From positions 62,001-126,000 of IMG/VR virus record IMGVR_UViG_3300019458_000021: a DNA stretch of 64,000 bases; one strand, given 5' to 3'. The notes under the pieces were generated by a model, which saw only the letters and a list, made by a program, of their open reading frames with translations, had not been told where the DNA came from and did no database searches. The translations under genes and the position numbers were made by a program. Of this stretch, positions 1 to 64,000 are shown piece by piece; positions within the stretch are counted from its first letter, which is position 1, and each line of letters opens with the position of its first letter.

Positions 1-1
1 T

Positions 2-154
2 GAAACAGCTGGCGAGCAAAACGCTATTCCTGATGAAGGTGCGGATCTGGGAGCAAAACAAGAAGAGGAAGAACTTGGTCGTAAGAACCTTCGCTTCCGT
101 AGTCGAGTTCCGGCCTCTCACTTGGCAAACTTCATCCTCAAAAGGATCAAGTAA
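2..154 (+). CDS. 3' end of a gene cut by the window edge (hypothetical)
   Basis: Open frame from base 2 (ETAGEQNAIP...FILKRIK) ending TAA 152-154, overlapping the next ATG (TAATG). Confidence 0.6.
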   Translation, partial: ETAGEQNAIPDEGADLGAKQEEEELGRKNLRFRSRVPASHLANFILKRIK

Positions 155-450
155 TGGATTCATTCAAGCAGTATCTTGACCAACTGAATGAGTTGGCAGC
201 ATCAGCAGCAGCCGCAAAAGCCGCTGAAATCGACACAATGATTGCTGCCATCGACAACAAGATTCAACAGTTGACCAATCCGCTTAATAAGCAGAAGATG
301 GGCCTTCAACGTCAAAAACAAGTGCTCCTCCCTCAAATCGAGAAAGAACGACAAGAGGCAGAACAACAACAGGGCCAACCGATGAAGCCATCAAGCAATG
401 CAACGACTACCCCTGGCAGTTCCGGAGCTCAAACTCCTGGACAGAGCTAA
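154..450 (+). CDS. Hypothetical coiled-coil, Q-rich protein
   Basis: 98-aa ORF coupled by TAATG overlaps at both ends; N-terminus MDSFKQYL resembles T4 capsid-targeting sequences. Confidence 0.75.
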   Translation: MDSFKQYLDQLNELAASAAAAKAAEIDTMIAAIDNKIQQLTNPLNKQKMGLQRQKQVLLPQIEKERQEAEQQQGQPMKPSSNATTTPGSSGAQTPGQS

Positions 451-1109
451 TGTTCATTCACAAATCCGTAACACCCACTGAAACCAAAGTTCAAAATACA
501 CCAAAGGGTCGCTTTTACACGACGCCATCCGGCAAAATCTATCCTTCGATCACCAATCTACTTGGGGTGAAAGAAAGGCCATGGCTGATCGATTGGCGAA
601 CTTCTCTTGGTGAAATTGCTGCTGATAAGGAAACAAAGCGAGCTGCTGATAGAGGAACTGCTGTCCATTTGATGGCGGAACGTCTGCTTAATAATCACCC
701 AAATCCAACCGAGGGACAAACAGCAACTGACGCTGCAGAATTTAACTCACTGCGATTGTTGTTAAAAAAGGTAAACAACATCTATGCTCAAGAGCTACCA
801 TTGTACAGTGATACGTTGAAGATCGCAGGTCGTGTTGACTGTGTTGCAGAATGGGAAGGACGTCTTGCAGTTGTTGATGTCAAAACGTCGACAAACGACA
901 AGTACACACAAATGATTGAGGACTACTACCTTCAAACAACGGCGTATGCCTTGATGTTTGAGGAGCTATACAACATCCAAATCGACGATGTTGTCATTGT
1001 TATGTCGGTCGAAAAGGGAATTGTACCACTCGTTTTCAAAGCGCAGGTTGAGGCGTGGATTTGCCCACTGATCGAGCGTATAAATACGTACTATTCCAGC
1101 AGAAAATAG
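450..1109 (+). CDS. PD-(D/E)XK exonuclease (Cas4/RecB-like phage exonuclease)
   Basis: YPSIT, RGTAVH, E-x-P-LYS, AGRVD, VVDVKTS and YYLQTTAY motifs typical of T4-like phage exonucleases. Confidence 0.85.
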   Translation: MFIHKSVTPTETKVQNTPKGRFYTTPSGKIYPSITNLLGVKERPWLIDWRTSLGEIAADKETKRAADRGTAVHLMAERLLNNHPNPTEGQTATDAAEFNSLRLLLKKVNNIYAQELPLYSDTLKIAGRVDCVAEWEGRLAVVDVKTSTNDKYTQMIEDYYLQTTAYALMFEELYNIQIDDVVIVMSVEKGIVPLVFKAQVEAWICPLIERINTYYSSRK

Positions 1110-1119
1110 GGGCACACCC

Positions 1120-1830
1120 ATGAAGCACGAAGCTGACATGACAAGCGAAGAGGCAATGAATTATGCCATTGACCGCATTAAGATGGCCATTGACGATCTT
1201 GATCGTGAAACCGTATTCGCTGTCTATGTAAGAATGTTTGGTCAAGATGGTATCACCACTCAAATGATGCAAGAAAGTCATGAGGGCAACCACATTTTGG
1301 GTGATACAACAAAAGTGGTGTTCACAAATCTCGGTGGTGGTGCCACGGTTGACGCGAAAGTTGACAGCGGAGCTACAACATCTTCGCTGCACGTTGACAA
1401 GATTGATGTCCATGGCAACCAAGTTTCGTTTGTTTCAAGCGCTCTTGGTGGACGTCGTTTCACTATGGACCTTGTAGGCAACCAACAAGTACATTCCGCT
1501 GATGGTGGGGTGAGCAATCGACCTGTGATCAAGTGCGATATTGAGGTTAACGGCAAACCATTACAAGGCATCATGTTCAATCTCAACGATCGCTCAAACA
1601 TGGACACTCCCGTTTTGTGTGGGCAGAATGTTTTGAAAGCTGGTGATTTCGTTATTGACGTTCAAAAAGGTCAAACCGAATCTGTTCCGGAAAACGCAAT
1701 TATCAAGAAAGAGATCGACGACAAAGCGATTGTAGAAGCAATTGAAACGCTTGCTAACTCCGGCATGACACTTGCTGAACTTTTCACACACATGCGAACA
1801 GTAGTTGTTCGCAACTTGAAAGATGAATAA
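1120..1830 (+). CDS. Retropepsin-like aspartic protease (RimK-associated protease family)
   Basis: AKVDSGATTSSLH catalytic DSG motif, RPVIKCDIEV, FNLNDRSNM..PVLCGQNVL. Confidence 0.75.
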   Translation: MKHEADMTSEEAMNYAIDRIKMAIDDLDRETVFAVYVRMFGQDGITTQMMQESHEGNHILGDTTKVVFTNLGGGATVDAKVDSGATTSSLHVDKIDVHGNQVSFVSSALGGRRFTMDLVGNQQVHSADGGVSNRPVIKCDIEVNGKPLQGIMFNLNDRSNMDTPVLCGQNVLKAGDFVIDVQKGQTESVPENAIIKKEIDDKAIVEAIETLANSGMTLAELFTHMRTVVVRNLKDE

Positions 1831-2449
1831 GTCCCCATTTTACGTCGTAGAAGAGTTCTTGTCACCACACCTTGCAGATGTTGTTCTCGACTACATAAGT
1901 TTCACTGTTCCTGATACAGACAAAGAGGGACATGAAGTTAAGACACGTAAACCATCCGAAAAGGCCGAAGGTATCGTTTACGAACGTCTTCTGACTCTTC
2001 TCCCTGAAATCCAAGCTCACTACAACATCGTGTATCGTGGAACTGAGTCAATGGAGTTTGAATGGATTCCGGCAGGCGCTAAAACCGACTTCATGTGTGG
2101 CAATAGCAAGTATATACGCGGCAAATGGCTCCGTGTCGCAAATCGCGATCTTACAGGCGTCGTTTTCTTGTGCGACTACCAAGAAAAGGTACCGTTCGAA
2201 CAAGAATATGACGTGTACGGTGGAAAGCTTGAATTTCCACAGCATAATTTTGGATTCAATCCACAACGAGGAACGTTAGTGTTGTTCCCCGCAGATCCAC
2301 ACTTCATCAATATCACAACACAAATCCTTGCCGGGGATTTGTTCCAAATCCGCTTCCACCTAGCGGCAGATCGTCCTTACTTGTACAACCCAAAGAACTT
2401 TCCTGGCAATTATCAAACTTGGTTTTCTCCATATCTAACAAAGCGTTAA
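1823..2449 (+). CDS. 2OG-Fe(II) oxygenase-like protein, possibly degenerate
   Basis: DLTGVVFL, YGGKLEFP, PQRGTLVLFP..PHF, distal His and Arg of the prolyl-hydroxylase-like fold; proximal HxD not visible. Confidence 0.65.
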   Translation: MNKSPFYVVEEFLSPHLADVVLDYISFTVPDTDKEGHEVKTRKPSEKAEGIVYERLLTLLPEIQAHYNIVYRGTESMEFEWIPAGAKTDFMCGNSKYIRGKWLRVANRDLTGVVFLCDYQEKVPFEQEYDVYGGKLEFPQHNFGFNPQRGTLVLFPADPHFINITTQILAGDLFQIRFHLAADRPYLYNPKNFPGNYQTWFSPYLTKR

Positions 2450-2460
2450 TACATTTGCTG

Positions 2461-2490
2461 TTGCAATGAGCAACAAACGTAAGGTAAGGT
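2461..2490 (+). promoter_or_regulatory. Possible sigma70-type promoter for the transglycosylase/dsbA unit
   Basis: TTGCAA-18 nt-TAAGGT in the intergenic gap; weak -10. Confidence 0.35.
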
Positions 2491-2544
2491 TGTTCCAGCT
2501 TAACACGCTATGGGGCTTTCATTCACTCTGAAAAGGAGGAACGC

Positions 2545-3330
2545 ATGAAGATAGCAATATGCCTCGCCGTGATGCTTATGATTCTTTCATCGTTCATCAC
2601 TGCACCTTGCACGGCTCAGATGAACTACGAAGGAGCTGTTACCGTTTCAAGAAACGGCAAGTCCTTCACATTTTCAAGCATCGCGGTTCAAAATCTAAAA
2701 GTGTTGCGAGAAGTTGCAGTGGATATGGGCGCAGACGTTCACATTCCAACTCTTCAAGCAATCATGATGACTGAAACACATGCAGGAACCGGTGGGTCAA
2801 TTGGATTGCCGCGCGCGCACCCAACTCGTAGATCATACGGTTGGATGCAGTTAACGATTCCAACAGCAAGAGTGCTGTTCCGAGACCTCGCCGACTTGCG
2901 GATGAAGTATTTTGGCGAGCGGGTTCTGAAATCTGTGAAAGACGCAGAAATCAAGAAACTGCTTCTAACAGACTGTCGGCTCAACGTCCGTCTTGGGATT
3001 CTGTTGTACGTTCAATATCTCGATATGGTCAAGAAGGAATGGGCGCGAGCTGTTGCTGGATATAACATGGGTATCGGCAATGCCTTGAAGCGAGCTCACG
3101 CGCCAAAGAGCGTTTATGTTGTCAAGGTTCGGAACTGGATACCTTTGGTAACTGCAATGACTGAAGAGGTTACGAAAGCGGAACAAATTGTTCTGGTTGC
3201 CTATTCGTCAACCTTGCCGGAAAATTGGCTGGGCATAAAAGGTACTTTACAAGGAGAACAAGATGGCCAAAAAGAGCAAAAAGCAGCCGAAACCTTCACA
3301 AGAGCAGAGTGTTACAAAAGTTGTCAATGA
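2545..3330 (+). CDS. Exported lytic transglycosylase (SLT family)
   Basis: Signal peptide MKIAICLAVMLMILSSFITAPCTA; motifs AIMMTETHAG (catalytic E), SYGWMQL, AVAGYNMG; SD AGGAGG. Confidence 0.85.
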   Translation: MKIAICLAVMLMILSSFITAPCTAQMNYEGAVTVSRNGKSFTFSSIAVQNLKVLREVAVDMGADVHIPTLQAIMMTETHAGTGGSIGLPRAHPTRRSYGWMQLTIPTARVLFRDLADLRMKYFGERVLKSVKDAEIKKLLLTDCRLNVRLGILLYVQYLDMVKKEWARAVAGYNMGIGNALKRAHAPKSVYVVKVRNWIPLVTAMTEEVTKAEQIVLVAYSSTLPENWLGIKGTLQGEQDGQKEQKAAETFTRAECYKSCQ

Positions 3331-3613
3331 CACCGACGAACGTCGCAAATTTAAGACAACGCTTGCAACGCTGACGCACTACATGCAACAGATTGATGAT
3401 GCAAGAGAGGCGATCAAGGAGACTATTGCTGATTTGTCAGGTGCAACTGGAATCGACAAAAAACAAATCAAGAAGCTAGCTACAACGATGTATAAGCATA
3501 ACTATGCAACGTTGCAGGAAGAGAACAGACACTTCGAAGCGCTGTACGAAACACTCGTCGAAGGACGTTTGACGCAAACAGACGACGAAGACCAAGAGAA
3601 ACTCGCCGCATAA
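3263..3613 (+). CDS. dsbA: T4 DsbA-like dsDNA-binding protein
   Basis: QIDDAREAIKETIADL...GIDKKQIKKLATTMYKHNYA...EENRHFEALYET pattern; SD AGGAG inside the upstream gene. Confidence 0.65.
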   Translation: MAKKSKKQPKPSQEQSVTKVVNDTDERRKFKTTLATLTHYMQQIDDAREAIKETIADLSGATGIDKKQIKKLATTMYKHNYATLQEENRHFEALYETLVEGRLTQTDDEDQEKLAA

Positions 3614-3616
3614 AGT

Positions 3617-3650
3617 GAGAGCCGCTCGAAAAGCGGCTCTCTTCCTTTTC
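3617..3650. terminator. Intrinsic terminator between convergent genes
   Basis: GAGAGCCGCT-CGAAA-AGCGGCTCTC 10-bp stem followed by TTCCTTTT. Confidence 0.8.
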
Positions 3651-3654
3651 CAAA

Positions 3655-6024
3655 TTAGAACTCTGAGTATGTCAGAACAATTGCGTTGATCGTTGCATCA
3701 GCCGCACCGGCACCGGTACCACCGCCATTATTCGCTCCACGCACAGTGATCGTGTTTGCACCACTCACATAACCGTTGTAAGTGAAACCTGCAGGAACTG
3801 TCGATGGAAGACCAAGTACGACAGGGTCGCCAACAACCGCACCGGTAACGGTAATCGTGTTTGTGCTGTCTCCAACCGCGCCGTCCACAATCGCACCAAA
3901 CGTCACACTTTGTGTGCCTTTGAATGCAGCAACGTTAAATGTGCGTGATGTTGTGATATCGCCACCGCCTGTCAGACCGACACCAGCCGTGAGGCCGACA
4001 CCAGAGTGATCAACGTGCTCATTTGCAACAAAGTTCATCAACGCGTCGTGATCGACGCCAGCTGGAAGAACGTTAGCTTCAATTGTGGCTGGACCATCAG
4101 TGTACACCAGCTCAACACTTGCTGTATCTGTCAATGTTGTGCCGACCGCATCTTGAGCTGCTTCTGCGAAGTCGGTAACTTGGGAAGAAGTAATCGCAAC
4201 CGCAACAGATGCTGCGGTTGTCAAACGACCCTGAAGATCGACTGAAAACGTTGCAATATTAGCAGCATCACCGTAAGAGGCAGTAATAACACCTGTTGCT
4301 GGTAAGTCGACATTTGGATTAGCTGCAACTCCGTTACCGTTCGTTACAGTAATTGTGCCACCGGTAGATGTTAAAGTGCGTGTTGCAACTGTACCAGCAC
4401 CGGTGCGTGCCACAAGGCCTGTCGTTGCAAGGGCTGCTACTGCATCAAGATCTGCATCCCACGCTTGAACTGTCACACCAATCGAAGCCGCCGTTAGAGC
4501 AGTCATCGGGCCCGGAGGACCACCAAATGTTGCCACAGGAGCACCTGCTACCATCATTGTCATGACGCCCGGAGGACCAAACGAAACACCTGTCGTTGGA
4601 TCTGCTGTTGACCACAATGCCATGCCTGGTGTTGATGCGTAGCCACTAAATGTTGTGATACCACCAGCATCAATACGAACTTTTTGAGCGCCAGCAATTG
4701 CAAAGCTAACTTCACCAGCGCCACTGTCGTACATGCCTTTTGTTGCATCACTTACAAATGTGTATGCTGGAAGAAGGGCCGTACCTGCTGCCAGAGCAAT
4801 CGTAGCACGATTAACCCACAATGCGCCATTGTATTGAAGGACGTTATTCGCTACAGGTGCTGTGATTGTTACATCCGTTAGGTCTGTCAATGCAAGGTTT
4901 TCTGATGTAAGGATTGGGAACGCCGATCCAACAACACCAACAAGCCACTGATCTGTACTCTCATCCCATTCAAGAATGGCATTTGGAGGACCACCACGAT
5001 CGACTTGTAGACCAGAGCTGGCAGGGTCGAATTGTACAAGAGAAATTGGCTGATCAACACCGTTGTCAACAGTTACAGTTCCTGTGAACGTTGCGCCTGT
5101 TAGGTTTGCCTTCAAAGCAAGCCCTGCTGCCAATTCTGCATCTGTTGCCAGTGCACTAAGGGCGATACCACCATCAGCAAGTGCCGTACCGGCACCGGCA
5201 ACAGTCACAACATTACCGTTTACGCCAACAAAATCGTCAAGTTTTGTTGCAATCGCAGCAGCAACTTCCGCATCAGTTGCAAGACCTGTCAATGGTGTGC
5301 CACTGTCAATTAGAGCACCACCAGCCGTGAGTGTTGGAACATTGCCAACAGTTGCACCACCAACAAGTGGAATGAATGAACCAGCAACAGCTGCGATATC
5401 AACGAAACCTATACCGTCATTTGTAAATTGCCACGTGTCTGTTGCTTCATTCCAACGGATGGAAACATCTAGAGAAGCACCTCGATCGACAGAAAACAAA
5501 GCATTTGCAGGGCCGGCAGCTCCCTTGTTCATGTAAAACTGTGAATTTGGTGTACCGTCAACATCGGCCTTCAATGCAAGAGCGTTGTTCATATCCGTAA
5601 AAGTTGGATAATTAACGAGGGCCGCAGTTGGATCTGCAACAACACGATTCAGTGGACGAACGTCATTGATCAACCCCGATGTGATCTGTGTTGTTGATGA
5701 AGACATATAAACCGCAGCCAAGGGCAAGTTGCCTGTTGGTGGTGCAGGGATCGAAGGAGCTGCAGCGGTCGTACCATGTGTCAGAACCACGGAAGCAGAG
5801 CTACTCAGAGAAACTAATGTCCAGCGATTGAGAGACCCTGGTGCCGGAATGGAGGGAGAATTACCACCTGGAAATTCTACAACTTCGTCATCAGCATTCC
5901 AAAAAGACCCGGCTCGGATCCTAACTGTCAAGTTTGGAATGTCTTGTGCAGTAACAGATAACGGCGCAAAGTTAGCACCAATTTCCTTGTCTGCTTCACC
6001 TTTGAGTGGAACAGAGTTTGACAT
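3655..6024 (-). CDS. Tail fibre/appendage structural protein (~789 aa)
   Basis: Ala/Gly/Thr/Val-rich; two VDRG...W.E.TD.W motifs, two LATDAE.AA repeats, DLTDVTIT...VLQYNGALWVN motif; true ATG at 6024 with SD AAGGAG and upstream TAAATA. Confidence 0.75.
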   Translation of the reverse strand: MSNSVPLKGEADKEIGANFAPLSVTAQDIPNLTVRIRAGSFWNADDEVVEFPGGNSPSIPAPGSLNRWTLVSLSSSASVVLTHGTTAAAPSIPAPPTGNLPLAAVYMSSSTTQITSGLINDVRPLNRVVADPTAALVNYPTFTDMNNALALKADVDGTPNSQFYMNKGAAGPANALFSVDRGASLDVSIRWNEATDTWQFTNDGIGFVDIAAVAGSFIPLVGGATVGNVPTLTAGGALIDSGTPLTGLATDAEVAAAIATKLDDFVGVNGNVVTVAGAGTALADGGIALSALATDAELAAGLALKANLTGATFTGTVTVDNGVDQPISLVQFDPASSGLQVDRGGPPNAILEWDESTDQWLVGVVGSAFPILTSENLALTDLTDVTITAPVANNVLQYNGALWVNRATIALAAGTALLPAYTFVSDATKGMYDSGAGEVSFAIAGAQKVRIDAGGITTFSGYASTPGMALWSTADPTTGVSFGPPGVMTMMVAGAPVATFGGPPGPMTALTAASIGVTVQAWDADLDAVAALATTGLVARTGAGTVATRTLTSTGGTITVTNGNGVAANPNVDLPATGVITASYGDAANIATFSVDLQGRLTTAASVAVAITSSQVTDFAEAAQDAVGTTLTDTASVELVYTDGPATIEANVLPAGVDHDALMNFVANEHVDHSGVGLTAGVGLTGGGDITTSRTFNVAAFKGTQSVTFGAIVDGAVGDSTNTITVTGAVVGDPVVLGLPSTVPAGFTYNGYVSGANTITVRGANNGGGTGAGAADATINAIVLTYSEF

Positions 6025-6065
6025 AGGGTTTCTCCTTGAAAAGTCGCAATTATGTCGAGTGGGTG

Positions 6066-6072
6066 TATTTAT
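6066..6072 (-). promoter_or_regulatory. Late promoter motif (ATAAATA) for the fibre gene
   Basis: TATTTAT on + strand, 42 nt upstream of the minus-strand ATG. Confidence 0.65.
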
Positions 6073-6089
6073 TCGAAAGGGGCGGAATG

Positions 6090-6118
6090 TTGATGTTTTG
6101 CGAAGAGTCGGGTATAAT
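6090..6118 (+). promoter_or_regulatory. Sigma70-type promoter of the DNA polymerase operon
   Basis: TTGATG-17 nt-TATAAT, then SD AGGAG and ATG at 6141. Confidence 0.75.
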
Positions 6119-6140
6119 CGGCGCCTTCTAGGAGTAGTGG

Positions 6141-8852
6141 ATGAGCTATATTTCGGCAGCAACAATAGAAGACGACGTCATTGTGTGGGAGCGTGATGAG
6201 AACGGACAGAGAATCGAAACAGTTTACACAGCTCCTTACCTGTTCTACTACAACGATCCCAAGGGAAAACACGAAACAATCTACGGCGATAAAGTCTCTC
6301 GTGTAATTTGCACAAGCAAGCGTGACTTTGAAGATAAGGTTGGTCTCTATAAAGGCCGAGGACATACAGTTTATGAGACAGACATCGAGCCTCACTTCCG
6401 TGTGTTATCAACGGACTACTACAACAAACCTGCACCTAAACTTAACGTAACATTTTACGATATTGAAGTCGACTACGATCCAGCGTTAGGCTTTGCAGGG
6501 GTCGAAAATCCTTACGCAAAAATCAACTCAATGTCGCTATTCCATAAATGGTCACAGGAGCTAATCGTACTAGCTGTTCCTCCGGAGTCTGGATGGACGG
6601 AAGAACGGCTAATCGAAGAGATGACCAAGCAGGTTCCTGATGCACCGATCCCGAAAGAATACAAACTCACAATTATTCTTTGCAAAGAAGAGACGGAACT
6701 GCTCCTGAATTTTCTCGACCAGATAGAGGATTCAGACGTGTTGTGTGGATGGAACAGCTCAATGTTCGATTCACCATACACAGCAAAGCGACTTGAAAAT
6801 CGCCTGGGCAAACGTTACATGGCGAAGATGGATTTCAATGGAACACGACTTCCTTGGTTTAGAAAGGTTCCATCTCGAAAGATTCGCAACCGTGACGGTA
6901 CACCAAAGATCATCGGAACAACGCTTGAAACGGCTGGTCGGATCATGGCTGACTACATGGAGTTGTATAAGAAATACGAAGCGGGAGAACGAGCTTCGTT
7001 TAAGTTGGCTGCTATTGAGCAGGAGGTCGGTTTGAATCTTCCGAAACTCGAATACAAAGGAACCTTGCACAACCTCTACCGAAACAACTTTGCATTCTTC
7101 ATTCGATACAACATTCGAGACACCGAAATCCTTCACGGATTCGAACGTGTGCTTGGCTACGTTGAACTTGCAAACCAAATGTACCACTTGTCAACGGGTG
7201 TGTTCAAACATGTGACAGGAACGCTGAAGCTCGTAGAAGCATCAATTCTTAACTATTGCCATCATGTTGTGAATAAGGTAGTTCCGAATAGCGTCTCACC
7301 AGAAAACGATCGCCAAATTGATGGAGCTTTAGTCTTGTTCCCACAGATTTCCCTCCAAGAATTCACAGGCTCGATTGACATCAACTCTCTGTATCCAACA
7401 GCAATCCGCTCAATCAATATTTCCCCGGAAACACTCAAAGGCCAGTTTGATGAGTTCAATCGCGCTGTTGAAGAAATTCGCATGCGCTCGTTTGCAACAC
7501 TCACACTTCGACTTGAAACTGGTGAAGTGTTAACAAAAGAAGCTTCCGAATGGCGTGAGTGGCTTAAAGAACGGATGTGGTCTGTGTCTGGCTACGGGAC
7601 TGTGTTTGATCAAAACCAACAAGGAATTGTTCCGTCTATTCTTGCAGACTGGTACAAGCAACGTAAAGAGTATCAGAAACTGATGAACGAAGCTCTTACA
7701 CAAGGCGAGAAAGAAAAGGCTGACTACTATGATCGTTTACAGTATGTGTACAAGATTAAGCTAAACTCAGCCTATGGAGCTCTGACAAACATCAACTTCC
7801 GTTTCTTTGACTTGCGGTTAGGGGAGAGTGTGACAGCTACAGGTCGAATGATTCTCCGACATCAGTGTCGGAAGGTCGCTGAGTTCCTCGATGGAGAGTA
7901 CGACGTCGACTTTCCACAATATGAGACAATCAAAGATTGTAACGAGGCGAACAACAAAAAAGGTGTCCCACACGAACTTGCCTTGAATGGTCCAAAATTC
8001 AATGGTAACTTTATGTGCGAATCGGTAATTTACGGAGATACGGACAGCACATACTTTAAGACACACGCAACAAACGTTGTAGATGCAGTGAAAATTGCCG
8101 ATCGGGTTGCACTTGAGGTCAACAACTCGTACAAACCGTTTGTACAAGAGGTGTTTTTGTGTAATCCAGGCTTCGATGATCTCGTTAAGTGTGGTCGAGA
8201 AATTGTGACTGATAAAGGAATTTTTGTTGACAAAAAGCGTTACATTCTTCATGTTGTTGACAAAGAGGGTAAACCATCGGATAGTATGAAAGTCATGGGT
8301 CTTGATACCAAGAAGACCACGCTACCAAAGCACGTGGCCGACGAATTGAATAAATACGTCGGGATGTTCCTAAAAGGAATGCCTTGGGAACAAGTAGCAG
8401 AATTGATAGTCAACTATAAGGATACTCTTCGCAGTCAAGCTAAAGAAGAGATTCAGTTGATTGGATTACCGAAAGGGATCCAGGAAGTAGAAGACTATCA
8501 ACAGCAGTACAAGCGGTTGGGTGATCAAGTTCGATTACCTGGCCACGTGGCTGCAGCAATTCACTACAATTTGCTGTTGAAACATTTCGATGATCGTGAG
8601 AGTATGCCGATCATGTCGGGTATGAAGATCAAAGTCTTCTATCTGACACAGATGAACGGCAAGTTCAAAAGTATTGCTTTGCCAACTGACATCGAAGTTG
8701 TTCCACAGTGGTTTTTTGACAACTTTGAAGTAGACATAGATGCGCATATTGAGAGGTTGGTTGACAATCCGATGCAGAACATTCTAAAAGCAATCGGAAA
8801 GCGAACACCAACTCGACACGACTTGATGGTTGAAGACGTTTTTGGCTTCTAG
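6141..8852 (+). CDS. gp43: Family B DNA polymerase (T4 gp43-like)
   Basis: Exo motifs FYDIEVD, GWNSSMFDSPY, YNIRD; pol motifs DINSLYP, KIKLNSAYG, YGDTDS, KKRY; C-terminal VEDVFGF resembles a clamp-binding tail. Confidence 0.97.
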   Translation: MSYISAATIEDDVIVWERDENGQRIETVYTAPYLFYYNDPKGKHETIYGDKVSRVICTSKRDFEDKVGLYKGRGHTVYETDIEPHFRVLSTDYYNKPAPKLNVTFYDIEVDYDPALGFAGVENPYAKINSMSLFHKWSQELIVLAVPPESGWTEERLIEEMTKQVPDAPIPKEYKLTIILCKEETELLLNFLDQIEDSDVLCGWNSSMFDSPYTAKRLENRLGKRYMAKMDFNGTRLPWFRKVPSRKIRNRDGTPKIIGTTLETAGRIMADYMELYKKYEAGERASFKLAAIEQEVGLNLPKLEYKGTLHNLYRNNFAFFIRYNIRDTEILHGFERVLGYVELANQMYHLSTGVFKHVTGTLKLVEASILNYCHHVVNKVVPNSVSPENDRQIDGALVLFPQISLQEFTGSIDINSLYPTAIRSINISPETLKGQFDEFNRAVEEIRMRSFATLTLRLETGEVLTKEASEWREWLKERMWSVSGYGTVFDQNQQGIVPSILADWYKQRKEYQKLMNEALTQGEKEKADYYDRLQYVYKIKLNSAYGALTNINFRFFDLRLGESVTATGRMILRHQCRKVAEFLDGEYDVDFPQYETIKDCNEANNKKGVPHELALNGPKFNGNFMCESVIYGDTDSTYFKTHATNVVDAVKIADRVALEVNNSYKPFVQEVFLCNPGFDDLVKCGREIVTDKGIFVDKKRYILHVVDKEGKPSDSMKVMGLDTKKTTLPKHVADELNKYVGMFLKGMPWEQVAELIVNYKDTLRSQAKEEIQLIGLPKGIQEVEDYQQQYKRLGDQVRLPGHVAAAIHYNLLLKHFDDRESMPIMSGMKIKVFYLTQMNGKFKSIALPTDIEVVPQWFFDNFEVDIDAHIERLVDNPMQNILKAIGKRTPTRHDLMVEDVFGF

Positions 8853-8861
8853 GAGTTTACG

Positions 8862-9827
8862 ATGAAGTGGTATGAACTGCTCATGATTGCAGTTTTAGGC
8901 GTGTTCCTTAACACGAACGGGTACGCCTTCGAAACCGAGGCTGTGCAAGAGGTGGAAATTTCGACGGTCGTGCAACCTCCACATCTTGAAAGGATCACCG
9001 TTGAGACGCAGGTCGTTCCTTTCAAGATCAATGCCAAATACGCACTTGTAATCGATCAAACAACAGGCGAAATCCTTTACGCAAAGGGCGCGGACACAAT
9101 TGTCCCAATTGCTTCAATCACCAAGCTGATGACTGCTGTTGTGACGCTTGATGCTAGTCTCGATCTTGAAGAAACGATCCAAATCTCACAGGAGGAAGTT
9201 AATGCGACAATGCTTCGCGGTCGGGTAACAAGCAAATCGTTGCCGATGGGTGCGACATTGTCCCGCGCTGAGCTTCTCCATGTTACGTTGATGAATTCTC
9301 AGAACCGTGCAGCCGTGGCACTGGCTCGAACCTACCCAGGCGGTACAGAAGCGTTCGTTGCCGCTATGAACCGCAAAGCTGAGATGCTCGGGATGAAAGA
9401 TACCAACTTCACAGATCCAGCTGGCCTGTACAATACAAACGTGTCCTCAGCAATTGATTTAGTAATCCTCCTCAGACATGCTGAGGATTATGTTTTGATT
9501 CGTGACTTCAGCACATCAGAATCGTTTGCGCTATCGATGTACTCAAAAAAGAAAAGGCGTCCACACCTTGTGAAGTTCGGAACAACAAACCGACTTGTTC
9601 GCAACGATAGCTGGGATATCGTTGTTCAAAAGACTGGTTATATTCGCGATGCTGGTCACTGCGTTGCCATGACGGCAAGAACTGTCACAAACACCATTTC
9701 GATCATCCTGTTGAACACAACGAACAACACTGCGCGCGCCAATGATGCGATTCGAATCAAACACTACATCGAGACAGGTGAAATTCTTCAACCAATGAAG
9801 GCAAAACGCAAAAAACGTCGAGCATGA
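8862..9827 (+). CDS. pbpG: D-alanyl-D-alanine endopeptidase, peptidase S11 (PBP7/PbpG-like)
   Basis: Signal peptide; intact SxxK (PIASITKLMTA), SxN (MNSQNRAA) and KTG (QKTGYI); YPGG..AFV.AMN.KA..LGM and YIETG segments as in PbpG. Confidence 0.92.
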   Translation: MKWYELLMIAVLGVFLNTNGYAFETEAVQEVEISTVVQPPHLERITVETQVVPFKINAKYALVIDQTTGEILYAKGADTIVPIASITKLMTAVVTLDASLDLEETIQISQEEVNATMLRGRVTSKSLPMGATLSRAELLHVTLMNSQNRAAVALARTYPGGTEAFVAAMNRKAEMLGMKDTNFTDPAGLYNTNVSSAIDLVILLRHAEDYVLIRDFSTSESFALSMYSKKKRRPHLVKFGTTNRLVRNDSWDIVVQKTGYIRDAGHCVAMTARTVTNTISIILLNTTNNTARANDAIRIKHYIETGEILQPMKAKRKKRRA

Positions 9828-10267
9828 AGACACTTTACACATCCTATTACGCACGGTCTGGCAAGCGACCAGGCGCAATCTCGATCAGTGCCAAAGCCCC
9901 ATTCTTCTACAAGGGTGCTGCTCGCATTGACCTTGCTCCGTCATGGGAACTACTTCGTGCCTACAAAGACGGAACGGTCGATGCATATGGTTACACGGAA
10001 TGGTTCGGACGCTTGTTAAAGGAACGAAACCTAACTCCAAAGGCGGTGATCGATAGTCTTCCAGAACACTCAATCATGTTGTGTTACGAAAAGGTTGGTG
10101 ACTTTTGTCATCGTCACATTGTCGCTGTTTGGTTGAATCAATCCGGGTTGGCGCAGGTTTATGAGCTGGAAAAAGATGGGTCATCGATGCAATCGCCCAC
10201 AAGTATCGATGATCTTATTCACTTGTTGGCCGTTGATGTGAAGGAGGAAACATCAGACAATACCTGA
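9824..10267 (+). CDS. DUF488-like protein
   Basis: YTSYYA, ISIS, LAPSWELL and LCYEK..DFCHRHIVA motifs. Confidence 0.75.
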   Translation: MKTLYTSYYARSGKRPGAISISAKAPFFYKGAARIDLAPSWELLRAYKDGTVDAYGYTEWFGRLLKERNLTPKAVIDSLPEHSIMLCYEKVGDFCHRHIVAVWLNQSGLAQVYELEKDGSSMQSPTSIDDLIHLLAVDVKEETSDNT

Positions 10268-10288
10268 TTGAACAATAAAGGAGTTCAA

Positions 10289-11002
10289 ATGAAACTCTCC
10301 CCCCAAGACCTAGCCTACATTCTCAACGTCGTCCAGACGGCCGCACTGGTTAAGATCGACAAGATCATTATCGAACCAGGCAAGATTCGCGGTGCAGATG
10401 AAGATCGTTCCATTGTAATGTTCCAAACTGACAACGTTCCAGCATTTGAGTTCGGTTCAATCGGCTTAAACCGCATCGATGTGTTACAATCTCGATACGA
10501 TATCGCTAAGAGCTGTGATAATGTTGAGGTAGAAGTGATTCCGGCTGGTGATTTTGCACGCGCATTAGTTTTCAAAGGCAAGGGAGTCAAGTTAGATTAC
10601 CGAGCCGCAAATCCAGCAACACTACACGACTCTACTCCCAAGCAAATGAACGATCCCGCCAAGTACCGTATCCAAATGTCAGCGGACGCAGTATTGAAAA
10701 TGGTTCGTGGAGCTTCGGCCATGAAGACCGACGACGTTCAATTTGTTAGCGACGGCAATGGAGTGGTGTTCAATATGGAAGATGTTGTGAACCGTGACAT
10801 GTTCACATGTGAGTTTGCACAAAAGACAGATGTAGCGAGCCTCGATGGTTCCCCCATCAAATTCTCGTATACATACCCGATCAAGAACCTCTTGGTTCTG
10901 TTGAAGCAGAACCCGGAAGGATACATTTATCTGACAGAACGAAAAGGGATTCTAAAGGTTGTTGTCAACCAACTCGATCTGTACATCCCACCAAGGACAT
11001 AA
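10289..11002 (+). CDS. Probable DNA polymerase sliding clamp (gp45-like)
   Basis: ~237 aa, alternating beta/alpha pattern, position between polymerase and RNase H; ATG 10289 after SD AAGGAG. Confidence 0.55.
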   Translation: MKLSPQDLAYILNVVQTAALVKIDKIIIEPGKIRGADEDRSIVMFQTDNVPAFEFGSIGLNRIDVLQSRYDIAKSCDNVEVEVIPAGDFARALVFKGKGVKLDYRAANPATLHDSTPKQMNDPAKYRIQMSADAVLKMVRGASAMKTDDVQFVSDGNGVVFNMEDVVNRDMFTCEFAQKTDVASLDGSPIKFSYTYPIKNLLVLLKQNPEGYIYLTERKGILKVVVNQLDLYIPPRT

Positions 11003-11003
11003 T

Positions 11004-11465
11004 ATGTGGCCACTTAAAAAGCCAAGCCGACCAACGATTGAAGAGCAACTTGCGACTATTGGCAATCGCCTCGACGCTCAAGACGCGGAAAAACAACGAT
11101 TGGAACGCGAGAAGGAAACACTTGAGCGAAAGAATAAGGAACTGTTGCAATCAATTGAAGAACTACGAGCAACGGTTACGCTCTTGGCAGAAGAAACAAA
11201 CAAACGCAAAGCTCGTTATGAAGCAAAAGAACCGTGGATCGAGATTGCAAGTGATGGGTTTGATGAAGTCAAGGGAATTGCACTTGGCCTAGATTGGAAC
11301 GATGCAATGATCCAGTACCTGAAAGACAATGGTATCACTGGGTCAAGTGACGAGGACGTGATGCGTAAGTACATTGCATTCCTGTACGAAGACCTAGTAG
11401 GAAAACTTGAAGCAGCCGTCACGGAACAATCAAGCTCTAAAGGCAAGATTGCAGATTTCGAATGA
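11004..11465 (+). CDS. Conserved phage hypothetical protein, coiled coil
   Basis: ATG at 11004; N-terminal coiled coil then EPWIEI...LDWNDAMIQYL..NG. Confidence 0.75.
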   Translation: MWPLKKPSRPTIEEQLATIGNRLDAQDAEKQRLEREKETLERKNKELLQSIEELRATVTLLAEETNKRKARYEAKEPWIEIASDGFDEVKGIALGLDWNDAMIQYLKDNGITGSSDEDVMRKYIAFLYEDLVGKLEAAVTEQSSSKGKIADFE

Positions 11466-12373
11466 TGAAATATCTTGTGTTTGACATCTCGAACATGCTG
11501 TATCGGACGTTCTTCGCCCACAAAGACCAATCAGATACAACAATCGCTGGTCTTGCAACACACTCTGCATTGATGACACTCAACAAGTACTTCCGACAGT
11601 ACAAGCCGGATCGTGTCGTTATGGCGTTTGATCACTCAAGCTGGCGGAAAGATTACACAGCAAGTGAATTGTGCATTTCTCAGAAACCGTATAAGGGCAA
11701 TCGGCGCAAGGACATGTCGCCTGCTCAGCAGGCAAAATACGAGCGGTTCTGCGGCCACCTGAAAGAGTTTGAGTCATTGATTACAAACCACTCAACGATC
11801 ATTTCTCTCGCTGGTGAGAAACTCGAAGCCGACGACCTGATTGCAGGATTTTGTGAAGCACACCAGAACGATGATATCACACTAATCAGTAGTGATAGTG
11901 ACATGCTTCAACTCCTACGCTTCCAGAATGTTAAGATCGTTTCACCGGCAACAGACAAGGAAGTAACGTTGGAAGAATATAACCACGATCCGAAGTACTA
12001 TCTGTTTGTCAAGTGCATGCGTGGTGATTCAACTGACTACATTCAATCTGCACTGCCACGGGTTCAATCAAAGCGACTCGAAAAGGCGTACAAGGATCCT
12101 TTCGAGCGGGTTCAGCTGATGCAAGAGTTCTGGATCGACCCGAAAACAAAGACAGAGTTTAAGGTGCAGGATCTCTACGAAGAAAACATCATGCTAATCG
12201 ATTTAACACAGCAACCCGATCCAGTTCGCCGCCGAATTTTTGCTGTTGTTGACGAAGCTGTGAAGAAAGAGCGAAAGTATTCGCACTTCCATCTGATGCG
12301 ATACTTGGGTAAGTATGAGCTTGAAGTGATTGCAAAACAGTTGGATACCTTTCTACCACTGTTGAGCCAATGA
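11462..12373 (+). CDS. rnh: 5'-3' exonuclease / RNase H (T4 Rnh, FEN-like)
   Basis: YLVFDISN, AFDH.SWRK, YKGNR, LEADDLIA, ISSDSDMLQL, GDSTD.I motifs. Confidence 0.92.
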   Translation: MMKYLVFDISNMLYRTFFAHKDQSDTTIAGLATHSALMTLNKYFRQYKPDRVVMAFDHSSWRKDYTASELCISQKPYKGNRRKDMSPAQQAKYERFCGHLKEFESLITNHSTIISLAGEKLEADDLIAGFCEAHQNDDITLISSDSDMLQLLRFQNVKIVSPATDKEVTLEEYNHDPKYYLFVKCMRGDSTDYIQSALPRVQSKRLEKAYKDPFERVQLMQEFWIDPKTKTEFKVQDLYEENIMLIDLTQQPDPVRRRIFAVVDEAVKKERKYSHFHLMRYLGKYELEVIAKQLDTFLPLLSQ

Positions 12374-12891
12374 GAGTTTTCGTTTATCGCAATCTAAATC
12401 GTCCAAATGCTTGTTGGTATTCAATCAAGGCACTTGAAGGACCTTACAAAGGCTGGGTCGTCGGATATGCACAGGAGTTATTGCTCTGTGATGTTAGATT
12501 CCGGGTGTCCGAGGCAGGCAGACAGCGTGTTCTTTCACAGCGACGACGCAACGTTCATGCTGGAATTGTTGGTAACGTTGTTCGTGTAGGTTCGGAATAC
12601 GAAAAACGTTACGTGTACGATGATCACCTTTGTAACACGACGTTCGATTTTGACTGGAAAACATTTCACAAGCAATATGGTGTACCAGTGACATATAATC
12701 CATACCGCATGGGTTCGTTTGTGGAACGAAAGACCAACAATCCAGTTTACGAAGCAAATTACGCTAGCCTGATTGGTTCCGACGTTCGATGTTTCAACGT
12801 CGAGTACGTTGCCGAACCAAGCCTACTCGCCCCAATGTTCTCGTTACGACTCTCTGTGCCCGTTGTACAATCCTTCGAAGTCCGCAGTTAA
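12370..12891 (+). CDS. Phage hypothetical protein
   Basis: 173-aa ORF coupled by ATGA overlap; VYRNL, FRVSEAGRQRVL..RRRNVHA and YNPY motifs. Confidence 0.75.
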   Translation: MRVFVYRNLNRPNACWYSIKALEGPYKGWVVGYAQELLLCDVRFRVSEAGRQRVLSQRRRNVHAGIVGNVVRVGSEYEKRYVYDDHLCNTTFDFDWKTFHKQYGVPVTYNPYRMGSFVERKTNNPVYEANYASLIGSDVRCFNVEYVAEPSLLAPMFSLRLSVPVVQSFEVRS

Positions 12892-12900
12892 CGCACCTTG

Positions 12901-13392
12901 TCATTTCTTCGCCTCCGGTGGTAGTGCAGCATCAAGATCTGCCTCATCCACACCAACCGTTGGTGGAGTAGGACGCAATGGCCTCTGAACTGACTGAAGT
13001 CGTTGATAGCCAGTTGGCTCATAGCCTCCATTTCCGTTACCGTTTCCATTGTTGCTGTTGAAACCACCGTAACGCGCGGAGACAAACTTGCTCCAAGCTT
13101 CAATTGCACCTACATATGCCAAGTAGATCATCAGATAATCCGGCGTCATCTTTTCCTGCAATGTCAGTTTGACAATCAGCCACGTACCAACGATCCCGCC
13201 AATCAGTTGTAGTAACTTCGTCAAACTAACAAAGTTCGTTCCTTTCATCGTGATCAGGTCGGTCCAGACTAGATTCTTTTGGCGATTCGCTTTGTAGAGC
13301 AAGTAGAAGAAAAACAAGCCCAAAAACAGAATGAACGCCCCGTACATATCGAGGTTGATTACTGGTAGCATGTCAACGACTTTTTCTAACAT
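12901..13392 (-). CDS. Membrane protein with 3 hydrophobic segments (holin candidate)
   Basis: ATG 13392 after SD AAGGAG; segments YGAFILFLGLFFFYLLY, LLQLIGGIVGTWLIV, YLMIYLAYVGAI; late motif upstream. Confidence 0.6.
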   Translation of the reverse strand: MLEKVVDMLPVINLDMYGAFILFLGLFFFYLLYKANRQKNLVWTDLITMKGTNFVSLTKLLQLIGGIVGTWLIVKLTLQEKMTPDYLMIYLAYVGAIEAWSKFVSARYGGFNSNNGNGNGNGGYEPTGYQRLQSVQRPLRPTPPTVGVDEADLDAALPPEAKK

Positions 13393-13415
13393 TTGGGGTC
13401 TCCTTATGATGTGCA

Positions 13416-13465
13416 TATTTAGGGTGTGTCGTGGGGTGTTCCTATTGGAGAAAAATACCTAAATA
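13416..13465. promoter_or_regulatory. Divergent pair of late promoter motifs
   Basis: TATTTA 13416-13421 (minus strand) and TAAATA 13460-13465 (plus strand). Confidence 0.6.
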
Positions 13466-13527
13466 CTCATGGAAAGACATAGAGTGGTATACAGGGCATT
13501 ATCGACTATGTGTAAAGGAGCGTATTC

Positions 13528-13818
13528 ATGCCACCAGTTGTACGTTTAGGTGATGTCTGCACGGGTCATGGTTGTTGGCCACCACGTCCAAATGACCAAG
13601 GATCGCCCAATGTGTTTGCAAATGGAATTCCAGCCCACCGGCTGGGTGATCACTGGTCAACACACTGCTGTCCAAGCCTTCCGGAATGTCATGACAGTAA
13701 CCTCGCAGGAGGAAGTCCAAACGTGTTCGTAAACGGAATTCCATGGGGTCGTATTGGTGATGCAGTAGCATGTGGATCCGCATGTGCCCAGGGTAGTCCA
13801 AACGTGTTTGCAAACTGA
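13528..13818 (+). CDS. PAAR-repeat spike tip protein (T4 gp5.4-like)
   Basis: VRLGDVCTGH, three GSPNVF.NG repeats, PAHRLGD, RIGD..ACGS. Confidence 0.92.
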   Translation: MPPVVRLGDVCTGHGCWPPRPNDQGSPNVFANGIPAHRLGDHWSTHCCPSLPECHDSNLAGGSPNVFVNGIPWGRIGDAVACGSACAQGSPNVFAN

Positions 13819-13826
13819 GATAGTTT

Positions 13827-15212
13827 ATGCCAGCAACTCCGATTCAAATTACTGCATTCCAAGAACTGTCCCGTGGCGGAGGTTTCTTTAACCCTATCGG
13901 TGGTTTCTACAATCCGCCAACGAATCCCGGCGTTCTTGCACCACTGTTAAGCACAGCACTGTTCACGTTTTTTGACACGATTCTATCACAAATTACCGCA
14001 GCTTCACCGTTTCTAAGCAGTCCTGCACCATGTCCAAATCCATTCCCCCCTCCGACTTGCGCCACAGTAACGGCATATCCTTCGGTGTTGGCAGGACAGC
14101 TTCAGGCAGCGATGCCAGAATACTATAACGCTTGGTATTCGATCAAAGGACGCCAAGAATCACCGAAAGAAGACCCATTATTTGCGCTTACAAAAATCCC
14201 AGGTGTGTCATCTGGATCAACAGCTGGTAGTCTTATGGAACATAGCGACAAATACTTTGGCCATCGACGTACGCCACTCCCAGGATTTTCAACCGGTGCG
14301 TGTAATTACTACAAGACGGGGTTACCACCTCTTCTTGTAAAAATCGCCAGCGCTCGTAGCGTTGACGATCGTCTCGGCCCGGAAGGACTCGATCAGACCG
14401 CATATCCTGCTTCACAAACGTTCTCAATAGTTGGTGTCGTGCCAGGCGCTGGCGGCAGCTGGTCTGTTGCCGGCGATCAAACAGCGATCTTTTCAGAAGG
14501 AGCAACTTTTGCAGTTACGGGTAATACCGGTGGCGGCAACGATGCGTACACGGTTCTCACGTCGGTGTTTATGCTTGGTGTCACTGTGATTAGTGTCATT
14601 GCATCACAGACAATTCCAGCACCATCAACACCAAATGGAACAATTGGAGCTGTGTTTGCAAAGGGATACTTCGCAGTAACTTTTCCGCTTGTTGATATCG
14701 CACCATTCAAGAATGCCTCCATAACAAAGCTATCTGGCAACAGTTGGTATGATGAAATGATCGGTATGATCACAGGTGCGGTTGATGAAGAGATTGACAC
14801 GATCATCAACTACTACACTAATCTTGGACTGACACCTGCAGGTGCGACGTTTCTAGCCACGCTTGCTATAGAACAAGCAAACATTCTCACTGAACTAGCA
14901 ACAATCGTCAGCTTCGCTACGTTCACAACTGCAACGGCCACGATTACAACTTTCGTTGCAAACATCGCTGCTGCCTATACGACAGTTATAGCAGCTTTGC
15001 CACCTCCTGTCACGGAAAGGCAGCGAATTGATGCACAAATCGTGCAAGAAAACCTCCGCTACTATGGACAGCAGTTTGTTATCCTGAACCAGGGGTCCGT
15101 CGCAGCAGGCTTCTACCAATACAAGAACGATCCTGTTGCATATCAAGTGCTGTCTGACTGCTCTAGTCCAGCAATGCTAGCGGCTTTGAACGAAGTTATT
15201 GTGTTCCCCTAA
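13827..15212 (+). CDS. Putative virion protein downstream of PAAR
   Basis: 461-aa ORF co-oriented with PAAR; carries one copy of the GNTGG.N..YTV repeat shared with baseplate proteins. Confidence 0.7.
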   Translation: MPATPIQITAFQELSRGGGFFNPIGGFYNPPTNPGVLAPLLSTALFTFFDTILSQITAASPFLSSPAPCPNPFPPPTCATVTAYPSVLAGQLQAAMPEYYNAWYSIKGRQESPKEDPLFALTKIPGVSSGSTAGSLMEHSDKYFGHRRTPLPGFSTGACNYYKTGLPPLLVKIASARSVDDRLGPEGLDQTAYPASQTFSIVGVVPGAGGSWSVAGDQTAIFSEGATFAVTGNTGGGNDAYTVLTSVFMLGVTVISVIASQTIPAPSTPNGTIGAVFAKGYFAVTFPLVDIAPFKNASITKLSGNSWYDEMIGMITGAVDEEIDTIINYYTNLGLTPAGATFLATLAIEQANILTELATIVSFATFTTATATITTFVANIAAAYTTVIAALPPPVTERQRIDAQIVQENLRYYGQQFVILNQGSVAAGFYQYKNDPVAYQVLSDCSSPAMLAALNEVIVFP

Positions 15213-15247
15213 ACCCTTTTGATTGGTTACAGTGTGTTTTCATTGCG

Positions 15248-15253
15248 TAAATA
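15248..15253 (+). promoter_or_regulatory. Late promoter motif
   Basis: TAAATA 32 nt upstream of ATG 15285. Confidence 0.6.
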
Positions 15254-15284
15254 ACCACGTTGTAGCAACAAAAGGAGAAAAACT

Positions 15285-15656
15285 ATGAGAGTTGTCAAGT
15301 CCGCAAACCACGCTCACGTCGAATGGATTGAGCTGTACAATGATGGCGTTCTGCACGAGTGCTGCGTCCTCAAAACAGATCCACAAGGCAACAAGCTGTT
15401 GTTCCCGACCAACCACCTCGACGACATCGATCGTAAGCGTCTCGCTGGTATCCTTCTCGACCGCAATGCTCGAAACTTCGAGCTGTGGGACTTGATGGCT
15501 CAGAAGACCCTTGGTAATGGTATGAATGCACTTCAGTACTTCCACCAGTACGTGAAGATTCTCACGCCACAGGGCAAGATGATCGATCCGAAGTCTGGTC
15601 AGATTGGTGTCCCAGCAGGCACGGTGAAGCTCGACGACGGCCAACCGGCTGCGTAA
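15285..15656 (+). CDS. Hypothetical late protein
   Basis: 123 aa, SD AGGAG, own late motif and terminator, C-ending codon bias like the capsid genes. Confidence 0.8.
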   Translation: MRVVKSANHAHVEWIELYNDGVLHECCVLKTDPQGNKLLFPTNHLDDIDRKRLAGILLDRNARNFELWDLMAQKTLGNGMNALQYFHQYVKILTPQGKMIDPKSGQIGVPAGTVKLDDGQPAA

Positions 15657-15673
15657 GTCAAACTGTAAGAAAC

Positions 15674-15702
15674 GAAAAGAGCCCTCTTAGAGGGCTCTTT
15701 TC
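15674..15702. terminator. Bidirectional intrinsic terminator
   Basis: GAAAAGAGCCCTC-TTA-GAGGGCTCTTTTC perfect 13-bp inverted repeat between convergent genes. Confidence 0.85.
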
Positions 15703-16914
15703 TTATGCAGTGATCAGAGGTGTACGTGCGACAGAGATTGTCAGAGTGTAGGTGATCGTCAACACACGGTTCCGTGATTTGAGAACTGGTGAGAAGATCA
15801 AGTGAGCAAGAAGACGTTCACGCTCTGTTGTTGGTGCTACAGGATTGTTCTGAACGCCAGCAGCCTTACCAGCAACAGACGTTTGAGCTGTTGCACCTGA
15901 CGGCGGATTCAATGCAGCTAGGAATGCGACTGCCGCACTAATCAAAATGCTCGAAGTTGCTCCAGCGGTTGGACTCTCAAATTTCAAGAAGCCAAACGTT
16001 TCTGCACCAGCAATAGTTGGGAATGTGCCGCCTGTATTATCAGTGATCGAAATTGTTGCACTACCCATCGGATTTACGCCCGACATGCCCCACAAAACGT
16101 CGCCTGTGTTGATTGCTTCACACAGATCGCCATAAAGGATTTCACCACCAGAACCGCTACCACCGCCGGCTGGTGTCGTAAAGGACACAGGGATCGGAAT
16201 TCCACCGTCAATTGAAATGCTGAATGAATAAGCCGTACCTGGCAGCAGTCCGCTGTCCTCTTCAGAGTTGCGTGTGCCAACGTCAAGGTATTGATAACCG
16301 CTTGTTGCGATTGCAGGGGCTCCAGCGGTATACAAACCGATTTCGTCAAACACAAAGTCTGTTTCTGTGTCGTCCGTTGGAGGAGATGAATCTGTTGCTT
16401 GCTGTGAGAGCGGCTCGTCTTGATTTAGAACGCATGTAATTACGACTTCAGATGTCAGACCAAGCTCATTGCTGCGAACACCTGGACCAGAAACGTGCGG
16501 CACAGAAGGAGGATCACTTGCAGGCACTGCACCACCACCTGGACGATCGCCCGTATTGAGGTCAGCGGATCCTGGGTCGGTACCAAGTAACGGATTCAGT
16601 GTGACCTGACCAGCGTCGATAATTTCAGAATACGTTTCATTGTAGATACGGCTATCCCATGTTGCAAGATCAGGTGGTTGGCCATCGTTTGGTGTCTTGT
16701 AAGTAATCGTGAATGCTGCATCAACAATCGTACCGCCGTTACCGAATGCCATACGGTAAATGTAGTAGTTGTGCTCATTTGACAGCGCACGGGCAAAGAC
16801 ACGTGCGAGGTTTTGTGGATGAACAGCGTTTGGCTTGGTCTCTAGCAACACATTACCAAGATCATCCACGATCTTTGCACGACCTTTAACTTCGACTGGC
16901 AGAAACGTACGCAT
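15703..16914 (-). CDS. Baseplate/tail-collar fibre-attachment type structural protein
   Basis: YRMAFGNGG, FVFDEIGL and HLIFSPVLKS.NR.LTITYTL motifs; SD AGGAG; late motif upstream. Confidence 0.7.
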   Translation of the reverse strand: MRTFLPVEVKGRAKIVDDLGNVLLETKPNAVHPQNLARVFARALSNEHNYYIYRMAFGNGGTIVDAAFTITYKTPNDGQPPDLATWDSRIYNETYSEIIDAGQVTLNPLLGTDPGSADLNTGDRPGGGAVPASDPPSVPHVSGPGVRSNELGLTSEVVITCVLNQDEPLSQQATDSSPPTDDTETDFVFDEIGLYTAGAPAIATSGYQYLDVGTRNSEEDSGLLPGTAYSFSISIDGGIPIPVSFTTPAGGGSGSGGEILYGDLCEAINTGDVLWGMSGVNPMGSATISITDNTGGTFPTIAGAETFGFLKFESPTAGATSSILISAAVAFLAALNPPSGATAQTSVAGKAAGVQNNPVAPTTERERLLAHLIFSPVLKSRNRVLTITYTLTISVARTPLITA

Positions 16915-16935
16915 TGATTATCTCCTGATTTCAGA

Positions 16936-16942
16936 TATTTAT
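16936..16942 (-). promoter_or_regulatory. Late promoter motif
   Basis: TATTTAT on + strand upstream of the minus-strand ATG 16914. Confidence 0.6.
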
Positions 16943-17163
16943 CAGTCCATCCTCTTGACGCTGGTCGTCAGTTGTTTGATCATATTGTTGAACGCAACTG
17001 GCTCGACGCGAGCATCGCCCAAATCGTAAGATTGGATGAGATCCTGATCTACGTTCGCAAAGACAAACGTACCTTTTTGCCCCTGTTTCTCGATTTTTGT
17101 CATTTGACAACCGCTTATCTTCAGAAATGCTGCTAAAACGATATCGCTAGTTTTATACTCCAC
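16942..17163 (-). CDS. DUF5659-like small protein
   Basis: YKTSDIVLAAFLK motif; GTG start after SD AAGGAG; ATAAATA at 17182-17188. Confidence 0.65.
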   Translation of the reverse strand: MEYKTSDIVLAAFLKISGCQMTKIEKQGQKGTFVFANVDQDLIQSYDLGDARVEPVAFNNMIKQLTTSVKRMD

Positions 17164-17191
17164 TCTGCGTCTCCTTTGCTGTATTTATCGC

Positions 17192-18517
17192 TTAGATCGT
17201 ACGTCCATAAACGTGAACCAGTGTAGAAAGATCCTCATCCATTCCACCAATGTCCATGTAGAGAGCATCCAAACCAGACGGGAGAATCAAAATACCGGTA
17301 GTTGGTGCAGTTGCAGGAAATGGTGAATCTCCCGTTCCAAACGGACCATCACCGTATCCCATCGTACCGAAACCATGCGGTTCATTCTCTAGGACTGCTG
17401 CTGAGATGTCATCAGCAAAGTCCCCAAGTGTAAAGTCAAAGCGAATTGATTCAGCAACAAATGTGTCTGTATGCAAATCGCCCGCCTGGAGCAATCGACA
17501 GTACGGTGGCTCGTCATAGCCTTCCACGTGGAGATACATACGGCCATCATAGGTATTTGCTAGAGGTTTTGTTGCTGGGACAGCTTCTTTGACAAATACG
17601 ATCGTGTTGCCAAGTTCAATTGTGCCAGTTGCAGTTGCATCGACAGGAATTGTGCCTGCAACAGTGATCACTGTGTCCCCGTCAACAACTACTGCTGATA
17701 CAACGGTATACACACCATTTCCCGTACCAGTATTGCCCGTTACGGTGAATGTGGAACCGACTTGGAAACCAACAGTCATGTAGCCAGGAACGGTCCAAGC
17801 GCCACCAAGTCCGGTTGTTACTTCAATTATTGCAAGCTCATCGTACGTCTCATGGATGATGTAACCACCATTGTTTCGTCCCAAATACGTGTTGTCAACC
17901 GAGATGAACACACCTTCAAAGTACTTCTCCGTTTTCTCACCAGAGACCAAGAATGCATTTGAGTCAGCGCTGCTGTTCAGAATAAAGTCCTTCGTCAAGT
18001 CAAATACGTACGCAATACCGTGCGGTGTTGCAGTGGAAATGATTGATGTCAGCCAAAAGAGCGGTGGCGTTGATGCTGTTGTGTCAATCGTGATAACCGT
18101 ATTTGTCCCGTTGAACAATGACGAAGCAACACGATACCACCCACTACCGCCTCCAACGTTTCGACCGACAACAAAGAGTGTGCCAGGTGTGAAGCTCAAC
18201 GTGCGATCTCCGGCAACTGTCCAAGAACCAGCTCCCGTCACAACACCTTTGATCATGAAAGCTGTGTGTGCAAATCCAGCAGGAGCATCCCAAATGATGC
18301 CAAATCCACAATCATATACAACATCAGGTTGAGGACGACTGAACACCATGTCCCATGCCCAACGCTCACAAACTGTTGCGTTAATTTCTTCCGTCCACAC
18401 GTATTCAATCAACACCTCGAGAATCTTCGTATGATACGGTTTGACGGTTGAAACATAATCAACAAAACCACCAGTTGGGTCCGTTCGGAAAAGTGCGTCA
18501 ATTAACCGGCTTGCCAT
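17192..18517 (-). CDS. Baseplate-associated structural protein
   Basis: VDYVSTVKPYHTKI motif seen in wedge-type proteins; several copies of the W.V.GD...GNTG.GNG.YTV repeat. Confidence 0.7.
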   Translation of the reverse strand: MASRLIDALFRTDPTGGFVDYVSTVKPYHTKILEVLIEYVWTEEINATVCERWAWDMVFSRPQPDVVYDCGFGIIWDAPAGFAHTAFMIKGVVTGAGSWTVAGDRTLSFTPGTLFVVGRNVGGGSGWYRVASSLFNGTNTVITIDTTASTPPLFWLTSIISTATPHGIAYVFDLTKDFILNSSADSNAFLVSGEKTEKYFEGVFISVDNTYLGRNNGGYIIHETYDELAIIEVTTGLGGAWTVPGYMTVGFQVGSTFTVTGNTGTGNGVYTVVSAVVVDGDTVITVAGTIPVDATATGTIELGNTIVFVKEAVPATKPLANTYDGRMYLHVEGYDEPPYCRLLQAGDLHTDTFVAESIRFDFTLGDFADDISAAVLENEPHGFGTMGYGDGPFGTGDSPFPATAPTTGILILPSGLDALYMDIGGMDEDLSTLVHVYGRTI

Positions 18518-19077
18518 TATAGTCTCGCTTGTTCTATGTATCCGGCATCAAGTAACGCTTGTTGCAACGCATAAACATCTCTGTCATTTAGATGAGTATT
18601 GAAGATATTTTGGAGCTCCATCTCACGCGGAAATTCAAATGCTGTTACTCCTGGAATTAGAATCAATCCTAACATGTTGGTCTTTTTCTCGCAAAGAAAC
18701 ATTCCCTTGATCGTTCCAAGATGTTTATGCACATTTGTTAGTGAAAGTAACGTTGGATTTTCCAGAACGGAAAAATTGCCACCAACAAATCGAGGCCCAC
18801 CGACAAGGGACACTAGCTTATTATGTGCAGCATTATAAGACTTATTCACGTGAGATGGTCCACCAATTAGAGAAGTCAGATAATTGATCTGACAATCAAA
18901 GGTGCCAGTCACTGTTTTTGGACAACCAGCTAAGGAGGTTAGCTCCTGATAACGAACGTATAAATTACCTTCGTGTGGATCAGAAAATCGTTCTCTGTAG
19001 GCGGAAGCAACGTTTCGTTCGCGTGGCCCTTTTGGTGTTTTAATTACTTCATCAAGATTCATGTCAAGCTCCGTCAA
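18517..19077 (-). CDS. Leucine-rich-repeat protein
   Basis: ~22-aa repeats: LTSLAGCPKTVTGTFDCQINY / LTSLIGGPSHVNKSYNAAHNK / LVSLVGGPRFVGGNFSVLEN. Confidence 0.75.
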   Translation of the reverse strand: MTELDMNLDEVIKTPKGPRERNVASAYRERFSDPHEGNLYVRYQELTSLAGCPKTVTGTFDCQINYLTSLIGGPSHVNKSYNAAHNKLVSLVGGPRFVGGNFSVLENPTLLSLTNVHKHLGTIKGMFLCEKKTNMLGLILIPGVTAFEFPREMELQNIFNTHLNDRDVYALQQALLDAGYIEQARL

Positions 19078-19786
19078 TTTCCTGCTTCAGCGTTGTCAGA
19101 AGTGTTGAAGGAAAGCATTCGGTCCAACCCGTTTGATTCAAAGCTTGAAGTTCTTTGGACTTATAACGATGTTTTTTATACTTACGTAAAATGGTCTGTT
19201 CCATCAAAAACGCCTCGTACAAAGGCATTTGTTTAGCTACAACTACATCAAAATCAATTCCAGGAAATCGTTGTTTGATGTAACGTTTGCTCGTAATTCC
19301 TACTTTGCAAAAATTTGTACTGTTGATCAAGTACAGATACGATGGTTGTGTTTTTGCTTCTGGTCGTTTTACAAAATATTCTCGAGTGTAGCCGCCCTGT
19401 TTCAAACTTCCACACACAGGACAACCAACACCATTTACATGGTCGGCCGGTCGTTGTTCGAAATCCCCATGAATTTTACAAATAATCGTAACCTTTGTAT
19501 TCATATTGAGCAACTCTGTCTTTTCATAGCTGTATTTTTGCTTGTGTGTGCACCGGGCGCGTCGTACAAATTCCTTTGTCGTTAGTTTCTTTGTACCTCC
19601 ACATGAAGGACATCCGTAGCCTTGCAAGTGATCATCCGGTGTTTGTAAAAAACTTCCATGTTTGCAACAATCGATCAACACCTTCGTCTTGACATTACGG
19701 TAGTTCACTTTTTCGTACGTATATCGAGCGTTATGTCGTTCTCTGGCACGAATTTCAAATGCTTCTTTGGTTAATTTCTTTGGCAT
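19064..19786 (-). CDS. Putative free-standing homing endonuclease (two Zn-ribbon repeats plus GIY-YIG-like domain)
   Basis: Two Y.YEK...N..TKV.I.C..HG.F.Q.P..H..G.GCP.CG repeats; YLYLI...FCKVGITSK; own late motif at 19805-19811. Confidence 0.75.
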   Translation of the reverse strand: MPKKLTKEAFEIRARERHNARYTYEKVNYRNVKTKVLIDCCKHGSFLQTPDDHLQGYGCPSCGGTKKLTTKEFVRRARCTHKQKYSYEKTELLNMNTKVTIICKIHGDFEQRPADHVNGVGCPVCGSLKQGGYTREYFVKRPEAKTQPSYLYLINSTNFCKVGITSKRYIKQRFPGIDFDVVVAKQMPLYEAFLMEQTILRKYKKHRYKSKELQALNQTGWTECFPSTLLTTLKQEIDGA

Positions 19787-19815
19787 GTTTAGTCCTAAAT
19801 CTGCTATTTATGGCT

Positions 19816-22800
19816 CTAGTCATCAAATATACCAGCAACTTCCAACACACGAATACCGTGCAAAGCTACCCAGGAGGTCTTAAAGATCTCACGGTATTTA
19901 GATTTCACGGACAATGCATCTAGCAGACAGTTAAACCAAATGTTGTTGACGTGTTCTGTACCAAATGTGTTGTAGATTGCATCCATTGCTGTGGCAATAT
20001 TCTCAGACGTGTCAAACGAGAACGTTGCAAAGAACGAGTTGATGTCTAGTGGATAAAAGTCGTTGTTCGGATCCTCGAGATACGCAATGACCGTTTGCAG
20101 CGACAATGTACCATCGGTGAATGACTGATCAACACCAAGACCGTATTGTGTATCCGTGCCAGAAATCTCATCATACAGCGTGCGCTCCAACGCTGGGACA
20201 CGAACGCTTGGATCAGCGAGCTTGTAGCCAATCAACGATTCCGTTAGACGGTCCCACAGACGGCGGTCAATGTTAGCCCCCTGGCTGCGACGAATTGCAA
20301 GCCATTCTTCATGCTTGTTTTTGAGGTTCAACGGTGTCGGACCGTCATCAAGAGTGTCACGAAGTGTCAGATCCCGTGTAAATCGCACTTCATAGCGATC
20401 ATCCGTTCGAATAAAGTCCGCAGCCTTACGAATGATCGCTTGGCGATAGAACACTGGAATAACAGGGTATTGATCATAGATCCAAGGCGCTGAATAAATG
20501 ATGCCAAATGTGATACCGTATCCGAACCGGTCCGCCAAAGTTGGATCATCTTCTGGACGCTGTACAACAAGATATAGCGTTGGAATCTGTTCGATCTGTT
20601 GGGCAACTTGGATCAAAGGCAATGCATCATTACGATCCTCGATCTTGTTCAATCGATTTTCAACCCAAAAGTAGAACAATGAACGCGTAACGTTGTCAAT
20701 TGTTACAACACGTTGTGTGTATTCGGTCTGTTGCTTGAATTGCGTGTGTGTTGTTCCGTCATCTGTCGTATCTGGGTCAAACGTAATCTGTTCTTCTGTG
20801 AGAACAGGAATTGGACGTACGACCGTCACAATATCGTTGATTGTGAGAGAGGTTGAATTCGAGATCTCCAGCGAATTATCAACAACAAGACCTGTTTCCA
20901 CGACAACTCCGTTCACATACATGTTGACAACATCACCAGAAGCAAACAAGTCGCTGTCAAGCGTAAATGTCGCAGGAACCGGAAGTGTATACCCGTCAAT
21001 AATTGGAATGATTTTTTGCGACACAATCGGTTTACGCACCCAAGATGTTGCTTTGAATGCTGGAACAACTTCTAGTGTTCCAATGCCGGCCGTACCGTAT
21101 TCGAACGGCGTACCATTTTCCGTGTCGCTTAGTTTGGTAATTGTTGATGTTGTACCCAGTGTTGCAAAATACTTTGTTGAACCAGCAAGCGTTGTAGTTG
21201 TTGTTAATGGAAGTTGCAGGTCGAATGTTGTGATCACAATCGTGCTTTCCACAGCTTCAACTGTTGTTGGTACACCTGTGAGAGCAGTTTGCATCAAAGC
21301 TGCAAGCTGTGTAACTGTCGTTGATGCAGAAGTAATTGTGATCGTGTAGTCGATTGCCGCTCCACCATTCACAGCGAGGGTAAAGTCATAGCTGCCAATA
21401 GCCAAATTTGTCAACGTTGTTGGTACTACTGCCGGTGTATCATAGAAAGTAACCGTTGCAATGGCTGGTGATGTTTCAAACACCGCTGGAACGACCGTAA
21501 TCGTTACAACCGCTGTCATCGAAGTTGCTAAACTGTCAAACAAGTCTGGATTAGCACCCGTTGTCGGACGAGTTGGTGTAATTGTTCCATTAACGACTAA
21601 CACTACTTCATCGCCTATGCTCAACGTGTTCACGCCAGCAATTTCATCGGTGCCGACGTTCACAGTCGCTGAAATTGGTGTACGTTCACGGAAGAAAGTT
21701 GTCATTCGTGGGGTACCAGTGATCTTGTCGTTTGACGCAATTGCTGTGTCATTGGTCTCATCAACAGCTGTTGCAGCCCATTCCTCAGGTGTGAATTGGC
21801 TTTCAACCCATTGATACACACGAACGTCGCCCCAATCCGCCAAACGACCCCAGTTGTAGAGGCGGTCGTTGAGATCCGGTAGGACAACATCGTCATAGTA
21901 CGGACGATATGCAAGCGTTGCTGTATCAAGCCACACTGTTTGTGTTTCAGCCTGATTCCATGGCTGTTGTGAGATGTCATTTGGATTCAACGTATTCGTA
22001 TACAGAGCTGGATCGACAGCATTTTGAATGTCAACATTATGAACGGCTGTGGGTGAGTGATATCCTCGAGCTGGATCCCACATCGGAACATTGGTCAGCA
22101 CCGTTCCGGCAACGTAATCGATGATCTTCGCAGGACTATTCTTTGTCTTACCTGGGTTGATCGTGAAGATCATGATAATGTCAGTGAAACCAGTCGTTGT
22201 AAACCGGATCACTTCCGAATTGATTCTTGAGAACTCATCTGCACCTGTGCCTTCAATCATATACGCTGTTGTATAGTTGCGTAAATCACCAGCAACAACA
22301 AGATCACGGTTGGTTACACGAACTGTGTCTGCAAAAGTTGGCAGCTGTATGTAGATATCACCGGCAACAGTTGTAATTTTGACTGGTACGTCAGTTGTCT
22401 GAACCCATTGTGTTCCATCCCAAATGAAGATGAAGCCAGTCGACTTTTCATACCACATGTCAACCGTTTCTTCGCCAGCTGTTGGAACAACATCAGAAGC
22501 ATAGATTGTTGTGAGAGTTGTCACCTGACTGTCTAAAAACAGGATTGAATTATCGAGCAACACCCGTTGCTCGGGCGCATCAATCCAACGGTCTTGATTG
22601 CTAAATGTTACAATCTTGAATCCCATTGCCTCATCAGCCTCAACCTGTGCCGTGTCTGATGCTTCTGTATCTGTCAAAAACTCGAGACGAACGTCATCGA
22701 CTTGGCCATCAGACGCAAACAATTTGATTTCTGGATACACACGCGGACGAACATCTCCAAATTGAGCAATCTTCCAAGCCCAAAACTCGTCGATTTTTGC

Positions 22801-25800
22801 GTCAACAAATCGACGAGAGTTGATGTACGCCTTGATTGCATTTGTTGATCCTTTTGCTTGGATCATACCGCGGTAGAAGACAAACTGTGTTTTTGCATTT
22901 GTGTTCAACAGATCCAAATATGGCTGTGAACCGGCACGGTAACCAAGCAATTGACGAGAGTTGAGACCAACCTTCGTAAGTTCCTTCAGCCCGTATGTGT
23001 CATAGTAGTTCTGCGAATCGACGGTCTGGCCTTCAATGTTGCGACGGTATTTGCCGCCGAGCAAGTAATATCCACCTAATGTTGGACGAAGTGAAAAATC
23101 GTTCTTTTCGTAGAAGTCCATGCCAAATCGCTGTGCTGTTAATCCGAGGAATGAATCGTACAGAATTTGATTGCTTGTTGTGTAATCGTTGAACAAACAA
23201 ATGTGCTCGTATCCTTCGATAAACAAGTGCGCTCCACCCATGTGAATATAGTTGTATGGGTCAGCGGTAGAGATTGATGGTGGAACAGTGTCGTTAGGAA
23301 GTTCTGTTCGCATTGCAAGACGGCTCTGTTTGTCTTCACGGAACACCAACAACTTATCAGCACTGATTGGCCGTGCATACTGGTCAAAGATCGTTTGCTG
23401 AACACGAATGTCTGCATACGGTCCTTGAACAACGTCCGAAAGAACACCTTGAGGCGTGTCAATCCACACATTGTTCCGAGCCGCATTCAACTCAAACGAT
23501 GGGAATGAAATCGGACGGCTTTGTGGAGCAATAAACATCACCCCACTGCCGTTTGTGAGAACGTCAACGATGCTTGCGTTCAACATGCGTGTGGTTGATA
23601 ACCTGAACTCACCTGACACGCCGGTCGGATTATAGTAGTATGGTGTGTTCGCGATGAACGGTTCTGGCAGAAGACCTGTTGATGACATTAAGATAGCAGT
23701 TCCTGGTTGCCACATTGGCACCTGACCTGAGAACGTCATGGTATTTGCGGCCAAGTCTGTCACAGTGAATTGATATTTGTCAGCAACGCTCATGCGTGTA
23801 CGACGTAGTCGGAACGCCCAATCGATGAATCGTTCTTCTTCAAGCTGCCAGTTAACTGTGCGTCCTGTTTCCGGATCCAGCTCTGTGAAGTCGCTCAAAT
23901 TGTACAAGACGCCAATGTCTTTCTGGTAGGCTGCGTAGCCGTCGATGATGTTAATCAGTCGCTGAATACCAGCGATCGAGTAAGGAGGAATAAACGTTCG
24001 AACCTTTGTCTTGTCCAGTGCATAGTGATACCAGATTTCTGTTGAAGGGCCCGCACCTCCAAACACTTGGAATGATGAATCGACTTGACCAACATTAAGA
24101 TCTCCTGTACCAGTTGTTGTCCACACAAAAGGAACACCAGCCAGCGCTGCATTTGGACTTTCTGCAACTCGGAACTGTCGATTGTTCAGTCGGATAATGT
24201 ACAATGGTTGATTCGGAACCAACGGAGCTGGTAACAATTTTGATGAAGTTACGAACACAAGATCGCCAGTTTGCCACGGTAGAACACTTAACGGAAAGTC
24301 AATCAAACCATTTGCGATTGAACTTGGTAGTGGTTCAAGTGTTGTGATTCTTGTCCTGTCAACCGATGGATCGTAAATCGAAGCAACAACGGTATAGGAA
24401 CCATCATTTCCTGTTGAGTTGATAACGTCAAATTCTTGATCCGGAGGAAAATCTGTCACATGATCACCATCAACCTCAAGCAGATTCGATACAGACAGTG
24501 CACCTGTAATTGTATAGCGGAAAATCGTTGCAGTGTTCGTAAGAATATCAACCGTGAACGGATAGTTGATCACGTCATAGTAGGAAACGTCGCGAGGAAT
24601 TGACGCAAGCGTTTCGATTTCAAGTTTCCACTGAGTTTGACTGTTGTACTGAACAAGTTGTGGTGGCATATTCAAGACAACGACTTCAAACGCATCTGAC
24701 CACATGTCTTTGATCACACCCATATTTGCGAGCAATACGTTGTAGTCTTGTGGACCAACATCAAAGTACTTGTTCGAAACTTCGAGAGTTGATGTGTCAA
24801 TAATGCCGGAGAATTGATAGGACAATAATGGATCCCAAGCTGTCCACAAAATACGGAATTCTTTGTTCGTGTCGTAGCCAACGAATCGGTCATAGTTCAC
24901 ATACCACTGGTTCAATCCTCGTGCTAGGAATGAGACGTCATTGTTGTAAATGTCGCCGTGGAACAGTGCGTCTTCGTGGTTGTACACCTGACAGAATGTT
25001 GGATCGATCTGAAGGTTGTTGACACGTATAAAATCAATGCCCCACGCATAGTGCATGAAGCGAACAGGTTGCATTCGAAATGCAATCACTAGTGGATCGT
25101 AAACATGCTCACCGGAAACCAACCACTGCCATTCTACAGGACCGCCGTCTCCAAACGCATAGTTCGCTCCAGGGGCAACAATCTCAGTCGACAAACTTGT
25201 GAAGAACGAGCGAACAATTGATGAAACGGTAGTGTAATACGGTGGCAACAGATCATCCGGTGCATAGTTGCCTTGAATTACACCGTCACTGATGTTGACG
25301 GAGAAATAGTTGTACACCAGCGTCACTTGGCCTGGTAGACCAGTTCCCGGCGAACCATCCGGAGCAGTACCACCCACAGGAATGGTACCAACACGAATAT
25401 TCTCCCACATACCAGTTGTTGTGCCGTGGTTGTAAATCCATCGACGGGTGCCGTTGGTTTCAAGGTAGAACGCATCCCACCAGTCAGGTTTGTCCGCAAA
25501 TCCCTGGAGTTTCCATGGCTCGAGATGTGGGTAAGGTGTATTGTACCATAGCGTGTAAAGCTGTTGCCAAGACCCTGCCAACCCAGGCGAAATCGAGAAC
25601 GTTGGTGGTGTAGTCAAGTTGCTATACACATAGTTCCATGTGAACGCATCTGACGGATTATACAACACATTTTCGAACGGTGCACGAATACGGCGAGCGG
25701 CGACAAATGCAAAGAATTGGTCTTCGGTATATTCATCGAAGAATGCTTGTTCACTTACATCGGGAGTTAACGATGAGTAATCGAATGCCGTTTCAGCGAA

Positions 25801-28800
25801 GTCAGGCGTAACAGCATGCAATTGTTCTTCGATTGAAAGGATTGTGTTTGCCAATAGCGCGCGCATATCAACTTGTTGCCATGCAATTGAGATCTCGCCA
25901 GCAGGTGCTGCAGCAACCCAAGAAACACCGTTCCATTCAAACAGTTGGTTAAATGTGGTGTTCCAGTACAAGGCACCAATTGGAACGCCAGCCGATGATG
26001 GCGCAACGGGCGAAACAGCAATCACGTTGAAGCGATACAAAACACGAGGCGCAATAGTCTGATACCAGTAAACACCGTTTCGAATCACACCAAACTCTGC
26101 AACGAACGTTGTTAGTGGGCAGCCAGGTGGTAATATGAACGGAAGCGTTGACATGAAACATGGTGGCGCTGTCGTAGAAATCTTTCCAAGAGTACCGTTT
26201 GTTACTCGCGTGTCCGGTAAACTACACAAAATACGTGCGATGCTATCTTCTTCGGCGGCTGTGAAATCAATACCCGAACGATGACCGTCGTGATGTAGAA
26301 TTTGATAGATGTTCAACTTCGAATCGATGTCTACAATCGGTTTTGTCTTTGGTCCGAGTGCAAACATTGGAACTGTTGCAACCCAATGACGTACACCAAT
26401 ATCGGTTACATTGTCGAACGCACTTGTATCAACATACACTTGGCCGTAGAAGTCGTTCGCTTCATAAGCGTCTTGAATCGTTTCGTTGATGAATCCTTGC
26501 AAGTCTGTGATTGTTTCCGTGTTGATTGTTGACAACATTGTCAACACGTTCTTCGTGTATAGTTCTTTAATCGCTAACAACAATGATGCATACTGTTGTT
26601 GTGCAAAATCAATGATGCCCAACGGGGTCACAACAGTCTCATTTACTGCAGAAATCAGAGTATCATAACTATCATTGTGCTCCTTGATCGTACCACCCAA
26701 CGAATAGTTGAACGACCCCTGCGTCAAAGCAGAAACTGTTCCGCCTGGGAATGCAAATGGATTTGGTTGTTCAGCAATGATTGATCGGAAATGTGAGACA
26801 AGCTCTGAGTAGGCAACAACCGCGCGGTTGTGATGCTCCGGATTGAATCGCCACTGATCAGGTATTTCCCAGTCACCAGTAGGATCGCCAACAGGCAGAG
26901 GATTTCGATTGCCGTCGACCCATTCGGGAATGTAAACACCACCAGTCCAATCGCTAGGTGGACCAGAAGTTCCGTTTGTGTATTGCGGGACGCTACGCCA
27001 AATCGTCGTCAGTGTTGGATCAGCTCCTTCGATACAAACAACCGGTGTTAGAAGGGAATCGTCCTGTTTCGGCTGAGCTTCTGTTGACCATGTGGTGCCA
27101 TTAGATCGGAAGACAATCTGCTGTTCGGGATCATAGTAAATGCTGTTAACAATTGTGACAAGATATGCAGGAGGATCTGTGCCAACAAACGGTGCATGCG
27201 TTTCAAAGCGATCGTTCGCATCTTGAATGACAAACAACGATTGCCATGCGTCACCATCCCATTGTTTTAGGACTTGTGTGCTGGTGTTATACCAGTAATC
27301 ACCCGACTGCACACGACCATCATGCAGGCGATAGCCGTAGATCTGACCATTATCTTCTGCAAGTAGGAACTGTTCGAATCCAAACTCCCGGCCACCATCT
27401 GAAACTGTAATACGCTTCTGAACAGAACGATTGATTGGCGCCGATGGATCTTCTTGGAAAGAAAAAATTGGCGATGCTTTGATGATTTCTCCCGTGCAGA
27501 CATTGTACACGTTGAACAACGGATACTGATTGATCAATATCTTGGCTTGTTCGTTTCGTTTGTATGTTTCACGTGCAAGATATTCTGGTTGAGTACCAGC
27601 AATCACAGCTGCAAGGAATGTCACTTCATCTTCAATTGTACGAACAGGAACATACTGTAGACCCATGTCACTCAACGAAGCCGGACCAACTTCAATGCGA
27701 ACAATGTCATATTGTGTCAGTGGTGTTGTAAAAATGATCTGCGTTACATAACCGAACGTTTGAGAAGTGTAGATGCTTGTACCGACTACCGTATAGTCCG
27801 GAGTACCGACAGTTGTTGTTTCTACATACTGACCATACTGACGAACATCGTTAACATATACACGAAGTTGGTCTTGTCCGGCAAGCGCAAACAGGGAACG
27901 GCCAGTCGTAATTGTACCAGAAGCGTTTGCTGCAGCAGGAATTGTTTCGTTGACGACAATGTTTGTATTCAGACCAACGTTTGTTGCCGACAATACTGTG
28001 TAGATGCCGTCGCCACCGCCCGTGTTGTCTGGAATGACAAACGACATGTTTGGGAAAAAGAATGATGCAAAATTGCCTGTAATTTGCCATGTTCCGTTAA
28101 CACCCACGATCACACCATTGATCGTAAATGCTGTCTCATTGATGAATTGGAATGAGGCATCGAGAGGGATAGTCGTTACGCCAACGCCCGTGACTGTTGT
28201 CTCTTGGAAATACTGGCCAACAGTCATTGGACCAATAGCTGGATTGCCGAAGAATGAGTATGGATCGCCGTCTTCTATCGCACGACGGAGCAGCGGGTTA
28301 CCGACAATCGATCCTTCCGCAGTAGTCACTTGTGATGCGGTGTTCATAACCCAATGAACATGATAGCCGCGCCAGGTGTCGCCAAGACTTGTCAAGCTCG
28401 GTTCAAGTCGTAAGTGTGTTGGACCACCACCGGTTGGGTACGTTGCAAAAAATACATCAACAGCTGGACCAGCCTCAATCAGTTTCACAATTGTTACCAT
28501 ATAGCGGCCTTGGACATCCGCTGGATCAGTTGGACCTCCTTCACGGTAAATTGAGTAGTCGACGGTGAATGTATTGTTCGTCACCGGCAGATCAGACTTC
28601 ACTAAAAAGTGAAAACCCGGAACAAATGTGTCTGTATAGTTTGTGTCACGCGCCTCAGTTTCTGACTTGTCAAACAAGTACAAGAACCATTCTGTGCCTG
28701 CCCCACCCCTGGTCAGCAATCCAGCCTTTGACTGGCTCAAGTTCAAGTCGTGTTGGCTGGCTAGTTGTTGCTGAAAACACACCACTTGTTGTTGGACGAT

Positions 28801-28893
28801 ACTTCCAACTATATGTGACCTTTGTCCATTCGTTGAGTTCCGTTCGGGAATCGTACTCGAGAATTGGAATTTGAGCACGCCGGACACCGGCAA
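19816..28893 (-). CDS. Giant baseplate wedge-type protein, C-terminal part (~3,000 aa; sensible frame begins ~28,700)
   Basis: 3025-codon open frame in the baseplate operon; first ~60 aa look like junk, then GGAGTEWFLY...; joins the upstream ORF by a 1-nt frameshift. Confidence 0.8.
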   Translation of the reverse strand: MPVSGVLKFQFSSTIPERNSTNGQRSHIVGSIVQQQVVCFQQQLASQHDLNLSQSKAGLLTRGGAGTEWFLYLFDKSETEARDTNYTDTFVPGFHFLVKSDLPVTNNTFTVDYSIYREGGPTDPADVQGRYMVTIVKLIEAGPAVDVFFATYPTGGGPTHLRLEPSLTSLGDTWRGYHVHWVMNTASQVTTAEGSIVGNPLLRRAIEDGDPYSFFGNPAIGPMTVGQYFQETTVTGVGVTTIPLDASFQFINETAFTINGVIVGVNGTWQITGNFASFFFPNMSFVIPDNTGGGDGIYTVLSATNVGLNTNIVVNETIPAAANASGTITTGRSLFALAGQDQLRVYVNDVRQYGQYVETTTVGTPDYTVVGTSIYTSQTFGYVTQIIFTTPLTQYDIVRIEVGPASLSDMGLQYVPVRTIEDEVTFLAAVIAGTQPEYLARETYKRNEQAKILINQYPLFNVYNVCTGEIIKASPIFSFQEDPSAPINRSVQKRITVSDGGREFGFEQFLLAEDNGQIYGYRLHDGRVQSGDYWYNTSTQVLKQWDGDAWQSLFVIQDANDRFETHAPFVGTDPPAYLVTIVNSIYYDPEQQIVFRSNGTTWSTEAQPKQDDSLLTPVVCIEGADPTLTTIWRSVPQYTNGTSGPPSDWTGGVYIPEWVDGNRNPLPVGDPTGDWEIPDQWRFNPEHHNRAVVAYSELVSHFRSIIAEQPNPFAFPGGTVSALTQGSFNYSLGGTIKEHNDSYDTLISAVNETVVTPLGIIDFAQQQYASLLLAIKELYTKNVLTMLSTINTETITDLQGFINETIQDAYEANDFYGQVYVDTSAFDNVTDIGVRHWVATVPMFALGPKTKPIVDIDSKLNIYQILHHDGHRSGIDFTAAEEDSIARILCSLPDTRVTNGTLGKISTTAPPCFMSTLPFILPPGCPLTTFVAEFGVIRNGVYWYQTIAPRVLYRFNVIAVSPVAPSSAGVPIGALYWNTTFNQLFEWNGVSWVAAAPAGEISIAWQQVDMRALLANTILSIEEQLHAVTPDFAETAFDYSSLTPDVSEQAFFDEYTEDQFFAFVAARRIRAPFENVLYNPSDAFTWNYVYSNLTTPPTFSISPGLAGSWQQLYTLWYNTPYPHLEPWKLQGFADKPDWWDAFYLETNGTRRWIYNHGTTTGMWENIRVGTIPVGGTAPDGSPGTGLPGQVTLVYNYFSVNISDGVIQGNYAPDDLLPPYYTTVSSIVRSFFTSLSTEIVAPGANYAFGDGGPVEWQWLVSGEHVYDPLVIAFRMQPVRFMHYAWGIDFIRVNNLQIDPTFCQVYNHEDALFHGDIYNNDVSFLARGLNQWYVNYDRFVGYDTNKEFRILWTAWDPLLSYQFSGIIDTSTLEVSNKYFDVGPQDYNVLLANMGVIKDMWSDAFEVVVLNMPPQLVQYNSQTQWKLEIETLASIPRDVSYYDVINYPFTVDILTNTATIFRYTITGALSVSNLLEVDGDHVTDFPPDQEFDVINSTGNDGSYTVVASIYDPSVDRTRITTLEPLPSSIANGLIDFPLSVLPWQTGDLVFVTSSKLLPAPLVPNQPLYIIRLNNRQFRVAESPNAALAGVPFVWTTTGTGDLNVGQVDSSFQVFGGAGPSTEIWYHYALDKTKVRTFIPPYSIAGIQRLINIIDGYAAYQKDIGVLYNLSDFTELDPETGRTVNWQLEEERFIDWAFRLRRTRMSVADKYQFTVTDLAANTMTFSGQVPMWQPGTAILMSSTGLLPEPFIANTPYYYNPTGVSGEFRLSTTRMLNASIVDVLTNGSGVMFIAPQSRPISFPSFELNAARNNVWIDTPQGVLSDVVQGPYADIRVQQTIFDQYARPISADKLLVFREDKQSRLAMRTELPNDTVPPSISTADPYNYIHMGGAHLFIEGYEHICLFNDYTTSNQILYDSFLGLTAQRFGMDFYEKNDFSLRPTLGGYYLLGGKYRRNIEGQTVDSQNYYDTYGLKELTKVGLNSRQLLGYRAGSQPYLDLLNTNAKTQFVFYRGMIQAKGSTNAIKAYINSRRFVDAKIDEFWAWKIAQFGDVRPRVYPEIKLFASDGQVDDVRLEFLTDTEASDTAQVEADEAMGFKIVTFSNQDRWIDAPEQRVLLDNSILFLDSQVTTLTTIYASDVVPTAGEETVDMWYEKSTGFIFIWDGTQWVQTTDVPVKITTVAGDIYIQLPTFADTVRVTNRDLVVAGDLRNYTTAYMIEGTGADEFSRINSEVIRFTTTGFTDIIMIFTINPGKTKNSPAKIIDYVAGTVLTNVPMWDPARGYHSPTAVHNVDIQNAVDPALYTNTLNPNDISQQPWNQAETQTVWLDTATLAYRPYYDDVVLPDLNDRLYNWGRLADWGDVRVYQWVESQFTPEEWAATAVDETNDTAIASNDKITGTPRMTTFFRERTPISATVNVGTDEIAGVNTLSIGDEVVLVVNGTITPTRPTTGANPDLFDSLATSMTAVVTITVVPAVFETSPAIATVTFYDTPAVVPTTLTNLAIGSYDFTLAVNGGAAIDYTITITSASTTVTQLAALMQTALTGVPTTVEAVESTIVITTFDLQLPLTTTTTLAGSTKYFATLGTTSTITKLSDTENGTPFEYGTAGIGTLEVVPAFKATSWVRKPIVSQKIIPIIDGYTLPVPATFTLDSDLFASGDVVNMYVNGVVVETGLVVDNSLEISNSTSLTINDIVTVVRPIPVLTEEQITFDPDTTDDGTTHTQFKQQTEYTQRVVTIDNVTRSLFYFWVENRLNKIEDRNDALPLIQVAQQIEQIPTLYLVVQRPEDDPTLADRFGYGITFGIIYSAPWIYDQYPVIPVFYRQAIIRKAADFIRTDDRYEVRFTRDLTLRDTLDDGPTPLNLKNKHEEWLAIRRSQGANIDRRLWDRLTESLIGYKLADPSVRVPALERTLYDEISGTDTQYGLGVDQSFTDGTLSLQTVIAYLEDPNNDFYPLDINSFFATFSFDTSENIATAMDAIYNTFGTEHVNNIWFNCLLDALSVKSKYREIFKTSWVALHGIRVLEVAGIFDD

Positions 28894-30427
28894 ATGATTG
28901 CACTTGTGACTTGTGAATCCAACGGTTTTGTTGAGTCCACTGATTGCCTTCTTGAAGGGCGTTAAAGCAACTCGTGGTTAGGTCCCATAGGACGTCCCCA
29001 AGCAACTTGTCTCCGATGAACGCCGTCCAATCCTGTACAACAGCGATCCAGGTAGTGTTAGCAGGATTACGCTGGAATAGTATGTCCTGAGTTGTATCCA
29101 ACCACAATGCCAACGCTGTTGGTGCACCATTAAAAGTGATCCAGTCAGCTTCTGTTGGCTGAGCATATGGACCAAGCAACGTATACCATGGCGGCAAAGT
29201 CTCTTGATTGTCATCCCACAACGCTAAGTCCCAACCATAATCGCCCGTACAGACGCAGTTCGTGTCTGCACGGATAATATTATGGAGCTCTGCGAGCGAC
29301 AAAATACCTGAAGCAATAGGTGTGCATGGCACCCAGTCCAAACCGTCCCAACAGAACACCTCATCTGTTGATGTGTTGACCCAATATCGACCAACGAGTG
29401 ATGGCGGTGGCTCTATAGAGCTACGAATGGCCATCGGTGATGCGTCCGGATCAAAACACACAGTTGTCTGTGATGGCACTGCATCCTCAGCACATGAACT
29501 TATGTCAATTGTGCATGTTCCATCACCAGTTGCTGTTAGCGGAATGTCTTCATTGACAAGAATTGTTGTTACACCAGCTGAAAAAGTTGTGCTTGAAACG
29601 GTGAATGTACCATTTGCACCTCCTGTATTGTCGCTAATTGTAAATGAAGCACCCACAGGAAGAACATCTCGGAAATCACCATCAATCATCCACAGGCGTG
29701 AGGTAGCGTTAACGTCGACAACAGGTGTTGTTCGTGTTGAAAGGCTGAACAACGAACTTGAAACTGTGAAGAAACGGTTCCGAATATTGATATCGTCCGT
29801 CCCTTTGATCCATACTTGGAAGCCTTCAATGAACAAACCATCGTACCGTCCGTCAATCACAACGCAATTGTTGACTACATCAATCTCGACTATTGGAAAG
29901 GTTTCGCCATACGTTTCAACCAGTGTATTGTATGCATTGAGGACGTTCTGCTGTTTGCGGCAACGGTCCTCAATCGTTAGATATTGTGGCTGGTCTGTGC
30001 GATCGTCTGGTGCCCAGTAGTAGTCGACGAAGTTGACCAACATATCGATATTAACAGGAGGAATCCAGTTGAATTGAATCGTGTTGCCCCACTTTTGCAT
30101 GCGGTCAAAGTCAACACCCATCAACGTTAACTGCTGTTGATAGTTCTTAAACGTCATTGCCGTTTCAACACTTCCAACCTTTGTGTAGATTGTCGGCGCA
30201 AGCTGGAACGCTTGCAGTTGCGGAGTTGGCTCCGGTAGTTGACGGTTTGTCAGTGATGATGGGTTCGGTTGTCCGACAAAGCCCGATAAATGTGTTGTGT
30301 CATCTTTGGTAAGATGTCGGTTGAACGACGTTTCAAATACGCTACGGTTTGTCTCCGAATGTAGAACTTCCGGAAGCAGTTCGAAGATGTTTGTGCGTGG
30401 CTGATTGTCGTGATCGCTTTTACTCAC
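28670..30427 (-). CDS. Giant baseplate wedge-type protein, N-terminal part
   Basis: GTG 30427 after SD GAGGA and ATAAATA (30454-30460); LLPEV..SETN...F and NIDMLVNFVDYYW motifs; frame shifts at a G-run near 28,701-28,709. Confidence 0.8.
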   Translation of the reverse strand: MSKSDHDNQPRTNIFELLPEVLHSETNRSVFETSFNRHLTKDDTTHLSGFVGQPNPSSLTNRQLPEPTPQLQAFQLAPTIYTKVGSVETAMTFKNYQQQLTLMGVDFDRMQKWGNTIQFNWIPPVNIDMLVNFVDYYWAPDDRTDQPQYLTIEDRCRKQQNVLNAYNTLVETYGETFPIVEIDVVNNCVVIDGRYDGLFIEGFQVWIKGTDDINIRNRFFTVSSSLFSLSTRTTPVVDVNATSRLWMIDGDFRDVLPVGASFTISDNTGGANGTFTVSSTTFSAGVTTILVNEDIPLTATGDGTCTIDISSCAEDAVPSQTTVCFDPDASPMAIRSSIEPPPSLVGRYWVNTSTDEVFCWDGLDWVPCTPIASGILSLAELHNIIRADTNCVCTGDYGWDLALWDDNQETLPPWYTLLGPYAQPTEADWITFNGAPTALALWLDTTQDILFQRNPANTTWIAVVQDWTAFIGDKLLGDVLWDLTTSCFNALQEGNQWTQQNRWIHKSQVQSFAGVRRAQIPILEYDSRTELNEWTKVTYSWKYRPTTSGVFSATTSQPTRLELEPVKGWIADQGWGRHRMVLVLV

Positions 30428-30491
30428 GTAGTATGTCCTCTGATTTGCTCCAGTATTTATCAAGAGGAACCCTACTATTATTCCACTGATT

Positions 30492-33400
30492 TTAACCGTT
30501 TAAGCGCAAATTGATTGCATTATATGCAGGGACAATCAAGACGTCATCAACCGTAATGTCTGAGTAGAAAATCTCGTCCTCACGCGCGACCACCTCGAAC
30601 ATATCACCAAACTGGTTTTGCTCGAACAACGGGACGAGAACAACAGAACTGATGTCAACTGGTAATGCAGAGTGAATAGCAGCTGCCAATTCTGTGAAGA
30701 AGAATGTTTCACCGAACTCCCACGAAGTAATGTCGAAGAAGTTTCGAACCGTCGCAACAATCGTTGTTTTGATTTCATTGTCTGTGAGTAGCGCATTTTC
30801 CGACTTGATCACCTTCAACTGTGCTTGCAGCTGTGGAATTGCGTTTGAACCAAATAACAGCTTGAGGCGGCCAGGACGCAAAACGACGGTATCAGAAATC
30901 ATTGCATTGTCCAGCAAGTAGTTGTACGACGTGCGTAAATCAAGTGGGGTGGGTAATGGGGGTAACGACAACTCATTCTCGAGCGCCCGCTTCAGTTCTG
31001 TGAAGTAACCTTTTGTAATGATCATCATGTCGATGATGTTGCTTGCAGCCGGATCAACTAAGTGGTATCGTGGCGAACGATGGAACCAGGCAAAATTGAA
31101 GTCATCACGACCATTGTTTCGCTTCCACAAGTCTGTTGCAGCTAATTGGTCTTCAATGTAAGACGTAATCGTCTCAAACGACGTTGGAGCCGGTACATAC
31201 GGATCTGCCAACGTCAGACGCGAAAAGTATACGTAGTCCTTCACAGAAATCGTTACTTCTGTGTTTCCGCCCATGTTCAACACAAGCACAGTATCAACAA
31301 TCTGATTGGCGACAAGAGATCCTTCTTGCCAATCAACGGGCGTCGCAAGAGGAATGATGTTGCCACTTACCGTCACGTCACTTTGACCTGTGATGTAGAG
31401 AATTGGAACCGTCACTGTTGTTCCTGAAGCTGTTGCAGTTGAACTGCCAACGGTCGGTGTCTCCAGGGACAGGAAATTTGTTAACGATGAAAACAACGGC
31501 GGTGCACCATCAACGATGCTTACGGTCGATAGTGCGCCAAACGTGTTGCTCATTATGACAAGAGATCCGTCAATGATCGCCGCATATCCGTTACCGAGTA
31601 AATCGGCATTGATGTCAGTGATCAGGTTTGTATACAGGTACGTTACAGGTGTCACCACTGTAACGCTCACTGGATGCGGAACACCATCCAGTGTGATGGT
31701 GGCATTGTACGTGCCCGCTAGTGCAAAAGGCTGTCCTGTGTCAGAAATATCAATTGTAAACGTGACTTCTTGTTGGCCAGTAACTAACGTGATCAACGGA
31801 TTGATTATGTCGTTTAACATCGGATTGTCTGGTACTCGGTCACCGTTCTCATCTGCTGAGATTACGTTGAGCTTGTTAATGTCTGGCAGGCCCAGTTCCG
31901 TGCCCGAATCGATTGTTTCTTGACTCAGAACATTGAAGTTCCAGTTCTGAGTCATCAGGCCGTCACGATTGTTGTTCGCATTGGCCTGCAGAATCACAAT
32001 TTGATCATCATCTGAATTCAATGTGTCGTACTCAATCACTGACAAACCGTCGTTAGAATTCCAGAACTCGGTTGTAACACTCTGAACTATCGTACGTCGA
32101 GCATTCCGCGAAACATCGTAGATTGTTTCAAACACACTTAGCTGTTCAACGGTTATCAGCGCGTAAGTGATGAAGTCGGCTGGGTAACCAACAGTTGCAA
32201 GACCGTCAACAAAGAATGGCGGTGTACCAACGTTGGCGGGATTTGCGCTCTGCTTAACACTGTACCATTCGTTCGTTGCTGTGTTGTAATACATTTCAAA
32301 TGCAGCTGGCGCTGGAGGAGGAGCTAAGGCTGCGTTGATTCGATCGATCTCATCTTGATTGAATACTCGGCGAATGTTCGTGTTGTCAACACCATTGCTG
32401 ATCAATTGCAGATATACGTCTGTCGACGAAAGCAACGGTTCAATATACGTTGAGATCAACGTGCTTGCATCAACGACAGGTGTTGTGTTCGAGATTGTCT
32501 CATCTTCAAAGTACAGCAGTGCGTCATCACCAAACAGTTTAACGTTCTCATACGTACCGCTTGGGTCATGCCAAGTGATGTACTTACTGTCTCCGGCAAA
32601 TGTTCGGTTGAATGCTCGCAGCTTCAAAATCGAACTATCTTGCAACGGGAAGATGTTATAATCTTGTGCATTAACCATACGGTCTTGTGTGTAATAAACC
32701 GCTGGCGCAGTAACGCCAATGTGCTCGAGTTCTTCACTTGCAGATGCGTTCTGCAGTGTGTTGATCAAAGAAACTGTGAAAGTAAACGTCTGAACACGGC
32801 TGAGCGAATCAAGATATGTGAATGATAACGACTGGTTGACAATCGACGAACGAGGAATAACGATGTCTTCGTTCAAACTTGAACGAATCCAAATATCAAA
32901 CGTGCCTTTTGGAATGTCTGCGAATTCACCATCACCAAAAATCAGACGAATTTGATCGTTGACAAGCGTCTCAACTTCGTACTTGTTACGAGCGGGATTC
33001 GTGTTAAAAATCACGTTTTGAGCGTGCGCCAAGTCAACTAACTGCCACTCGCCCGACTTGATGTTTGTTGCTCGTTTGTAAGGCAATAATGCAGGCAAAT
33101 CCAATGTTACTGCTGTGTTAGGATCAATATTGTTCAACCAAACATCTGTCTCGTTAATGTTATTCGCATTGACAAGATAGATTTGATTTGGCGTAATTCC
33201 GTCAAATGTTGTGCGGAACCGTTGTATTGTACCTTGCTTGGTTAAACAGAAGAAACCTGTGGTGTCTGATTGATCACCAAGACCGTCAGTTCCGTACGTC
33301 AAGGTAAAGTTTGTGTTGTTCTGAGGACGTCGCTCAATCAGTCCTAATGCCGAGTCATGAGCGATTGGTACAAGTTCCATTGGTACTGATGTACCACTCA

Positions 33401-33998
33401 CTGTTGTCGAATATTGGAACACACCCAACGGCAGCGGCACGAGATTCACTTGGTAGAGTTCAAACACAACGTCTTGAATTTGGAATCGATCTGTAGGAAC
33501 AACCGATCCAAACGGTTGTTCAAGAACTCGGTTCATGATCAGAAGAAACTGCTGCTTCCAGTCAGGATTATTGACATCGTTCCATCGGATTGTCGTGTTT
33601 GCAAGGTTCGTACCACTGGAGTCGATCACAGGCTCGGTGGTCGTGATCGACTGAATCTTGACCAGGCCACGGGCTGGCAATGAACGATCTGCTTTGTAGG
33701 AAACCAACTTTGCCAAACGGAGAATGCTGTCACGACGTTGAGCTGTCGTGATGAAGTTTTCTTGTGCGTTTACATCGAGACGGTAAGCAATTTGCTCGGC
33801 AACATATGCAAAAGACTCGATAACAGCAATGAATTCACTACTCTCAATAAAGTCGTTGAACGTCTCAGGGAAATACAGCTGAATGTATTCAATGAGACTC
33901 TGCTTGATTGTGTTGAAATCAAACGCAGCAAAGTTGACGTTCTGGAACGCTGTGTAAACACGCTCAAACGATTCTGCTCGTGAAACTAGACGGCTCAT
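30492..33998 (-). CDS. gp6: Baseplate wedge subunit (T4 gp6-like)
   Basis: AAFDFNTIKQSLIEYI, FNDFIESSEF, AQRRDSILRLAKLVSY, FGDGEF..IP.G, TQDRMVNAQDY, FGETFFFTEL. Confidence 0.88.
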   Translation of the reverse strand: MSRLVSRAESFERVYTAFQNVNFAAFDFNTIKQSLIEYIQLYFPETFNDFIESSEFIAVIESFAYVAEQIAYRLDVNAQENFITTAQRRDSILRLAKLVSYKADRSLPARGLVKIQSITTTEPVIDSSGTNLANTTIRWNDVNNPDWKQQFLLIMNRVLEQPFGSVVPTDRFQIQDVVFELYQVNLVPLPLGVFQYSTTVSGTSVPMELVPIAHDSALGLIERRPQNNTNFTLTYGTDGLGDQSDTTGFFCLTKQGTIQRFRTTFDGITPNQIYLVNANNINETDVWLNNIDPNTAVTLDLPALLPYKRATNIKSGEWQLVDLAHAQNVIFNTNPARNKYEVETLVNDQIRLIFGDGEFADIPKGTFDIWIRSSLNEDIVIPRSSIVNQSLSFTYLDSLSRVQTFTFTVSLINTLQNASASEELEHIGVTAPAVYYTQDRMVNAQDYNIFPLQDSSILKLRAFNRTFAGDSKYITWHDPSGTYENVKLFGDDALLYFEDETISNTTPVVDASTLISTYIEPLLSSTDVYLQLISNGVDNTNIRRVFNQDEIDRINAALAPPPAPAAFEMYYNTATNEWYSVKQSANPANVGTPPFFVDGLATVGYPADFITYALITVEQLSVFETIYDVSRNARRTIVQSVTTEFWNSNDGLSVIEYDTLNSDDDQIVILQANANNNRDGLMTQNWNFNVLSQETIDSGTELGLPDINKLNVISADENGDRVPDNPMLNDIINPLITLVTGQQEVTFTIDISDTGQPFALAGTYNATITLDGVPHPVSVTVVTPVTYLYTNLITDINADLLGNGYAAIIDGSLVIMSNTFGALSTVSIVDGAPPLFSSLTNFLSLETPTVGSSTATASGTTVTVPILYITGQSDVTVSGNIIPLATPVDWQEGSLVANQIVDTVLVLNMGGNTEVTISVKDYVYFSRLTLADPYVPAPTSFETITSYIEDQLAATDLWKRNNGRDDFNFAWFHRSPRYHLVDPAASNIIDMMIITKGYFTELKRALENELSLPPLPTPLDLRTSYNYLLDNAMISDTVVLRPGRLKLLFGSNAIPQLQAQLKVIKSENALLTDNEIKTTIVATVRNFFDITSWEFGETFFFTELAAAIHSALPVDISSVVLVPLFEQNQFGDMFEVVAREDEIFYSDITVDDVLIVPAYNAINLRLNG

Positions 33999-34381
33999 TG
34001 GGACGCGCCTTCAAAGATGATGTTCAAGTTCAGATTGTCGATTAAGTTCAGTTCGATGTACAGTAATCGAGCAGAAGCAACAACTGTGTTTCGGTCTTCA
34101 TCAGGTACGATTTCCAGCTGCAGAAGCTCAACACGAGGATCAAAGTTGATCACCGTTTCAAGGTCTTCTCGCAAAATCCCAATTGTTATTTCGTCCAACG
34201 GCTCAAACGCCAAGTCTGGGATTCTTGTACCGAATGTAGGCATCATTACACGCTCTCCTCTACGTGTAAAGATGTGATTGAGTAAGTCCATCTTTACGAG
34301 TTCGAGATCTGTTAACGAGAATGTCTTGTTCTTCTCGTACTCGAACGAGGAATACCCTTTGTAAAGTCCTGATGCCATCAT
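33995..34381 (-). CDS. gp25: Baseplate wedge subunit (gp25-like)
   Basis: DLELVKMDLLNHIFTRRGERVMMPTFGT.IPDLAFEPLD...FDPRV; TAAATA at 34400-34405. Confidence 0.92.
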   Translation of the reverse strand: MMASGLYKGYSSFEYEKNKTFSLTDLELVKMDLLNHIFTRRGERVMMPTFGTRIPDLAFEPLDEITIGILREDLETVINFDPRVELLQLEIVPDEDRNTVVASARLLYIELNLIDNLNLNIIFEGASQ

Positions 34382-34410
34382 TTACTCCGAAAGTTCATGT
34401 ATTTAGTCGG

Positions 34411-35838
34411 TTATCTTCGCCAAAACTTACCGCGCGGAATCGTCTTACCACGTTCAGAACGTCCTACCTGTGTGCTTGTATAAGGAAACTCCGGATCATG
34501 TGTAAAGTCATTCTTGGTCATTGTTCGTGCCCACGGTTCGTGCGCTGGAACACGACTTGTCCACATCGCATTCTGTGAATTGGCCGTTGTTGCAACAGCA
34601 GCACTTGGACCATTGTGATGAATTGTTGGTGCTGTTTCAATGATAGCCGCACCTGCATTTTGGTGTGTAGTTCCACCGGACGTTAACTTCAGATCGGAAC
34701 CCGAACGAACATTGATCTCTTCGAGCGTATCCATGTACATGCTCTTTGATGCCCGCATCCGAATATTTTCAAGCGTTTTCACGTTGATGTCTTTCTTTGC
34801 CTGCATCCGAATTTCGCCATCGGAATACATGTGAATTCCATTCTTCGCAAACATTCGAATCGAGTCATCGCTTGTGAAGTTTATTCCTTGCTTTGCATGG
34901 ACATTGACTTTGTTGTCGGTGTAGATGTCGATGTTTCCTTCCTGATCCATCTCAATCCAGTTCTTGCCTTTGGCTGTTGCGATGTAAACACGCTCGTTTG
35001 TATCATCCATCAAAATTTGATGTCCGGAAGTGGTACGGAATCGAACTCGGCAGTTCTTTTGACTGTCGTCCATTGCAATCGCATGGAACCCAGGCGTCGT
35101 CCATGCATATGTTTCTGAATCGAGATTGCCTTCTCCAAACAACCCCTCATAATCAGGGTCCTGGCGACTAATCTGGTAACCTTGAGAGGTCGTCCACCCA
35201 TCAAACGTTACATCCTTGTCGTCAGGCACATTACTTGTTGATGTTGGCAAAGCAGAAACGTCAATTGCACTCACTGCGTTGTCTGCAACGCGTGTTCGCC
35301 ACTCAAAATTTGGCTCACTCTTTGGAAATGCCTCTCGCATGTTAACGTTAAGTGGTTCAATGTACTTTTCATCAGATGTATACGGGCCAAAAGGACGACG
35401 GTTATCAGATTTTTGCAGAGCAGGATGATCTTCATACATGAATCGACCATGCGGCATTGTGTGCGGACGGAACTGATCATAGATTCCACCAACACACACG
35501 CGCAGGTTTGGATCACCGTCAATGAACATTACGACAACTTGGGCGCCTACCTTAGGCCGCGCCCAAAATCCATAACCAACGGCACCGTCAGATGTCGTAT
35601 CGCCAGGACCGCGCGCACCGACAGTCGTGCTACCAGCAAACGGTGATACGTAAACTGCCCACGGCAAGTCTTCGATTTTCATCCGCATGTTTTCGCCAAG
35701 CGTCGCACAAACGACACGAATTCGTCCCATTTGCTGCGGGTCGTTTGTGTCAACCACCGTGCCAATTGTTACAACACCATCGAATGATGAGCGAGGTGCT
35801 GCTTCGCTTTGGTATGTGTCTAGTTGTCTTGTTCTCAT
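34411..35838 (-). CDS. gp5: Central spike / hub protein (gp5/VgrG-like), no lysozyme domain
   Basis: GTVVDTNDPQQMGRIRV OB-fold, PKVGAQVVVMF.DGD, RTTSGHQILMDD, NWIEMDQEGNI.IY, short beta-helix, RVPAHEPW. Confidence 0.85.
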   Translation of the reverse strand: MRTRQLDTYQSEAAPRSSFDGVVTIGTVVDTNDPQQMGRIRVVCATLGENMRMKIEDLPWAVYVSPFAGSTTVGARGPGDTTSDGAVGYGFWARPKVGAQVVVMFIDGDPNLRVCVGGIYDQFRPHTMPHGRFMYEDHPALQKSDNRRPFGPYTSDEKYIEPLNVNMREAFPKSEPNFEWRTRVADNAVSAIDVSALPTSTSNVPDDKDVTFDGWTTSQGYQISRQDPDYEGLFGEGNLDSETYAWTTPGFHAIAMDDSQKNCRVRFRTTSGHQILMDDTNERVYIATAKGKNWIEMDQEGNIDIYTDNKVNVHAKQGINFTSDDSIRMFAKNGIHMYSDGEIRMQAKKDINVKTLENIRMRASKSMYMDTLEEINVRSGSDLKLTSGGTTHQNAGAAIIETAPTIHHNGPSAAVATTANSQNAMWTSRVPAHEPWARTMTKNDFTHDPEFPYTSTQVGRSERGKTIPRGKFWRR

Positions 35839-38741
35839 GAGATTGTCTCGATATTCACGCCACCGAACGATTCATACGTCTTGATGAATCGTTGCATGCT
35901 AACTTGTCTTTGACCTGGCGCATACGCTCCTGGTAAAGATGCCCATTGTGACTTTAACTTGTTTACGGCCGTAACAATCCGACCTGCTTTAATGTCGTTA
36001 AACGCATTGAAGTTTTTGAAGATTTGTTCGCACGCTTGATCTTGGCTGTCTGCACCAAAATCTGTCAAACCAAGCTGCGCTTTGATTGCGTTCCAAGTCG
36101 TTAGAACGATCTGATATCCACCAGCAGCACTTGATGGAAGAACAACCTTCTTGTTTGTGGTATCTTGCGTACCTCTCAAAGTGTCGATAAATGCCCTTGT
36201 TAGACCTTCAATCTTAGACACAATCTTTGCTGCTGTCACACGGAAGTTGTCACTGACAACAAGCTGTGGAGTTACTCCAGCAGCTGGATGATCATCGAGC
36301 GATGAACATTCTGTTCCCGGATTAACGATCTTCCGATAGTTGATTGTTCCTTCTTTGGTCAATGTGCCTTCACCTTTTGCAATCGCGTGGCGGAACGCAT
36401 AGAGATTCTTTTGCTCTTGGTCGTTGGTTGGCAGCTGTGGTGCTTCGTCTTGAACAATAACAGGTGTTGGATTTACAACCGTCGAACGTTGTACCTGATC
36501 AGTAGGTGGTGATTCAGGTTGGCCAGTACCACATGGTGCCTTCAACATTTGTTGAGCTTTTTCTTGCGGACATTCAAGCTGCGCTGTTAGACTGTCGTTT
36601 GCTGTCCTTGTGTCTGGTTGACCATCAGCAGACGGTTTCGGCTGCTGACAAGGAACTGTTGAACCAAAACAGTCGACAATTTGTTCTGTGAACGCAACAG
36701 CAGAACGTCGCTTATCGTTCAAGAACGCAAATGTTCCTGGGTCTGGCAGAGCAATCATATTGAGCGTTTGGTTAAACTCTCCCTGCGTAAATTCATGATT
36801 GATTGCATAGATGTAGTAATAGCCTTGAAACCAGAAGTTCGCAGCATAGTTTGAACGATCGCGAAACGCTTGTAGGTCGTCTTGATCGGCAGGCATTTTG
36901 ATGTTAAGCTTTGCAAGCATTGGAAAGTCCCCCATAGACATACCACGAATCTCTCCTTGAGATTCCGCCGGGGCTGACGGCTGCGCAGAGCAAACGTCTA
37001 CATTTCCTGATTTGTCACGAACAACCGCATCAAGAAATCTGAATACCGAATCTGGATTCGACATCTCACTAGCTGTGTGGAGAAATGCCGTATTACCACG
37101 AATCTTAACAGTTGCTTCAGCAACTTCAAGACTAGCATGTTTTGCCATCGTGTAGTTCGCACCAATGTTTTCTCCCGGATACATAGTGTTAAGTCCACGA
37201 CGTTGCGCCTGCGCACCAAAATATAGCGGAATCTTCAACGGCTGACCTGGATTCTGACGATTCTTTTCAGCATTTGGATTGATGTGTGTTGAACTACTGG
37301 GTGCCGCTTCGAGTTGCTGTTTGAACGAGTTAGCAGAAGTTGCTGTCTGCATATACCCCATTCCAAGATTCAACTTCAGATCAAACTCCAGAATATCGGT
37401 GTTTAGTCCGGTGTAAATGTAATCGAAGATTGTCAAATTGTCACTGATCACTTTATCGTTGAACACGCGTTCGTTTTCCGACTTCCCACCAACGAGTTCC
37501 GCAACAAGACCCGCCTTTGGTGACACAAACTGCTTGATCGTATAAACAATTTGGACTTTGTTCTCAAGGGCCCGAAGAGCAGTTTGCACCTTGTATTCGT
37601 ACTTGATCACACTACCCTTACCATCTTTCACGCCGGCCATTTCTTCGAGAATCTGGGGACTGAGTTGCATGACACCACGAATCGCACTTTCAATACTACC
37701 GCCAATGGTTTGCTTAACGTAAGCCTTACCTTTTTCACAATCAACCGTGTCGCGGTACTGTTGAGGGCGATCGGTCACTAGATAACGCTCGTTACAGTAC
37801 ACAGGATCAAGAAGAATAATGTACTCAACCGGTAGATAGTCCGAAACTGTGTTGACAAAGTTCGTACCATCGAGAAGGTGAAGCTTCTGCTCAAAGCAAT
37901 TCTTGTATTCAGTGTATCGATCATTGATATAGATCTGAAGCTGTTGCATTGCATCACGCAACGATGGACCAACCTGCAAAGCAAAACCATCAGCAGCACG
38001 AGAATATTGCGGCAGACGTGTCGCACCATTTGCAAGGCCTACAAATGACAAATCATACGTGCCACCTTGTTCGGTGTAAACACCGGTTAGATCATACGGA
38101 ATGAACATCAACGGACGAACATCAGCGATTGTTTGTGCGATGTCCTGTCTCGTGTTTGGATCGACAGCATATCCAACGAAGAATGGTTTCAACATCCACG
38201 TGACCATTGACGCATCAACGCCCAATGCCTGACAGCATCGAATTACCTGATCAACAAACAGAATGCCACGTGGTTCGGAAACCTTAATGTTGCCTTCAAC
38301 AGCAATAGACGTTCCTGCATCACCGGGAACAGCTTCGCCGGCTGTTACTGACATCCATGTCACGTCTGTAATTGCAAATGCAGCATCTGTAGCTCCAAAG
38401 ATTAGTACGCAGTAATCGTTACTCGTATTGCCGCCATCCAAAGCGCGAGGAGCGTATTGTTCAAGACCTTCAACGTTCCAAAGCTGTGCTTCTTTTGGCC
38501 CTGTTGGATGTTGCCAAGCTGTAACATTTGTTTGTTGAGCGAGCGTTTCTGCAATCTCTGTTGTTCGACAAAGAACCAGTGAGAAAAAATAGCTGTAAGA
38601 GCGCATTTCCGACAAACGGTTGATGTCTACCGCTCGACGGCCTAGAACGCCCTCAGGATGGTCGAATTCCGAAACAGGCGTCCTTTGACGAGGATCCTGC
38701 AGCGGCGCTTCGTTGTCGAACTGTCCGATATTGTCTGGCAT
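35835..38741 (-). CDS. Baseplate hub-like protein with C-terminal lambda-R-type muramidase/transglycosylase
   Basis: Hub-like region ending FWFQGYYYIYAINHEF..GEFNQTL; C-terminus AFRHAIAKGEGT, AAGGYQI...TW, LGLTDF..DSQD.A, QWASLPG. Confidence 0.75.
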   Translation of the reverse strand: MPDNIGQFDNEAPLQDPRQRTPVSEFDHPEGVLGRRAVDINRLSEMRSYSYFFSLVLCRTTEIAETLAQQTNVTAWQHPTGPKEAQLWNVEGLEQYAPRALDGGNTSNDYCVLIFGATDAAFAITDVTWMSVTAGEAVPGDAGTSIAVEGNIKVSEPRGILFVDQVIRCCQALGVDASMVTWMLKPFFVGYAVDPNTRQDIAQTIADVRPLMFIPYDLTGVYTEQGGTYDLSFVGLANGATRLPQYSRAADGFALQVGPSLRDAMQQLQIYINDRYTEYKNCFEQKLHLLDGTNFVNTVSDYLPVEYIILLDPVYCNERYLVTDRPQQYRDTVDCEKGKAYVKQTIGGSIESAIRGVMQLSPQILEEMAGVKDGKGSVIKYEYKVQTALRALENKVQIVYTIKQFVSPKAGLVAELVGGKSENERVFNDKVISDNLTIFDYIYTGLNTDILEFDLKLNLGMGYMQTATSANSFKQQLEAAPSSSTHINPNAEKNRQNPGQPLKIPLYFGAQAQRRGLNTMYPGENIGANYTMAKHASLEVAEATVKIRGNTAFLHTASEMSNPDSVFRFLDAVVRDKSGNVDVCSAQPSAPAESQGEIRGMSMGDFPMLAKLNIKMPADQDDLQAFRDRSNYAANFWFQGYYYIYAINHEFTQGEFNQTLNMIALPDPGTFAFLNDKRRSAVAFTEQIVDCFGSTVPCQQPKPSADGQPDTRTANDSLTAQLECPQEKAQQMLKAPCGTGQPESPPTDQVQRSTVVNPTPVIVQDEAPQLPTNDQEQKNLYAFRHAIAKGEGTLTKEGTINYRKIVNPGTECSSLDDHPAAGVTPQLVVSDNFRVTAAKIVSKIEGLTRAFIDTLRGTQDTTNKKVVLPSSAAGGYQIVLTTWNAIKAQLGLTDFGADSQDQACEQIFKNFNAFNDIKAGRIVTAVNKLKSQWASLPGAYAPGQRQVSMQRFIKTYESFGGVNIETIS

Positions 38742-39073
38742 TAGGCACCCGATACAACCAATGGTTTCGTCAAGAACTCAGTCTGAACACGTTCACGAGT
38801 TGGAAGAAGGATTTCTTTCCCTTCAGCGAATTCGAGATTTATGTCGACGATGTTGTTATAAAGCAAGATCACCCATGCAAGTGTTGCTTTACCATACACA
38901 TCGTATGCCAATAAGTCGGGACGAACAGCGTATCGCGGTGTAATTGTCAGTTTGATATCTGTCACAGAAGGTGCGTAGATTCGACGTTCCCACCATCCCA
39001 ATCGATCACGGAGCTGTTCTACTGTTCCACCCTGTACGTATCTTCCGTCACGTGTTTGATCTGATCTTGCCAT
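38741..39073 (-). CDS. LysM-like baseplate protein (gp53-like)
   Basis: RYAVRPDLLAYDVYG...LAWVILLYNNI.D......G..I.LP. Confidence 0.85.
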   Translation of the reverse strand: MARSDQTRDGRYVQGGTVEQLRDRLGWWERRIYAPSVTDIKLTITPRYAVRPDLLAYDVYGKATLAWVILLYNNIVDINLEFAEGKEILLPTRERVQTEFLTKPLVVSGA

Positions 39074-39082
39074 TGTTGTTCC

Positions 39083-39847
39083 TTAGAACGAGTCCAGTTG
39101 ACCCGTCTTGTATTTAATCAGTGAGAATCGTTCAAACTCACGAGGCGAATGGGTTTCTGCCAGTTCAATCGACACATCCCAACGCACAGGACATGGTTGA
39201 CGATAAAGATTCGGAATGTAGTCAACATCATCCGGATACGTAATGCTCAAGCTCGTAAGGACAACAGGAATCTTGTTCAGGTGAACATTTGGCAATCGAG
39301 AACGATCTGTGTCCGGAGCGGAATATGCATATAGGTAAAGAACTTCTGGAGGCGCTCCGAGCAGCTCAAACCCAGTCTTTGACGCTCGAGCGCGCAACGT
39401 CTGAATCTCAGCTGCTTGTGCTGGATCAAGCGCACGTTGCTGTTCGCGCATCATCTGTTGCATTGCACGGTCACGAGCAGTTGCTTCACTCTCCAACTGG
39501 CGTCGCTTGTTCGATTGACTATCTGTCAATGTTGAACTTCCAACACCAAAGAAAGGAAAACGCCACGAACGGAGCAGCTGTACTGCTTCCATGCTTTGTG
39601 TTGCTTCGCCGCTGGTACGTGAAATGAACTTGTGAGAGATGGAAAACGAGCGAGGCTGAGTGTTCTTATACACTTGTATTGCTCCAGGCATGTGAATCGG
39701 CATCACCGGTGTGTACTCTACACCGCCGCTCTCGGTAAACTGAGGCGTGTTGTCAAACACGACTTGTTGAACACGAAACCGGTCATCGCCTGTTGCAATG
39801 TTGTTCAGAGATGACACTAGTCGAACCTTAAAGATGCTGTTGGCCAT
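39083..39847 (-). CDS. Tail tube initiator/baseplate protein (gp48/gp54- or CIS-tube-like)
   Basis: FDNTP...ES..VEY, YKNT.PRSFSI, GAPPEVLYL, IPVVLTSLSITYPDDVDY; TAAATA at 39867-39872. Confidence 0.65.
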   Translation of the reverse strand: MANSIFKVRLVSSLNNIATGDDRFRVQQVVFDNTPQFTESGGVEYTPVMPIHMPGAIQVYKNTQPRSFSISHKFISRTSGEATQSMEAVQLLRSWRFPFFGVGSSTLTDSQSNKRRQLESEATARDRAMQQMMREQQRALDPAQAAEIQTLRARASKTGFELLGAPPEVLYLYAYSAPDTDRSRLPNVHLNKIPVVLTSLSITYPDDVDYIPNLYRQPCPVRWDVSIELAETHSPREFERFSLIKYKTGQLDSF

Positions 39848-39857
39848 TTTCCACTCG

Positions 39858-39873
39858 GTAAATAAGTATTTAC
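39858..39873. promoter_or_regulatory. Palindromic face-to-face late promoter pair
   Basis: GTAAATA-AG-TATTTAC inverted repeat giving TAAATA on both strands. Confidence 0.6.
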
Positions 39874-39878
39874 ACCTG

Positions 39879-39906
39879 TTGCCCTAAAGGAAAAATCCAC
39901 TATAAT
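39879..39906 (+). promoter_or_regulatory. Sigma70-type promoter of the late sigma gene
   Basis: TTGCCC-16 nt-TATAAT upstream of ATG 39943. Confidence 0.6.
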
Positions 39907-39942
39907 GACCAGAGAAGCCGTAATTTCACAAGGAAGGCTCGA

Positions 39943-41817
39943 ATGAATAACAAGAAGAAATCGACCAAGAAGGCTAGTGAGAAGCTGTCTTACTACCAGC
40001 GAAAAAAACTAGAACGTCTAAAAGAAGAACGAAGAGCTCTTCGTGAACAACGTAAGAAACAAAAAGAGAAAGAAGCGAAGAACCCTAAAATCGCAAAGCG
40101 CAAAAAATCAAAGAAACAGGGTCCTGACAAAGCCAAAGTCAAGCGCTCTCCTGTTACCAAGCCGAAAAAACAACCTCGTGTTAAAGCAGTTGAGATTCTG
40201 CCTCAACTCGTTGTAGTTGACCTTCCAGAATTGGAGGAAGAGAAACCCATCTACAATCCAACCGCCGCAAGTGCTCTTGCAGGTAAGAATATCTATCTGA
40301 ACAACAGGGACTTGCTTGCTGCTGTCAAAGACAGCAAGAAGAGGGGAGAGATGTCAGATAAGTTGGCTCGAATGCTACAGTTGCTTTGTGCCAAGTATGC
40401 AAAGAAAGGCAACTTTATCAACTACTGTGTTGATAGTGCCACACTAGCACTAACAAAAAGTGGTTGGAAAACACATCAACAAATGACAACGGACGATGAG
40501 ATTCTTTCGTATAACCTGGAAACACAACAGCTGGTATGGTCAAAAGTTCTTGAAGTGTTTCGAAATAACTACTCAAGTACGATGCACAAACTAGCAACAC
40601 AAGGACTCGATGCTCTAGTAACACCAAATCATAAGTTTGTTTCCATAGAACGTGGTTTGATTCCCGTTGAAGACATCATCTGCAATGAACACATCGTTTT
40701 AATGGGACAACCGGTGGCAGATGGTAGTATTATCTATCCCGATGATGTTGTGGAGCTTGTAGGATGGTGTGTTACTGAAGGACACTACAGCACTAAATCT
40801 AAAAAGCGACACTCGATACAGATTTCCCAAAAACAAGGAGCCAAAGCTAACCGAATCCGTGAACTGTTACAGTCACTTGCTATTCCCCATAAGGAATATC
40901 TGAACAAACAGGGGATTATTCTCTTTAACTGTACAGGCGTCTGGATATCAAAAATACATCAAACAATTGCTCCGTCTCGTGTACCTGCATGCGAATTTCT
41001 TTTAGACCTTATTCAAACACAACGACTGTTACTTATCAAAACTATGGTGGCTGGAGATGGATGGATGCGACCATCAGGAGGGATGTCATACGTGCAAAAG
41101 TCCCCCGAACATATTGACGCATTCCTAATGCTCTGTACATTGGCAGGTCAGACTGTTTCTGTCACACCAATGACATACAAAACACCTACCAGTCGAAAAA
41201 ATCCCAATGGCGGTGTTAGCGATGTACTCAGCGTGAACATTTATAGTGAACCTAAAACAACATGTCGTGCGGAGTGGATTGACTTTCATGGTGGAAAGCA
41301 AACAGCTGGCGGTCGCAGGAACGACAAACCGAACCTACCCACCGAGCAATACACCGGACAGATATGGTGCCCACGGACTGAGTATGGAACTTTTGTCGCT
41401 CGTCGTGGCAAGTATATCTACATCACAGGGAATACGTACAATGACGACATGCAAGGGTATGCAATGATGATGCTTGTTCGGACGTGGAACAGTTTCGATC
41501 CTGAACGTAGCGAGAACGCATTTGCATTCTATACACAGTGTATCAAGAGTTCGTTCATTCAATATCTCAACCAAGAGAAACGACAACGAACAATTCGTGA
41601 TATGATGCTTGTCGATCAAGGTCTCAATCCTTCTTTCAGTTATGAAGGTGAGGGCAGTGATCAACATATTCTTGAGGATGAACAGGACTTTTATGCGCAG
41701 AAACGTGCAGCTGATCTGTTAACACGACTTCCTAGAGAATACGAAGAGGGTTCGACAGATGTTGACAGAACCCCCTCGGAACCAGATAATGTTGAGTCTA
41801 ACAATACTGCCAGATAA
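39943..41817 (+). CDS. gp55: Late-transcription sigma factor (T4 gp55-like) with intein and basic N-terminal extension
   Basis: IYLNNRDLL..V; exteins join to KGNFINY/TYNDDM; FDPERSENAFAFYTQCIKSSFIQYLNQEKRQ; gene order 55-47-46 as in T4. Confidence 0.9.
   Translation: MNNKKKSTKKASEKLSYYQRKKLERLKEERRALREQRKKQKEKEAKNPKIAKRKKSKKQGPDKAKVKRSPVTKPKKQPRVKAVEILPQLVVVDLPELEEEKPIYNPTAASALAGKNIYLNNRDLLAAVKDSKKRGEMSDKLARMLQLLCAKYAKKGNFINYCVDSATLALTKSGWKTHQQMTTDDEILSYNLETQQLVWSKVLEVFRNNYSSTMHKLATQGLDALVTPNHKFVSIERGLIPVEDIICNEHIVLMGQPVADGSIIYPDDVVELVGWCVTEGHYSTKSKKRHSIQISQKQGAKANRIRELLQSLAIPHKEYLNKQGIILFNCTGVWISKIHQTIAPSRVPACEFLLDLIQTQRLLLIKTMVAGDGWMRPSGGMSYVQKSPEHIDAFLMLCTLAGQTVSVTPMTYKTPTSRKNPNGGVSDVLSVNIYSEPKTTCRAEWIDFHGGKQTAGGRRNDKPNLPTEQYTGQIWCPRTEYGTFVARRGKYIYITGNTYNDDMQGYAMMMLVRTWNSFDPERSENAFAFYTQCIKSSFIQYLNQEKRQRTIRDMMLVDQGLNPSFSYEGEGSDQHILEDEQDFYAQKRAADLLTRLPREYEEGSTDVDRTPSEPDNVESNNTAR
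40426..41433 (+). mobile_element. Intein (336 aa) with LAGLIDADG-type endonuclease
   Basis: Starts at Cys162 (CVDSATLALTKSGW); block B LVTPNHKF; LVGWCVTEGHY and IKTMVAGDGW; block F IWCPRTEYGTFVA; ends ITGN followed by Thr+1. Confidence 0.92.
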
Positions 41818-42538
41818 AACCGCCAGCGGTTTTTGATTTACCACGACAACATTCACTAATGTTATGTAACATTACACCTGTTGCATGTTGTGCGGCTGTT
41901 AGTGATCGAAACGTTCTAATTAGAATACCATCAAGTGATAATTGCCGAACTGTGCGAAAATATTTCTTTGAGAAAATCGGAGGCGAAGATCCATAATAAC
42001 ACCATAAAAAACCACCCGCCGATCTTCTCTTTCCCTTGCAACACTGACTGATGTACGAGGCGTTTGCTTTCGTCACTTCACTTGCCAATTTGCATGACGA
42101 GAAACTTGCAAGCAACTTTCCGTCAAGCGAATATTGCGAAACTGGTTTCTCTATGATCGGCAAATATCCACGTTTTCCTTTCATCTTCGTACTTAGGATT
42201 TTGCGTCGAACATTAGTCCACGCGGTAGAGTTTCCTTCACCACCTTCAGTCAGATTACATAGAATACCGGTGTGATTTATCAATCGCCCGTAGTAACTTA
42301 TCAGTTCTTTCTCTTTTTGAAAAGCCTCCGCTTCACTTACATTAATTAAAACTTTTTCGTATACAGGCTTCTTTCCTCGTTGATAGAGCTTACATAACTT
42401 ATTTTTCAACAAAGGATTTGTCAATCGACTTCGCACACGATTATGCTCGTACATACGCGTTCCTGAACCTTTACCTACGTAGAAAGGTTGTCGCGAATCC
42501 GGATCTATAATACAATACGTGTAGAAATTTCTATTCAT
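41798..42538 (-). CDS. GIY-YIG-like homing endonuclease with two NUMOD1 domains
   Basis: FYTYCIID...PFYVGKG...R.Y.H; two V.Q.SLDG.L...F.S...A......IS.CC.GK...AGGF.W repeats. Confidence 0.85.
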   Translation of the reverse strand: MNRNFYTYCIIDPDSRQPFYVGKGSGTRMYEHNRVRSRLTNPLLKNKLCKLYQRGKKPVYEKVLINVSEAEAFQKEKELISYYGRLINHTGILCNLTEGGEGNSTAWTNVRRKILSTKMKGKRGYLPIIEKPVSQYSLDGKLLASFSSCKLASEVTKANASYISQCCKGKRRSAGGFLWCYYGSSPPIFSKKYFRTVRQLSLDGILIRTFRSLTAAQHATGVMLHNISECCRGKSKTAGGFIWQYC

Positions 42539-42551
42539 AATAAGAAGTTCC

Positions 42552-42583
42552 GTAAATATTTACCGTAATGAATGGTATTTATA
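42552..42583. promoter_or_regulatory. Late promoter cluster between divergent genes
   Basis: Palindrome GTAAATATTTAC 42552-42563 and a perfect TATAAATA on the minus strand at 42576-42583. Confidence 0.65.
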
Positions 42584-43674
42584 AGGAGACTGCCTTGAGC
42601 AAACAATTGCGGAAAATGGCCGCACTAACCGATATACACTTCGGTAAAAAAGCAAATTCACAGCTGCATAATGAAGACTGTTTACGATTTATCGATTGGT
42701 TTCTTATTCAGGCGCAAGAAAACAACTGCGATTACATTGCTTTCCTTGGTGATTGGAACGAGAACAGAAGCGCCCTAAACATTGCAACACTCAACTTCTC
42801 ATACCAGGGAGCAAAACGGATTAACGCCGTTGGACTCCCGGTCTTCTTTTGTATTGGGAATCACGACCTTTACCATCGACACACACGAGAAGTGTATTCT
42901 GTCGTTCCTTTCCAGGAATTCAAACACTTCCAAATGATCGATCAACCAATTCTCATTCCGGAGATCGGTGATGGAGCTGTATTCAGTCCATATCTTTTTC
43001 ACGACGAATATCCTGGAATGATGCAGTACTTAGACACACCGTTTTGGGCTGGTCATTTCGAGTTTCAAGGATTTCAAGTCACTGGATATGGTGTGAAGAT
43101 GCAAACAGGACCTGATCCAAAGTTGTTCAAAGGTCCGAAACACATCGTATCAGGCCACTTCCATAAGCGACAAACAATGGATAACATAGTCTACATGGGG
43201 AATTGTTTTCCAATGGATTTCGGTGATACGGGCGATGACAATCGCGGAATGATGATCTATGATCATGTTACACAAGAAATGACGTTCATCAACTGGGCCG
43301 ACTGTCCGAAGTATGTCAAGACAAAGTACACTGATCTTCTTGATGGAGTTGTTGATATTCCTGTTCAATCGCGTGTTCGTTGTATAATGGATGATCCACA
43401 CGCATCATTTGAGGAAATTACTTTTGTTCGAGCAACTTGGCTCGAGAAATACAACCTTCGTGAATTTATCATGGAGGAGACAATGCATCTTGATGAAGCG
43501 CGAACGTCTACAGTAACGACAGCTGATGTGAATTCGCTCGAGACAGACATCGATTCCGCTAAGGATGAAACCAACAGTTTCGACGAACTTGTCGTGCAGA
43601 TGTTGAATGACATCAAGAGTGACGCAATCGACAACACTCTTCTCATCGAACAATACAGGATGATTCCGTCATGA
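42568..43674 (+). CDS. gp47: Recombination endonuclease subunit (gp47, Mre11/SbcD-like)
   Basis: TDIHFG, FLGDW, IGNHD, GHFE, SGHFH metallophosphoesterase motifs; likely real start TTG 42595 after AAGGAG. Confidence 0.95.
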   Translation: MNGIYKETALSKQLRKMAALTDIHFGKKANSQLHNEDCLRFIDWFLIQAQENNCDYIAFLGDWNENRSALNIATLNFSYQGAKRINAVGLPVFFCIGNHDLYHRHTREVYSVVPFQEFKHFQMIDQPILIPEIGDGAVFSPYLFHDEYPGMMQYLDTPFWAGHFEFQGFQVTGYGVKMQTGPDPKLFKGPKHIVSGHFHKRQTMDNIVYMGNCFPMDFGDTGDDNRGMMIYDHVTQEMTFINWADCPKYVKTKYTDLLDGVVDIPVQSRVRCIMDDPHASFEEITFVRATWLEKYNLREFIMEETMHLDEARTSTVTTADVNSLETDIDSAKDETNSFDELVVQMLNDIKSDAIDNTLLIEQYRMIPS

Positions 43675-45617
43675 TCGAGTTCACGTCACTCACACTGCGA
43701 AACTTCCTCTCCTATGGTAACAACACAACGATTGTTAACCTCTCTCGTCAAAACACAACAACACTGATTGTTGGTGAGGACCTCGATAACACCGCTGATG
43801 GAAAGGGAGCAAACGGCGTTGGCAAGACAGCAATCATCAATGCGTTAACATATGCAGTATACGACACACCGATTTCGAATATTTCCAAGGACAACCTTGT
43901 TAACAATATCAACAAGAAGAACATGGAGGTTGTTGTTGAATTCAAAATGCCGAGTGGTGATCAGTACACAATTAAACGTGCTCGTAAGATGAAAGCTGGA
44001 GCAGCTGGAAACACAGTGTACCTGCTCAAAAACGAGGTTGATATTACACCAGATAGTGCCAATGCAACAAATGCACTGATCCAAAAGATCATCGGGATTC
44101 CTTACGAGTTGTTCATCCGCATTGTTGTGTTTTCAGCTGCTCACACACCGTTCTTAGATCTAAAAGCAGCTGACCAAGCCGCAATGATTGAAGAACTGTT
44201 TGGTTTGACAATGCTTTCTGAAAAGGCCACTTACCTTAAGGACATGATTCGCGATACTGAATCCAAGATTGCGATCCAACAGGTGTTGGTCGGTGAGAAG
44301 GAAAGGGAACGTTCTCAATATGACAAACAGGTAGAATCAGCGCGTCAAAGAATTGACGCATGGGTTTTAAAACATAATAAAGATGTCGGTGATCTTGTCG
44401 AAAAGGCAGCGATTTGGAAAAACGAACGAGAAGCCCGGCGTCTCGCAGCAGTTCAAAAAATCGAAGCGTGGGAGTCTGACCATTCGCGTGATGTTAAGAC
44501 GTATGAAGATAGGTTGATTATTCTTTCAGAGATTGACTTCAATCACGAACAGGATGTATTTGATGCAATAAAACAAGCAACTTCAGAACGTGATTCAATC
44601 GTTGCTGAACAACGAGAAAAGACTCGTGATAAAGCAACCCTTATGTCAAAGCTTCAGACAAACGAAAACGAGCTTGAGCATCTTCGGGACGCTAAATGTC
44701 CTCGTTGTTTCCAAAATATGCCAAATGCTACACAAGAGATTCAGAGGTGTGAAACACACTCAAACGAATGGATGGTAGCAATCGAACATATCCAAACTGA
44801 GCTTGCTGAACTCTCAACATCTTTAACAGTATGTGACGATAAAATCAAGACTTGGAAGATCAGCCTTCGGGTTCAAACCATCAACGATCTTGCCCAACTT
44901 CGAGCAGAAAAGGACAGTGCTAGTAGTAACCTGCAGCGAATTAAAACCGCTGTTAACCCTTTGATCGGTACTGATCTTGCCGTACTGGATGAAAAAAATC
45001 CTTATGTAGCTCAGCTTGATCGAGTAGAAAACGAGACAAACCCGCACATAGGTGCCTTCGACGAATTGCAAAAACTCGCACCACCAGCACCGGACTACAC
45101 AGCGATCAACTCACTAACAAAGGTTGTTGAACATCAACAGTTTCTGTTGAAGTTACTGACAAAGAAGGACAGTTTCGTCCGTAAGGCGCTTCTTAACAGA
45201 AACATTCCGTACCTCAACAATCGGCTTCAACACTATCTGTCACTGTTAGGATTACCACATAAAGTTGAGTTCACTCATGAAATGACAGCAAGGATCTCTC
45301 AGATTGGTCGCGAGCTGGATTTTGGTAATCTCTCGGCAGGTCAGGCAGCACGTGTGAATTTCGCACTCGCTCTTGCATTCCGAGATGTCCTCCAAGGTCG
45401 CCACGCAAAAATCAATGTGTGTATGCTCGACGAAGTGCTCGACCATGGATTGGATACAATTGGCGTCCAGGCGGCTGCGCGTCTGTTAAAGCGTAAGGCT
45501 CGCGATGAAGGACTTTCGTTGTACATCACCTCACACAGGGACGAAATTGACCGTGCTTTCGACCATACGATGACTGTGCAGTTGTCGAAAGGTTTCAGTT
45601 ATATCATCGAAGAATGA
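43671..45617 (+). CDS. gp46: Recombination ATPase subunit (gp46, Rad50/SbcC-like)
   Basis: NFLSYGN, Walker A GANGVGKT, Zn-hook CPRC, signature LSAGQ, Walker B LDEVLD.GLD, H-loop TSH. Confidence 0.96.
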   Translation: MIEFTSLTLRNFLSYGNNTTIVNLSRQNTTTLIVGEDLDNTADGKGANGVGKTAIINALTYAVYDTPISNISKDNLVNNINKKNMEVVVEFKMPSGDQYTIKRARKMKAGAAGNTVYLLKNEVDITPDSANATNALIQKIIGIPYELFIRIVVFSAAHTPFLDLKAADQAAMIEELFGLTMLSEKATYLKDMIRDTESKIAIQQVLVGEKERERSQYDKQVESARQRIDAWVLKHNKDVGDLVEKAAIWKNEREARRLAAVQKIEAWESDHSRDVKTYEDRLIILSEIDFNHEQDVFDAIKQATSERDSIVAEQREKTRDKATLMSKLQTNENELEHLRDAKCPRCFQNMPNATQEIQRCETHSNEWMVAIEHIQTELAELSTSLTVCDDKIKTWKISLRVQTINDLAQLRAEKDSASSNLQRIKTAVNPLIGTDLAVLDEKNPYVAQLDRVENETNPHIGAFDELQKLAPPAPDYTAINSLTKVVEHQQFLLKLLTKKDSFVRKALLNRNIPYLNNRLQHYLSLLGLPHKVEFTHEMTARISQIGRELDFGNLSAGQAARVNFALALAFRDVLQGRHAKINVCMLDEVLDHGLDTIGVQAAARLLKRKARDEGLSLYITSHRDEIDRAFDHTMTVQLSKGFSYIIEE

Positions 45618-45991
45618 CAACGTTATATTTTGACGCTAATCTCAGACAGGAAGAGGCACCAATGTTGCCACGATTGCCTGTAGATACATTCCGACAACCA
45701 GATGTTGATACGGTTGTTGCACGTGATGTTGAAAGGATTATAACATTTCGACGGATGCCAGACCCGCTTTCCTACCGAGCCCGATACACGGTTGGAGGAG
45801 TTACGGTGTATGCAAAAGTACGAAAATGGCAAGTTGTCTCAAAAACAGCCGACGACGATTTCCAAGCCCGTTGGTATGATTGGATTGCTATAGACGACAA
45901 CAACTATCACGAAATTGACTGGTACCTTGAAGGATGTGTTCATCCTTTGATACATGATCCTAGACTAAGTGGTTTCGTGTTCCATGAATAA
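45614..45991 (+). CDS. Hypothetical protein
   Basis: 125-aa ORF coupled by ATGA overlap to gp46. Confidence 0.6.
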   Translation: MTTLYFDANLRQEEAPMLPRLPVDTFRQPDVDTVVARDVERIITFRRMPDPLSYRARYTVGGVTVYAKVRKWQVVSKTADDDFQARWYDWIAIDDNNYHEIDWYLEGCVHPLIHDPRLSGFVFHE

Positions 45992-46018
45992 TAAATATAC
46001 ACATATACGGAGAAATGC

Positions 46019-46333
46019 ATGAAACTTGACGAGCTCTTGTCCGAAAATGTGGTGTGGACGGACACTCTGGGACACCTAGTTGATCAAGCGGTCCACTACC
46101 ATTCACAAAACCCTCACGATGATGCAGCTCGAATTCTTCGCCACTACATCGCTCCAATGTTAAGTCACGCTCATGATCATCCGGCCGACATTGATGATCC
46201 TGAAGCATTTCGGACAGCTGTTCATACCCTTCAAACAAACTTTCCTAACCCTGTTGCGGATAGTTTGAAACAGGTCGTACATTTCCTGCATAACGCTATG
46301 CCTTACTACAAGGAAAGTGACAAGGGGATTTGA
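46019..46333 (+). CDS. Hypothetical late protein
   Basis: 104 aa; ATAAATA 45991-45997 and SD GGAG upstream; N-terminus MKLDELLSE. Confidence 0.65.
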   Translation: MKLDELLSENVVWTDTLGHLVDQAVHYHSQNPHDDAARILRHYIAPMLSHAHDHPADIDDPEAFRTAVHTLQTNFPNPVADSLKQVVHFLHNAMPYYKESDKGI

Positions 46334-46365
46334 ATCCCTAAATAGTTCTCCATACGGAGAGCTAT

Positions 46366-46959
46366 ATGCAGAAGAAAGTATTCATGGGGATTGATCAATC
46401 CTACACAAGTTGTGGTGTTGTGTTAATCAACGAACAGAAAGAAGTTCTCAATTGCTATCGTATCACGTCTTCAAAAACTGACGACATATACCAACGCGCG
46501 CAGACGATCACTAACACAGTCAGTTCCTTGATTCAAAAGCATGACCCATACGTGATTGGTCTCGAAGGATTGGCATTTTCGAATTTCGGTAATGCCACAC
46601 GAGATCTCGCCGGCCTTCAATTTTGCCTGGTTCAGCGAATCCGTTACTACCACAATCACCACTACGGACCTGTTATAGTCGCTCCTAAGGAACTAAAGAA
46701 ATATGCATTCAAGGGCAACGCAACCAAAGACAACATGGTTGACAAACTCCCACAAGCCGTGTTAGACTTGTTCAAGGAGCACAACTTCAAGAAGACAACA
46801 GGGTTGTATGATGTAACTGATGCCTATTGGATTGCGTGCTATGCACAAGACAAACACAGACCCGACCAGACCTCCTCGTTATATTTCGTTTTTGATTCAC
46901 TAGTAGATCCGAAGCATTTCACAGCAGAACAGATCAGACAAGCAGTCCTCGACCTCTGA
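46366..46959 (+). CDS. ruvC: RuvC-like Holliday junction resolvase
   Basis: Reads ATG CAG AAG on the + strand at 46366; GIDQSYTSCG, IGLEG, PKELKK..KGNA.K, DVTDAYWIA; TAAATA at 46339-46344. Confidence 0.88.
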   Translation: MQKKVFMGIDQSYTSCGVVLINEQKEVLNCYRITSSKTDDIYQRAQTITNTVSSLIQKHDPYVIGLEGLAFSNFGNATRDLAGLQFCLVQRIRYYHNHHYGPVIVAPKELKKYAFKGNATKDNMVDKLPQAVLDLFKEHNFKKTTGLYDVTDAYWIACYAQDKHRPDQTSSLYFVFDSLVDPKHFTAEQIRQAVLDL

Positions 46960-47274
46960 AACAAACAGATCAAATAGAAACATAGCCGAACAAACCCTAA
47001 CTGTCGGTGGCGTAGGAACAGAGTCCGTCTCTCGAGCCTCAGGAACGATGTCCTGAAAGTTGACCCGCTTGGGAGTGAAGCCCCCTTCACTCATGATTCA
47101 ACGTTTTGCGTCGCAGTTCTACCGCACTGTCGCGCGTGTTCATAAAACACAAAAAGGAGCGGTATGGTGTATCTTTTCAATATTGAAAAGAGAAATGATA
47201 GACGAGAACGTGAGCGTTCCAACGAACGCAGTGAGGAAGGACGCGAACAGTTCTGCTTCGCGTCAGCGAAGCAA
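46960..47274. other. Hairpin-dense non-coding region (candidate origin or structured RNA)
   Basis: Largest intergenic gap in the window, with at least seven inverted repeats including a perfect 20-bp palindrome (47172-47191). Confidence 0.6.
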
Positions 47275-47463
47275 TCAATATTGTGGATACATCTTTTTCG
47301 CTTCAACTTCGAGCCGTTTTTCAATAAACTCTACCATTCGCTGACGTTCAATAGCTGTTGTAACAAACATTGAGTCATACTGGACAGCACCACGCATGAA
47401 GTAGGAAATCTCTACCAATCGATCGATGATGCCTTCGCGCTCAGATTCCATCCGACTAAACAT
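47275..47463 (-). CDS. Small baseplate hub assembly protein (gp51-like)
   Basis: LVEISYFMRG..Y.....ER..M.EFIE.R pattern; follows the gp26-like gene; the frame stays open back to a CTG overlapping the upstream stop. Confidence 0.6.
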   Translation of the reverse strand: MFSRMESEREGIIDRLVEISYFMRGAVQYDSMFVTTAIERQRMVEFIEKRLEVEAKKMYPQY

Positions 47464-47498
47464 TTTTCGAATGTCATCATCAGTTCCTATTCTGAGCG

Positions 47499-48293
47499 TC
47501 AGGTAAAAAAACTTACTGGGTTGGCATTGATGTAAAGTTCAATCGCACCACCGCAATCGAGACATGCTCGGTGAACAATTCCATCCACGCCCCATTGACT
47601 GACTCGTTGAGCTGCTTGTTCAATCTGTCTTTTCCAACCGAGAGGAACCGCTAGAACCCACTGGCGAATCTGATCTTTGTCTGTGATTGTATCAACTGAT
47701 CGAATTACACCGGTGATTGTATCAACGACAAGTTTGATCGCTTCTTCTTCTGTCAGTTCGTTACGTTTCGTTAAAGCGGTCGTTTGATAAAGCTCAACGA
47801 TATGCTGGTATGTCAACGGTTTCAGAGTCACAACCTGTCCATTTGTCATCGTAAGCCTGTATTCATCTTTCACGATAGTCGGATCGACCATCTTTGCCGA
47901 ACGGATGATTTCGTTCAGGTCAATCTGATACGAGTGTTTCTTGGCGTGTTCACAATCATGCGTGAAGAATGCCTCCATTGTTCCTTCAAAAGATACCATT
48001 CGGAGGCAAATCATCAAATAGTCGACGTCCTTCGAAAGTAGTTCGGTTGGCTTGAGAATTTGTGGAATACAGCGCGAGAATACTTCAACAATAGCTTTGC
48101 CAGATAGAAGTTTGTCTGGCGTGCTAAACACAATCTCATCCATTGCGGTCATTGGATACACTTCAAGTTCACCATGCTTAACGTCCGGCGCAAGTTCGCC
48201 GTTCTCGTAGAACAAACCTTGCGACGGTAACTTAAAAGTTGCGCCAGGGATACGCAATTTTTCCATCAATGGATTTTCGTGGGTTTCACTCAT
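47499..48293 (-). CDS. Baseplate hub assembly chaperone (gp26-like)
   Basis: NPL..LR.P...KLPSQG.FY, YPMTAMDEI...TPD.LL.G, DVDYLMI.LR, C.H and CLDC. Confidence 0.8.
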   Translation of the reverse strand: MSETHENPLMEKLRIPGATFKLPSQGLFYENGELAPDVKHGELEVYPMTAMDEIVFSTPDKLLSGKAIVEVFSRCIPQILKPTELLSKDVDYLMICLRMVSFEGTMEAFFTHDCEHAKKHSYQIDLNEIIRSAKMVDPTIVKDEYRLTMTNGQVVTLKPLTYQHIVELYQTTALTKRNELTEEEAIKLVVDTITGVIRSVDTITDKDQIRQWVLAVPLGWKRQIEQAAQRVSQWGVDGIVHRACLDCGGAIELYINANPVSFFT

Positions 48294-48314
48294 ACAGATC
48301 TCCTTAACACTGAG

Positions 48315-48344
48315 TATTTACAAAAGGGAAGCGTCCGATAAATA
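48315..48344. promoter_or_regulatory. Divergent pair of late promoter motifs
   Basis: TATTTA 48315-48320 (minus strand) and ATAAATA 48338-48344 (plus strand). Confidence 0.65.
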
Positions 48345-48366
48345 CGCGGTATGAAGGGGTATTTTG

Positions 48367-50430
48367 ATGGCGGAAGCTAACATCGCAACACAACAAATCG
48401 CAGCTTTGGCTGAATCGTCACGGCAATTGGTTGCCGCGCACAACGCTGAACTGAAGGCGATGAAGCAGTACACAGATGCGCTGAATCAGTCAACAGAAGC
48501 GTTAGAAGCTTACGAGTTGGAGTTGACGAAGGGTCAAGAACTGACGGACGATGAAAACAAACTCCTTCAAAAAGCCCTTGTTGCAAAGCAAAAAGAACTG
48601 CAGATCACCAACAGCCTGAACGCAGCAAACAAGCGACTTCAGGACATGCTTCAGCAGCGCCACAAAATTGCTAAAGAGGATCCAACACTTGGAAAGGTTC
48701 ACAACAGACTTATCCGCGAGCAGATCCAACAGATCAGAACACTGAAGTCCTCTCAGGCTGCCGCTTCCGCTGGTTCCGCGGCGTCCGCTGCCCAGTTTGC
48801 AAAAATGATGAGTGGAGCCGTTGTAGCGCTTCGAGTTTTCACCGGCATTTTGGGCATCATCGTTGGTGCGATACTGGGTCAGTATGAACTCCAAAAGAAG
48901 TTGATGGTCGCCAACCAAGGATTCATCGAAGGAACTGACAACGCAACCCAAGCGTTGATGCGTCAACAAGAACTTGCAACACTTCGTGCGAAAGTTGAAC
49001 CAGTTGAATTTGCTAAAATCATTACATCATCTCGACAAATGGTCAACGCGTTAGGTGGTAATGCAAAGGTAGTTGATTTGTTGTCTGAATCACAACATGC
49101 ATTATATGCAATGACCGGCAACTTCGCCGATGCATTGAAAGCAGCAAACGATATCGCACAATCATTGATCTATAGTGGTTTCCGTCCAACGCAACAAGCA
49201 ATGGAAGCGTATATCCGCGACCTGAAAGACCTTCACATCCTCACAGGTAGAACCGAAGCAGAGCTTCGAGGAATGTTTGACGAGATTGCTAAAGATACCG
49301 ATTCACTCACGTTGTTGCGAGCAGCTCGAGAAGATGAACGTGAAGCAATCCTTGCATCACAACGAGCATTATTTAAGTTGGGTGTTGAAGCTGGTATGAC
49401 GGCTGAACAAGCTCGAGATGCGGCAAAGATGTTGAACAAGATGGTTGCCGCGAAGCCGCTGGAGCGTATTAAACAAGCAGCGAAAATGCGCGCATTTGGT
49501 GCAGCATTCGGTATTGCTGGAAGTGAAGAAGCAGCACGAGCAGTTCTAGCCGGACCAAGAGCAACAGCTGATCAGAAAAAGTCCCTGCAACAATTTAGCA
49601 TGGCGGCAACAAGCTTCGCCGATCAAGCACGAGGTGCAGGCATGGCAACAGAAATTGCTGTAACAACTCTCCTTGACAAGCTTGACCTTGAGCAGTATTA
49701 CGGACCTGGCAGCACATTTTCAACAACGTTAGGACAACAATTGCAAAACAATGCGGGTGATTTGCTGAAACAGTTCATTGACATTGCAAAGGATCCGCTC
49801 GCTAAAGTCGTACAGACAGAAGAATGGGCAAGAACACTTGTTGAATGGGCTGCTGTAAGTGGTGGTTGGTTAGCAATTATATCAAACCACTTGAAAGACA
49901 TTCTCGAAGCGGTTAGGGGTATGTGGGCTTCAATCAAACATGGGTTCGGTTGGGTAGGGGACAAAATGGCTGAATTCTGGCTCGGGTTCAAATCAGTATT
50001 TCTTGAGATGTTCTATGGACTTGCTGAGGCACTGGGTAAAGTTCCTGGTTTAGGTTCACTAACTGAATGGGCAACCGAGGGCAGAAAGAACCTAGATAAA
50101 GAGGCGTTGCGTATTGGTGCAAGTACTCAACCAATTGGTGATAGATCTGCGCTCGTGAAGAAAGAGCGTGAACTAGAAGAGCGCCAGAGGAAACTTGAAC
50201 AGCGGACTACCGCTGCTCCGGTTGAAAACAAACAGGTTGTTGATGAAGCGAAGAAAACGAATAACACACTTGAGAAGCAAAACGCACTGATGGAAGAAGG
50301 TAACGCTATTGCGAAGAAGACGCTCGAGCAAGCGACAACATCTGCAGCTGAAATCAAAGCACGACTTGAAGAAGCGGCAAGAATGGATGCGGCGAAACGA
50401 GGTCTCTCTTATCACGATCTCGTTCGGTAA
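48367..50430 (+). CDS. Probable tail tape measure protein
   Basis: ~687 aa, Ala/Leu/Gln-rich helical, hydrophobic segment FTGILGIIVGAILG, W/F-periodic segment near the C-terminus; next to gp26/gp51. Confidence 0.75.
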   Translation: MAEANIATQQIAALAESSRQLVAAHNAELKAMKQYTDALNQSTEALEAYELELTKGQELTDDENKLLQKALVAKQKELQITNSLNAANKRLQDMLQQRHKIAKEDPTLGKVHNRLIREQIQQIRTLKSSQAAASAGSAASAAQFAKMMSGAVVALRVFTGILGIIVGAILGQYELQKKLMVANQGFIEGTDNATQALMRQQELATLRAKVEPVEFAKIITSSRQMVNALGGNAKVVDLLSESQHALYAMTGNFADALKAANDIAQSLIYSGFRPTQQAMEAYIRDLKDLHILTGRTEAELRGMFDEIAKDTDSLTLLRAAREDEREAILASQRALFKLGVEAGMTAEQARDAAKMLNKMVAAKPLERIKQAAKMRAFGAAFGIAGSEEAARAVLAGPRATADQKKSLQQFSMAATSFADQARGAGMATEIAVTTLLDKLDLEQYYGPGSTFSTTLGQQLQNNAGDLLKQFIDIAKDPLAKVVQTEEWARTLVEWAAVSGGWLAIISNHLKDILEAVRGMWASIKHGFGWVGDKMAEFWLGFKSVFLEMFYGLAEALGKVPGLGSLTEWATEGRKNLDKEALRIGASTQPIGDRSALVKKERELEERQRKLEQRTTAAPVENKQVVDEAKKTNNTLEKQNALMEEGNAIAKKTLEQATTSAAEIKARLEEAARMDAAKRGLSYHDLVR

Positions 50431-50434
50431 CGAA

Positions 50435-50441
50435 ATAAATA
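50435..50441 (+). promoter_or_regulatory. Late promoter motif
   Basis: ATAAATA 24 nt upstream of the portal ATG. Confidence 0.65.
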
Positions 50442-50464
50442 ATCCTTGATATAAAGGCACATAC

Positions 50465-52159
50465 ATGGCAAAGTTCGTAGACTTCTTCAAAGTTGTCCAG
50501 CCAAAAACTGGCACAACGACAATGACCGATAGTCAAAGCATTGGCGATCAAGGCGTCTATGCAAACTACTCATGGTACCAGCGACTGATTCAAGGATCTG
50601 CCTCTCGTATTACACGTTACCGTGAATATGATTTGATGGACAACGACGTTGAAGTAGCTCGAGCACTGGATACGATTGCAGAAGAAATGACAGGATCTAA
50701 TCCACAACTTGAAATGCCGCTAGAACTCAACATCAAGATGGAGAAGCAAGAGTCAATCCCTTCATCCGTTGTTATGACGTTGAAATCTGCCCTTAGTTAT
50801 TGGTGTGATCTCCATGAATGGGAAACCCGTTTATTTCCCGTAGCTCGTAACTCGATCAAATATGGGGACTGTTTCTTTCGTCGCAAGACGGACACGAAGA
50901 AGTGGGAATACATTCATCCTAAGAACGTTGTTGCAGCAATTGTTGACGAAAATGATATGACGCGAGTGCTTGGATGGCAAATCAAGCAAGACATTAAAGT
51001 GCCGAACTCGCCCTACAATGCTCCTGTCGGTCATTTTGGGAAGTATAGTGAAACACAAGTAGACACATACAGTGCAGATGAGATTGTGTGGTTCACATTG
51101 AACAATGATCTCGGTGAGCAAGCGCCATTTGGTGATAGCGTGCTTCGTGCTATTTACCGTGCACAAAAGCAGAAGGAACTGCTGGAAGATGCAATCATCA
51201 TCTATCGTATCCAGCGTGCTCCTGAACGTCGTGTTTTCTACATCGATGTTGGAAAGATGCCACCACAACGCGTTAAGACGTATCTTGAACAAATCAAGAA
51301 CGAAATCCGCCAGAAGAAAATTCCAACATATGGTGGGGGTGTTGAACAAGTTGATAGTGTTTACAACCCACACAGTATGAATGAGGACTTCTTTTTTGCA
51401 CAACGTCAAGAAGGTAAGGGCTCACGCGTTGAAGTTCTACCAGGGGGACAAGGTCTCGGCGAACTTGCCGATCTCGAATACTTCCAATGGAAAGTCTTTC
51501 GTGGTCTTCGGATTCCTCTGTCATACATGAGAGAAGGCCAAGATAATGCCATCTTTAATGATGGCAACACTGGTATTGCATACATCCAAGAATTGCGATT
51601 CGCTTTATTTGTGAAGCGTCTGCAGCGCTATGTTGAACGTGTTCTTGACAAGGAGTTCAAGCGCTATCTCCACGCTGCAGGAATCAACATCGATACAGCT
51701 ATTTTCAACATTAAGCTGCCAGATCCGGAAAACTTTGGCATCTACAAGCAGCAGAAGCTCGATAGTGAGTTGCTTAATACAATGTCAACGGCGCAGGCTA
51801 TTACATCACTTTCTGCACGATTTGCAGAGAAGAAGTACCTGCAGCTTACAGACGAAGAAATCATCACCAACTATCGTCAGAAGTGCGAAGAGTTGCAGCT
51901 TGATCCAGAAGATTCTGCAAGCATGCCGAAGGTCTACGGTCCACCACCAACTGAAGGAGGTTTGGTAGCTGGTGGCCTTGGAGGTGGTCCAGGCATGTTC
52001 CCAGGAACGCTTGGAGGAGTTGGAGGCGCTCCTGGCATGGAAACCGGTGGTTTAGGTGGTGAAATGGGTGGTCAGCTTCCAGCAGGAGGTCCGGAAACTC
52101 AAACTGCTGGACCCGCACAACTCCCTGGAAATACAGGTGGAATGACGCCGCCTCAGTAA
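50465..52159 (+). CDS. gp20: Portal protein (T4 gp20-like)
   Basis: RYREYDLM...EVARALD.IAEE, LLEDAIIIYRIQRAPERRVFYIDVGKMP, EDFFF..R..G.GS.VE.LPGG, LRIPLSY. Confidence 0.97.
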   Translation: MAKFVDFFKVVQPKTGTTTMTDSQSIGDQGVYANYSWYQRLIQGSASRITRYREYDLMDNDVEVARALDTIAEEMTGSNPQLEMPLELNIKMEKQESIPSSVVMTLKSALSYWCDLHEWETRLFPVARNSIKYGDCFFRRKTDTKKWEYIHPKNVVAAIVDENDMTRVLGWQIKQDIKVPNSPYNAPVGHFGKYSETQVDTYSADEIVWFTLNNDLGEQAPFGDSVLRAIYRAQKQKELLEDAIIIYRIQRAPERRVFYIDVGKMPPQRVKTYLEQIKNEIRQKKIPTYGGGVEQVDSVYNPHSMNEDFFFAQRQEGKGSRVEVLPGGQGLGELADLEYFQWKVFRGLRIPLSYMREGQDNAIFNDGNTGIAYIQELRFALFVKRLQRYVERVLDKEFKRYLHAAGINIDTAIFNIKLPDPENFGIYKQQKLDSELLNTMSTAQAITSLSARFAEKKYLQLTDEEIITNYRQKCEELQLDPEDSASMPKVYGPPPTEGGLVAGGLGGGPGMFPGTLGGVGGAPGMETGGLGGEMGGQLPAGGPETQTAGPAQLPGNTGGMTPPQ

Positions 52160-52186
52160 AAAAGTAGCCAAATCAACAAGGTAGAA

Positions 52187-52193
52187 ATAAATA
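52187..52193 (+). promoter_or_regulatory. Late promoter motif
   Basis: ATAAATA upstream of the prohead core gene. Confidence 0.6.
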
Positions 52194-52248
52194 ACCACGA
52201 ATCACCTAAACCGGTGAGTTTAACTGTTGTTTCCACAAGGAGCAGACA

Positions 52249-52590
52249 ATGAACAAAGAAATGAAGGACAACCTTGGCAAGGTGATCAACAGTCTTGTCA
52301 ATGACGATAGCAAGACTGCATCTGATTCACTTCACGAGTATCTTCGTGCAAAGGCTCAGTCTATCATCCTCGGCGAAGAACATGATATGGATGAGAAGCC
52401 AGAAATGAAGGACGAGGAAGACGTGGATGAGAAGCCAGAAATGAAAGCTGATGCTGACGACGCAGATGAAGATGCTGATGACGAACCTGTCGATGGCGAT
52501 GATGACGAACCTGTCGATGGCGATGATGACGACGTTGACATGGAAGAGGAAGAGAAGTCTAAGAAGTCCAAGAAGAAGGACAAGAAGTAA
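52249..52590 (+). CDS. Acidic prohead core protein (gp67/gp68-like)
   Basis: Between portal and protease; helical N-terminus then D/E-rich tail; SD AAGGAG. Confidence 0.7.
   Translation: MNKEMKDNLGKVINSLVNDDSKTASDSLHEYLRAKAQSIILGEEHDMDEKPEMKDEEDVDEKPEMKADADDADEDADDEPVDGDDDEPVDGDDDDVDMEEEEKSKKSKKKDKK
52388..52532 (+). repeat. Coding direct/tandem repeats in the prohead core gene
   Basis: 22-bp TGGATGAGAAGCCAGAAATGAA at 52388 and 52424; 24-bp GATGACGAACCTGTCGATGGCGAT tandem at 52477 and 52501. Confidence 0.85.
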
Positions 52591-52607
52591 TCCTTTAAGG
52601 ACGTACC

Positions 52608-53249
52608 ATGAACAAGAAAGAGATTGTGCTTCTTATTGAATCGCTTCTCCCTTCAGAAAGCAACATGGTTTGTGAAACATCCGCTGACGGTAAGTCTTAC
52701 TGGCTTAACGGCACAATGATGCAATCAAATATCAAAAACCGTAACGGTCGTGAATATCCGCTCACTGAGATTACCTCGGCCGTTGAATCTGCTATCAAAC
52801 AGATCAATGAATACGGTCTGATGGGAGAGCTAGACCACCCACAAACGCTTCAAATCAACCTTGATCGTGTTTCACATAAGATCACTGAAATGAAGATGGT
52901 GAATGGCAACGCAATCGGTAAGGCTCAACTACTTGATACACCAATGGGTAAAATTGCACAAGAGTTTGTCCGTGCAGGTCTCCGTCCAGGTTTTTCGAGT
53001 CGTGGTGCTGGTAATGTCAACGAAAGCGGCGGTGTATCAGGCTTCCAATTTGTCACAGTGGATATCGTGGCGCAGCCATCTGCCCCAGGAGCATATCCAG
53101 AAAGTGTGTATGAAAGCCTTGATCGCAGCAGAACGGGTCGTAATGTGTTAACTCTTGCTGAAGCAGTTCGAAATGATCCTCAAGCACAAAAATTCCTTAA
53201 GGACGAAGTGCTTAAGTTCCTTTCAAGTGTGAATTGGCGCAAAGGCTAA
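52608..53249 (+). CDS. gp21: Prohead protease (gp21-like)
   Basis: MQSNIKNRNGREYP, GELDHP, INLDRVSH.I, LDTPMG.I, GFSSRGAG, VDIVA.PSAPGAY. Confidence 0.96.
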   Translation: MNKKEIVLLIESLLPSESNMVCETSADGKSYWLNGTMMQSNIKNRNGREYPLTEITSAVESAIKQINEYGLMGELDHPQTLQINLDRVSHKITEMKMVNGNAIGKAQLLDTPMGKIAQEFVRAGLRPGFSSRGAGNVNESGGVSGFQFVTVDIVAQPSAPGAYPESVYESLDRSRTGRNVLTLAEAVRNDPQAQKFLKDEVLKFLSSVNWRKG

Positions 53250-53341
53250 ATCCGGAAACTAAGGAAGAGAATAACACGTTGATTTAACTCGGGATTTTCT
53301 GTATAGATTACAAGTTTCGTGCAGGAATGCGGATTTACCGC

Positions 53342-53347
53342 TAAATA
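53342..53347 (+). promoter_or_regulatory. Late promoter motif for scaffold/capsid
   Basis: TAAATA upstream of SD AAGGAG and ATG 53386. Confidence 0.65.
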
Positions 53348-53385
53348 AATCCCACAAGGAACAACTTGTTACCAAGGAGATTTAC

Positions 53386-54336
53386 ATGGATGAGCTGCTT
53401 AAGAAACTGCTTGCTGCTGAAGTCCTGACGGAAGACACCCGCAAGGAACTTGAAGCTGCATTCAAGCAGAAGATCGACGAAGAAGCAAAGAAGGCCCGCG
53501 AAGAGGCAACAGTTGCAGTCAACGCAGAACTCCACGAAAAGTGGACACAAGAGCGTGACACTCTGATTGAAGCTCTCGATGCAAAGGTCAGCGAAGTTCT
53601 GAAAGAAGAGCTTGCAGAGCTGAAAGATGACATCGACCGTTTCCGCGATCTTGAAGCTGAATACGCAGAAAAGCTCGTCGAAGCAAAGGGTGAAATGGCT
53701 GATGGTCTCAAGAAGGACATGGACGCTCTCATCGAGAAGCTGGACAAGTTCCTTGAAATCCGCCTGACAAAAGAACTCGAAGAACTCCACGAAGACATCG
53801 AAACACAGCGCAAAAAGAACTTTGGTAAGCGTGTATTTGAAGCATTCGTTGATGAGTTCAAAAAGCACTACGCAGCAGATGACAGCGTAGAAGGCAAACT
53901 TCACGAAACAGAGCAACAGCTTGCAGACGCTCTCAAGGCTCTCGAAGAGTCCGAGAAGAAGTCCGCTAAGCTTGAGCGCGCAAAGAAGATGGACGAAGTC
54001 CTGAAGCCTCTCTCAGGTCGCTCACGAGAGGTGATGGAAGCTATCCTCAAGAACGTCGACACTCCTATGCTCGAGGATGCATACAAGACTTACGTAGGTA
54101 AGGTCTTGAAGGAAACGACAGCCGTCGAGCCAAAAACCGACGACAAGAAAACTTCAGAGAAGGAAACTCCAGTACTAGCTGAAGGTGAGAAGAAGAGCGA
54201 AACCAAGCCGCAAGGCGTAACAAAGACCGGCGATGACAATGAGCGTATCACAGAGGGTGCTAAGCTCGACCAACCAGCAGGCAAGCTCTCGGAAGAGAAC
54301 AAAGCCAAGCTGCGTCATCTTGCAGGCATTAAGTAA
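53386..54336 (+). CDS. gp22: Prohead scaffold protein (gp22-like)
   Basis: Highly charged coiled coil between protease and capsid; ends RHLAGIK. Confidence 0.88.
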   Translation: MDELLKKLLAAEVLTEDTRKELEAAFKQKIDEEAKKAREEATVAVNAELHEKWTQERDTLIEALDAKVSEVLKEELAELKDDIDRFRDLEAEYAEKLVEAKGEMADGLKKDMDALIEKLDKFLEIRLTKELEELHEDIETQRKKNFGKRVFEAFVDEFKKHYAADDSVEGKLHETEQQLADALKALEESEKKSAKLERAKKMDEVLKPLSGRSREVMEAILKNVDTPMLEDAYKTYVGKVLKETTAVEPKTDDKKTSEKETPVLAEGEKKSETKPQGVTKTGDDNERITEGAKLDQPAGKLSEENKAKLRHLAGIK

Positions 54337-54361
54337 TCTCACTTAGCTAGGAGCTAAAACA

Positions 54362-55809
54362 ATGAACGAAATTTTTGAAAATTGGAGCGAAGTCAAGGAA
54401 GCGCTTCTTGATGGTCTTACTCCTCAACAGCGTACCGTAGTCGGTCCTGTTCTGGAAAACCAGAAAGAGTACCTCTTGGCAGAATCCGCAGCAGTAGGCG
54501 CTGTTCAGGCGCACGACATTGCTGGTTTCCGTAAGATCCTCATCCCGATGATCCGTCGTATTATCCCAGGCACAATCGCGACCGAAATCGTTGGTGTTCA
54601 GCCAATGCAAGGTCCAGTTGGACTGGTTTACACGATGCGTTACCGCTACGGCGAAACAGTCAACGTGCCAGGTGCACCAACAGCAGCAAACCCATGGTCA
54701 CCGAATCCAGTTGGTAACTTTGGTAACATCACGTCTGGTGATGAAATGTTTGGTAACAACCCAGTTCTTCGTCAGTTCTATTCTGGCGCAGCTGGTGCAG
54801 TCGTAGGTGATGGTGGTGCTAACCAGCCAGCTGGCGCATCCGGTATCACAAACGCAGCTGCAGATGAAGCCGACATTCAAGCTAACGCATCACGTGGTGC
54901 ATGGCCATCCAGCATCCCAGCATGGAACACATCATTGTTTGGTCCATACCCAGCTGTAGGTACAGACGCAATCGGCAAGCAGTATGCTGGTCGTCTCTTC
55001 GGTGGTTCTGGTTCCTTCATCGAAGGTTCCGGTGGTCGTGTGGTCAAGCTTGAAGTTGTGAGCCAGGCTGTTGAAGCAGGCACGCGTAAGCTTCAGGCAG
55101 GTTGGACAATTGAATCGATGCAGGACCTTAAGAGCCAGCACGGTCTCGACCTTGAGAACGAACTGACACAGGTTATCTCTGCAGAAATCGTTCAGGAACT
55201 CGACTCTGAAATTCTGACAGACCTTTTGGCTCTGGCAGGAACAGTCGGTACCTACGACTATGCAACGATCGGCCTTGGCCCACAGTACCAGCCAGCATAC
55301 CTTGGTGACCGTTTTGCAAACCTTGGTATTATCATCAACGCAGTTGCAAATGAAATTGCACGTAAGACCCGTCGTGGTCCAGGCAACTTCATCGTTGTAT
55401 CGCCAATGGTTGTTTCTATCCTTCAGAGCGCAGCAAAGTCAGTGTTCGCACCGGCAGTTGCTGGCAGCTTCAAGGGTCCTAACAACAGCATGTTGGTAGG
55501 TACACTCAACGGCACGATCAAGGTTTACAGCTACCTGTGGAACCAAGTATCAGGCCTCGCAGCTCAAACAAACGACGTCATCCTTGTTGGTTACAAGGGC
55601 GGCAACGGTGAGACAGACACTGGTTACTTCTACTGCCCATACATCCACTGATGTCAAGCGGTGTTGTTATCAACCCAGTAACGTTCCAGCCAGTTGTCTC
55701 CATGATGACACGTTATGGTAAGACAGCGTTTACCCAAACAGAAACATCGTTGGGTAATAGTGCAGACTACTATGGAAAGATCAATATGCTGAATTTCCAA
55801 TTCGCATAA
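54362..55809 (+). CDS. gp23: Major capsid protein (gp23-like); C-terminal 54 aa in the -1 frame
   Basis: LENQ..YL.E, LIPMIRR..P, VGVQPMQGP.GL.Y, RKLQAGWT.E..QDL...HG, EI..E.D.EI. The frame-0 stop is at 55651 (YCPYIH*), while the -1 frame continues PLMSSGV..NP.TFQP...MTRYG...YY..FA* to 55809. Confidence 0.95.
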
Positions 55810-55835
55810 ACAGTGGATCTTCACGAAGCAGCTAT

Positions 55836-55867
55836 AAAAATCCCCGTTTTTCGCCGGGGATTTTTTT
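55836..55867 (+). terminator. Intrinsic terminator after the capsid gene
   Basis: AAAAATCCCCG...CGGGGATTTTTTT, 26 nt after the -1 frame stop at 55809. Confidence 0.85.
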
Positions 55868-55941
55868 ATCAACTGGGAAACTCCGTGGATTACCCTTCCG
55901 ATATAGCGTATACTCAGAAATCTATAGGGAGAAAACACCAG

Positions 55942-56805
55942 ATGCCATTAGCAGGAGAAATCGATAGAACATATTCCGAACGTCTAACGGCAATCGGAAT
56001 CGAACTTCAAGAGAGTTTCAAAGGAACCAAAATAACACATCGTATGAAGTGTGTCAAATGTCAACACAAGTGGTCAGCGACACCTCTATCGAAGATTCAA
56101 TCCAATAAAAAACGTAAAGGAAACGGTTGTCCCAACTGCAATCTCGATCGGCAAATAGCAGAAAAGAAAGAATTACGTGCCAAAAATATCAAACTTCTTG
56201 AAGACAGAGGACTTGAGATTCTATCTGATTGGGATGGTAAACGTGTAGCAGATAAACATGATACACCAATATTCGTAACCGTTCGAAACAAAGTTTGTGG
56301 TCACACGTTTACTTCAGTGGCGAAGAACCTTCTCTCAAGAGGCATAACATGTGCAGTTTGCGGGAAAGAGGAACGAACGAAGAATATCAATGCCTGGTCA
56401 AAAGCAAACTCAGAAAAGTGGCGAGAAACAGCCGACCTGTGGTTGCAGTATCGCTCGAAAGTAATGTCGCTCACCCGTCAGAATTACAAAGCCCATAAGC
56501 AAGAAATCAATCCAAACAATCTTCCAACAGGCAAAGCTGGCACAGAAGGTGCGTATCAACTTGATCACATCGTGCCGATTCGATACTGTTTCGAGCACTA
56601 TATCCCTGCGGAAACTTGTGCTGATTGGTCCAACCTCCAGATGTTACCTTGGCAAGAAAATCTCTCTTCAAAAGCACACCTAAAAGAAGGAATTCCACCA
56701 ATCTTCGCTAAATATCAGCTTCAGAGGGTCCTCAATAAATATTGGCATGGACCTGTCATTCAAAGAATACCTGAAAAGCAAGGAACAGCTCAGACAAGCA
56801 ATTGA
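55942..56805 (+). CDS. Putative HNH homing endonuclease with Zn ribbons
   Basis: ATG 55942 after GGGAG; CVKC.H.W, CPNC, CGHTF, CAVC; LDHIVP...NLQML.W.EN. Confidence 0.8.
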   Translation: MPLAGEIDRTYSERLTAIGIELQESFKGTKITHRMKCVKCQHKWSATPLSKIQSNKKRKGNGCPNCNLDRQIAEKKELRAKNIKLLEDRGLEILSDWDGKRVADKHDTPIFVTVRNKVCGHTFTSVAKNLLSRGITCAVCGKEERTKNINAWSKANSEKWRETADLWLQYRSKVMSLTRQNYKAHKQEINPNNLPTGKAGTEGAYQLDHIVPIRYCFEHYIPAETCADWSNLQMLPWQENLSSKAHLKEGIPPIFAKYQLQRVLNKYWHGPVIQRIPEKQGTAQTSN

Positions 56806-57076
56806 GCAAACTCCGCGTGCAGTTGTTGAATATGAAGTTCGTAAATATTGCAGTATTGCTTTGGGTGAGAACAAAGAAGATCGTAAAATCGTTGGGTTGA
56901 AACCAAAACAAACGATCATTGTTGAATGGCGATATGATACAATCAGCAACCCAACGATTGTATCATTGAAATTCAAGAATGTTCAGGCGTTAGATGAGCA
57001 GGAAGAATTCCAGACATTCTGGAATTCTTCAAAACTCAAGAAATGGTTGGCTCGGCACACAAAAGAAGGACAATGA
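56747..57076 (+). CDS. Hypothetical late protein
   Basis: 109 aa; ATAAATA at 56735-56741; N-terminus MDLSFKEYL. Confidence 0.75.
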   Translation: MDLSFKEYLKSKEQLRQAIEQTPRAVVEYEVRKYCSIALGENKEDRKIVGLKPKQTIIVEWRYDTISNPTIVSLKFKNVQALDEQEEFQTFWNSSKLKKWLARHTKEGQ

Positions 57077-57077
57077 C

Positions 57078-57815
57078 ATGAAAAAGAAGACCCCAAAACA
57101 GCGTTGGAACAAAGCTGTTAACACGTACAAGAAAGTCAACCGAACCAACGTAACAGTCAAAGCAAAGCAGAAGCTGAAAGTTCCTCGGATGACAAAACTT
57201 GCTAAGATCATCAAACCACAAAACGCCTTCCGTGCGTTCAAACTCGTTCGTGAAGCAGATGAAACAATTAAAGCAAATGACATGCTGATTGAGAAGGCGG
57301 TTGTAACTTGGACTGTTCGCTTCGGTGATCGTGCTTCAATTGTTGTTGAAAATGTGATGAAGGTTCTCGGTGCTGTTCAAGCAAACATCAACGCAGGAAA
57401 AAATCCTTTGAGTATTGCACAGGGGAAGGAGCAAGACCTTGTTGACCTGCTTGCGGGCGCTCGAGCGCTACAAGCAACTGGCACAGGAAGCTCGGTGGCT
57501 CTACATTCATATATGCAACAAGTGGCTGGACAAAAGCAAGGACTGACACCGGAACAAGTTGAAATTGCAGCTGTGAAACAAGCCGGTCGTGGATCTCGTG
57601 TTTCTCCTGAAGTTCAACAACAATTGCAGCAACTTGCGCAAGCGATTCAGACGGGGGATGCGGCAGCAGTGGAAGCGATCAAGCGTCAGTTCCAGCAAAC
57701 GTTTTCATTCTATCAGCAGTTGCAACAACGCATGGCACCACAACAACAGACACCTGTACCAGCGCAGCGTCAACCTGTCATGCCTACGCAACGTCCGGCA
57801 CAACTACCACGTTGA
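57078..57815 (+). CDS. Hypothetical protein, basic N-terminus and Gln/Pro-rich C-terminus
   Basis: ATG 57078 after AAGGA; 245 aa. Confidence 0.7.
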   Translation: MKKKTPKQRWNKAVNTYKKVNRTNVTVKAKQKLKVPRMTKLAKIIKPQNAFRAFKLVREADETIKANDMLIEKAVVTWTVRFGDRASIVVENVMKVLGAVQANINAGKNPLSIAQGKEQDLVDLLAGARALQATGTGSSVALHSYMQQVAGQKQGLTPEQVEIAAVKQAGRGSRVSPEVQQQLQQLAQAIQTGDAAAVEAIKRQFQQTFSFYQQLQQRMAPQQQTPVPAQRQPVMPTQRPAQLPR

Positions 57816-57840
57816 TTTGCCCCTGAAAGCCTGTCATACT
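57812..57840 (+). promoter_or_regulatory. Sigma70-type promoter with downstream inverted repeat
   Basis: TTGATT-17 nt-CATACT; ATGACC-TCAG-GGTCAT at 57845-57860. Confidence 0.5.
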
Positions 57841-57883
57841 GGTCATGACCTCAGGGTCATTGATCAACATTAAGGGGACTCTT

Positions 57884-58126
57884 ATGAAATCAGCAATCGT
57901 TGTTGCTCTTGCAGCAGCTGTGTTCGCCGGTTCGGCAAATGCAGCGATTCTCGAGGGCGTGAAGGACGGATTCAAGCGCGACGTATACGTCAATGACACC
58001 TACAAGCAGCATGATGGTGTTGGCGGCGGTGGCAGTTCCGCTGGTAGCGCTGGTGCAGCGGCAGGTGGTTCAACTGGCGGTGGTTCAACTGGCGGCAACG
58101 GCGGTACGTGTGGCGGTGGTAAGTAA
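57884..58126 (+). CDS. Small exported Gly-rich peptide
   Basis: SD AAGGGG; signal peptide MKSAIVVALAAAVFAGSANA; C-terminal GGGGSSAGSAG...TCGGGK. Confidence 0.7.
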   Translation: MKSAIVVALAAAVFAGSANAAILEGVKDGFKRDVYVNDTYKQHDGVGGGGSSAGSAGAAAGGSTGGGSTGGNGGTCGGGK

Positions 58127-58151
58127 GTCAAAAACGTGCAAACATGAAGGT

Positions 58152-58184
58152 ACACCACGCGTGGGAAAACTCCACCCGTGGTGT
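58152..58184 (+). terminator. Stem-loop after the Gly-rich peptide gene
   Basis: ACACCACG-C-GTGG...CCAC-C-CGTGGTGT; weak U tail. Confidence 0.55.
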
Positions 58185-58234
58185 CGTTCTTGTGGAACGT
58201 GCTTAGGTTCGATTTTCAATACGAAACGATTCTG

Positions 58235-58263
58235 TTGACTCTTTAGTTGTACAAGTGTAGCAT
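58235..58263 (+). promoter_or_regulatory. Sigma70-type promoter
   Basis: TTGACT-17 nt-TAGCAT upstream of SD GGAGG and ATG 58292. Confidence 0.65.
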
Positions 58264-58291
58264 GCGACCACCTTAACAAATGGAGGTCAAA

Positions 58292-58858
58292 ATGCAAGCT
58301 CTTGATTATACAAGGTTCGAACACGGACTTCGTTCTTTTGTTCGACTGATTCCCCTGCGCCGCGACTCCACCCAAGCTAAGTACATCCAAGACGAATTCG
58401 ATCTGTTTTCTGCAATCGACTGTCTTGAGCAGTATCTAAACGAATCTGCTGAAATGTTCGGCAAACAGAAGTACCGCGATACGCCGTTCGATTTCTGTGA
58501 GGACATTCAACTCGACCTCGCCGAACTGTTCCTCAACCATGAAAACCAACAGAAAGCAGCTGTTCTTCGTAAGAAGAACCAGCCAATATACCACCTTGTT
58601 CTGTGCGTGATCCTCGATCTTCTTCGCACCTATCCGCATGGTGATGTCCTGATGCATGCACAGGAAATTTTCAAAGAAATTCGCGAGCGGATTGCGAACC
58701 ATAATTACGATGGTGGATACGACGACGCTCTCGTGATGCAAGAGATCATCTACAAGGAAATCCGTGAAAAGGAAGCCGCTCGCCAGGCGAAGATTGTCAA
58801 ACGTCGCAAGCGTCATGAGGCAATGCTTGAAGAAATTGTCGAGTTGTCGTTCGAATAA
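58292..58858 (+). CDS. Hypothetical early protein
   Basis: 188 aa with own promoter and terminator; helical with a basic C-terminal coiled coil. Confidence 0.75.
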   Translation: MQALDYTRFEHGLRSFVRLIPLRRDSTQAKYIQDEFDLFSAIDCLEQYLNESAEMFGKQKYRDTPFDFCEDIQLDLAELFLNHENQQKAAVLRKKNQPIYHLVLCVILDLLRTYPHGDVLMHAQEIFKEIRERIANHNYDGGYDDALVMQEIIYKEIREKEAARQAKIVKRRKRHEAMLEEIVELSFE

Positions 58859-58875
58859 CTCTTTCACCCTGCAAC

Positions 58876-58913
58876 AACAGCCGTGTTCCGAAAGGACACG
58901 GCTGTTTTGTTTT
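58876..58913 (+). terminator. Intrinsic terminator
   Basis: AACAGCCGTGTTCC-GAAA-GGACACGGCTGTT then TTGTTTT; ATAAATA follows at 58918-58924. Confidence 0.85.
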
Positions 58914-58945
58914 CCGGATAAATACAACTACATCAAGGAGAAAGC

Positions 58946-61900
58946 ATGAGTACTTTCGATATTAGCCACGACTCCCCTGGTTTGCTGCGCTTTGAAGCGC
59001 TCAACATGAGCCTTAAAGTCGAACGAACAAGTGAGACAACTGCTCGAATCAGCTGGAACATTCCAACTCCAGCAGCCGGCTGTACAGCTGATACCCAAGC
59101 ATATTGTGGTATTGTCATCACCGGCGACACAACAGCAATCAATGGAAGCAAGCTTCCAAAGAATGGTGTCGTGTACAATTCTGATCCAACAATGGACAAG
59201 AATTTATTTGCAGGTGACAAGATCGGAACATCGTTCGTTCTTGGCGCTTTCTATCAAGACAGAACAACAACATTTCTTGACGTGACAGGTCTGTTACCAA
59301 ACACACCGTTTTACGTTTCAGGATTCCCGGTTGATTGTGAGTACCGATACTTCTTTGAAGGCGTACATGGGTACTCGCTGGATTTCAAATCTGATGGAAC
59401 CGAACCAACACATGCAACACAAACAGTATTGCTTACAAAGCCAGACGGTACGGCAGGTGTTCTTCCAACAGATTACACAGGTTTGGTTCCAGGTGTAACG
59501 TACACGTTTACAGCTTCAGTTGGTGCAGGAAGCCTAGCGACACAACCACAAGTTCCTCTTCCGCCATCTGCGTGTGTGACAAAACCAACTGTGTACACAG
59601 TTACAATCAAAGGCGAAAATGCTCTTACATATCAAGATCTGATCGATGAGATCAATCGACAGTTCGGGATCTTGACAGGTTGCCCACAAAGTCCACAACC
59701 ACCAAACGCTGGTACGTATTTCTGGAATGTAGTAGCACAGAAACTGTACCTGTTTGACGGATTCCAGCTGATTGAACTCCCTGTGTACATTCAGCCAACG
59801 CCGCCAACGCTTGTTGCGATTGGCACATACTGGTACAACCCGGTTACGAAAATTCTCTATCAATGGGACGGCACACAATGGATCGTTCAGACGGTAATCG
59901 TCTATGCAACGGATCCAACACAACCGATCTGTGATCAATCAATCTGGTTTGACGGAACTGCCGTTCACTTGTGGAATGGAATTGCGTGGTGTGACACAAC
60001 TCTATACACATCGCCCGTCGATCCATCACAACAGAATCCAGCTCCGTGTGGAGCGTACTGGTATAAAGCATCAACAAAACAGATGTTCAAATGGAACGAC
60101 GCACTTGAGATCTGGATTGCCACACTCGTCATCAAAGCGACCCTTAATCCGAACGCCTTGCCAATTGGATTCTATTGGTTCAACTCTTCGAACAACACAT
60201 TGTATCAATGGAGCGGTGTTTCTTGGGTTGCTCAAGTAAACGTACGTATTCAAGAAACAACTCCGTTAATGCCTGGTCCTGGCACGTATTGGTACAATCC
60301 GCTGACAGAAGTCCTACAACAGTGGAATGGTGTTGCGTGGATTGTTTTGCCTGATGTAACAACGTTTGCAACTGATCCTCAGGACCGTAGTTCTTGTGAC
60401 TTATGGTGGGACCTAACTAACAACCTTCTCTATGTTTGGGATATTGTAAACGGTGTATGGAAAGAAGTAACGGTATTCTTTCAGCAAGAGGTTGATCCAA
60501 CAATTCCTCCTGACATAGTTGATGGATCGTATTGGCTGAACCCAACAACACTTGTAATCAACGTGTGGGTGAATGGCTGCTGGATAGAAACGCAGTACAT
60601 CTTTTTCCCGACTGATCCAACACAGATGGTCAATGGAACTGTGTGGTTCAATGGTACAGGTTGGTTCTACTGGGACGGCACGCAGTGGGTTCCATTTGTG
60701 CCGACAATCTCAGAAATCGATCCTTCGTTGATTGCAGCTGGAGCATACTGGTTCAACACCACAAACGATACGTTGAATTTGTGGAACGGTGCATTGTGGG
60801 TGAACCTGTTGTATGTAACAACACCTCCGACGCCTGTTAAGGGTGATTGCTGGTTCAATACGACAACTGGCAAGGTGATGGTTTGGGACGGTACGCAGTG
60901 GATTGATGGAACGCCTGTTGCTTCTGTTGAACTTGACTGTGACGGAAACTTACTGTTCACAGACACATCACACCTTGGCAGTGCATCGTACATTGCTGTT
61001 GACGGTCGTGTGTTGACGAATTCGTTGGTGTTTGGTTTCCCTGTGTGGGAGATTTCTTCAGCAGGTCCTGGAACGTTGTGGATGTCACTTGGAGCTCAAC
61101 CAACGTTCACAAATCCACAACCTGGCATGGACGGCATCTCCGGAGAACCAATGTATCGCCAACTCGGTATTGGCACCGATGGTTCGAGCGACGAGCGTTT
61201 GGCTCTTGCAACAGAAATTCGATTCCAGCTTGGTTATCCAGTTGTTGATGTTGAGTTGAGTAAGGAACAACTCGATTATTTCATCACGAAGGCCATTGAT
61301 GAACTCCGTCAGCGAGCTGGCATTGCATACCGTCGTGGTTTCTTCTTCATGCAAATCGCTCCAGAACATCAGCGATACATTCTGTCGAACACAGCAACTG
61401 GCTACAACAAGATTGTAAATCTCATGGGTGTTTATCGTCTGACATCAGCGTTCTTGAGTTCAGCACACGGTGCTGGAGTGTACGGACAGATTGTTCTTCA
61501 GCACTTGTATAATATGGGTACGTTTGATTTGTTGAGTTATCACATCATCTCCGAATACATCGAACTGATGGAGATTCTGTTTGCTGGTCGAATCACTTTC
61601 ACGTGGAATGAACAAAAACGTGAGCTTCACTTGCTTCACCGATTCCCATTTGCAGAACGTATGGTGCTGATTGAAGCAGCTGTAGAACGCACGGAACAAG
61701 ACCTGCTTTCTGACCGATTCACATTCCCGTGGATTCGTCGTTACGCTCTTGCGCAATCCCGTATTGCTCTAGCGGAAATTCGTGGTAAGTACAGCACCCT
61801 ACCTGGGGCAGGGGGTGGTGTAACACTCAACGCCTCCGATCTGCGCGCTGCCGGTGTAGAAGAAATCAATCTTTGCTTGCAGGATTTGGATAACTTTGTG

Positions 61901-61951
61901 ACAGACACGCCAGAGGAATTTGGCATGGCAGCATCGTTCATTTTGGGTTGA
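58946..61951 (+). CDS. gp13: Neck protein (gp13-like) with ~745-aa N-terminal repeat extension
   Basis: C-terminal ~250 aa: LGYPVVDVEL..EQL...I..A, WIRRYALA..RI.LAEIRGKY..LPG.GGGVTLN..DL...G.EE. Confidence 0.85.
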   Translation: MSTFDISHDSPGLLRFEALNMSLKVERTSETTARISWNIPTPAAGCTADTQAYCGIVITGDTTAINGSKLPKNGVVYNSDPTMDKNLFAGDKIGTSFVLGAFYQDRTTTFLDVTGLLPNTPFYVSGFPVDCEYRYFFEGVHGYSLDFKSDGTEPTHATQTVLLTKPDGTAGVLPTDYTGLVPGVTYTFTASVGAGSLATQPQVPLPPSACVTKPTVYTVTIKGENALTYQDLIDEINRQFGILTGCPQSPQPPNAGTYFWNVVAQKLYLFDGFQLIELPVYIQPTPPTLVAIGTYWYNPVTKILYQWDGTQWIVQTVIVYATDPTQPICDQSIWFDGTAVHLWNGIAWCDTTLYTSPVDPSQQNPAPCGAYWYKASTKQMFKWNDALEIWIATLVIKATLNPNALPIGFYWFNSSNNTLYQWSGVSWVAQVNVRIQETTPLMPGPGTYWYNPLTEVLQQWNGVAWIVLPDVTTFATDPQDRSSCDLWWDLTNNLLYVWDIVNGVWKEVTVFFQQEVDPTIPPDIVDGSYWLNPTTLVINVWVNGCWIETQYIFFPTDPTQMVNGTVWFNGTGWFYWDGTQWVPFVPTISEIDPSLIAAGAYWFNTTNDTLNLWNGALWVNLLYVTTPPTPVKGDCWFNTTTGKVMVWDGTQWIDGTPVASVELDCDGNLLFTDTSHLGSASYIAVDGRVLTNSLVFGFPVWEISSAGPGTLWMSLGAQPTFTNPQPGMDGISGEPMYRQLGIGTDGSSDERLALATEIRFQLGYPVVDVELSKEQLDYFITKAIDELRQRAGIAYRRGFFFMQIAPEHQRYILSNTATGYNKIVNLMGVYRLTSAFLSSAHGAGVYGQIVLQHLYNMGTFDLLSYHIISEYIELMEILFAGRITFTWNEQKRELHLLHRFPFAERMVLIEAAVERTEQDLLSDRFTFPWIRRYALAQSRIALAEIRGKYSTLPGAGGGVTLNASDLRAAGVEEINLCLQDLDNFVTDTPEEFGMAASFILG
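59711..60903 (+). repeat. About 11 Trp-rich protein repeats in the neck protein
   Basis: G.YW.N..T..L..W.G..W units, e.g. GTYWYNPVTKILYQWDGTQW, GFYWFNSSNNTLYQWSGVSW, GAYWFNTTNDTLNLWNGALW. Confidence 0.85.
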
Positions 61952-61954
61952 CCT

Positions 61955-62488
61955 TTGAAACTCAACACTCAAACATTCATTGAACGAGCGCGCCAGGTTC
62001 ACGGCAATCGCTATGATTATAGCAAAGTCGAGTACAAGCGCAGCACTGAAAAAGTCAAGATCTTTTGTCCCTTACATGGTGCGTTTTTACAAGCTCCGGA
62101 GAATCACGTTAACCAGAAGCAGCATTGTCCGAAGTGTGCCAATCTTCGTAAAGGAAAGCATGAACGATATAGTTTTCAATGGATGCAACAACGTCCGGAA
62201 CGTGCTTATGCACCTGCCTTGTTGTATGTTGTCGACGCTGGCGCTTACATTGAACTGGGAATAAAAACGACAAGCGTAATGCCTATGAAACACAAGCTGT
62301 TACACTTGCTTTACCTGTCTCTCAAAGATGCGTATCTGCTCCAGGACAAAATTGAAAAAGCACTTGAGAGTCATCGCCACGAGACGTATGATATTTACGC
62401 TGAAAAATCAAAGCGTTGGAACAACAAAAAACATGTACTCGAAACTCTGCAGGAAATTTTACCGAAACCCGAGTACCCTTATAAATAA
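61955..62488 (+). CDS. Putative homing endonuclease (one Zn-ribbon repeat), paralogue of 19064-19786, possibly degenerate
   Basis: FIERARQVHGNRYDYSKV...KVKIFCPLHGAFLQ.P.NH....CPKC; RPE...LYVV...ELGI; TTG start. Confidence 0.65.
   Translation: MKLNTQTFIERARQVHGNRYDYSKVEYKRSTEKVKIFCPLHGAFLQAPENHVNQKQHCPKCANLRKGKHERYSFQWMQQRPERAYAPALLYVVDAGAYIELGIKTTSVMPMKHKLLHLLYLSLKDAYLLQDKIEKALESHRHETYDIYAEKSKRWNNKKHVLETLQEILPKPEYPYK
62480..62487 (+). promoter_or_regulatory. Late promoter, perfect T4 consensus
   Basis: TATAAATA upstream of SD AAGGAG and ATG 62523. Confidence 0.75.
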
Positions 62489-62522
62489 GTCTGCAGTTCA
62501 TTTTATCTAAGGAGAAGAACTA

Positions 62523-64000
62523 ATGTTGAACGTACCAGCACCTTTCGTACCTCTTGATGTAAGTTGGAACCGTATTGCTGAAAATACGCTTCTACTTCGT
62601 GCATCAGCGGGTTACGCACATATCAAATTTGGTCCTAACTTCCCTGGTGGTAGCAGCACCCCGACAGGACTCGCGAACGACGCAACAGTATACACAGCAA
62701 CAGTTCGTATCGATGGTACAAACCGTGCAGTGTCTATCGTTGGTTCCGCAGCACAAACATTCACGACACTGATGACAGAACTCAACACAGACCTCAGCAC
62801 ATGGTCGACTGTTGTTCTCGATGGTGATACAATCAAAATCACGAGCTTGACGACAGGTGCAACAAGTGCAGTGTTTGTTTCCGACTCTGGTGCAAACTTC
62901 TTGTTTGCAAGTCTCCGAGGCACCGGTTCGCAGAAGTTTGGCGTTACCGACTACGACTCCACACGCGGCTGGTTCAATATTGCAGCTTCTACAAACCGTG
63001 TTGGTACAAGTGTTCGTGGTAACTCACAGTACCTTCGTTGGGACAAGATGCGTGACTTCACAAACATGCAGGAAGATATTTCTGACCTTATCGACGCGTT
63101 CTTGGCAGCGGCAGCAGCAAACACGAACGTTAAGTGGCAGAATGCAGCTGCAGGTATTGTGGTTCCGACAGGCCTTCCAAATGCTGATACAAGCACAGGT
63201 TTGCTCCGCACAACGATTTACCAGTTGCGCGTCAACTTGAACGGTGCAGGTAACGTAACAGTGTTCATTGACTTGAACATTCCACAAACAACCGGCGTTT
63301 CATTCAACAACCTTGTTGCCGCATTGAACACAGGTCTGAAGACAGCTGGTCTTGCAGTTGAAGCAGTATGGCGTCCTGGTTACAGCGCTACTGTTCCACC
63401 AGCAATTGTGTTCACAGCATTCCCTGTTAACACAGCATTCACAGCAACATCAACAGGTGCGGTCCTTCAAGGAACCACATCCTCGATCGTTCTAACGGAT
63501 GGTGCAACAAACGGTATCGTTGCCGCACTTGCAGCATTTGGTGGTGCAATTGACGCAGCAGCTGAAGGTTTTGGCTGGGTTGATTTCCATCGCGTAAATG
63601 CAGCAGCAGTTTTGCCAGCAACAGTTCCTGGTGTTGCAGCTGGTAGTTATGACTTTACAGTCACAACAGAAGACGGTGCCTTCGATGTAACGGTTGTACT
63701 TGCAGGCGGTGAAACAATGACAGCAATTGCTGCATTGATGCAAACTGCTCTTCAAACAGCAACAGGTGAAGCTGAACTGGTTACTGCAGTTGGTAGCAAG
63801 TTCCTGTTCGTTAACGACGATGCAGGTTTCAATTCCGGCATCTCTGTGACAATTCCAACAGCTGGTTTAAACTCAGACCTGTTCCAGGCAATTGCAACAG
63901 CGCTCGACACAACTGTTGGTAGCATCACAACCCTGCACACGTTCTCTGGTGATGGTTGGGCAACACCTGGTGTTGACGGAACAACCAACTTGGCATTCCC
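62523..64000 (+). CDS. Late structural protein, runs off the window end (>492 aa); absent from the ORF track
   Basis: Translated by hand with no stop: MLNVPAPFVPLDVSWNRIAE...GVDGTTNLAF; three copies of a domain shared with baseplate and neck proteins. Confidence 0.85.
   Translation, partial: MLNVPAPFVPLDVSWNRIAENTLLLRASAGYAHIKFGPNFPGGSSTPTGLANDATVYTATVRIDGTNRAVSIVGSAAQTFTTLMTELNTDLSTWSTVVLDGDTIKITSLTTGATSAVFVSDSGANFLFASLRGTGSQKFGVTDYDSTRGWFNIAASTNRVGTSVRGNSQYLRWDKMRDFTNMQEDISDLIDAFLAAAAANTNVKWQNAAAGIVVPTGLPNADTSTGLLRTTIYQLRVNLNGAGNVTVFIDLNIPQTTGVSFNNLVAALNTGLKTAGLAVEAVWRPGYSATVPPAIVFTAFPVNTAFTATSTGAVLQGTTSSIVLTDGATNGIVAALAAFGGAIDAAAEGFGWVDFHRVNAAAVLPATVPGVAAGSYDFTVTTEDGAFDVTVVLAGGETMTAIAALMQTALQTATGEAELVTAVGSKFLFVNDDAGFNSGISVTIPTAGLNSDLFQAIATALDTTVGSITTLHTFSGDGWATPGVDGTTNLAF

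What the first reader, a model, noticed from the sequence alone, without database searches (positions are those of the whole stretch)
46960..47274. 315-bp non-coding region packed with hairpins and a switchable stem pair
Seen: TCAGGA/TCCTGA (47039-47056); GAGTGAAG/CTTCACTC (47073-47092); GTGTT/AACAC (47136-47150); perfect palindrome TCTTTTCAATATTGAAAAGA (47172-47191); GAACG/CGTTC (47206-47219); and two mutually exclusive 8-bp stems, GACGCGAA/TTCGCGTC (47240-47264) and TGCTTCGC/GCGAAGCA (47254-47273). GCGAAGC, a known very stable DNA mini-hairpin, occurs on both strands. No other gap in the window is like this. Candidates: replication origin/primosome assembly site, packaging or resolvase site (it follows RuvC), or an unannotated structured RNA.
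Basis: partly seen in the sequence, partly recalled or inferred. Interest (0 to 1): 0.65.

Follow-up and report, generated by a model that had tools for sequence, protein, structure and literature searches.

The report
New structured RNA gene in jumbo phages
The gap between the RuvC and baseplate-hub genes of this uncultured T4-like jumbo phage holds a previously undescribed, strongly conserved folded RNA on the minus strand, preceded by a long hairpin with a conserved loop; its function is unknown.

Summary
Their density is not what makes the region special: against other 315-nt windows of this genome the fold energy is only z -1.3 (+) and -1.7 (-).

The decisive evidence is comparative. The gap between RuvC and a 62-aa gene is 295-382 bp in every relative fetched. 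It holds a ~150-nt core found in 27 distinct metagenomic phage sequences. The covariance model hits the window at 46947-47091 on the minus strand (126 bits) and only once in the held 237-kb record.

- **Structure:** 89% of cells pair, against 65% in shuffles (0/500) and 35-42% with slid partners. Three helices show several Watson-Crick pair types.
- **Extra pairs:** a pseudoknot pair and a junction-closing pair also covary.
- **Strand:** G·U outnumbers A·C 34 to 10 (p = 0.0004), which favours the minus strand.
- **Not coding:** spacing between invariant motifs is 9/8/8 mod 3.
- **No known relative:** nothing in Rfam, GenBank phages or 185,579 prokaryote genomes.

The palindrome and the "switchable" stems are lineage-specific. 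An origin or resolvase site is not supported; "unannotated structured RNA" is. Function and transcript ends remain untested.

The parts
46947..47091 (-). Conserved core of the structured RNA (about 145 nt here). It holds helices P1/H0 with a pseudoknot pair, P2, P3, Hc, Hd and He, joined by invariant strands (CUCCCAAG, ACUU, GGCU, UGUUCC, and GG of AGGGU).
   Evidence: Covariance model R1 hit at 125.9 bits, E 2.6e-39, full length. Single copy in the 237-kb record. Pair counts. Invariant columns.
47040..47055 (-). P2 hairpin (5 bp here).
   Evidence: Three upper pairs covary across the family: UA/CG/AU/GC, GC/AU/CG and GC/CG/AU, with 96% of cells paired.
47014..47039 (-). P3 (AGG at 47037-47039 with CCU at 47014-47016), enclosing the joining strand CUCGAG and hairpin Hc (47029-47032 with 47020-47023).
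   Evidence: P3: pair 96:159 is GC 9, AU 7, UA 3, other 3, next to invariant GG:CC. Hc: all six model pairs change on both sides and 97.8% of cells pair. The window's Hc is short, 4 bp.
46986..47007 (-). Hd hairpin: 4 bp, then a 1-nt bulge, then one more pair. Its loop carries the conserved AGUUAGGGU.
   Evidence: 96.6% of cells paired and six of seven pairs change on both sides. The extra pair 171:184 is CG 11, GC 7, UA 6.
46955..46969 (-). He hairpin (UCUG/CAGA, loop UUUGUUU). It lies antisense to the RuvC stop codon TGA at 46957-46959.
   Evidence: All four pairs change on both sides; 74% paired in the model alignment, which mis-registers some rows. The loop is also kept in L174, which has no RuvC beside it.
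47073..47092 (-). It overlaps H0 (GGG/CUC), the pseudoknot pair G:C and the P1 5' strand, so it is an alternative to them.
   Evidence: I6. Kept with one compensating change in subtype C relatives: GUAAAG/CUUUAC in L171, UAAAG/CUUUA in L075 and L132 (by eye). Family-wide, H0 is 79% paired. Pseudoknot pair 12:33 is GC 16, AU 7, CG 2, and none of 27 is unpaired.
47099..47164 (-). Variable 5' domain (subtype C).
   Evidence: Single-sequence fold z -2.18. Five subtype C sequences align with similar hairpins. Too few sequences for statistics. Subtypes A, B and D have different 5' domains.
47172..47191 (.). Perfect 20-nt palindrome, not conserved.
   Evidence: I1. Two uncompensated substitutions in sister strain L001. 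No counterpart in L002.
47195..47222 (-). Promoter-like site TTGGAA-16-TATCAT, pointing into the RNA. Candidate only.
   Evidence: 9 of 12 matches; the number of sites in the region is no higher than in shuffles. L002 keeps TATTAT at the aligned position. L070 has TTGAAC-17-TATAAT just upstream of its RNA. L174 and L069 give no consistent site.
47205..47254 (.). Degenerate copy of the family's long upstream hairpin. The outer stem is AGAAC (47205-47209) with GTTCT (47250-47254). The inner stem is GCGTTCC (47214-47220) with GGACGC (47239-47244). The conserved loop motif, CUCACUGCGUUCG on the minus strand, lies within 47219-47235.
   Evidence: Fold of 47196-47274: z -2.63 (+) and -1.76 (-). The block is about 85% identical to L002 with a 1-nt indel. 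Relatives have 12-18-bp stems of unrelated sequence around a similar loop, UUCRCWUYCGYUC-like (by eye). The motif is single-copy in the window and in the 237-kb record.
47240..47273 (.). They are specific to this lineage.
   Evidence: I7, I8. L002 lacks the 11 nt that make the second stem and lacks the partner of the first. No terminator-like site was scored here.
47275..47463 (-). Flanking 62-aa gene, the last gene of the baseplate-hub operon. It sets the right boundary of the gap.
   Evidence: 36 proteins at E <= 0.001, the window's own among them; relatives are 47-70% identical. Always follows the PF12322 gene.
46366..46959 (+). Flanking RuvC-like resolvase gene. It converges on the RNA gene.
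   Evidence: PF02075 E 2.1e-5 and phrog_159 E 3.3e-27.

Best explanation
The gap holds a stand-alone gene for a highly structured non-coding RNA of roughly 200-250 nt, read from the minus strand.

**Shown.**
- A ~150-nt core is conserved in sequence and in base-pairing across 27 distinct sequences from an uncultured clade of T4-like jumbo phages.
- The core has at least five helices, one pseudoknot pair and one junction-closing pair.
- Nearly all invariant nucleotides lie in the strands that join the helices.
- The core follows a subtype-specific 5' domain. Upstream of both lies a long hairpin whose stem sequence varies freely but whose large loop is conserved.

**Inferred.**
- It is transcribed on its own, from an AT-rich promoter region between the hairpin and the RNA.
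- The upstream hairpin ends or insulates transcription coming from the baseplate-hub operon. Many relatives have an A-tract before it and a U-tract after it.
- The RNA acts in trans. Conservation sits in junctions and a pseudoknot, not in an open linear seed, so the RNA most likely forms a compact tertiary core. Such a core would bind a protein or small ligand, or be catalytic, rather than act by simple antisense pairing.

The biochemical function is not known.
For: - **Synteny.** The gap is 295-382 bp and free of called genes in all relatives, although the flanking proteins are only 47-70% identical.
- **Homology.** Model R1 finds 27 hits at E 1e-50 to 6e-11, all in one orientation. The window scores 125.9 bits and has one copy in the 237-kb record.
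- **Covariation.** 89.1% of cells pair, against 65.0% in shuffles (0/500) and 35-42% with slid partners. There are 198 double-sided changes against 55 expected. Hc, Hd and P2 show 3-4 Watson-Crick pair types per position.
- **Extra covarying pairs.** 171:184, 12:33 (pseudoknot) and 96:159.
- **Strand.** G·U 34 against A·C 10 in the helices, p = 0.0004.
- **Not coding.** Motif spacing mod 3 is 9/8/8, and stops occur in every frame in 16-25 of 25 sequences.
- **Independent of RuvC.** In L174 and L167 the same RNA, with the same upstream hairpin type, sits beside other genes.
- **Conservation pattern.** The invariant columns are CUCCCAAG, ACUU, GGCU, UGUUCC and GG, all outside the covarying stems.
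Against: - There is no expression evidence. The only runs that hold the window are two cave-metagenome DNA runs.
- The 5' and 3' ends are unknown. Promoter scans are inconsistent between relatives, and no intrinsic terminator follows He in the window.
- The core's own folding energy is ordinary (z +0.20), and the single-sequence minimum-energy fold differs from the covariation-supported one.
- P1 and H0 are weakly supported: 80% and 79% paired, with little covariation.
- The pair counts were made on an alignment fitted to the model, which favours the model. The slid-partner control and the mutual-information scan partly answer this.
- The proposed mode of action rests only on the pattern of conservation.
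Confidence: 0.8

Rival explanations
1. The structure acts in cis on RuvC, in one of two ways. It could be a 3'-UTR element of the plus-strand RuvC mRNA. Or it could be a minus-strand antisense RNA whose 3' hairpin covers the RuvC stop codon and controls RuvC translation or mRNA decay.
For: The core abuts and overlaps the RuvC stop codon (He at 46955-46969, TGA at 46957-46959). In the RuvC-adjacent relatives that keep the UUUGUUUCAG motif, the stop also falls in He. The genes converge, so read-through would produce overlapping transcripts.
Against: The wobble asymmetry (34 G·U against 10 A·C) argues against the plus strand. The overlap with RuvC is only 5-13 nt. L174 and L167 carry the full core, He included, with no RuvC nearby. 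About 45 invariant junction nucleotides are not needed for a short antisense contact.
Confidence: 0.07
2. The hairpins work at the DNA level, as a replication origin, a primosome-assembly site, a packaging site or a cruciform substrate for the neighbouring RuvC.
For: There are many inverted repeats, a perfect palindrome, and d(GCGAAGC)-type motifs near recombination genes. T4 oriF lies near genes 25 and 26 (from memory).
Against: The palindrome and the GCGAAGC pair are not conserved. The conserved helices accept G·U but rarely A·C, which is not expected for duplex DNA or cruciforms, where both strands would extrude. GC skew and cumulative skew show no turning point here. The element is single-copy and also occurs away from RuvC and SbcCD.
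Confidence: 0.05
3. The gap is an ordinary convergent intergenic region. It would hold two terminators plus chance hairpins, and the apparent conservation would come from close relatedness.
For: The two operons converge here. The upstream long hairpin looks like a bidirectional terminator in many relatives, with A-tract and U-tract flanks (by eye). The gap's fold energy is unremarkable against the genome background.
Against: The flanking proteins have diverged to 47-70% identity, yet motifs of 4-8 nt are invariant in 21 aligned sequences. Stems change completely while pairing is kept: Hc is 97.8% paired with four pair types. Slid-partner controls drop to 35-46%. The gap length is kept at 295-382 bp.
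Confidence: 0.04
4. The region encodes a small protein that was missed. One candidate is the 69-aa plus-strand ORF at 47164-47373, which has an AAAGGAG ribosome-binding site. The other is the 64-aa minus-strand ORF at 46900-47094.
For: Both ORFs exist. The 64-aa ORF gives tblastn hits in L173, L171 and L075 (E down to 5e-12).
Against: Those hits follow the nucleotide-conserved core. Spacing between invariant motifs is 9/8/8 mod 3, and 18 of 25 sequences have a stop in that frame. The 69-aa ORF's only hits lie antisense to the real 62-aa gene. Its 5' part is not conserved in L002, and a 1-nt indel breaks the frame. No Pfam family matched it; the only PHROG hit is marginal (phrog_1613, E 0.0021).
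Confidence: 0.01

Closest known systems
Orphan complex structured RNAs found by comparative genomics, some of them phage-associated (GOLLD, ROOL and similar; PMC2864571 and bioRxiv 10.1101/2024.12.08.627333 as listed; the phage association is from memory)
   Same: The RNA was found only through covariation. It has several helices, conserved junctions and a pseudoknot, has no adjacent gene that it obviously regulates, occurs in phage DNA, and has no known function.
   Different: It is much smaller (about 200-250 nt against 500-800 nt). It matches none of the 4227 Rfam models. It is confined to an uncultured clade of T4-like jumbo phages.
Phage T4 stable RNAs C and D (species 1 and 2; from memory)
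   Same: These are small stable non-coding RNAs of a T4-type phage, and their function is still unknown.
   Different: The T4 RNAs lie in the tRNA cluster and are processed with the tRNAs. Here no tRNA is present in 64 kb. No sequence comparison was possible because no T4 RNA C/D model is held.
Intrinsic (bidirectional) transcription terminator
   Same: The upstream long hairpin sits at the end of the baseplate-hub operon. In many relatives an A-tract precedes it and a U-tract follows it.
   Different: Its loop is 11-20 nt and conserved in sequence, whereas terminator loops are short and free to vary. In the window the stem is degenerate and no U-tract follows directly. The scan found no terminator. 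In L174 and L167 the hairpin does not lie at the end of an operon.
tmRNA
   Same: One homologue (L175) lies 1.6 kb from a phage SmpB gene. The size and the presence of a pseudoknot are similar.
   Different: ARAGORN and Rfam find no tmRNA. No tRNA-like end with CCA and no tag reading frame were seen by eye. No SmpB is found in the window's record or in five relatives' records.
Riboswitch aptamers and self-cleaving ribozymes
   Same: Conserved nucleotides are concentrated in the junctions between helices of free sequence, and there is a pseudoknot.
   Different: No open reading frame follows on the same strand, which rules out the usual riboswitch layout. No ribozyme family matches (Rfam). Cleavage was not tested.

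Membership tests
Any Rfam 15 family | Covariance-model score at or near the family's gathering threshold | tested here: not met
   There were no hits at E <= 10 in window 46500-47700 and none at gathering score in the whole window. In eight relatives' loci, the four hits at E <= 5 lie outside the gap and far below threshold.
tmRNA | A tRNA-like domain with a CCA end plus a tag-peptide reading frame, detectable by ARAGORN or the Rfam tmRNA models | tested here: not met
   ARAGORN found no tmRNA in the window. Rfam found none.
tmRNA | The partner protein SmpB is encoded by, or available to, the same genome | tested here: inconclusive
   SmpB lies 1.6 kb from the RNA in L175. It is absent from the window's 237-kb record (68% complete) and from five relatives' partial records. 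Host SmpB cannot be assessed.
Riboswitch or cis-regulatory leader | The element lies upstream of, and on the same strand as, the gene it controls | tested here: not met
   Downstream on the minus strand lies only the antisense of RuvC. In L174 the RNA is followed by a hairpin and then by a gene on the opposite strand.
Intrinsic terminator (upstream hairpin, 47205-47254, and the stems at 47240-47273) | A GC-rich stem with a short loop, followed directly by a U-tract | tested here: not met
   No terminator-like site was scored in 46000-48500 except one at 48239-48257. The loop of the family hairpin is 11-20 nt. U-tracts are present in many relatives but not in the window (by eye).
T4-type replication origin (oriF/oriG: middle-mode promoter plus a DNA-unwinding element that forms an R-loop) | A MotA-box promoter, an AT-rich unwinding element, and origin firing | not testable with these tools
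   There is only a partial resemblance (ATTGCTTCG at 47256-47264 on the minus strand, against the T4 MotA box recalled from memory). GC skew shows no shift here. No replication data exist.
Primosome-assembly or ssDNA hairpin site with a d(GCGAAGC) mini-hairpin | The hairpin-forming motif is conserved in relatives | tested here: not met
   GCGAAGC on both strands is present in the window. L002 has the motif on one strand only, as a direct repeat. Other relatives have GCUACGC or GCUGCGC once, before a different hairpin.
Small protein gene | An open reading frame and its frame are conserved among relatives | tested here: not met
   Motif spacing mod 3 is 9/8/8. Stops occur in each of the six frames in 16-25 of 25 sequences. 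An indel breaks the frame in L002.
Structured non-coding RNA (generic) | Compensatory base changes keep the helices, beyond shuffled and slid controls | tested here: met
   89.1% paired against 65.0% (0/500 shuffles) and 35-42% (slid). There are 198 double-sided changes against 55. 24 of 33 pairs change on both sides (first model).
Structured non-coding RNA (generic) | A discrete transcript exists on the predicted strand | not testable with these tools
   No RNA run holds the window. The strand is inferred from G·U against A·C, 34:10, p = 0.0004.

The most novel reading that the evidence does not exclude
The conserved core is a new class of functional RNA fold specific to jumbo phages. It could be a ribozyme (self-cleaving or otherwise catalytic), or the RNA subunit or ligand sensor of a phage ribonucleoprotein. 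The conserved-loop hairpin upstream would then be a second binding site for the same partner. The junction-centred conservation, the pseudoknot and the absence of any gene to regulate in cis are all compatible with this. Nothing tested here excludes it.
Probability: 0.15. Interest if true: 0.85.

Novelty: categorically new. Interest (0 to 1): 0.66.

Why it matters
Structured RNAs this complex, with five or more helices, a pseudoknot and about 45 invariant junction nucleotides, have usually turned out to be ribozymes, riboswitches or cores of ribonucleoproteins. Few are known from lytic phages, and none is known from this clade of 250-350-kb T4-like phages, which has no cultured member.

The family is now defined well enough to test directly. 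There is a covariance model, 27 sequences and a pairing scheme. The RNA can be transcribed in vitro, probed, assayed for cleavage or ligand binding, and used as bait. It also gives annotators a marker for a gap that gene callers leave empty in every relative.

One caution on the novelty label. 'Categorically new' here means an RNA family without any detectable known relative. Whether its function is new is not known.

Tried and rejected
- **Rfam:** searched at permissive thresholds on the window and on eight relatives; nothing in the gap.
- **tRNA and tmRNA:** ARAGORN found none.
- **GenBank phages:** blastn of the 2-kb region and of the best core sequence gave no match.
- **Closest cultured phages (Xanthomonas XacN1 and Xoo-sp13):** model R1 gave only 18-bit and 9.5-bit hits. 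Both lie inside annotated coding genes and lack the AGGGU motif, so I judged them false.
- **Prokaryote genomes:** the pattern scan of 185,579 genomes gave 0 hits.
- **Distant T4-like loci:** R1 found nothing in 51 loci that carry a gp26-like gene.
- **RNA-seq evidence:** only two DNA runs hold the window.
- **RNAalifold on a plain MAFFT alignment:** it gave a poor structure because the hairpin arms were mis-registered. I replaced it with hand-defined helices, then a covariance-model realignment.
- **My first model:** it paired the invariant UU of ACUU with the GG of GGCU. The mutual-information scan showed that GG more likely pairs with the CC of UGUUCC (P3). I therefore recomputed the strand test without those invariant U:G pairs.
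- **Promoter scans:** inconsistent between relatives, so no transcription start is claimed.
- **SmpB link:** seen in one contig and not general.
- **Loop motif as a dispersed repeat:** rejected, because there is about one copy per genome.
- **Literature:** two full-text searches found no description of this motif.

Full report
**Setting.** The window is bases 62001-126000 of a 237-kb virus record that CheckV rates 68% complete. A near-identical 193-kb IMG/VR contig also exists. The only sequencing runs that hold the window are two cave-metagenome DNA runs.

The genes mark a distant T4-type jumbo phage:
- SbcD-like and SbcC-like genes (42568-45617, +)
- a RuvC-like resolvase (46366-46959, +)
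- a PF12322 'T4 baseplate' hub protein (47499-48293, -)
- a gp20 portal (50465-52159, +)

The closest cultured phages by portal protein are Xanthomonas XacN1 and Xoo-sp13 and Stenotrophomonas CM1 and RAS14, at 51% identity. The 315-bp gap lies between two converging units: RuvC on the plus strand, and the hub gene plus a 62-aa gene (47275-47463) on the minus strand. The 62-aa ORF is a real gene. The search returned 36 proteins at E <= 0.001, the window's own among them, and the relatives are 47-70% identical.

**Checking the observation.** All the listed stems are present. The gap folds better than its dinucleotide shuffles, z -3.06 (+) and -2.37 (-). I also folded every 315-nt window of the 64 kb and regressed energy on GC content. 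On that scale the gap is only z -1.28 (+, rank 61 of 607) and -1.69 (-, rank 25 of 607). Hairpin density alone would therefore not single this region out. Rfam gives nothing, and there are no tRNAs or tmRNAs.

**Comparative evidence.** I fetched the DNA around homologues of the 62-aa protein and the hub protein. Every relative has the same order: hub gene, small gene, a gap of 295-382 bp with no called gene, then RuvC on the other strand. This holds although the flanking proteins have diverged strongly.

The closest relative, L002, has a hub protein 74% identical. Its gap aligns with the window's only in short blocks, and a 1-nt indel excludes coding. The more distant relatives share a string of short invariant motifs separated by hairpins whose stems differ completely.

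Pattern scans of IMG/VR and of the metagenome collection, filtered with nhmmer, raised the set to 27 distinct sequences. I aligned 21 of them (A3), wrote a consensus structure by hand and built covariance model R1. R1 then behaved as follows:
- It recovers all 27 sequences at E from 2.6e-50 to 5.7e-11, always in the orientation of the hub gene.
- The window hit is 46947-47091, minus strand, 125.9 bits.
- It finds one copy in the 237-kb record.
- It finds none in 51 loci of more distant T4-like phages.
- It finds nothing credible in XacN1 or Xoo-sp13.
- blastn against GenBank phages found nothing, and a pattern scan of 185,579 prokaryote genomes found nothing.

**Structure.** On the model-guided alignment A4, the first structure gave 88.7% paired cells, against 64.3% in shuffles (0/500) and 35-46% with slid partners. 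A mutual-information scan then pointed to three further pairs:
- an extra pair that extends Hd across a 1-nt bulge (CG 11, GC 7, UA 6)
- a pair that crosses H0, so a pseudoknot (GC 16, AU 7, CG 2, none unpaired)
- a pair linking the base of P2's 3' side to the nucleotide after UGUUCC (GC 9, AU 7, UA 3). With the invariant GG and CC beside it, this makes a 3-bp helix (P3) enclosing Hc.

The refined 33-pair structure gives 89.1% paired against 65.0% (0/500) and 35-42% slid, with 198 double-sided changes against 55 expected. Hc (97.8% paired), Hd (96.6%) and the top of P2 (95.8%) are beyond reasonable doubt. He is supported, with four pairs all covarying, but the alignment mis-registers some rows. 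P1 (AAAG/CUUU) and H0 (GGAG/CUCC) are weak.

The invariant nucleotides (CUCCCAAG, ACUU, GGCU, UGUUCC, GG of AGGGU) lie in the joining strands or in P3, not in the covarying stems.

The core's own minimum-energy fold is ordinary (z +0.20) and differs from the covariation-supported fold. The evidence for this structure is therefore evolutionary, not thermodynamic.

**Strand and coding.** In the refined helices G·U occurs 34 times and A·C 10 times, binomial p = 0.0004. Several pairs alternate between Watson-Crick and wobble only as read on this strand, for example C:G 18 with U:G 5, and A:U 15 with G:U 8. The RNA is therefore on the window's minus strand.

It is not a protein gene:
- The distance between CCCAAG and UGUUCC is 0, 1 or 2 mod 3 in 8, 8 and 9 sequences.
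- Each of the six frames carries stops in 16-25 of 25 sequences.
- tblastn hits of the gap's ORFs only follow the nucleotide-conserved core or the antisense of the 62-aa gene.

**Map in the window (minus-strand RNA, window coordinates).**

| Element | Coordinates |
|---|---|
| P1 | 47085-47088 with 47056-47059 |
| H0 and pseudoknot pair | within 47067-47084 |
| P2 | 47051-47055 with 47040-47044 |
| P3 | 47037-47039 with 47014-47016 |
| Hc | 47029-47032 with 47020-47023 |
| Hd | 47003-47007 with 46986-46991 |
| He | 46966-46969 with 46955-46958 |

He overlaps the RuvC stop codon (46957-46959).

- TCAGGA/TCCTGA is P2.
- GAGTGAAG/CTTCACTC is a subtype-specific hairpin that competes with P1, H0 and the pseudoknot. 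It is kept, with one compensating change, in the four closest subtype relatives.
- GTGTT/AACAC lies in the variable 5' domain.
- GAACG/CGTTC lies in a conserved block, but its pairing is broken in L002.
- The palindrome has two uncompensated changes in the sister strain.
- The two exclusive 8-bp stems are absent in L002.

**Subtypes and context.** The 5' domain differs between groups:
- **Subtype A** starts AUCCCU and has a small hairpin with a perfectly covarying pair, A:U 6 and G:C 10.
- **Subtype B** (L069, L120, L002) has an insertion near P2.
- **Subtype C** includes the window.
- **Subtype D** (L174, L167, L170, L175) lies in another genomic context. Its neighbours are a CoaE-like kinase, a cytidylyltransferase-like gene, a metallophosphoesterase and a GIY-YIG endonuclease.

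The RNA is therefore an independent module and is not tied to RuvC.

**Upstream hairpin.** Most members carry a long hairpin 40-90 nt upstream of the RNA. This includes L174 and L167 of subtype D. The stem is 12-18 bp of unrelated sequence. The large loop resembles UUCRCWUYCGYUC and is preceded by GCU(A/U)CGC (by eye).

In the window and L002 the stem is degenerate (AGAAC/GTTCT and GCGTTCC/GGACGC, 47205-47254), but the loop motif is kept. This explains the block conserved between the two. The motif is single-copy in the window's record.

Many relatives have an A-tract before this hairpin and a U-tract after it, which suggests a two-way terminator or insulator. The conserved loop asks for more than that, such as a binding site. 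This is unexplained.

**Most likely mechanism.**
- **Shown:** a conserved, pseudoknotted, multi-helix RNA fold on the minus strand, single-copy, non-coding, and independent of its neighbours.
- **Inferred:** it is transcribed on its own. A promoter-like TTGGAA-16-TATCAT lies at 47222-47195, and L070 has TTGAAC-17-TATAAT directly upstream. Other relatives are inconsistent.
- **Inferred:** it acts in trans through a compact tertiary core. Conservation is in junctions rather than in an open seed, and no same-strand gene follows.

Whether the core binds a protein, senses a ligand or is catalytic cannot be decided here. One contig places the RNA 1.6 kb from a phage SmpB gene. Neither the window's record nor five relatives' records have SmpB, and the RNA has no tmRNA features, so I treat this as a side observation.

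**Known relatives and novelty.** Nothing in Rfam 15, in GenBank phages or in two literature searches describes this RNA. In kind it resembles the orphan complex RNAs found by comparative genomics. As a family it is new.

**Limits.** There is no expression data and the transcript ends are undefined. The pair counts come from a model-fitted alignment. Several descriptions of the upstream hairpin and the 5' domains rest on reading alignments by eye.

Noticed in passing
L175:1678-2109 (+); RNA homologue at L175:1-99 (-): A phage contig encodes SmpB, the tmRNA-binding protein (PF01668, E 5.6e-34), 1.6 kb from a copy of the new RNA. No SmpB was found in the window's record or in five relatives' partial records.
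   Followed up: partly
window 47275-47463 (-): A conserved 62-aa protein with no Pfam or PHROG family always follows the PF12322 baseplate-hub gene. The search returned 36 proteins including the window's own; relatives are 47-70% identical. Its function is unknown.
   Followed up: partly
L066:3525-4184 (HNH); L069:4121-5077 (DUF723); L174:2047-2613 (GIY-YIG): Free-standing homing-endonuclease-type genes sit next to the RNA locus in several relatives. In L066 an HNH gene lies between the RNA region and RuvC. There the core is so diverged that the covariance model misses it (nhmmer only, 46 bits).
   Followed up: no
L071 (NCBI GCA_054338295.1, contig JBTETU010000004.1, 46 kb): A contig filed under a 'Nitrososphaeraceae archaeon' MAG carries the phage hub gene, the 62-aa gene, the RNA, RuvC and SbcC. 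It is probably a phage contig binned by mistake.
   Followed up: no
window about 8296-8820 (+) and 58801-59325 (-): These are the most negative GC-corrected folding-energy residuals in the 64 kb (z -3.8 and -3.2), stronger than the gap under study. Both lie inside long ORFs (6141-8852 and 58946-61951). Not examined.
   Followed up: no
window 13417-13826, 16915-17191, 57816-58279: These are other stretches of 277-464 bp without an ORF of 110 aa or more. Rfam finds nothing in them. They were not compared with relatives.
   Followed up: no
   Followed up: partly
L180 and L181 (Xanthomonas phages XacN1 and Xoo-sp13): In the closest cultured phages the slot between the recombination endonuclease and the large ORF before the portal holds the late sigma factor (gp55-like), not a hub gene plus RNA. 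The RNA locus is therefore specific to the uncultured clade.
   Followed up: partly
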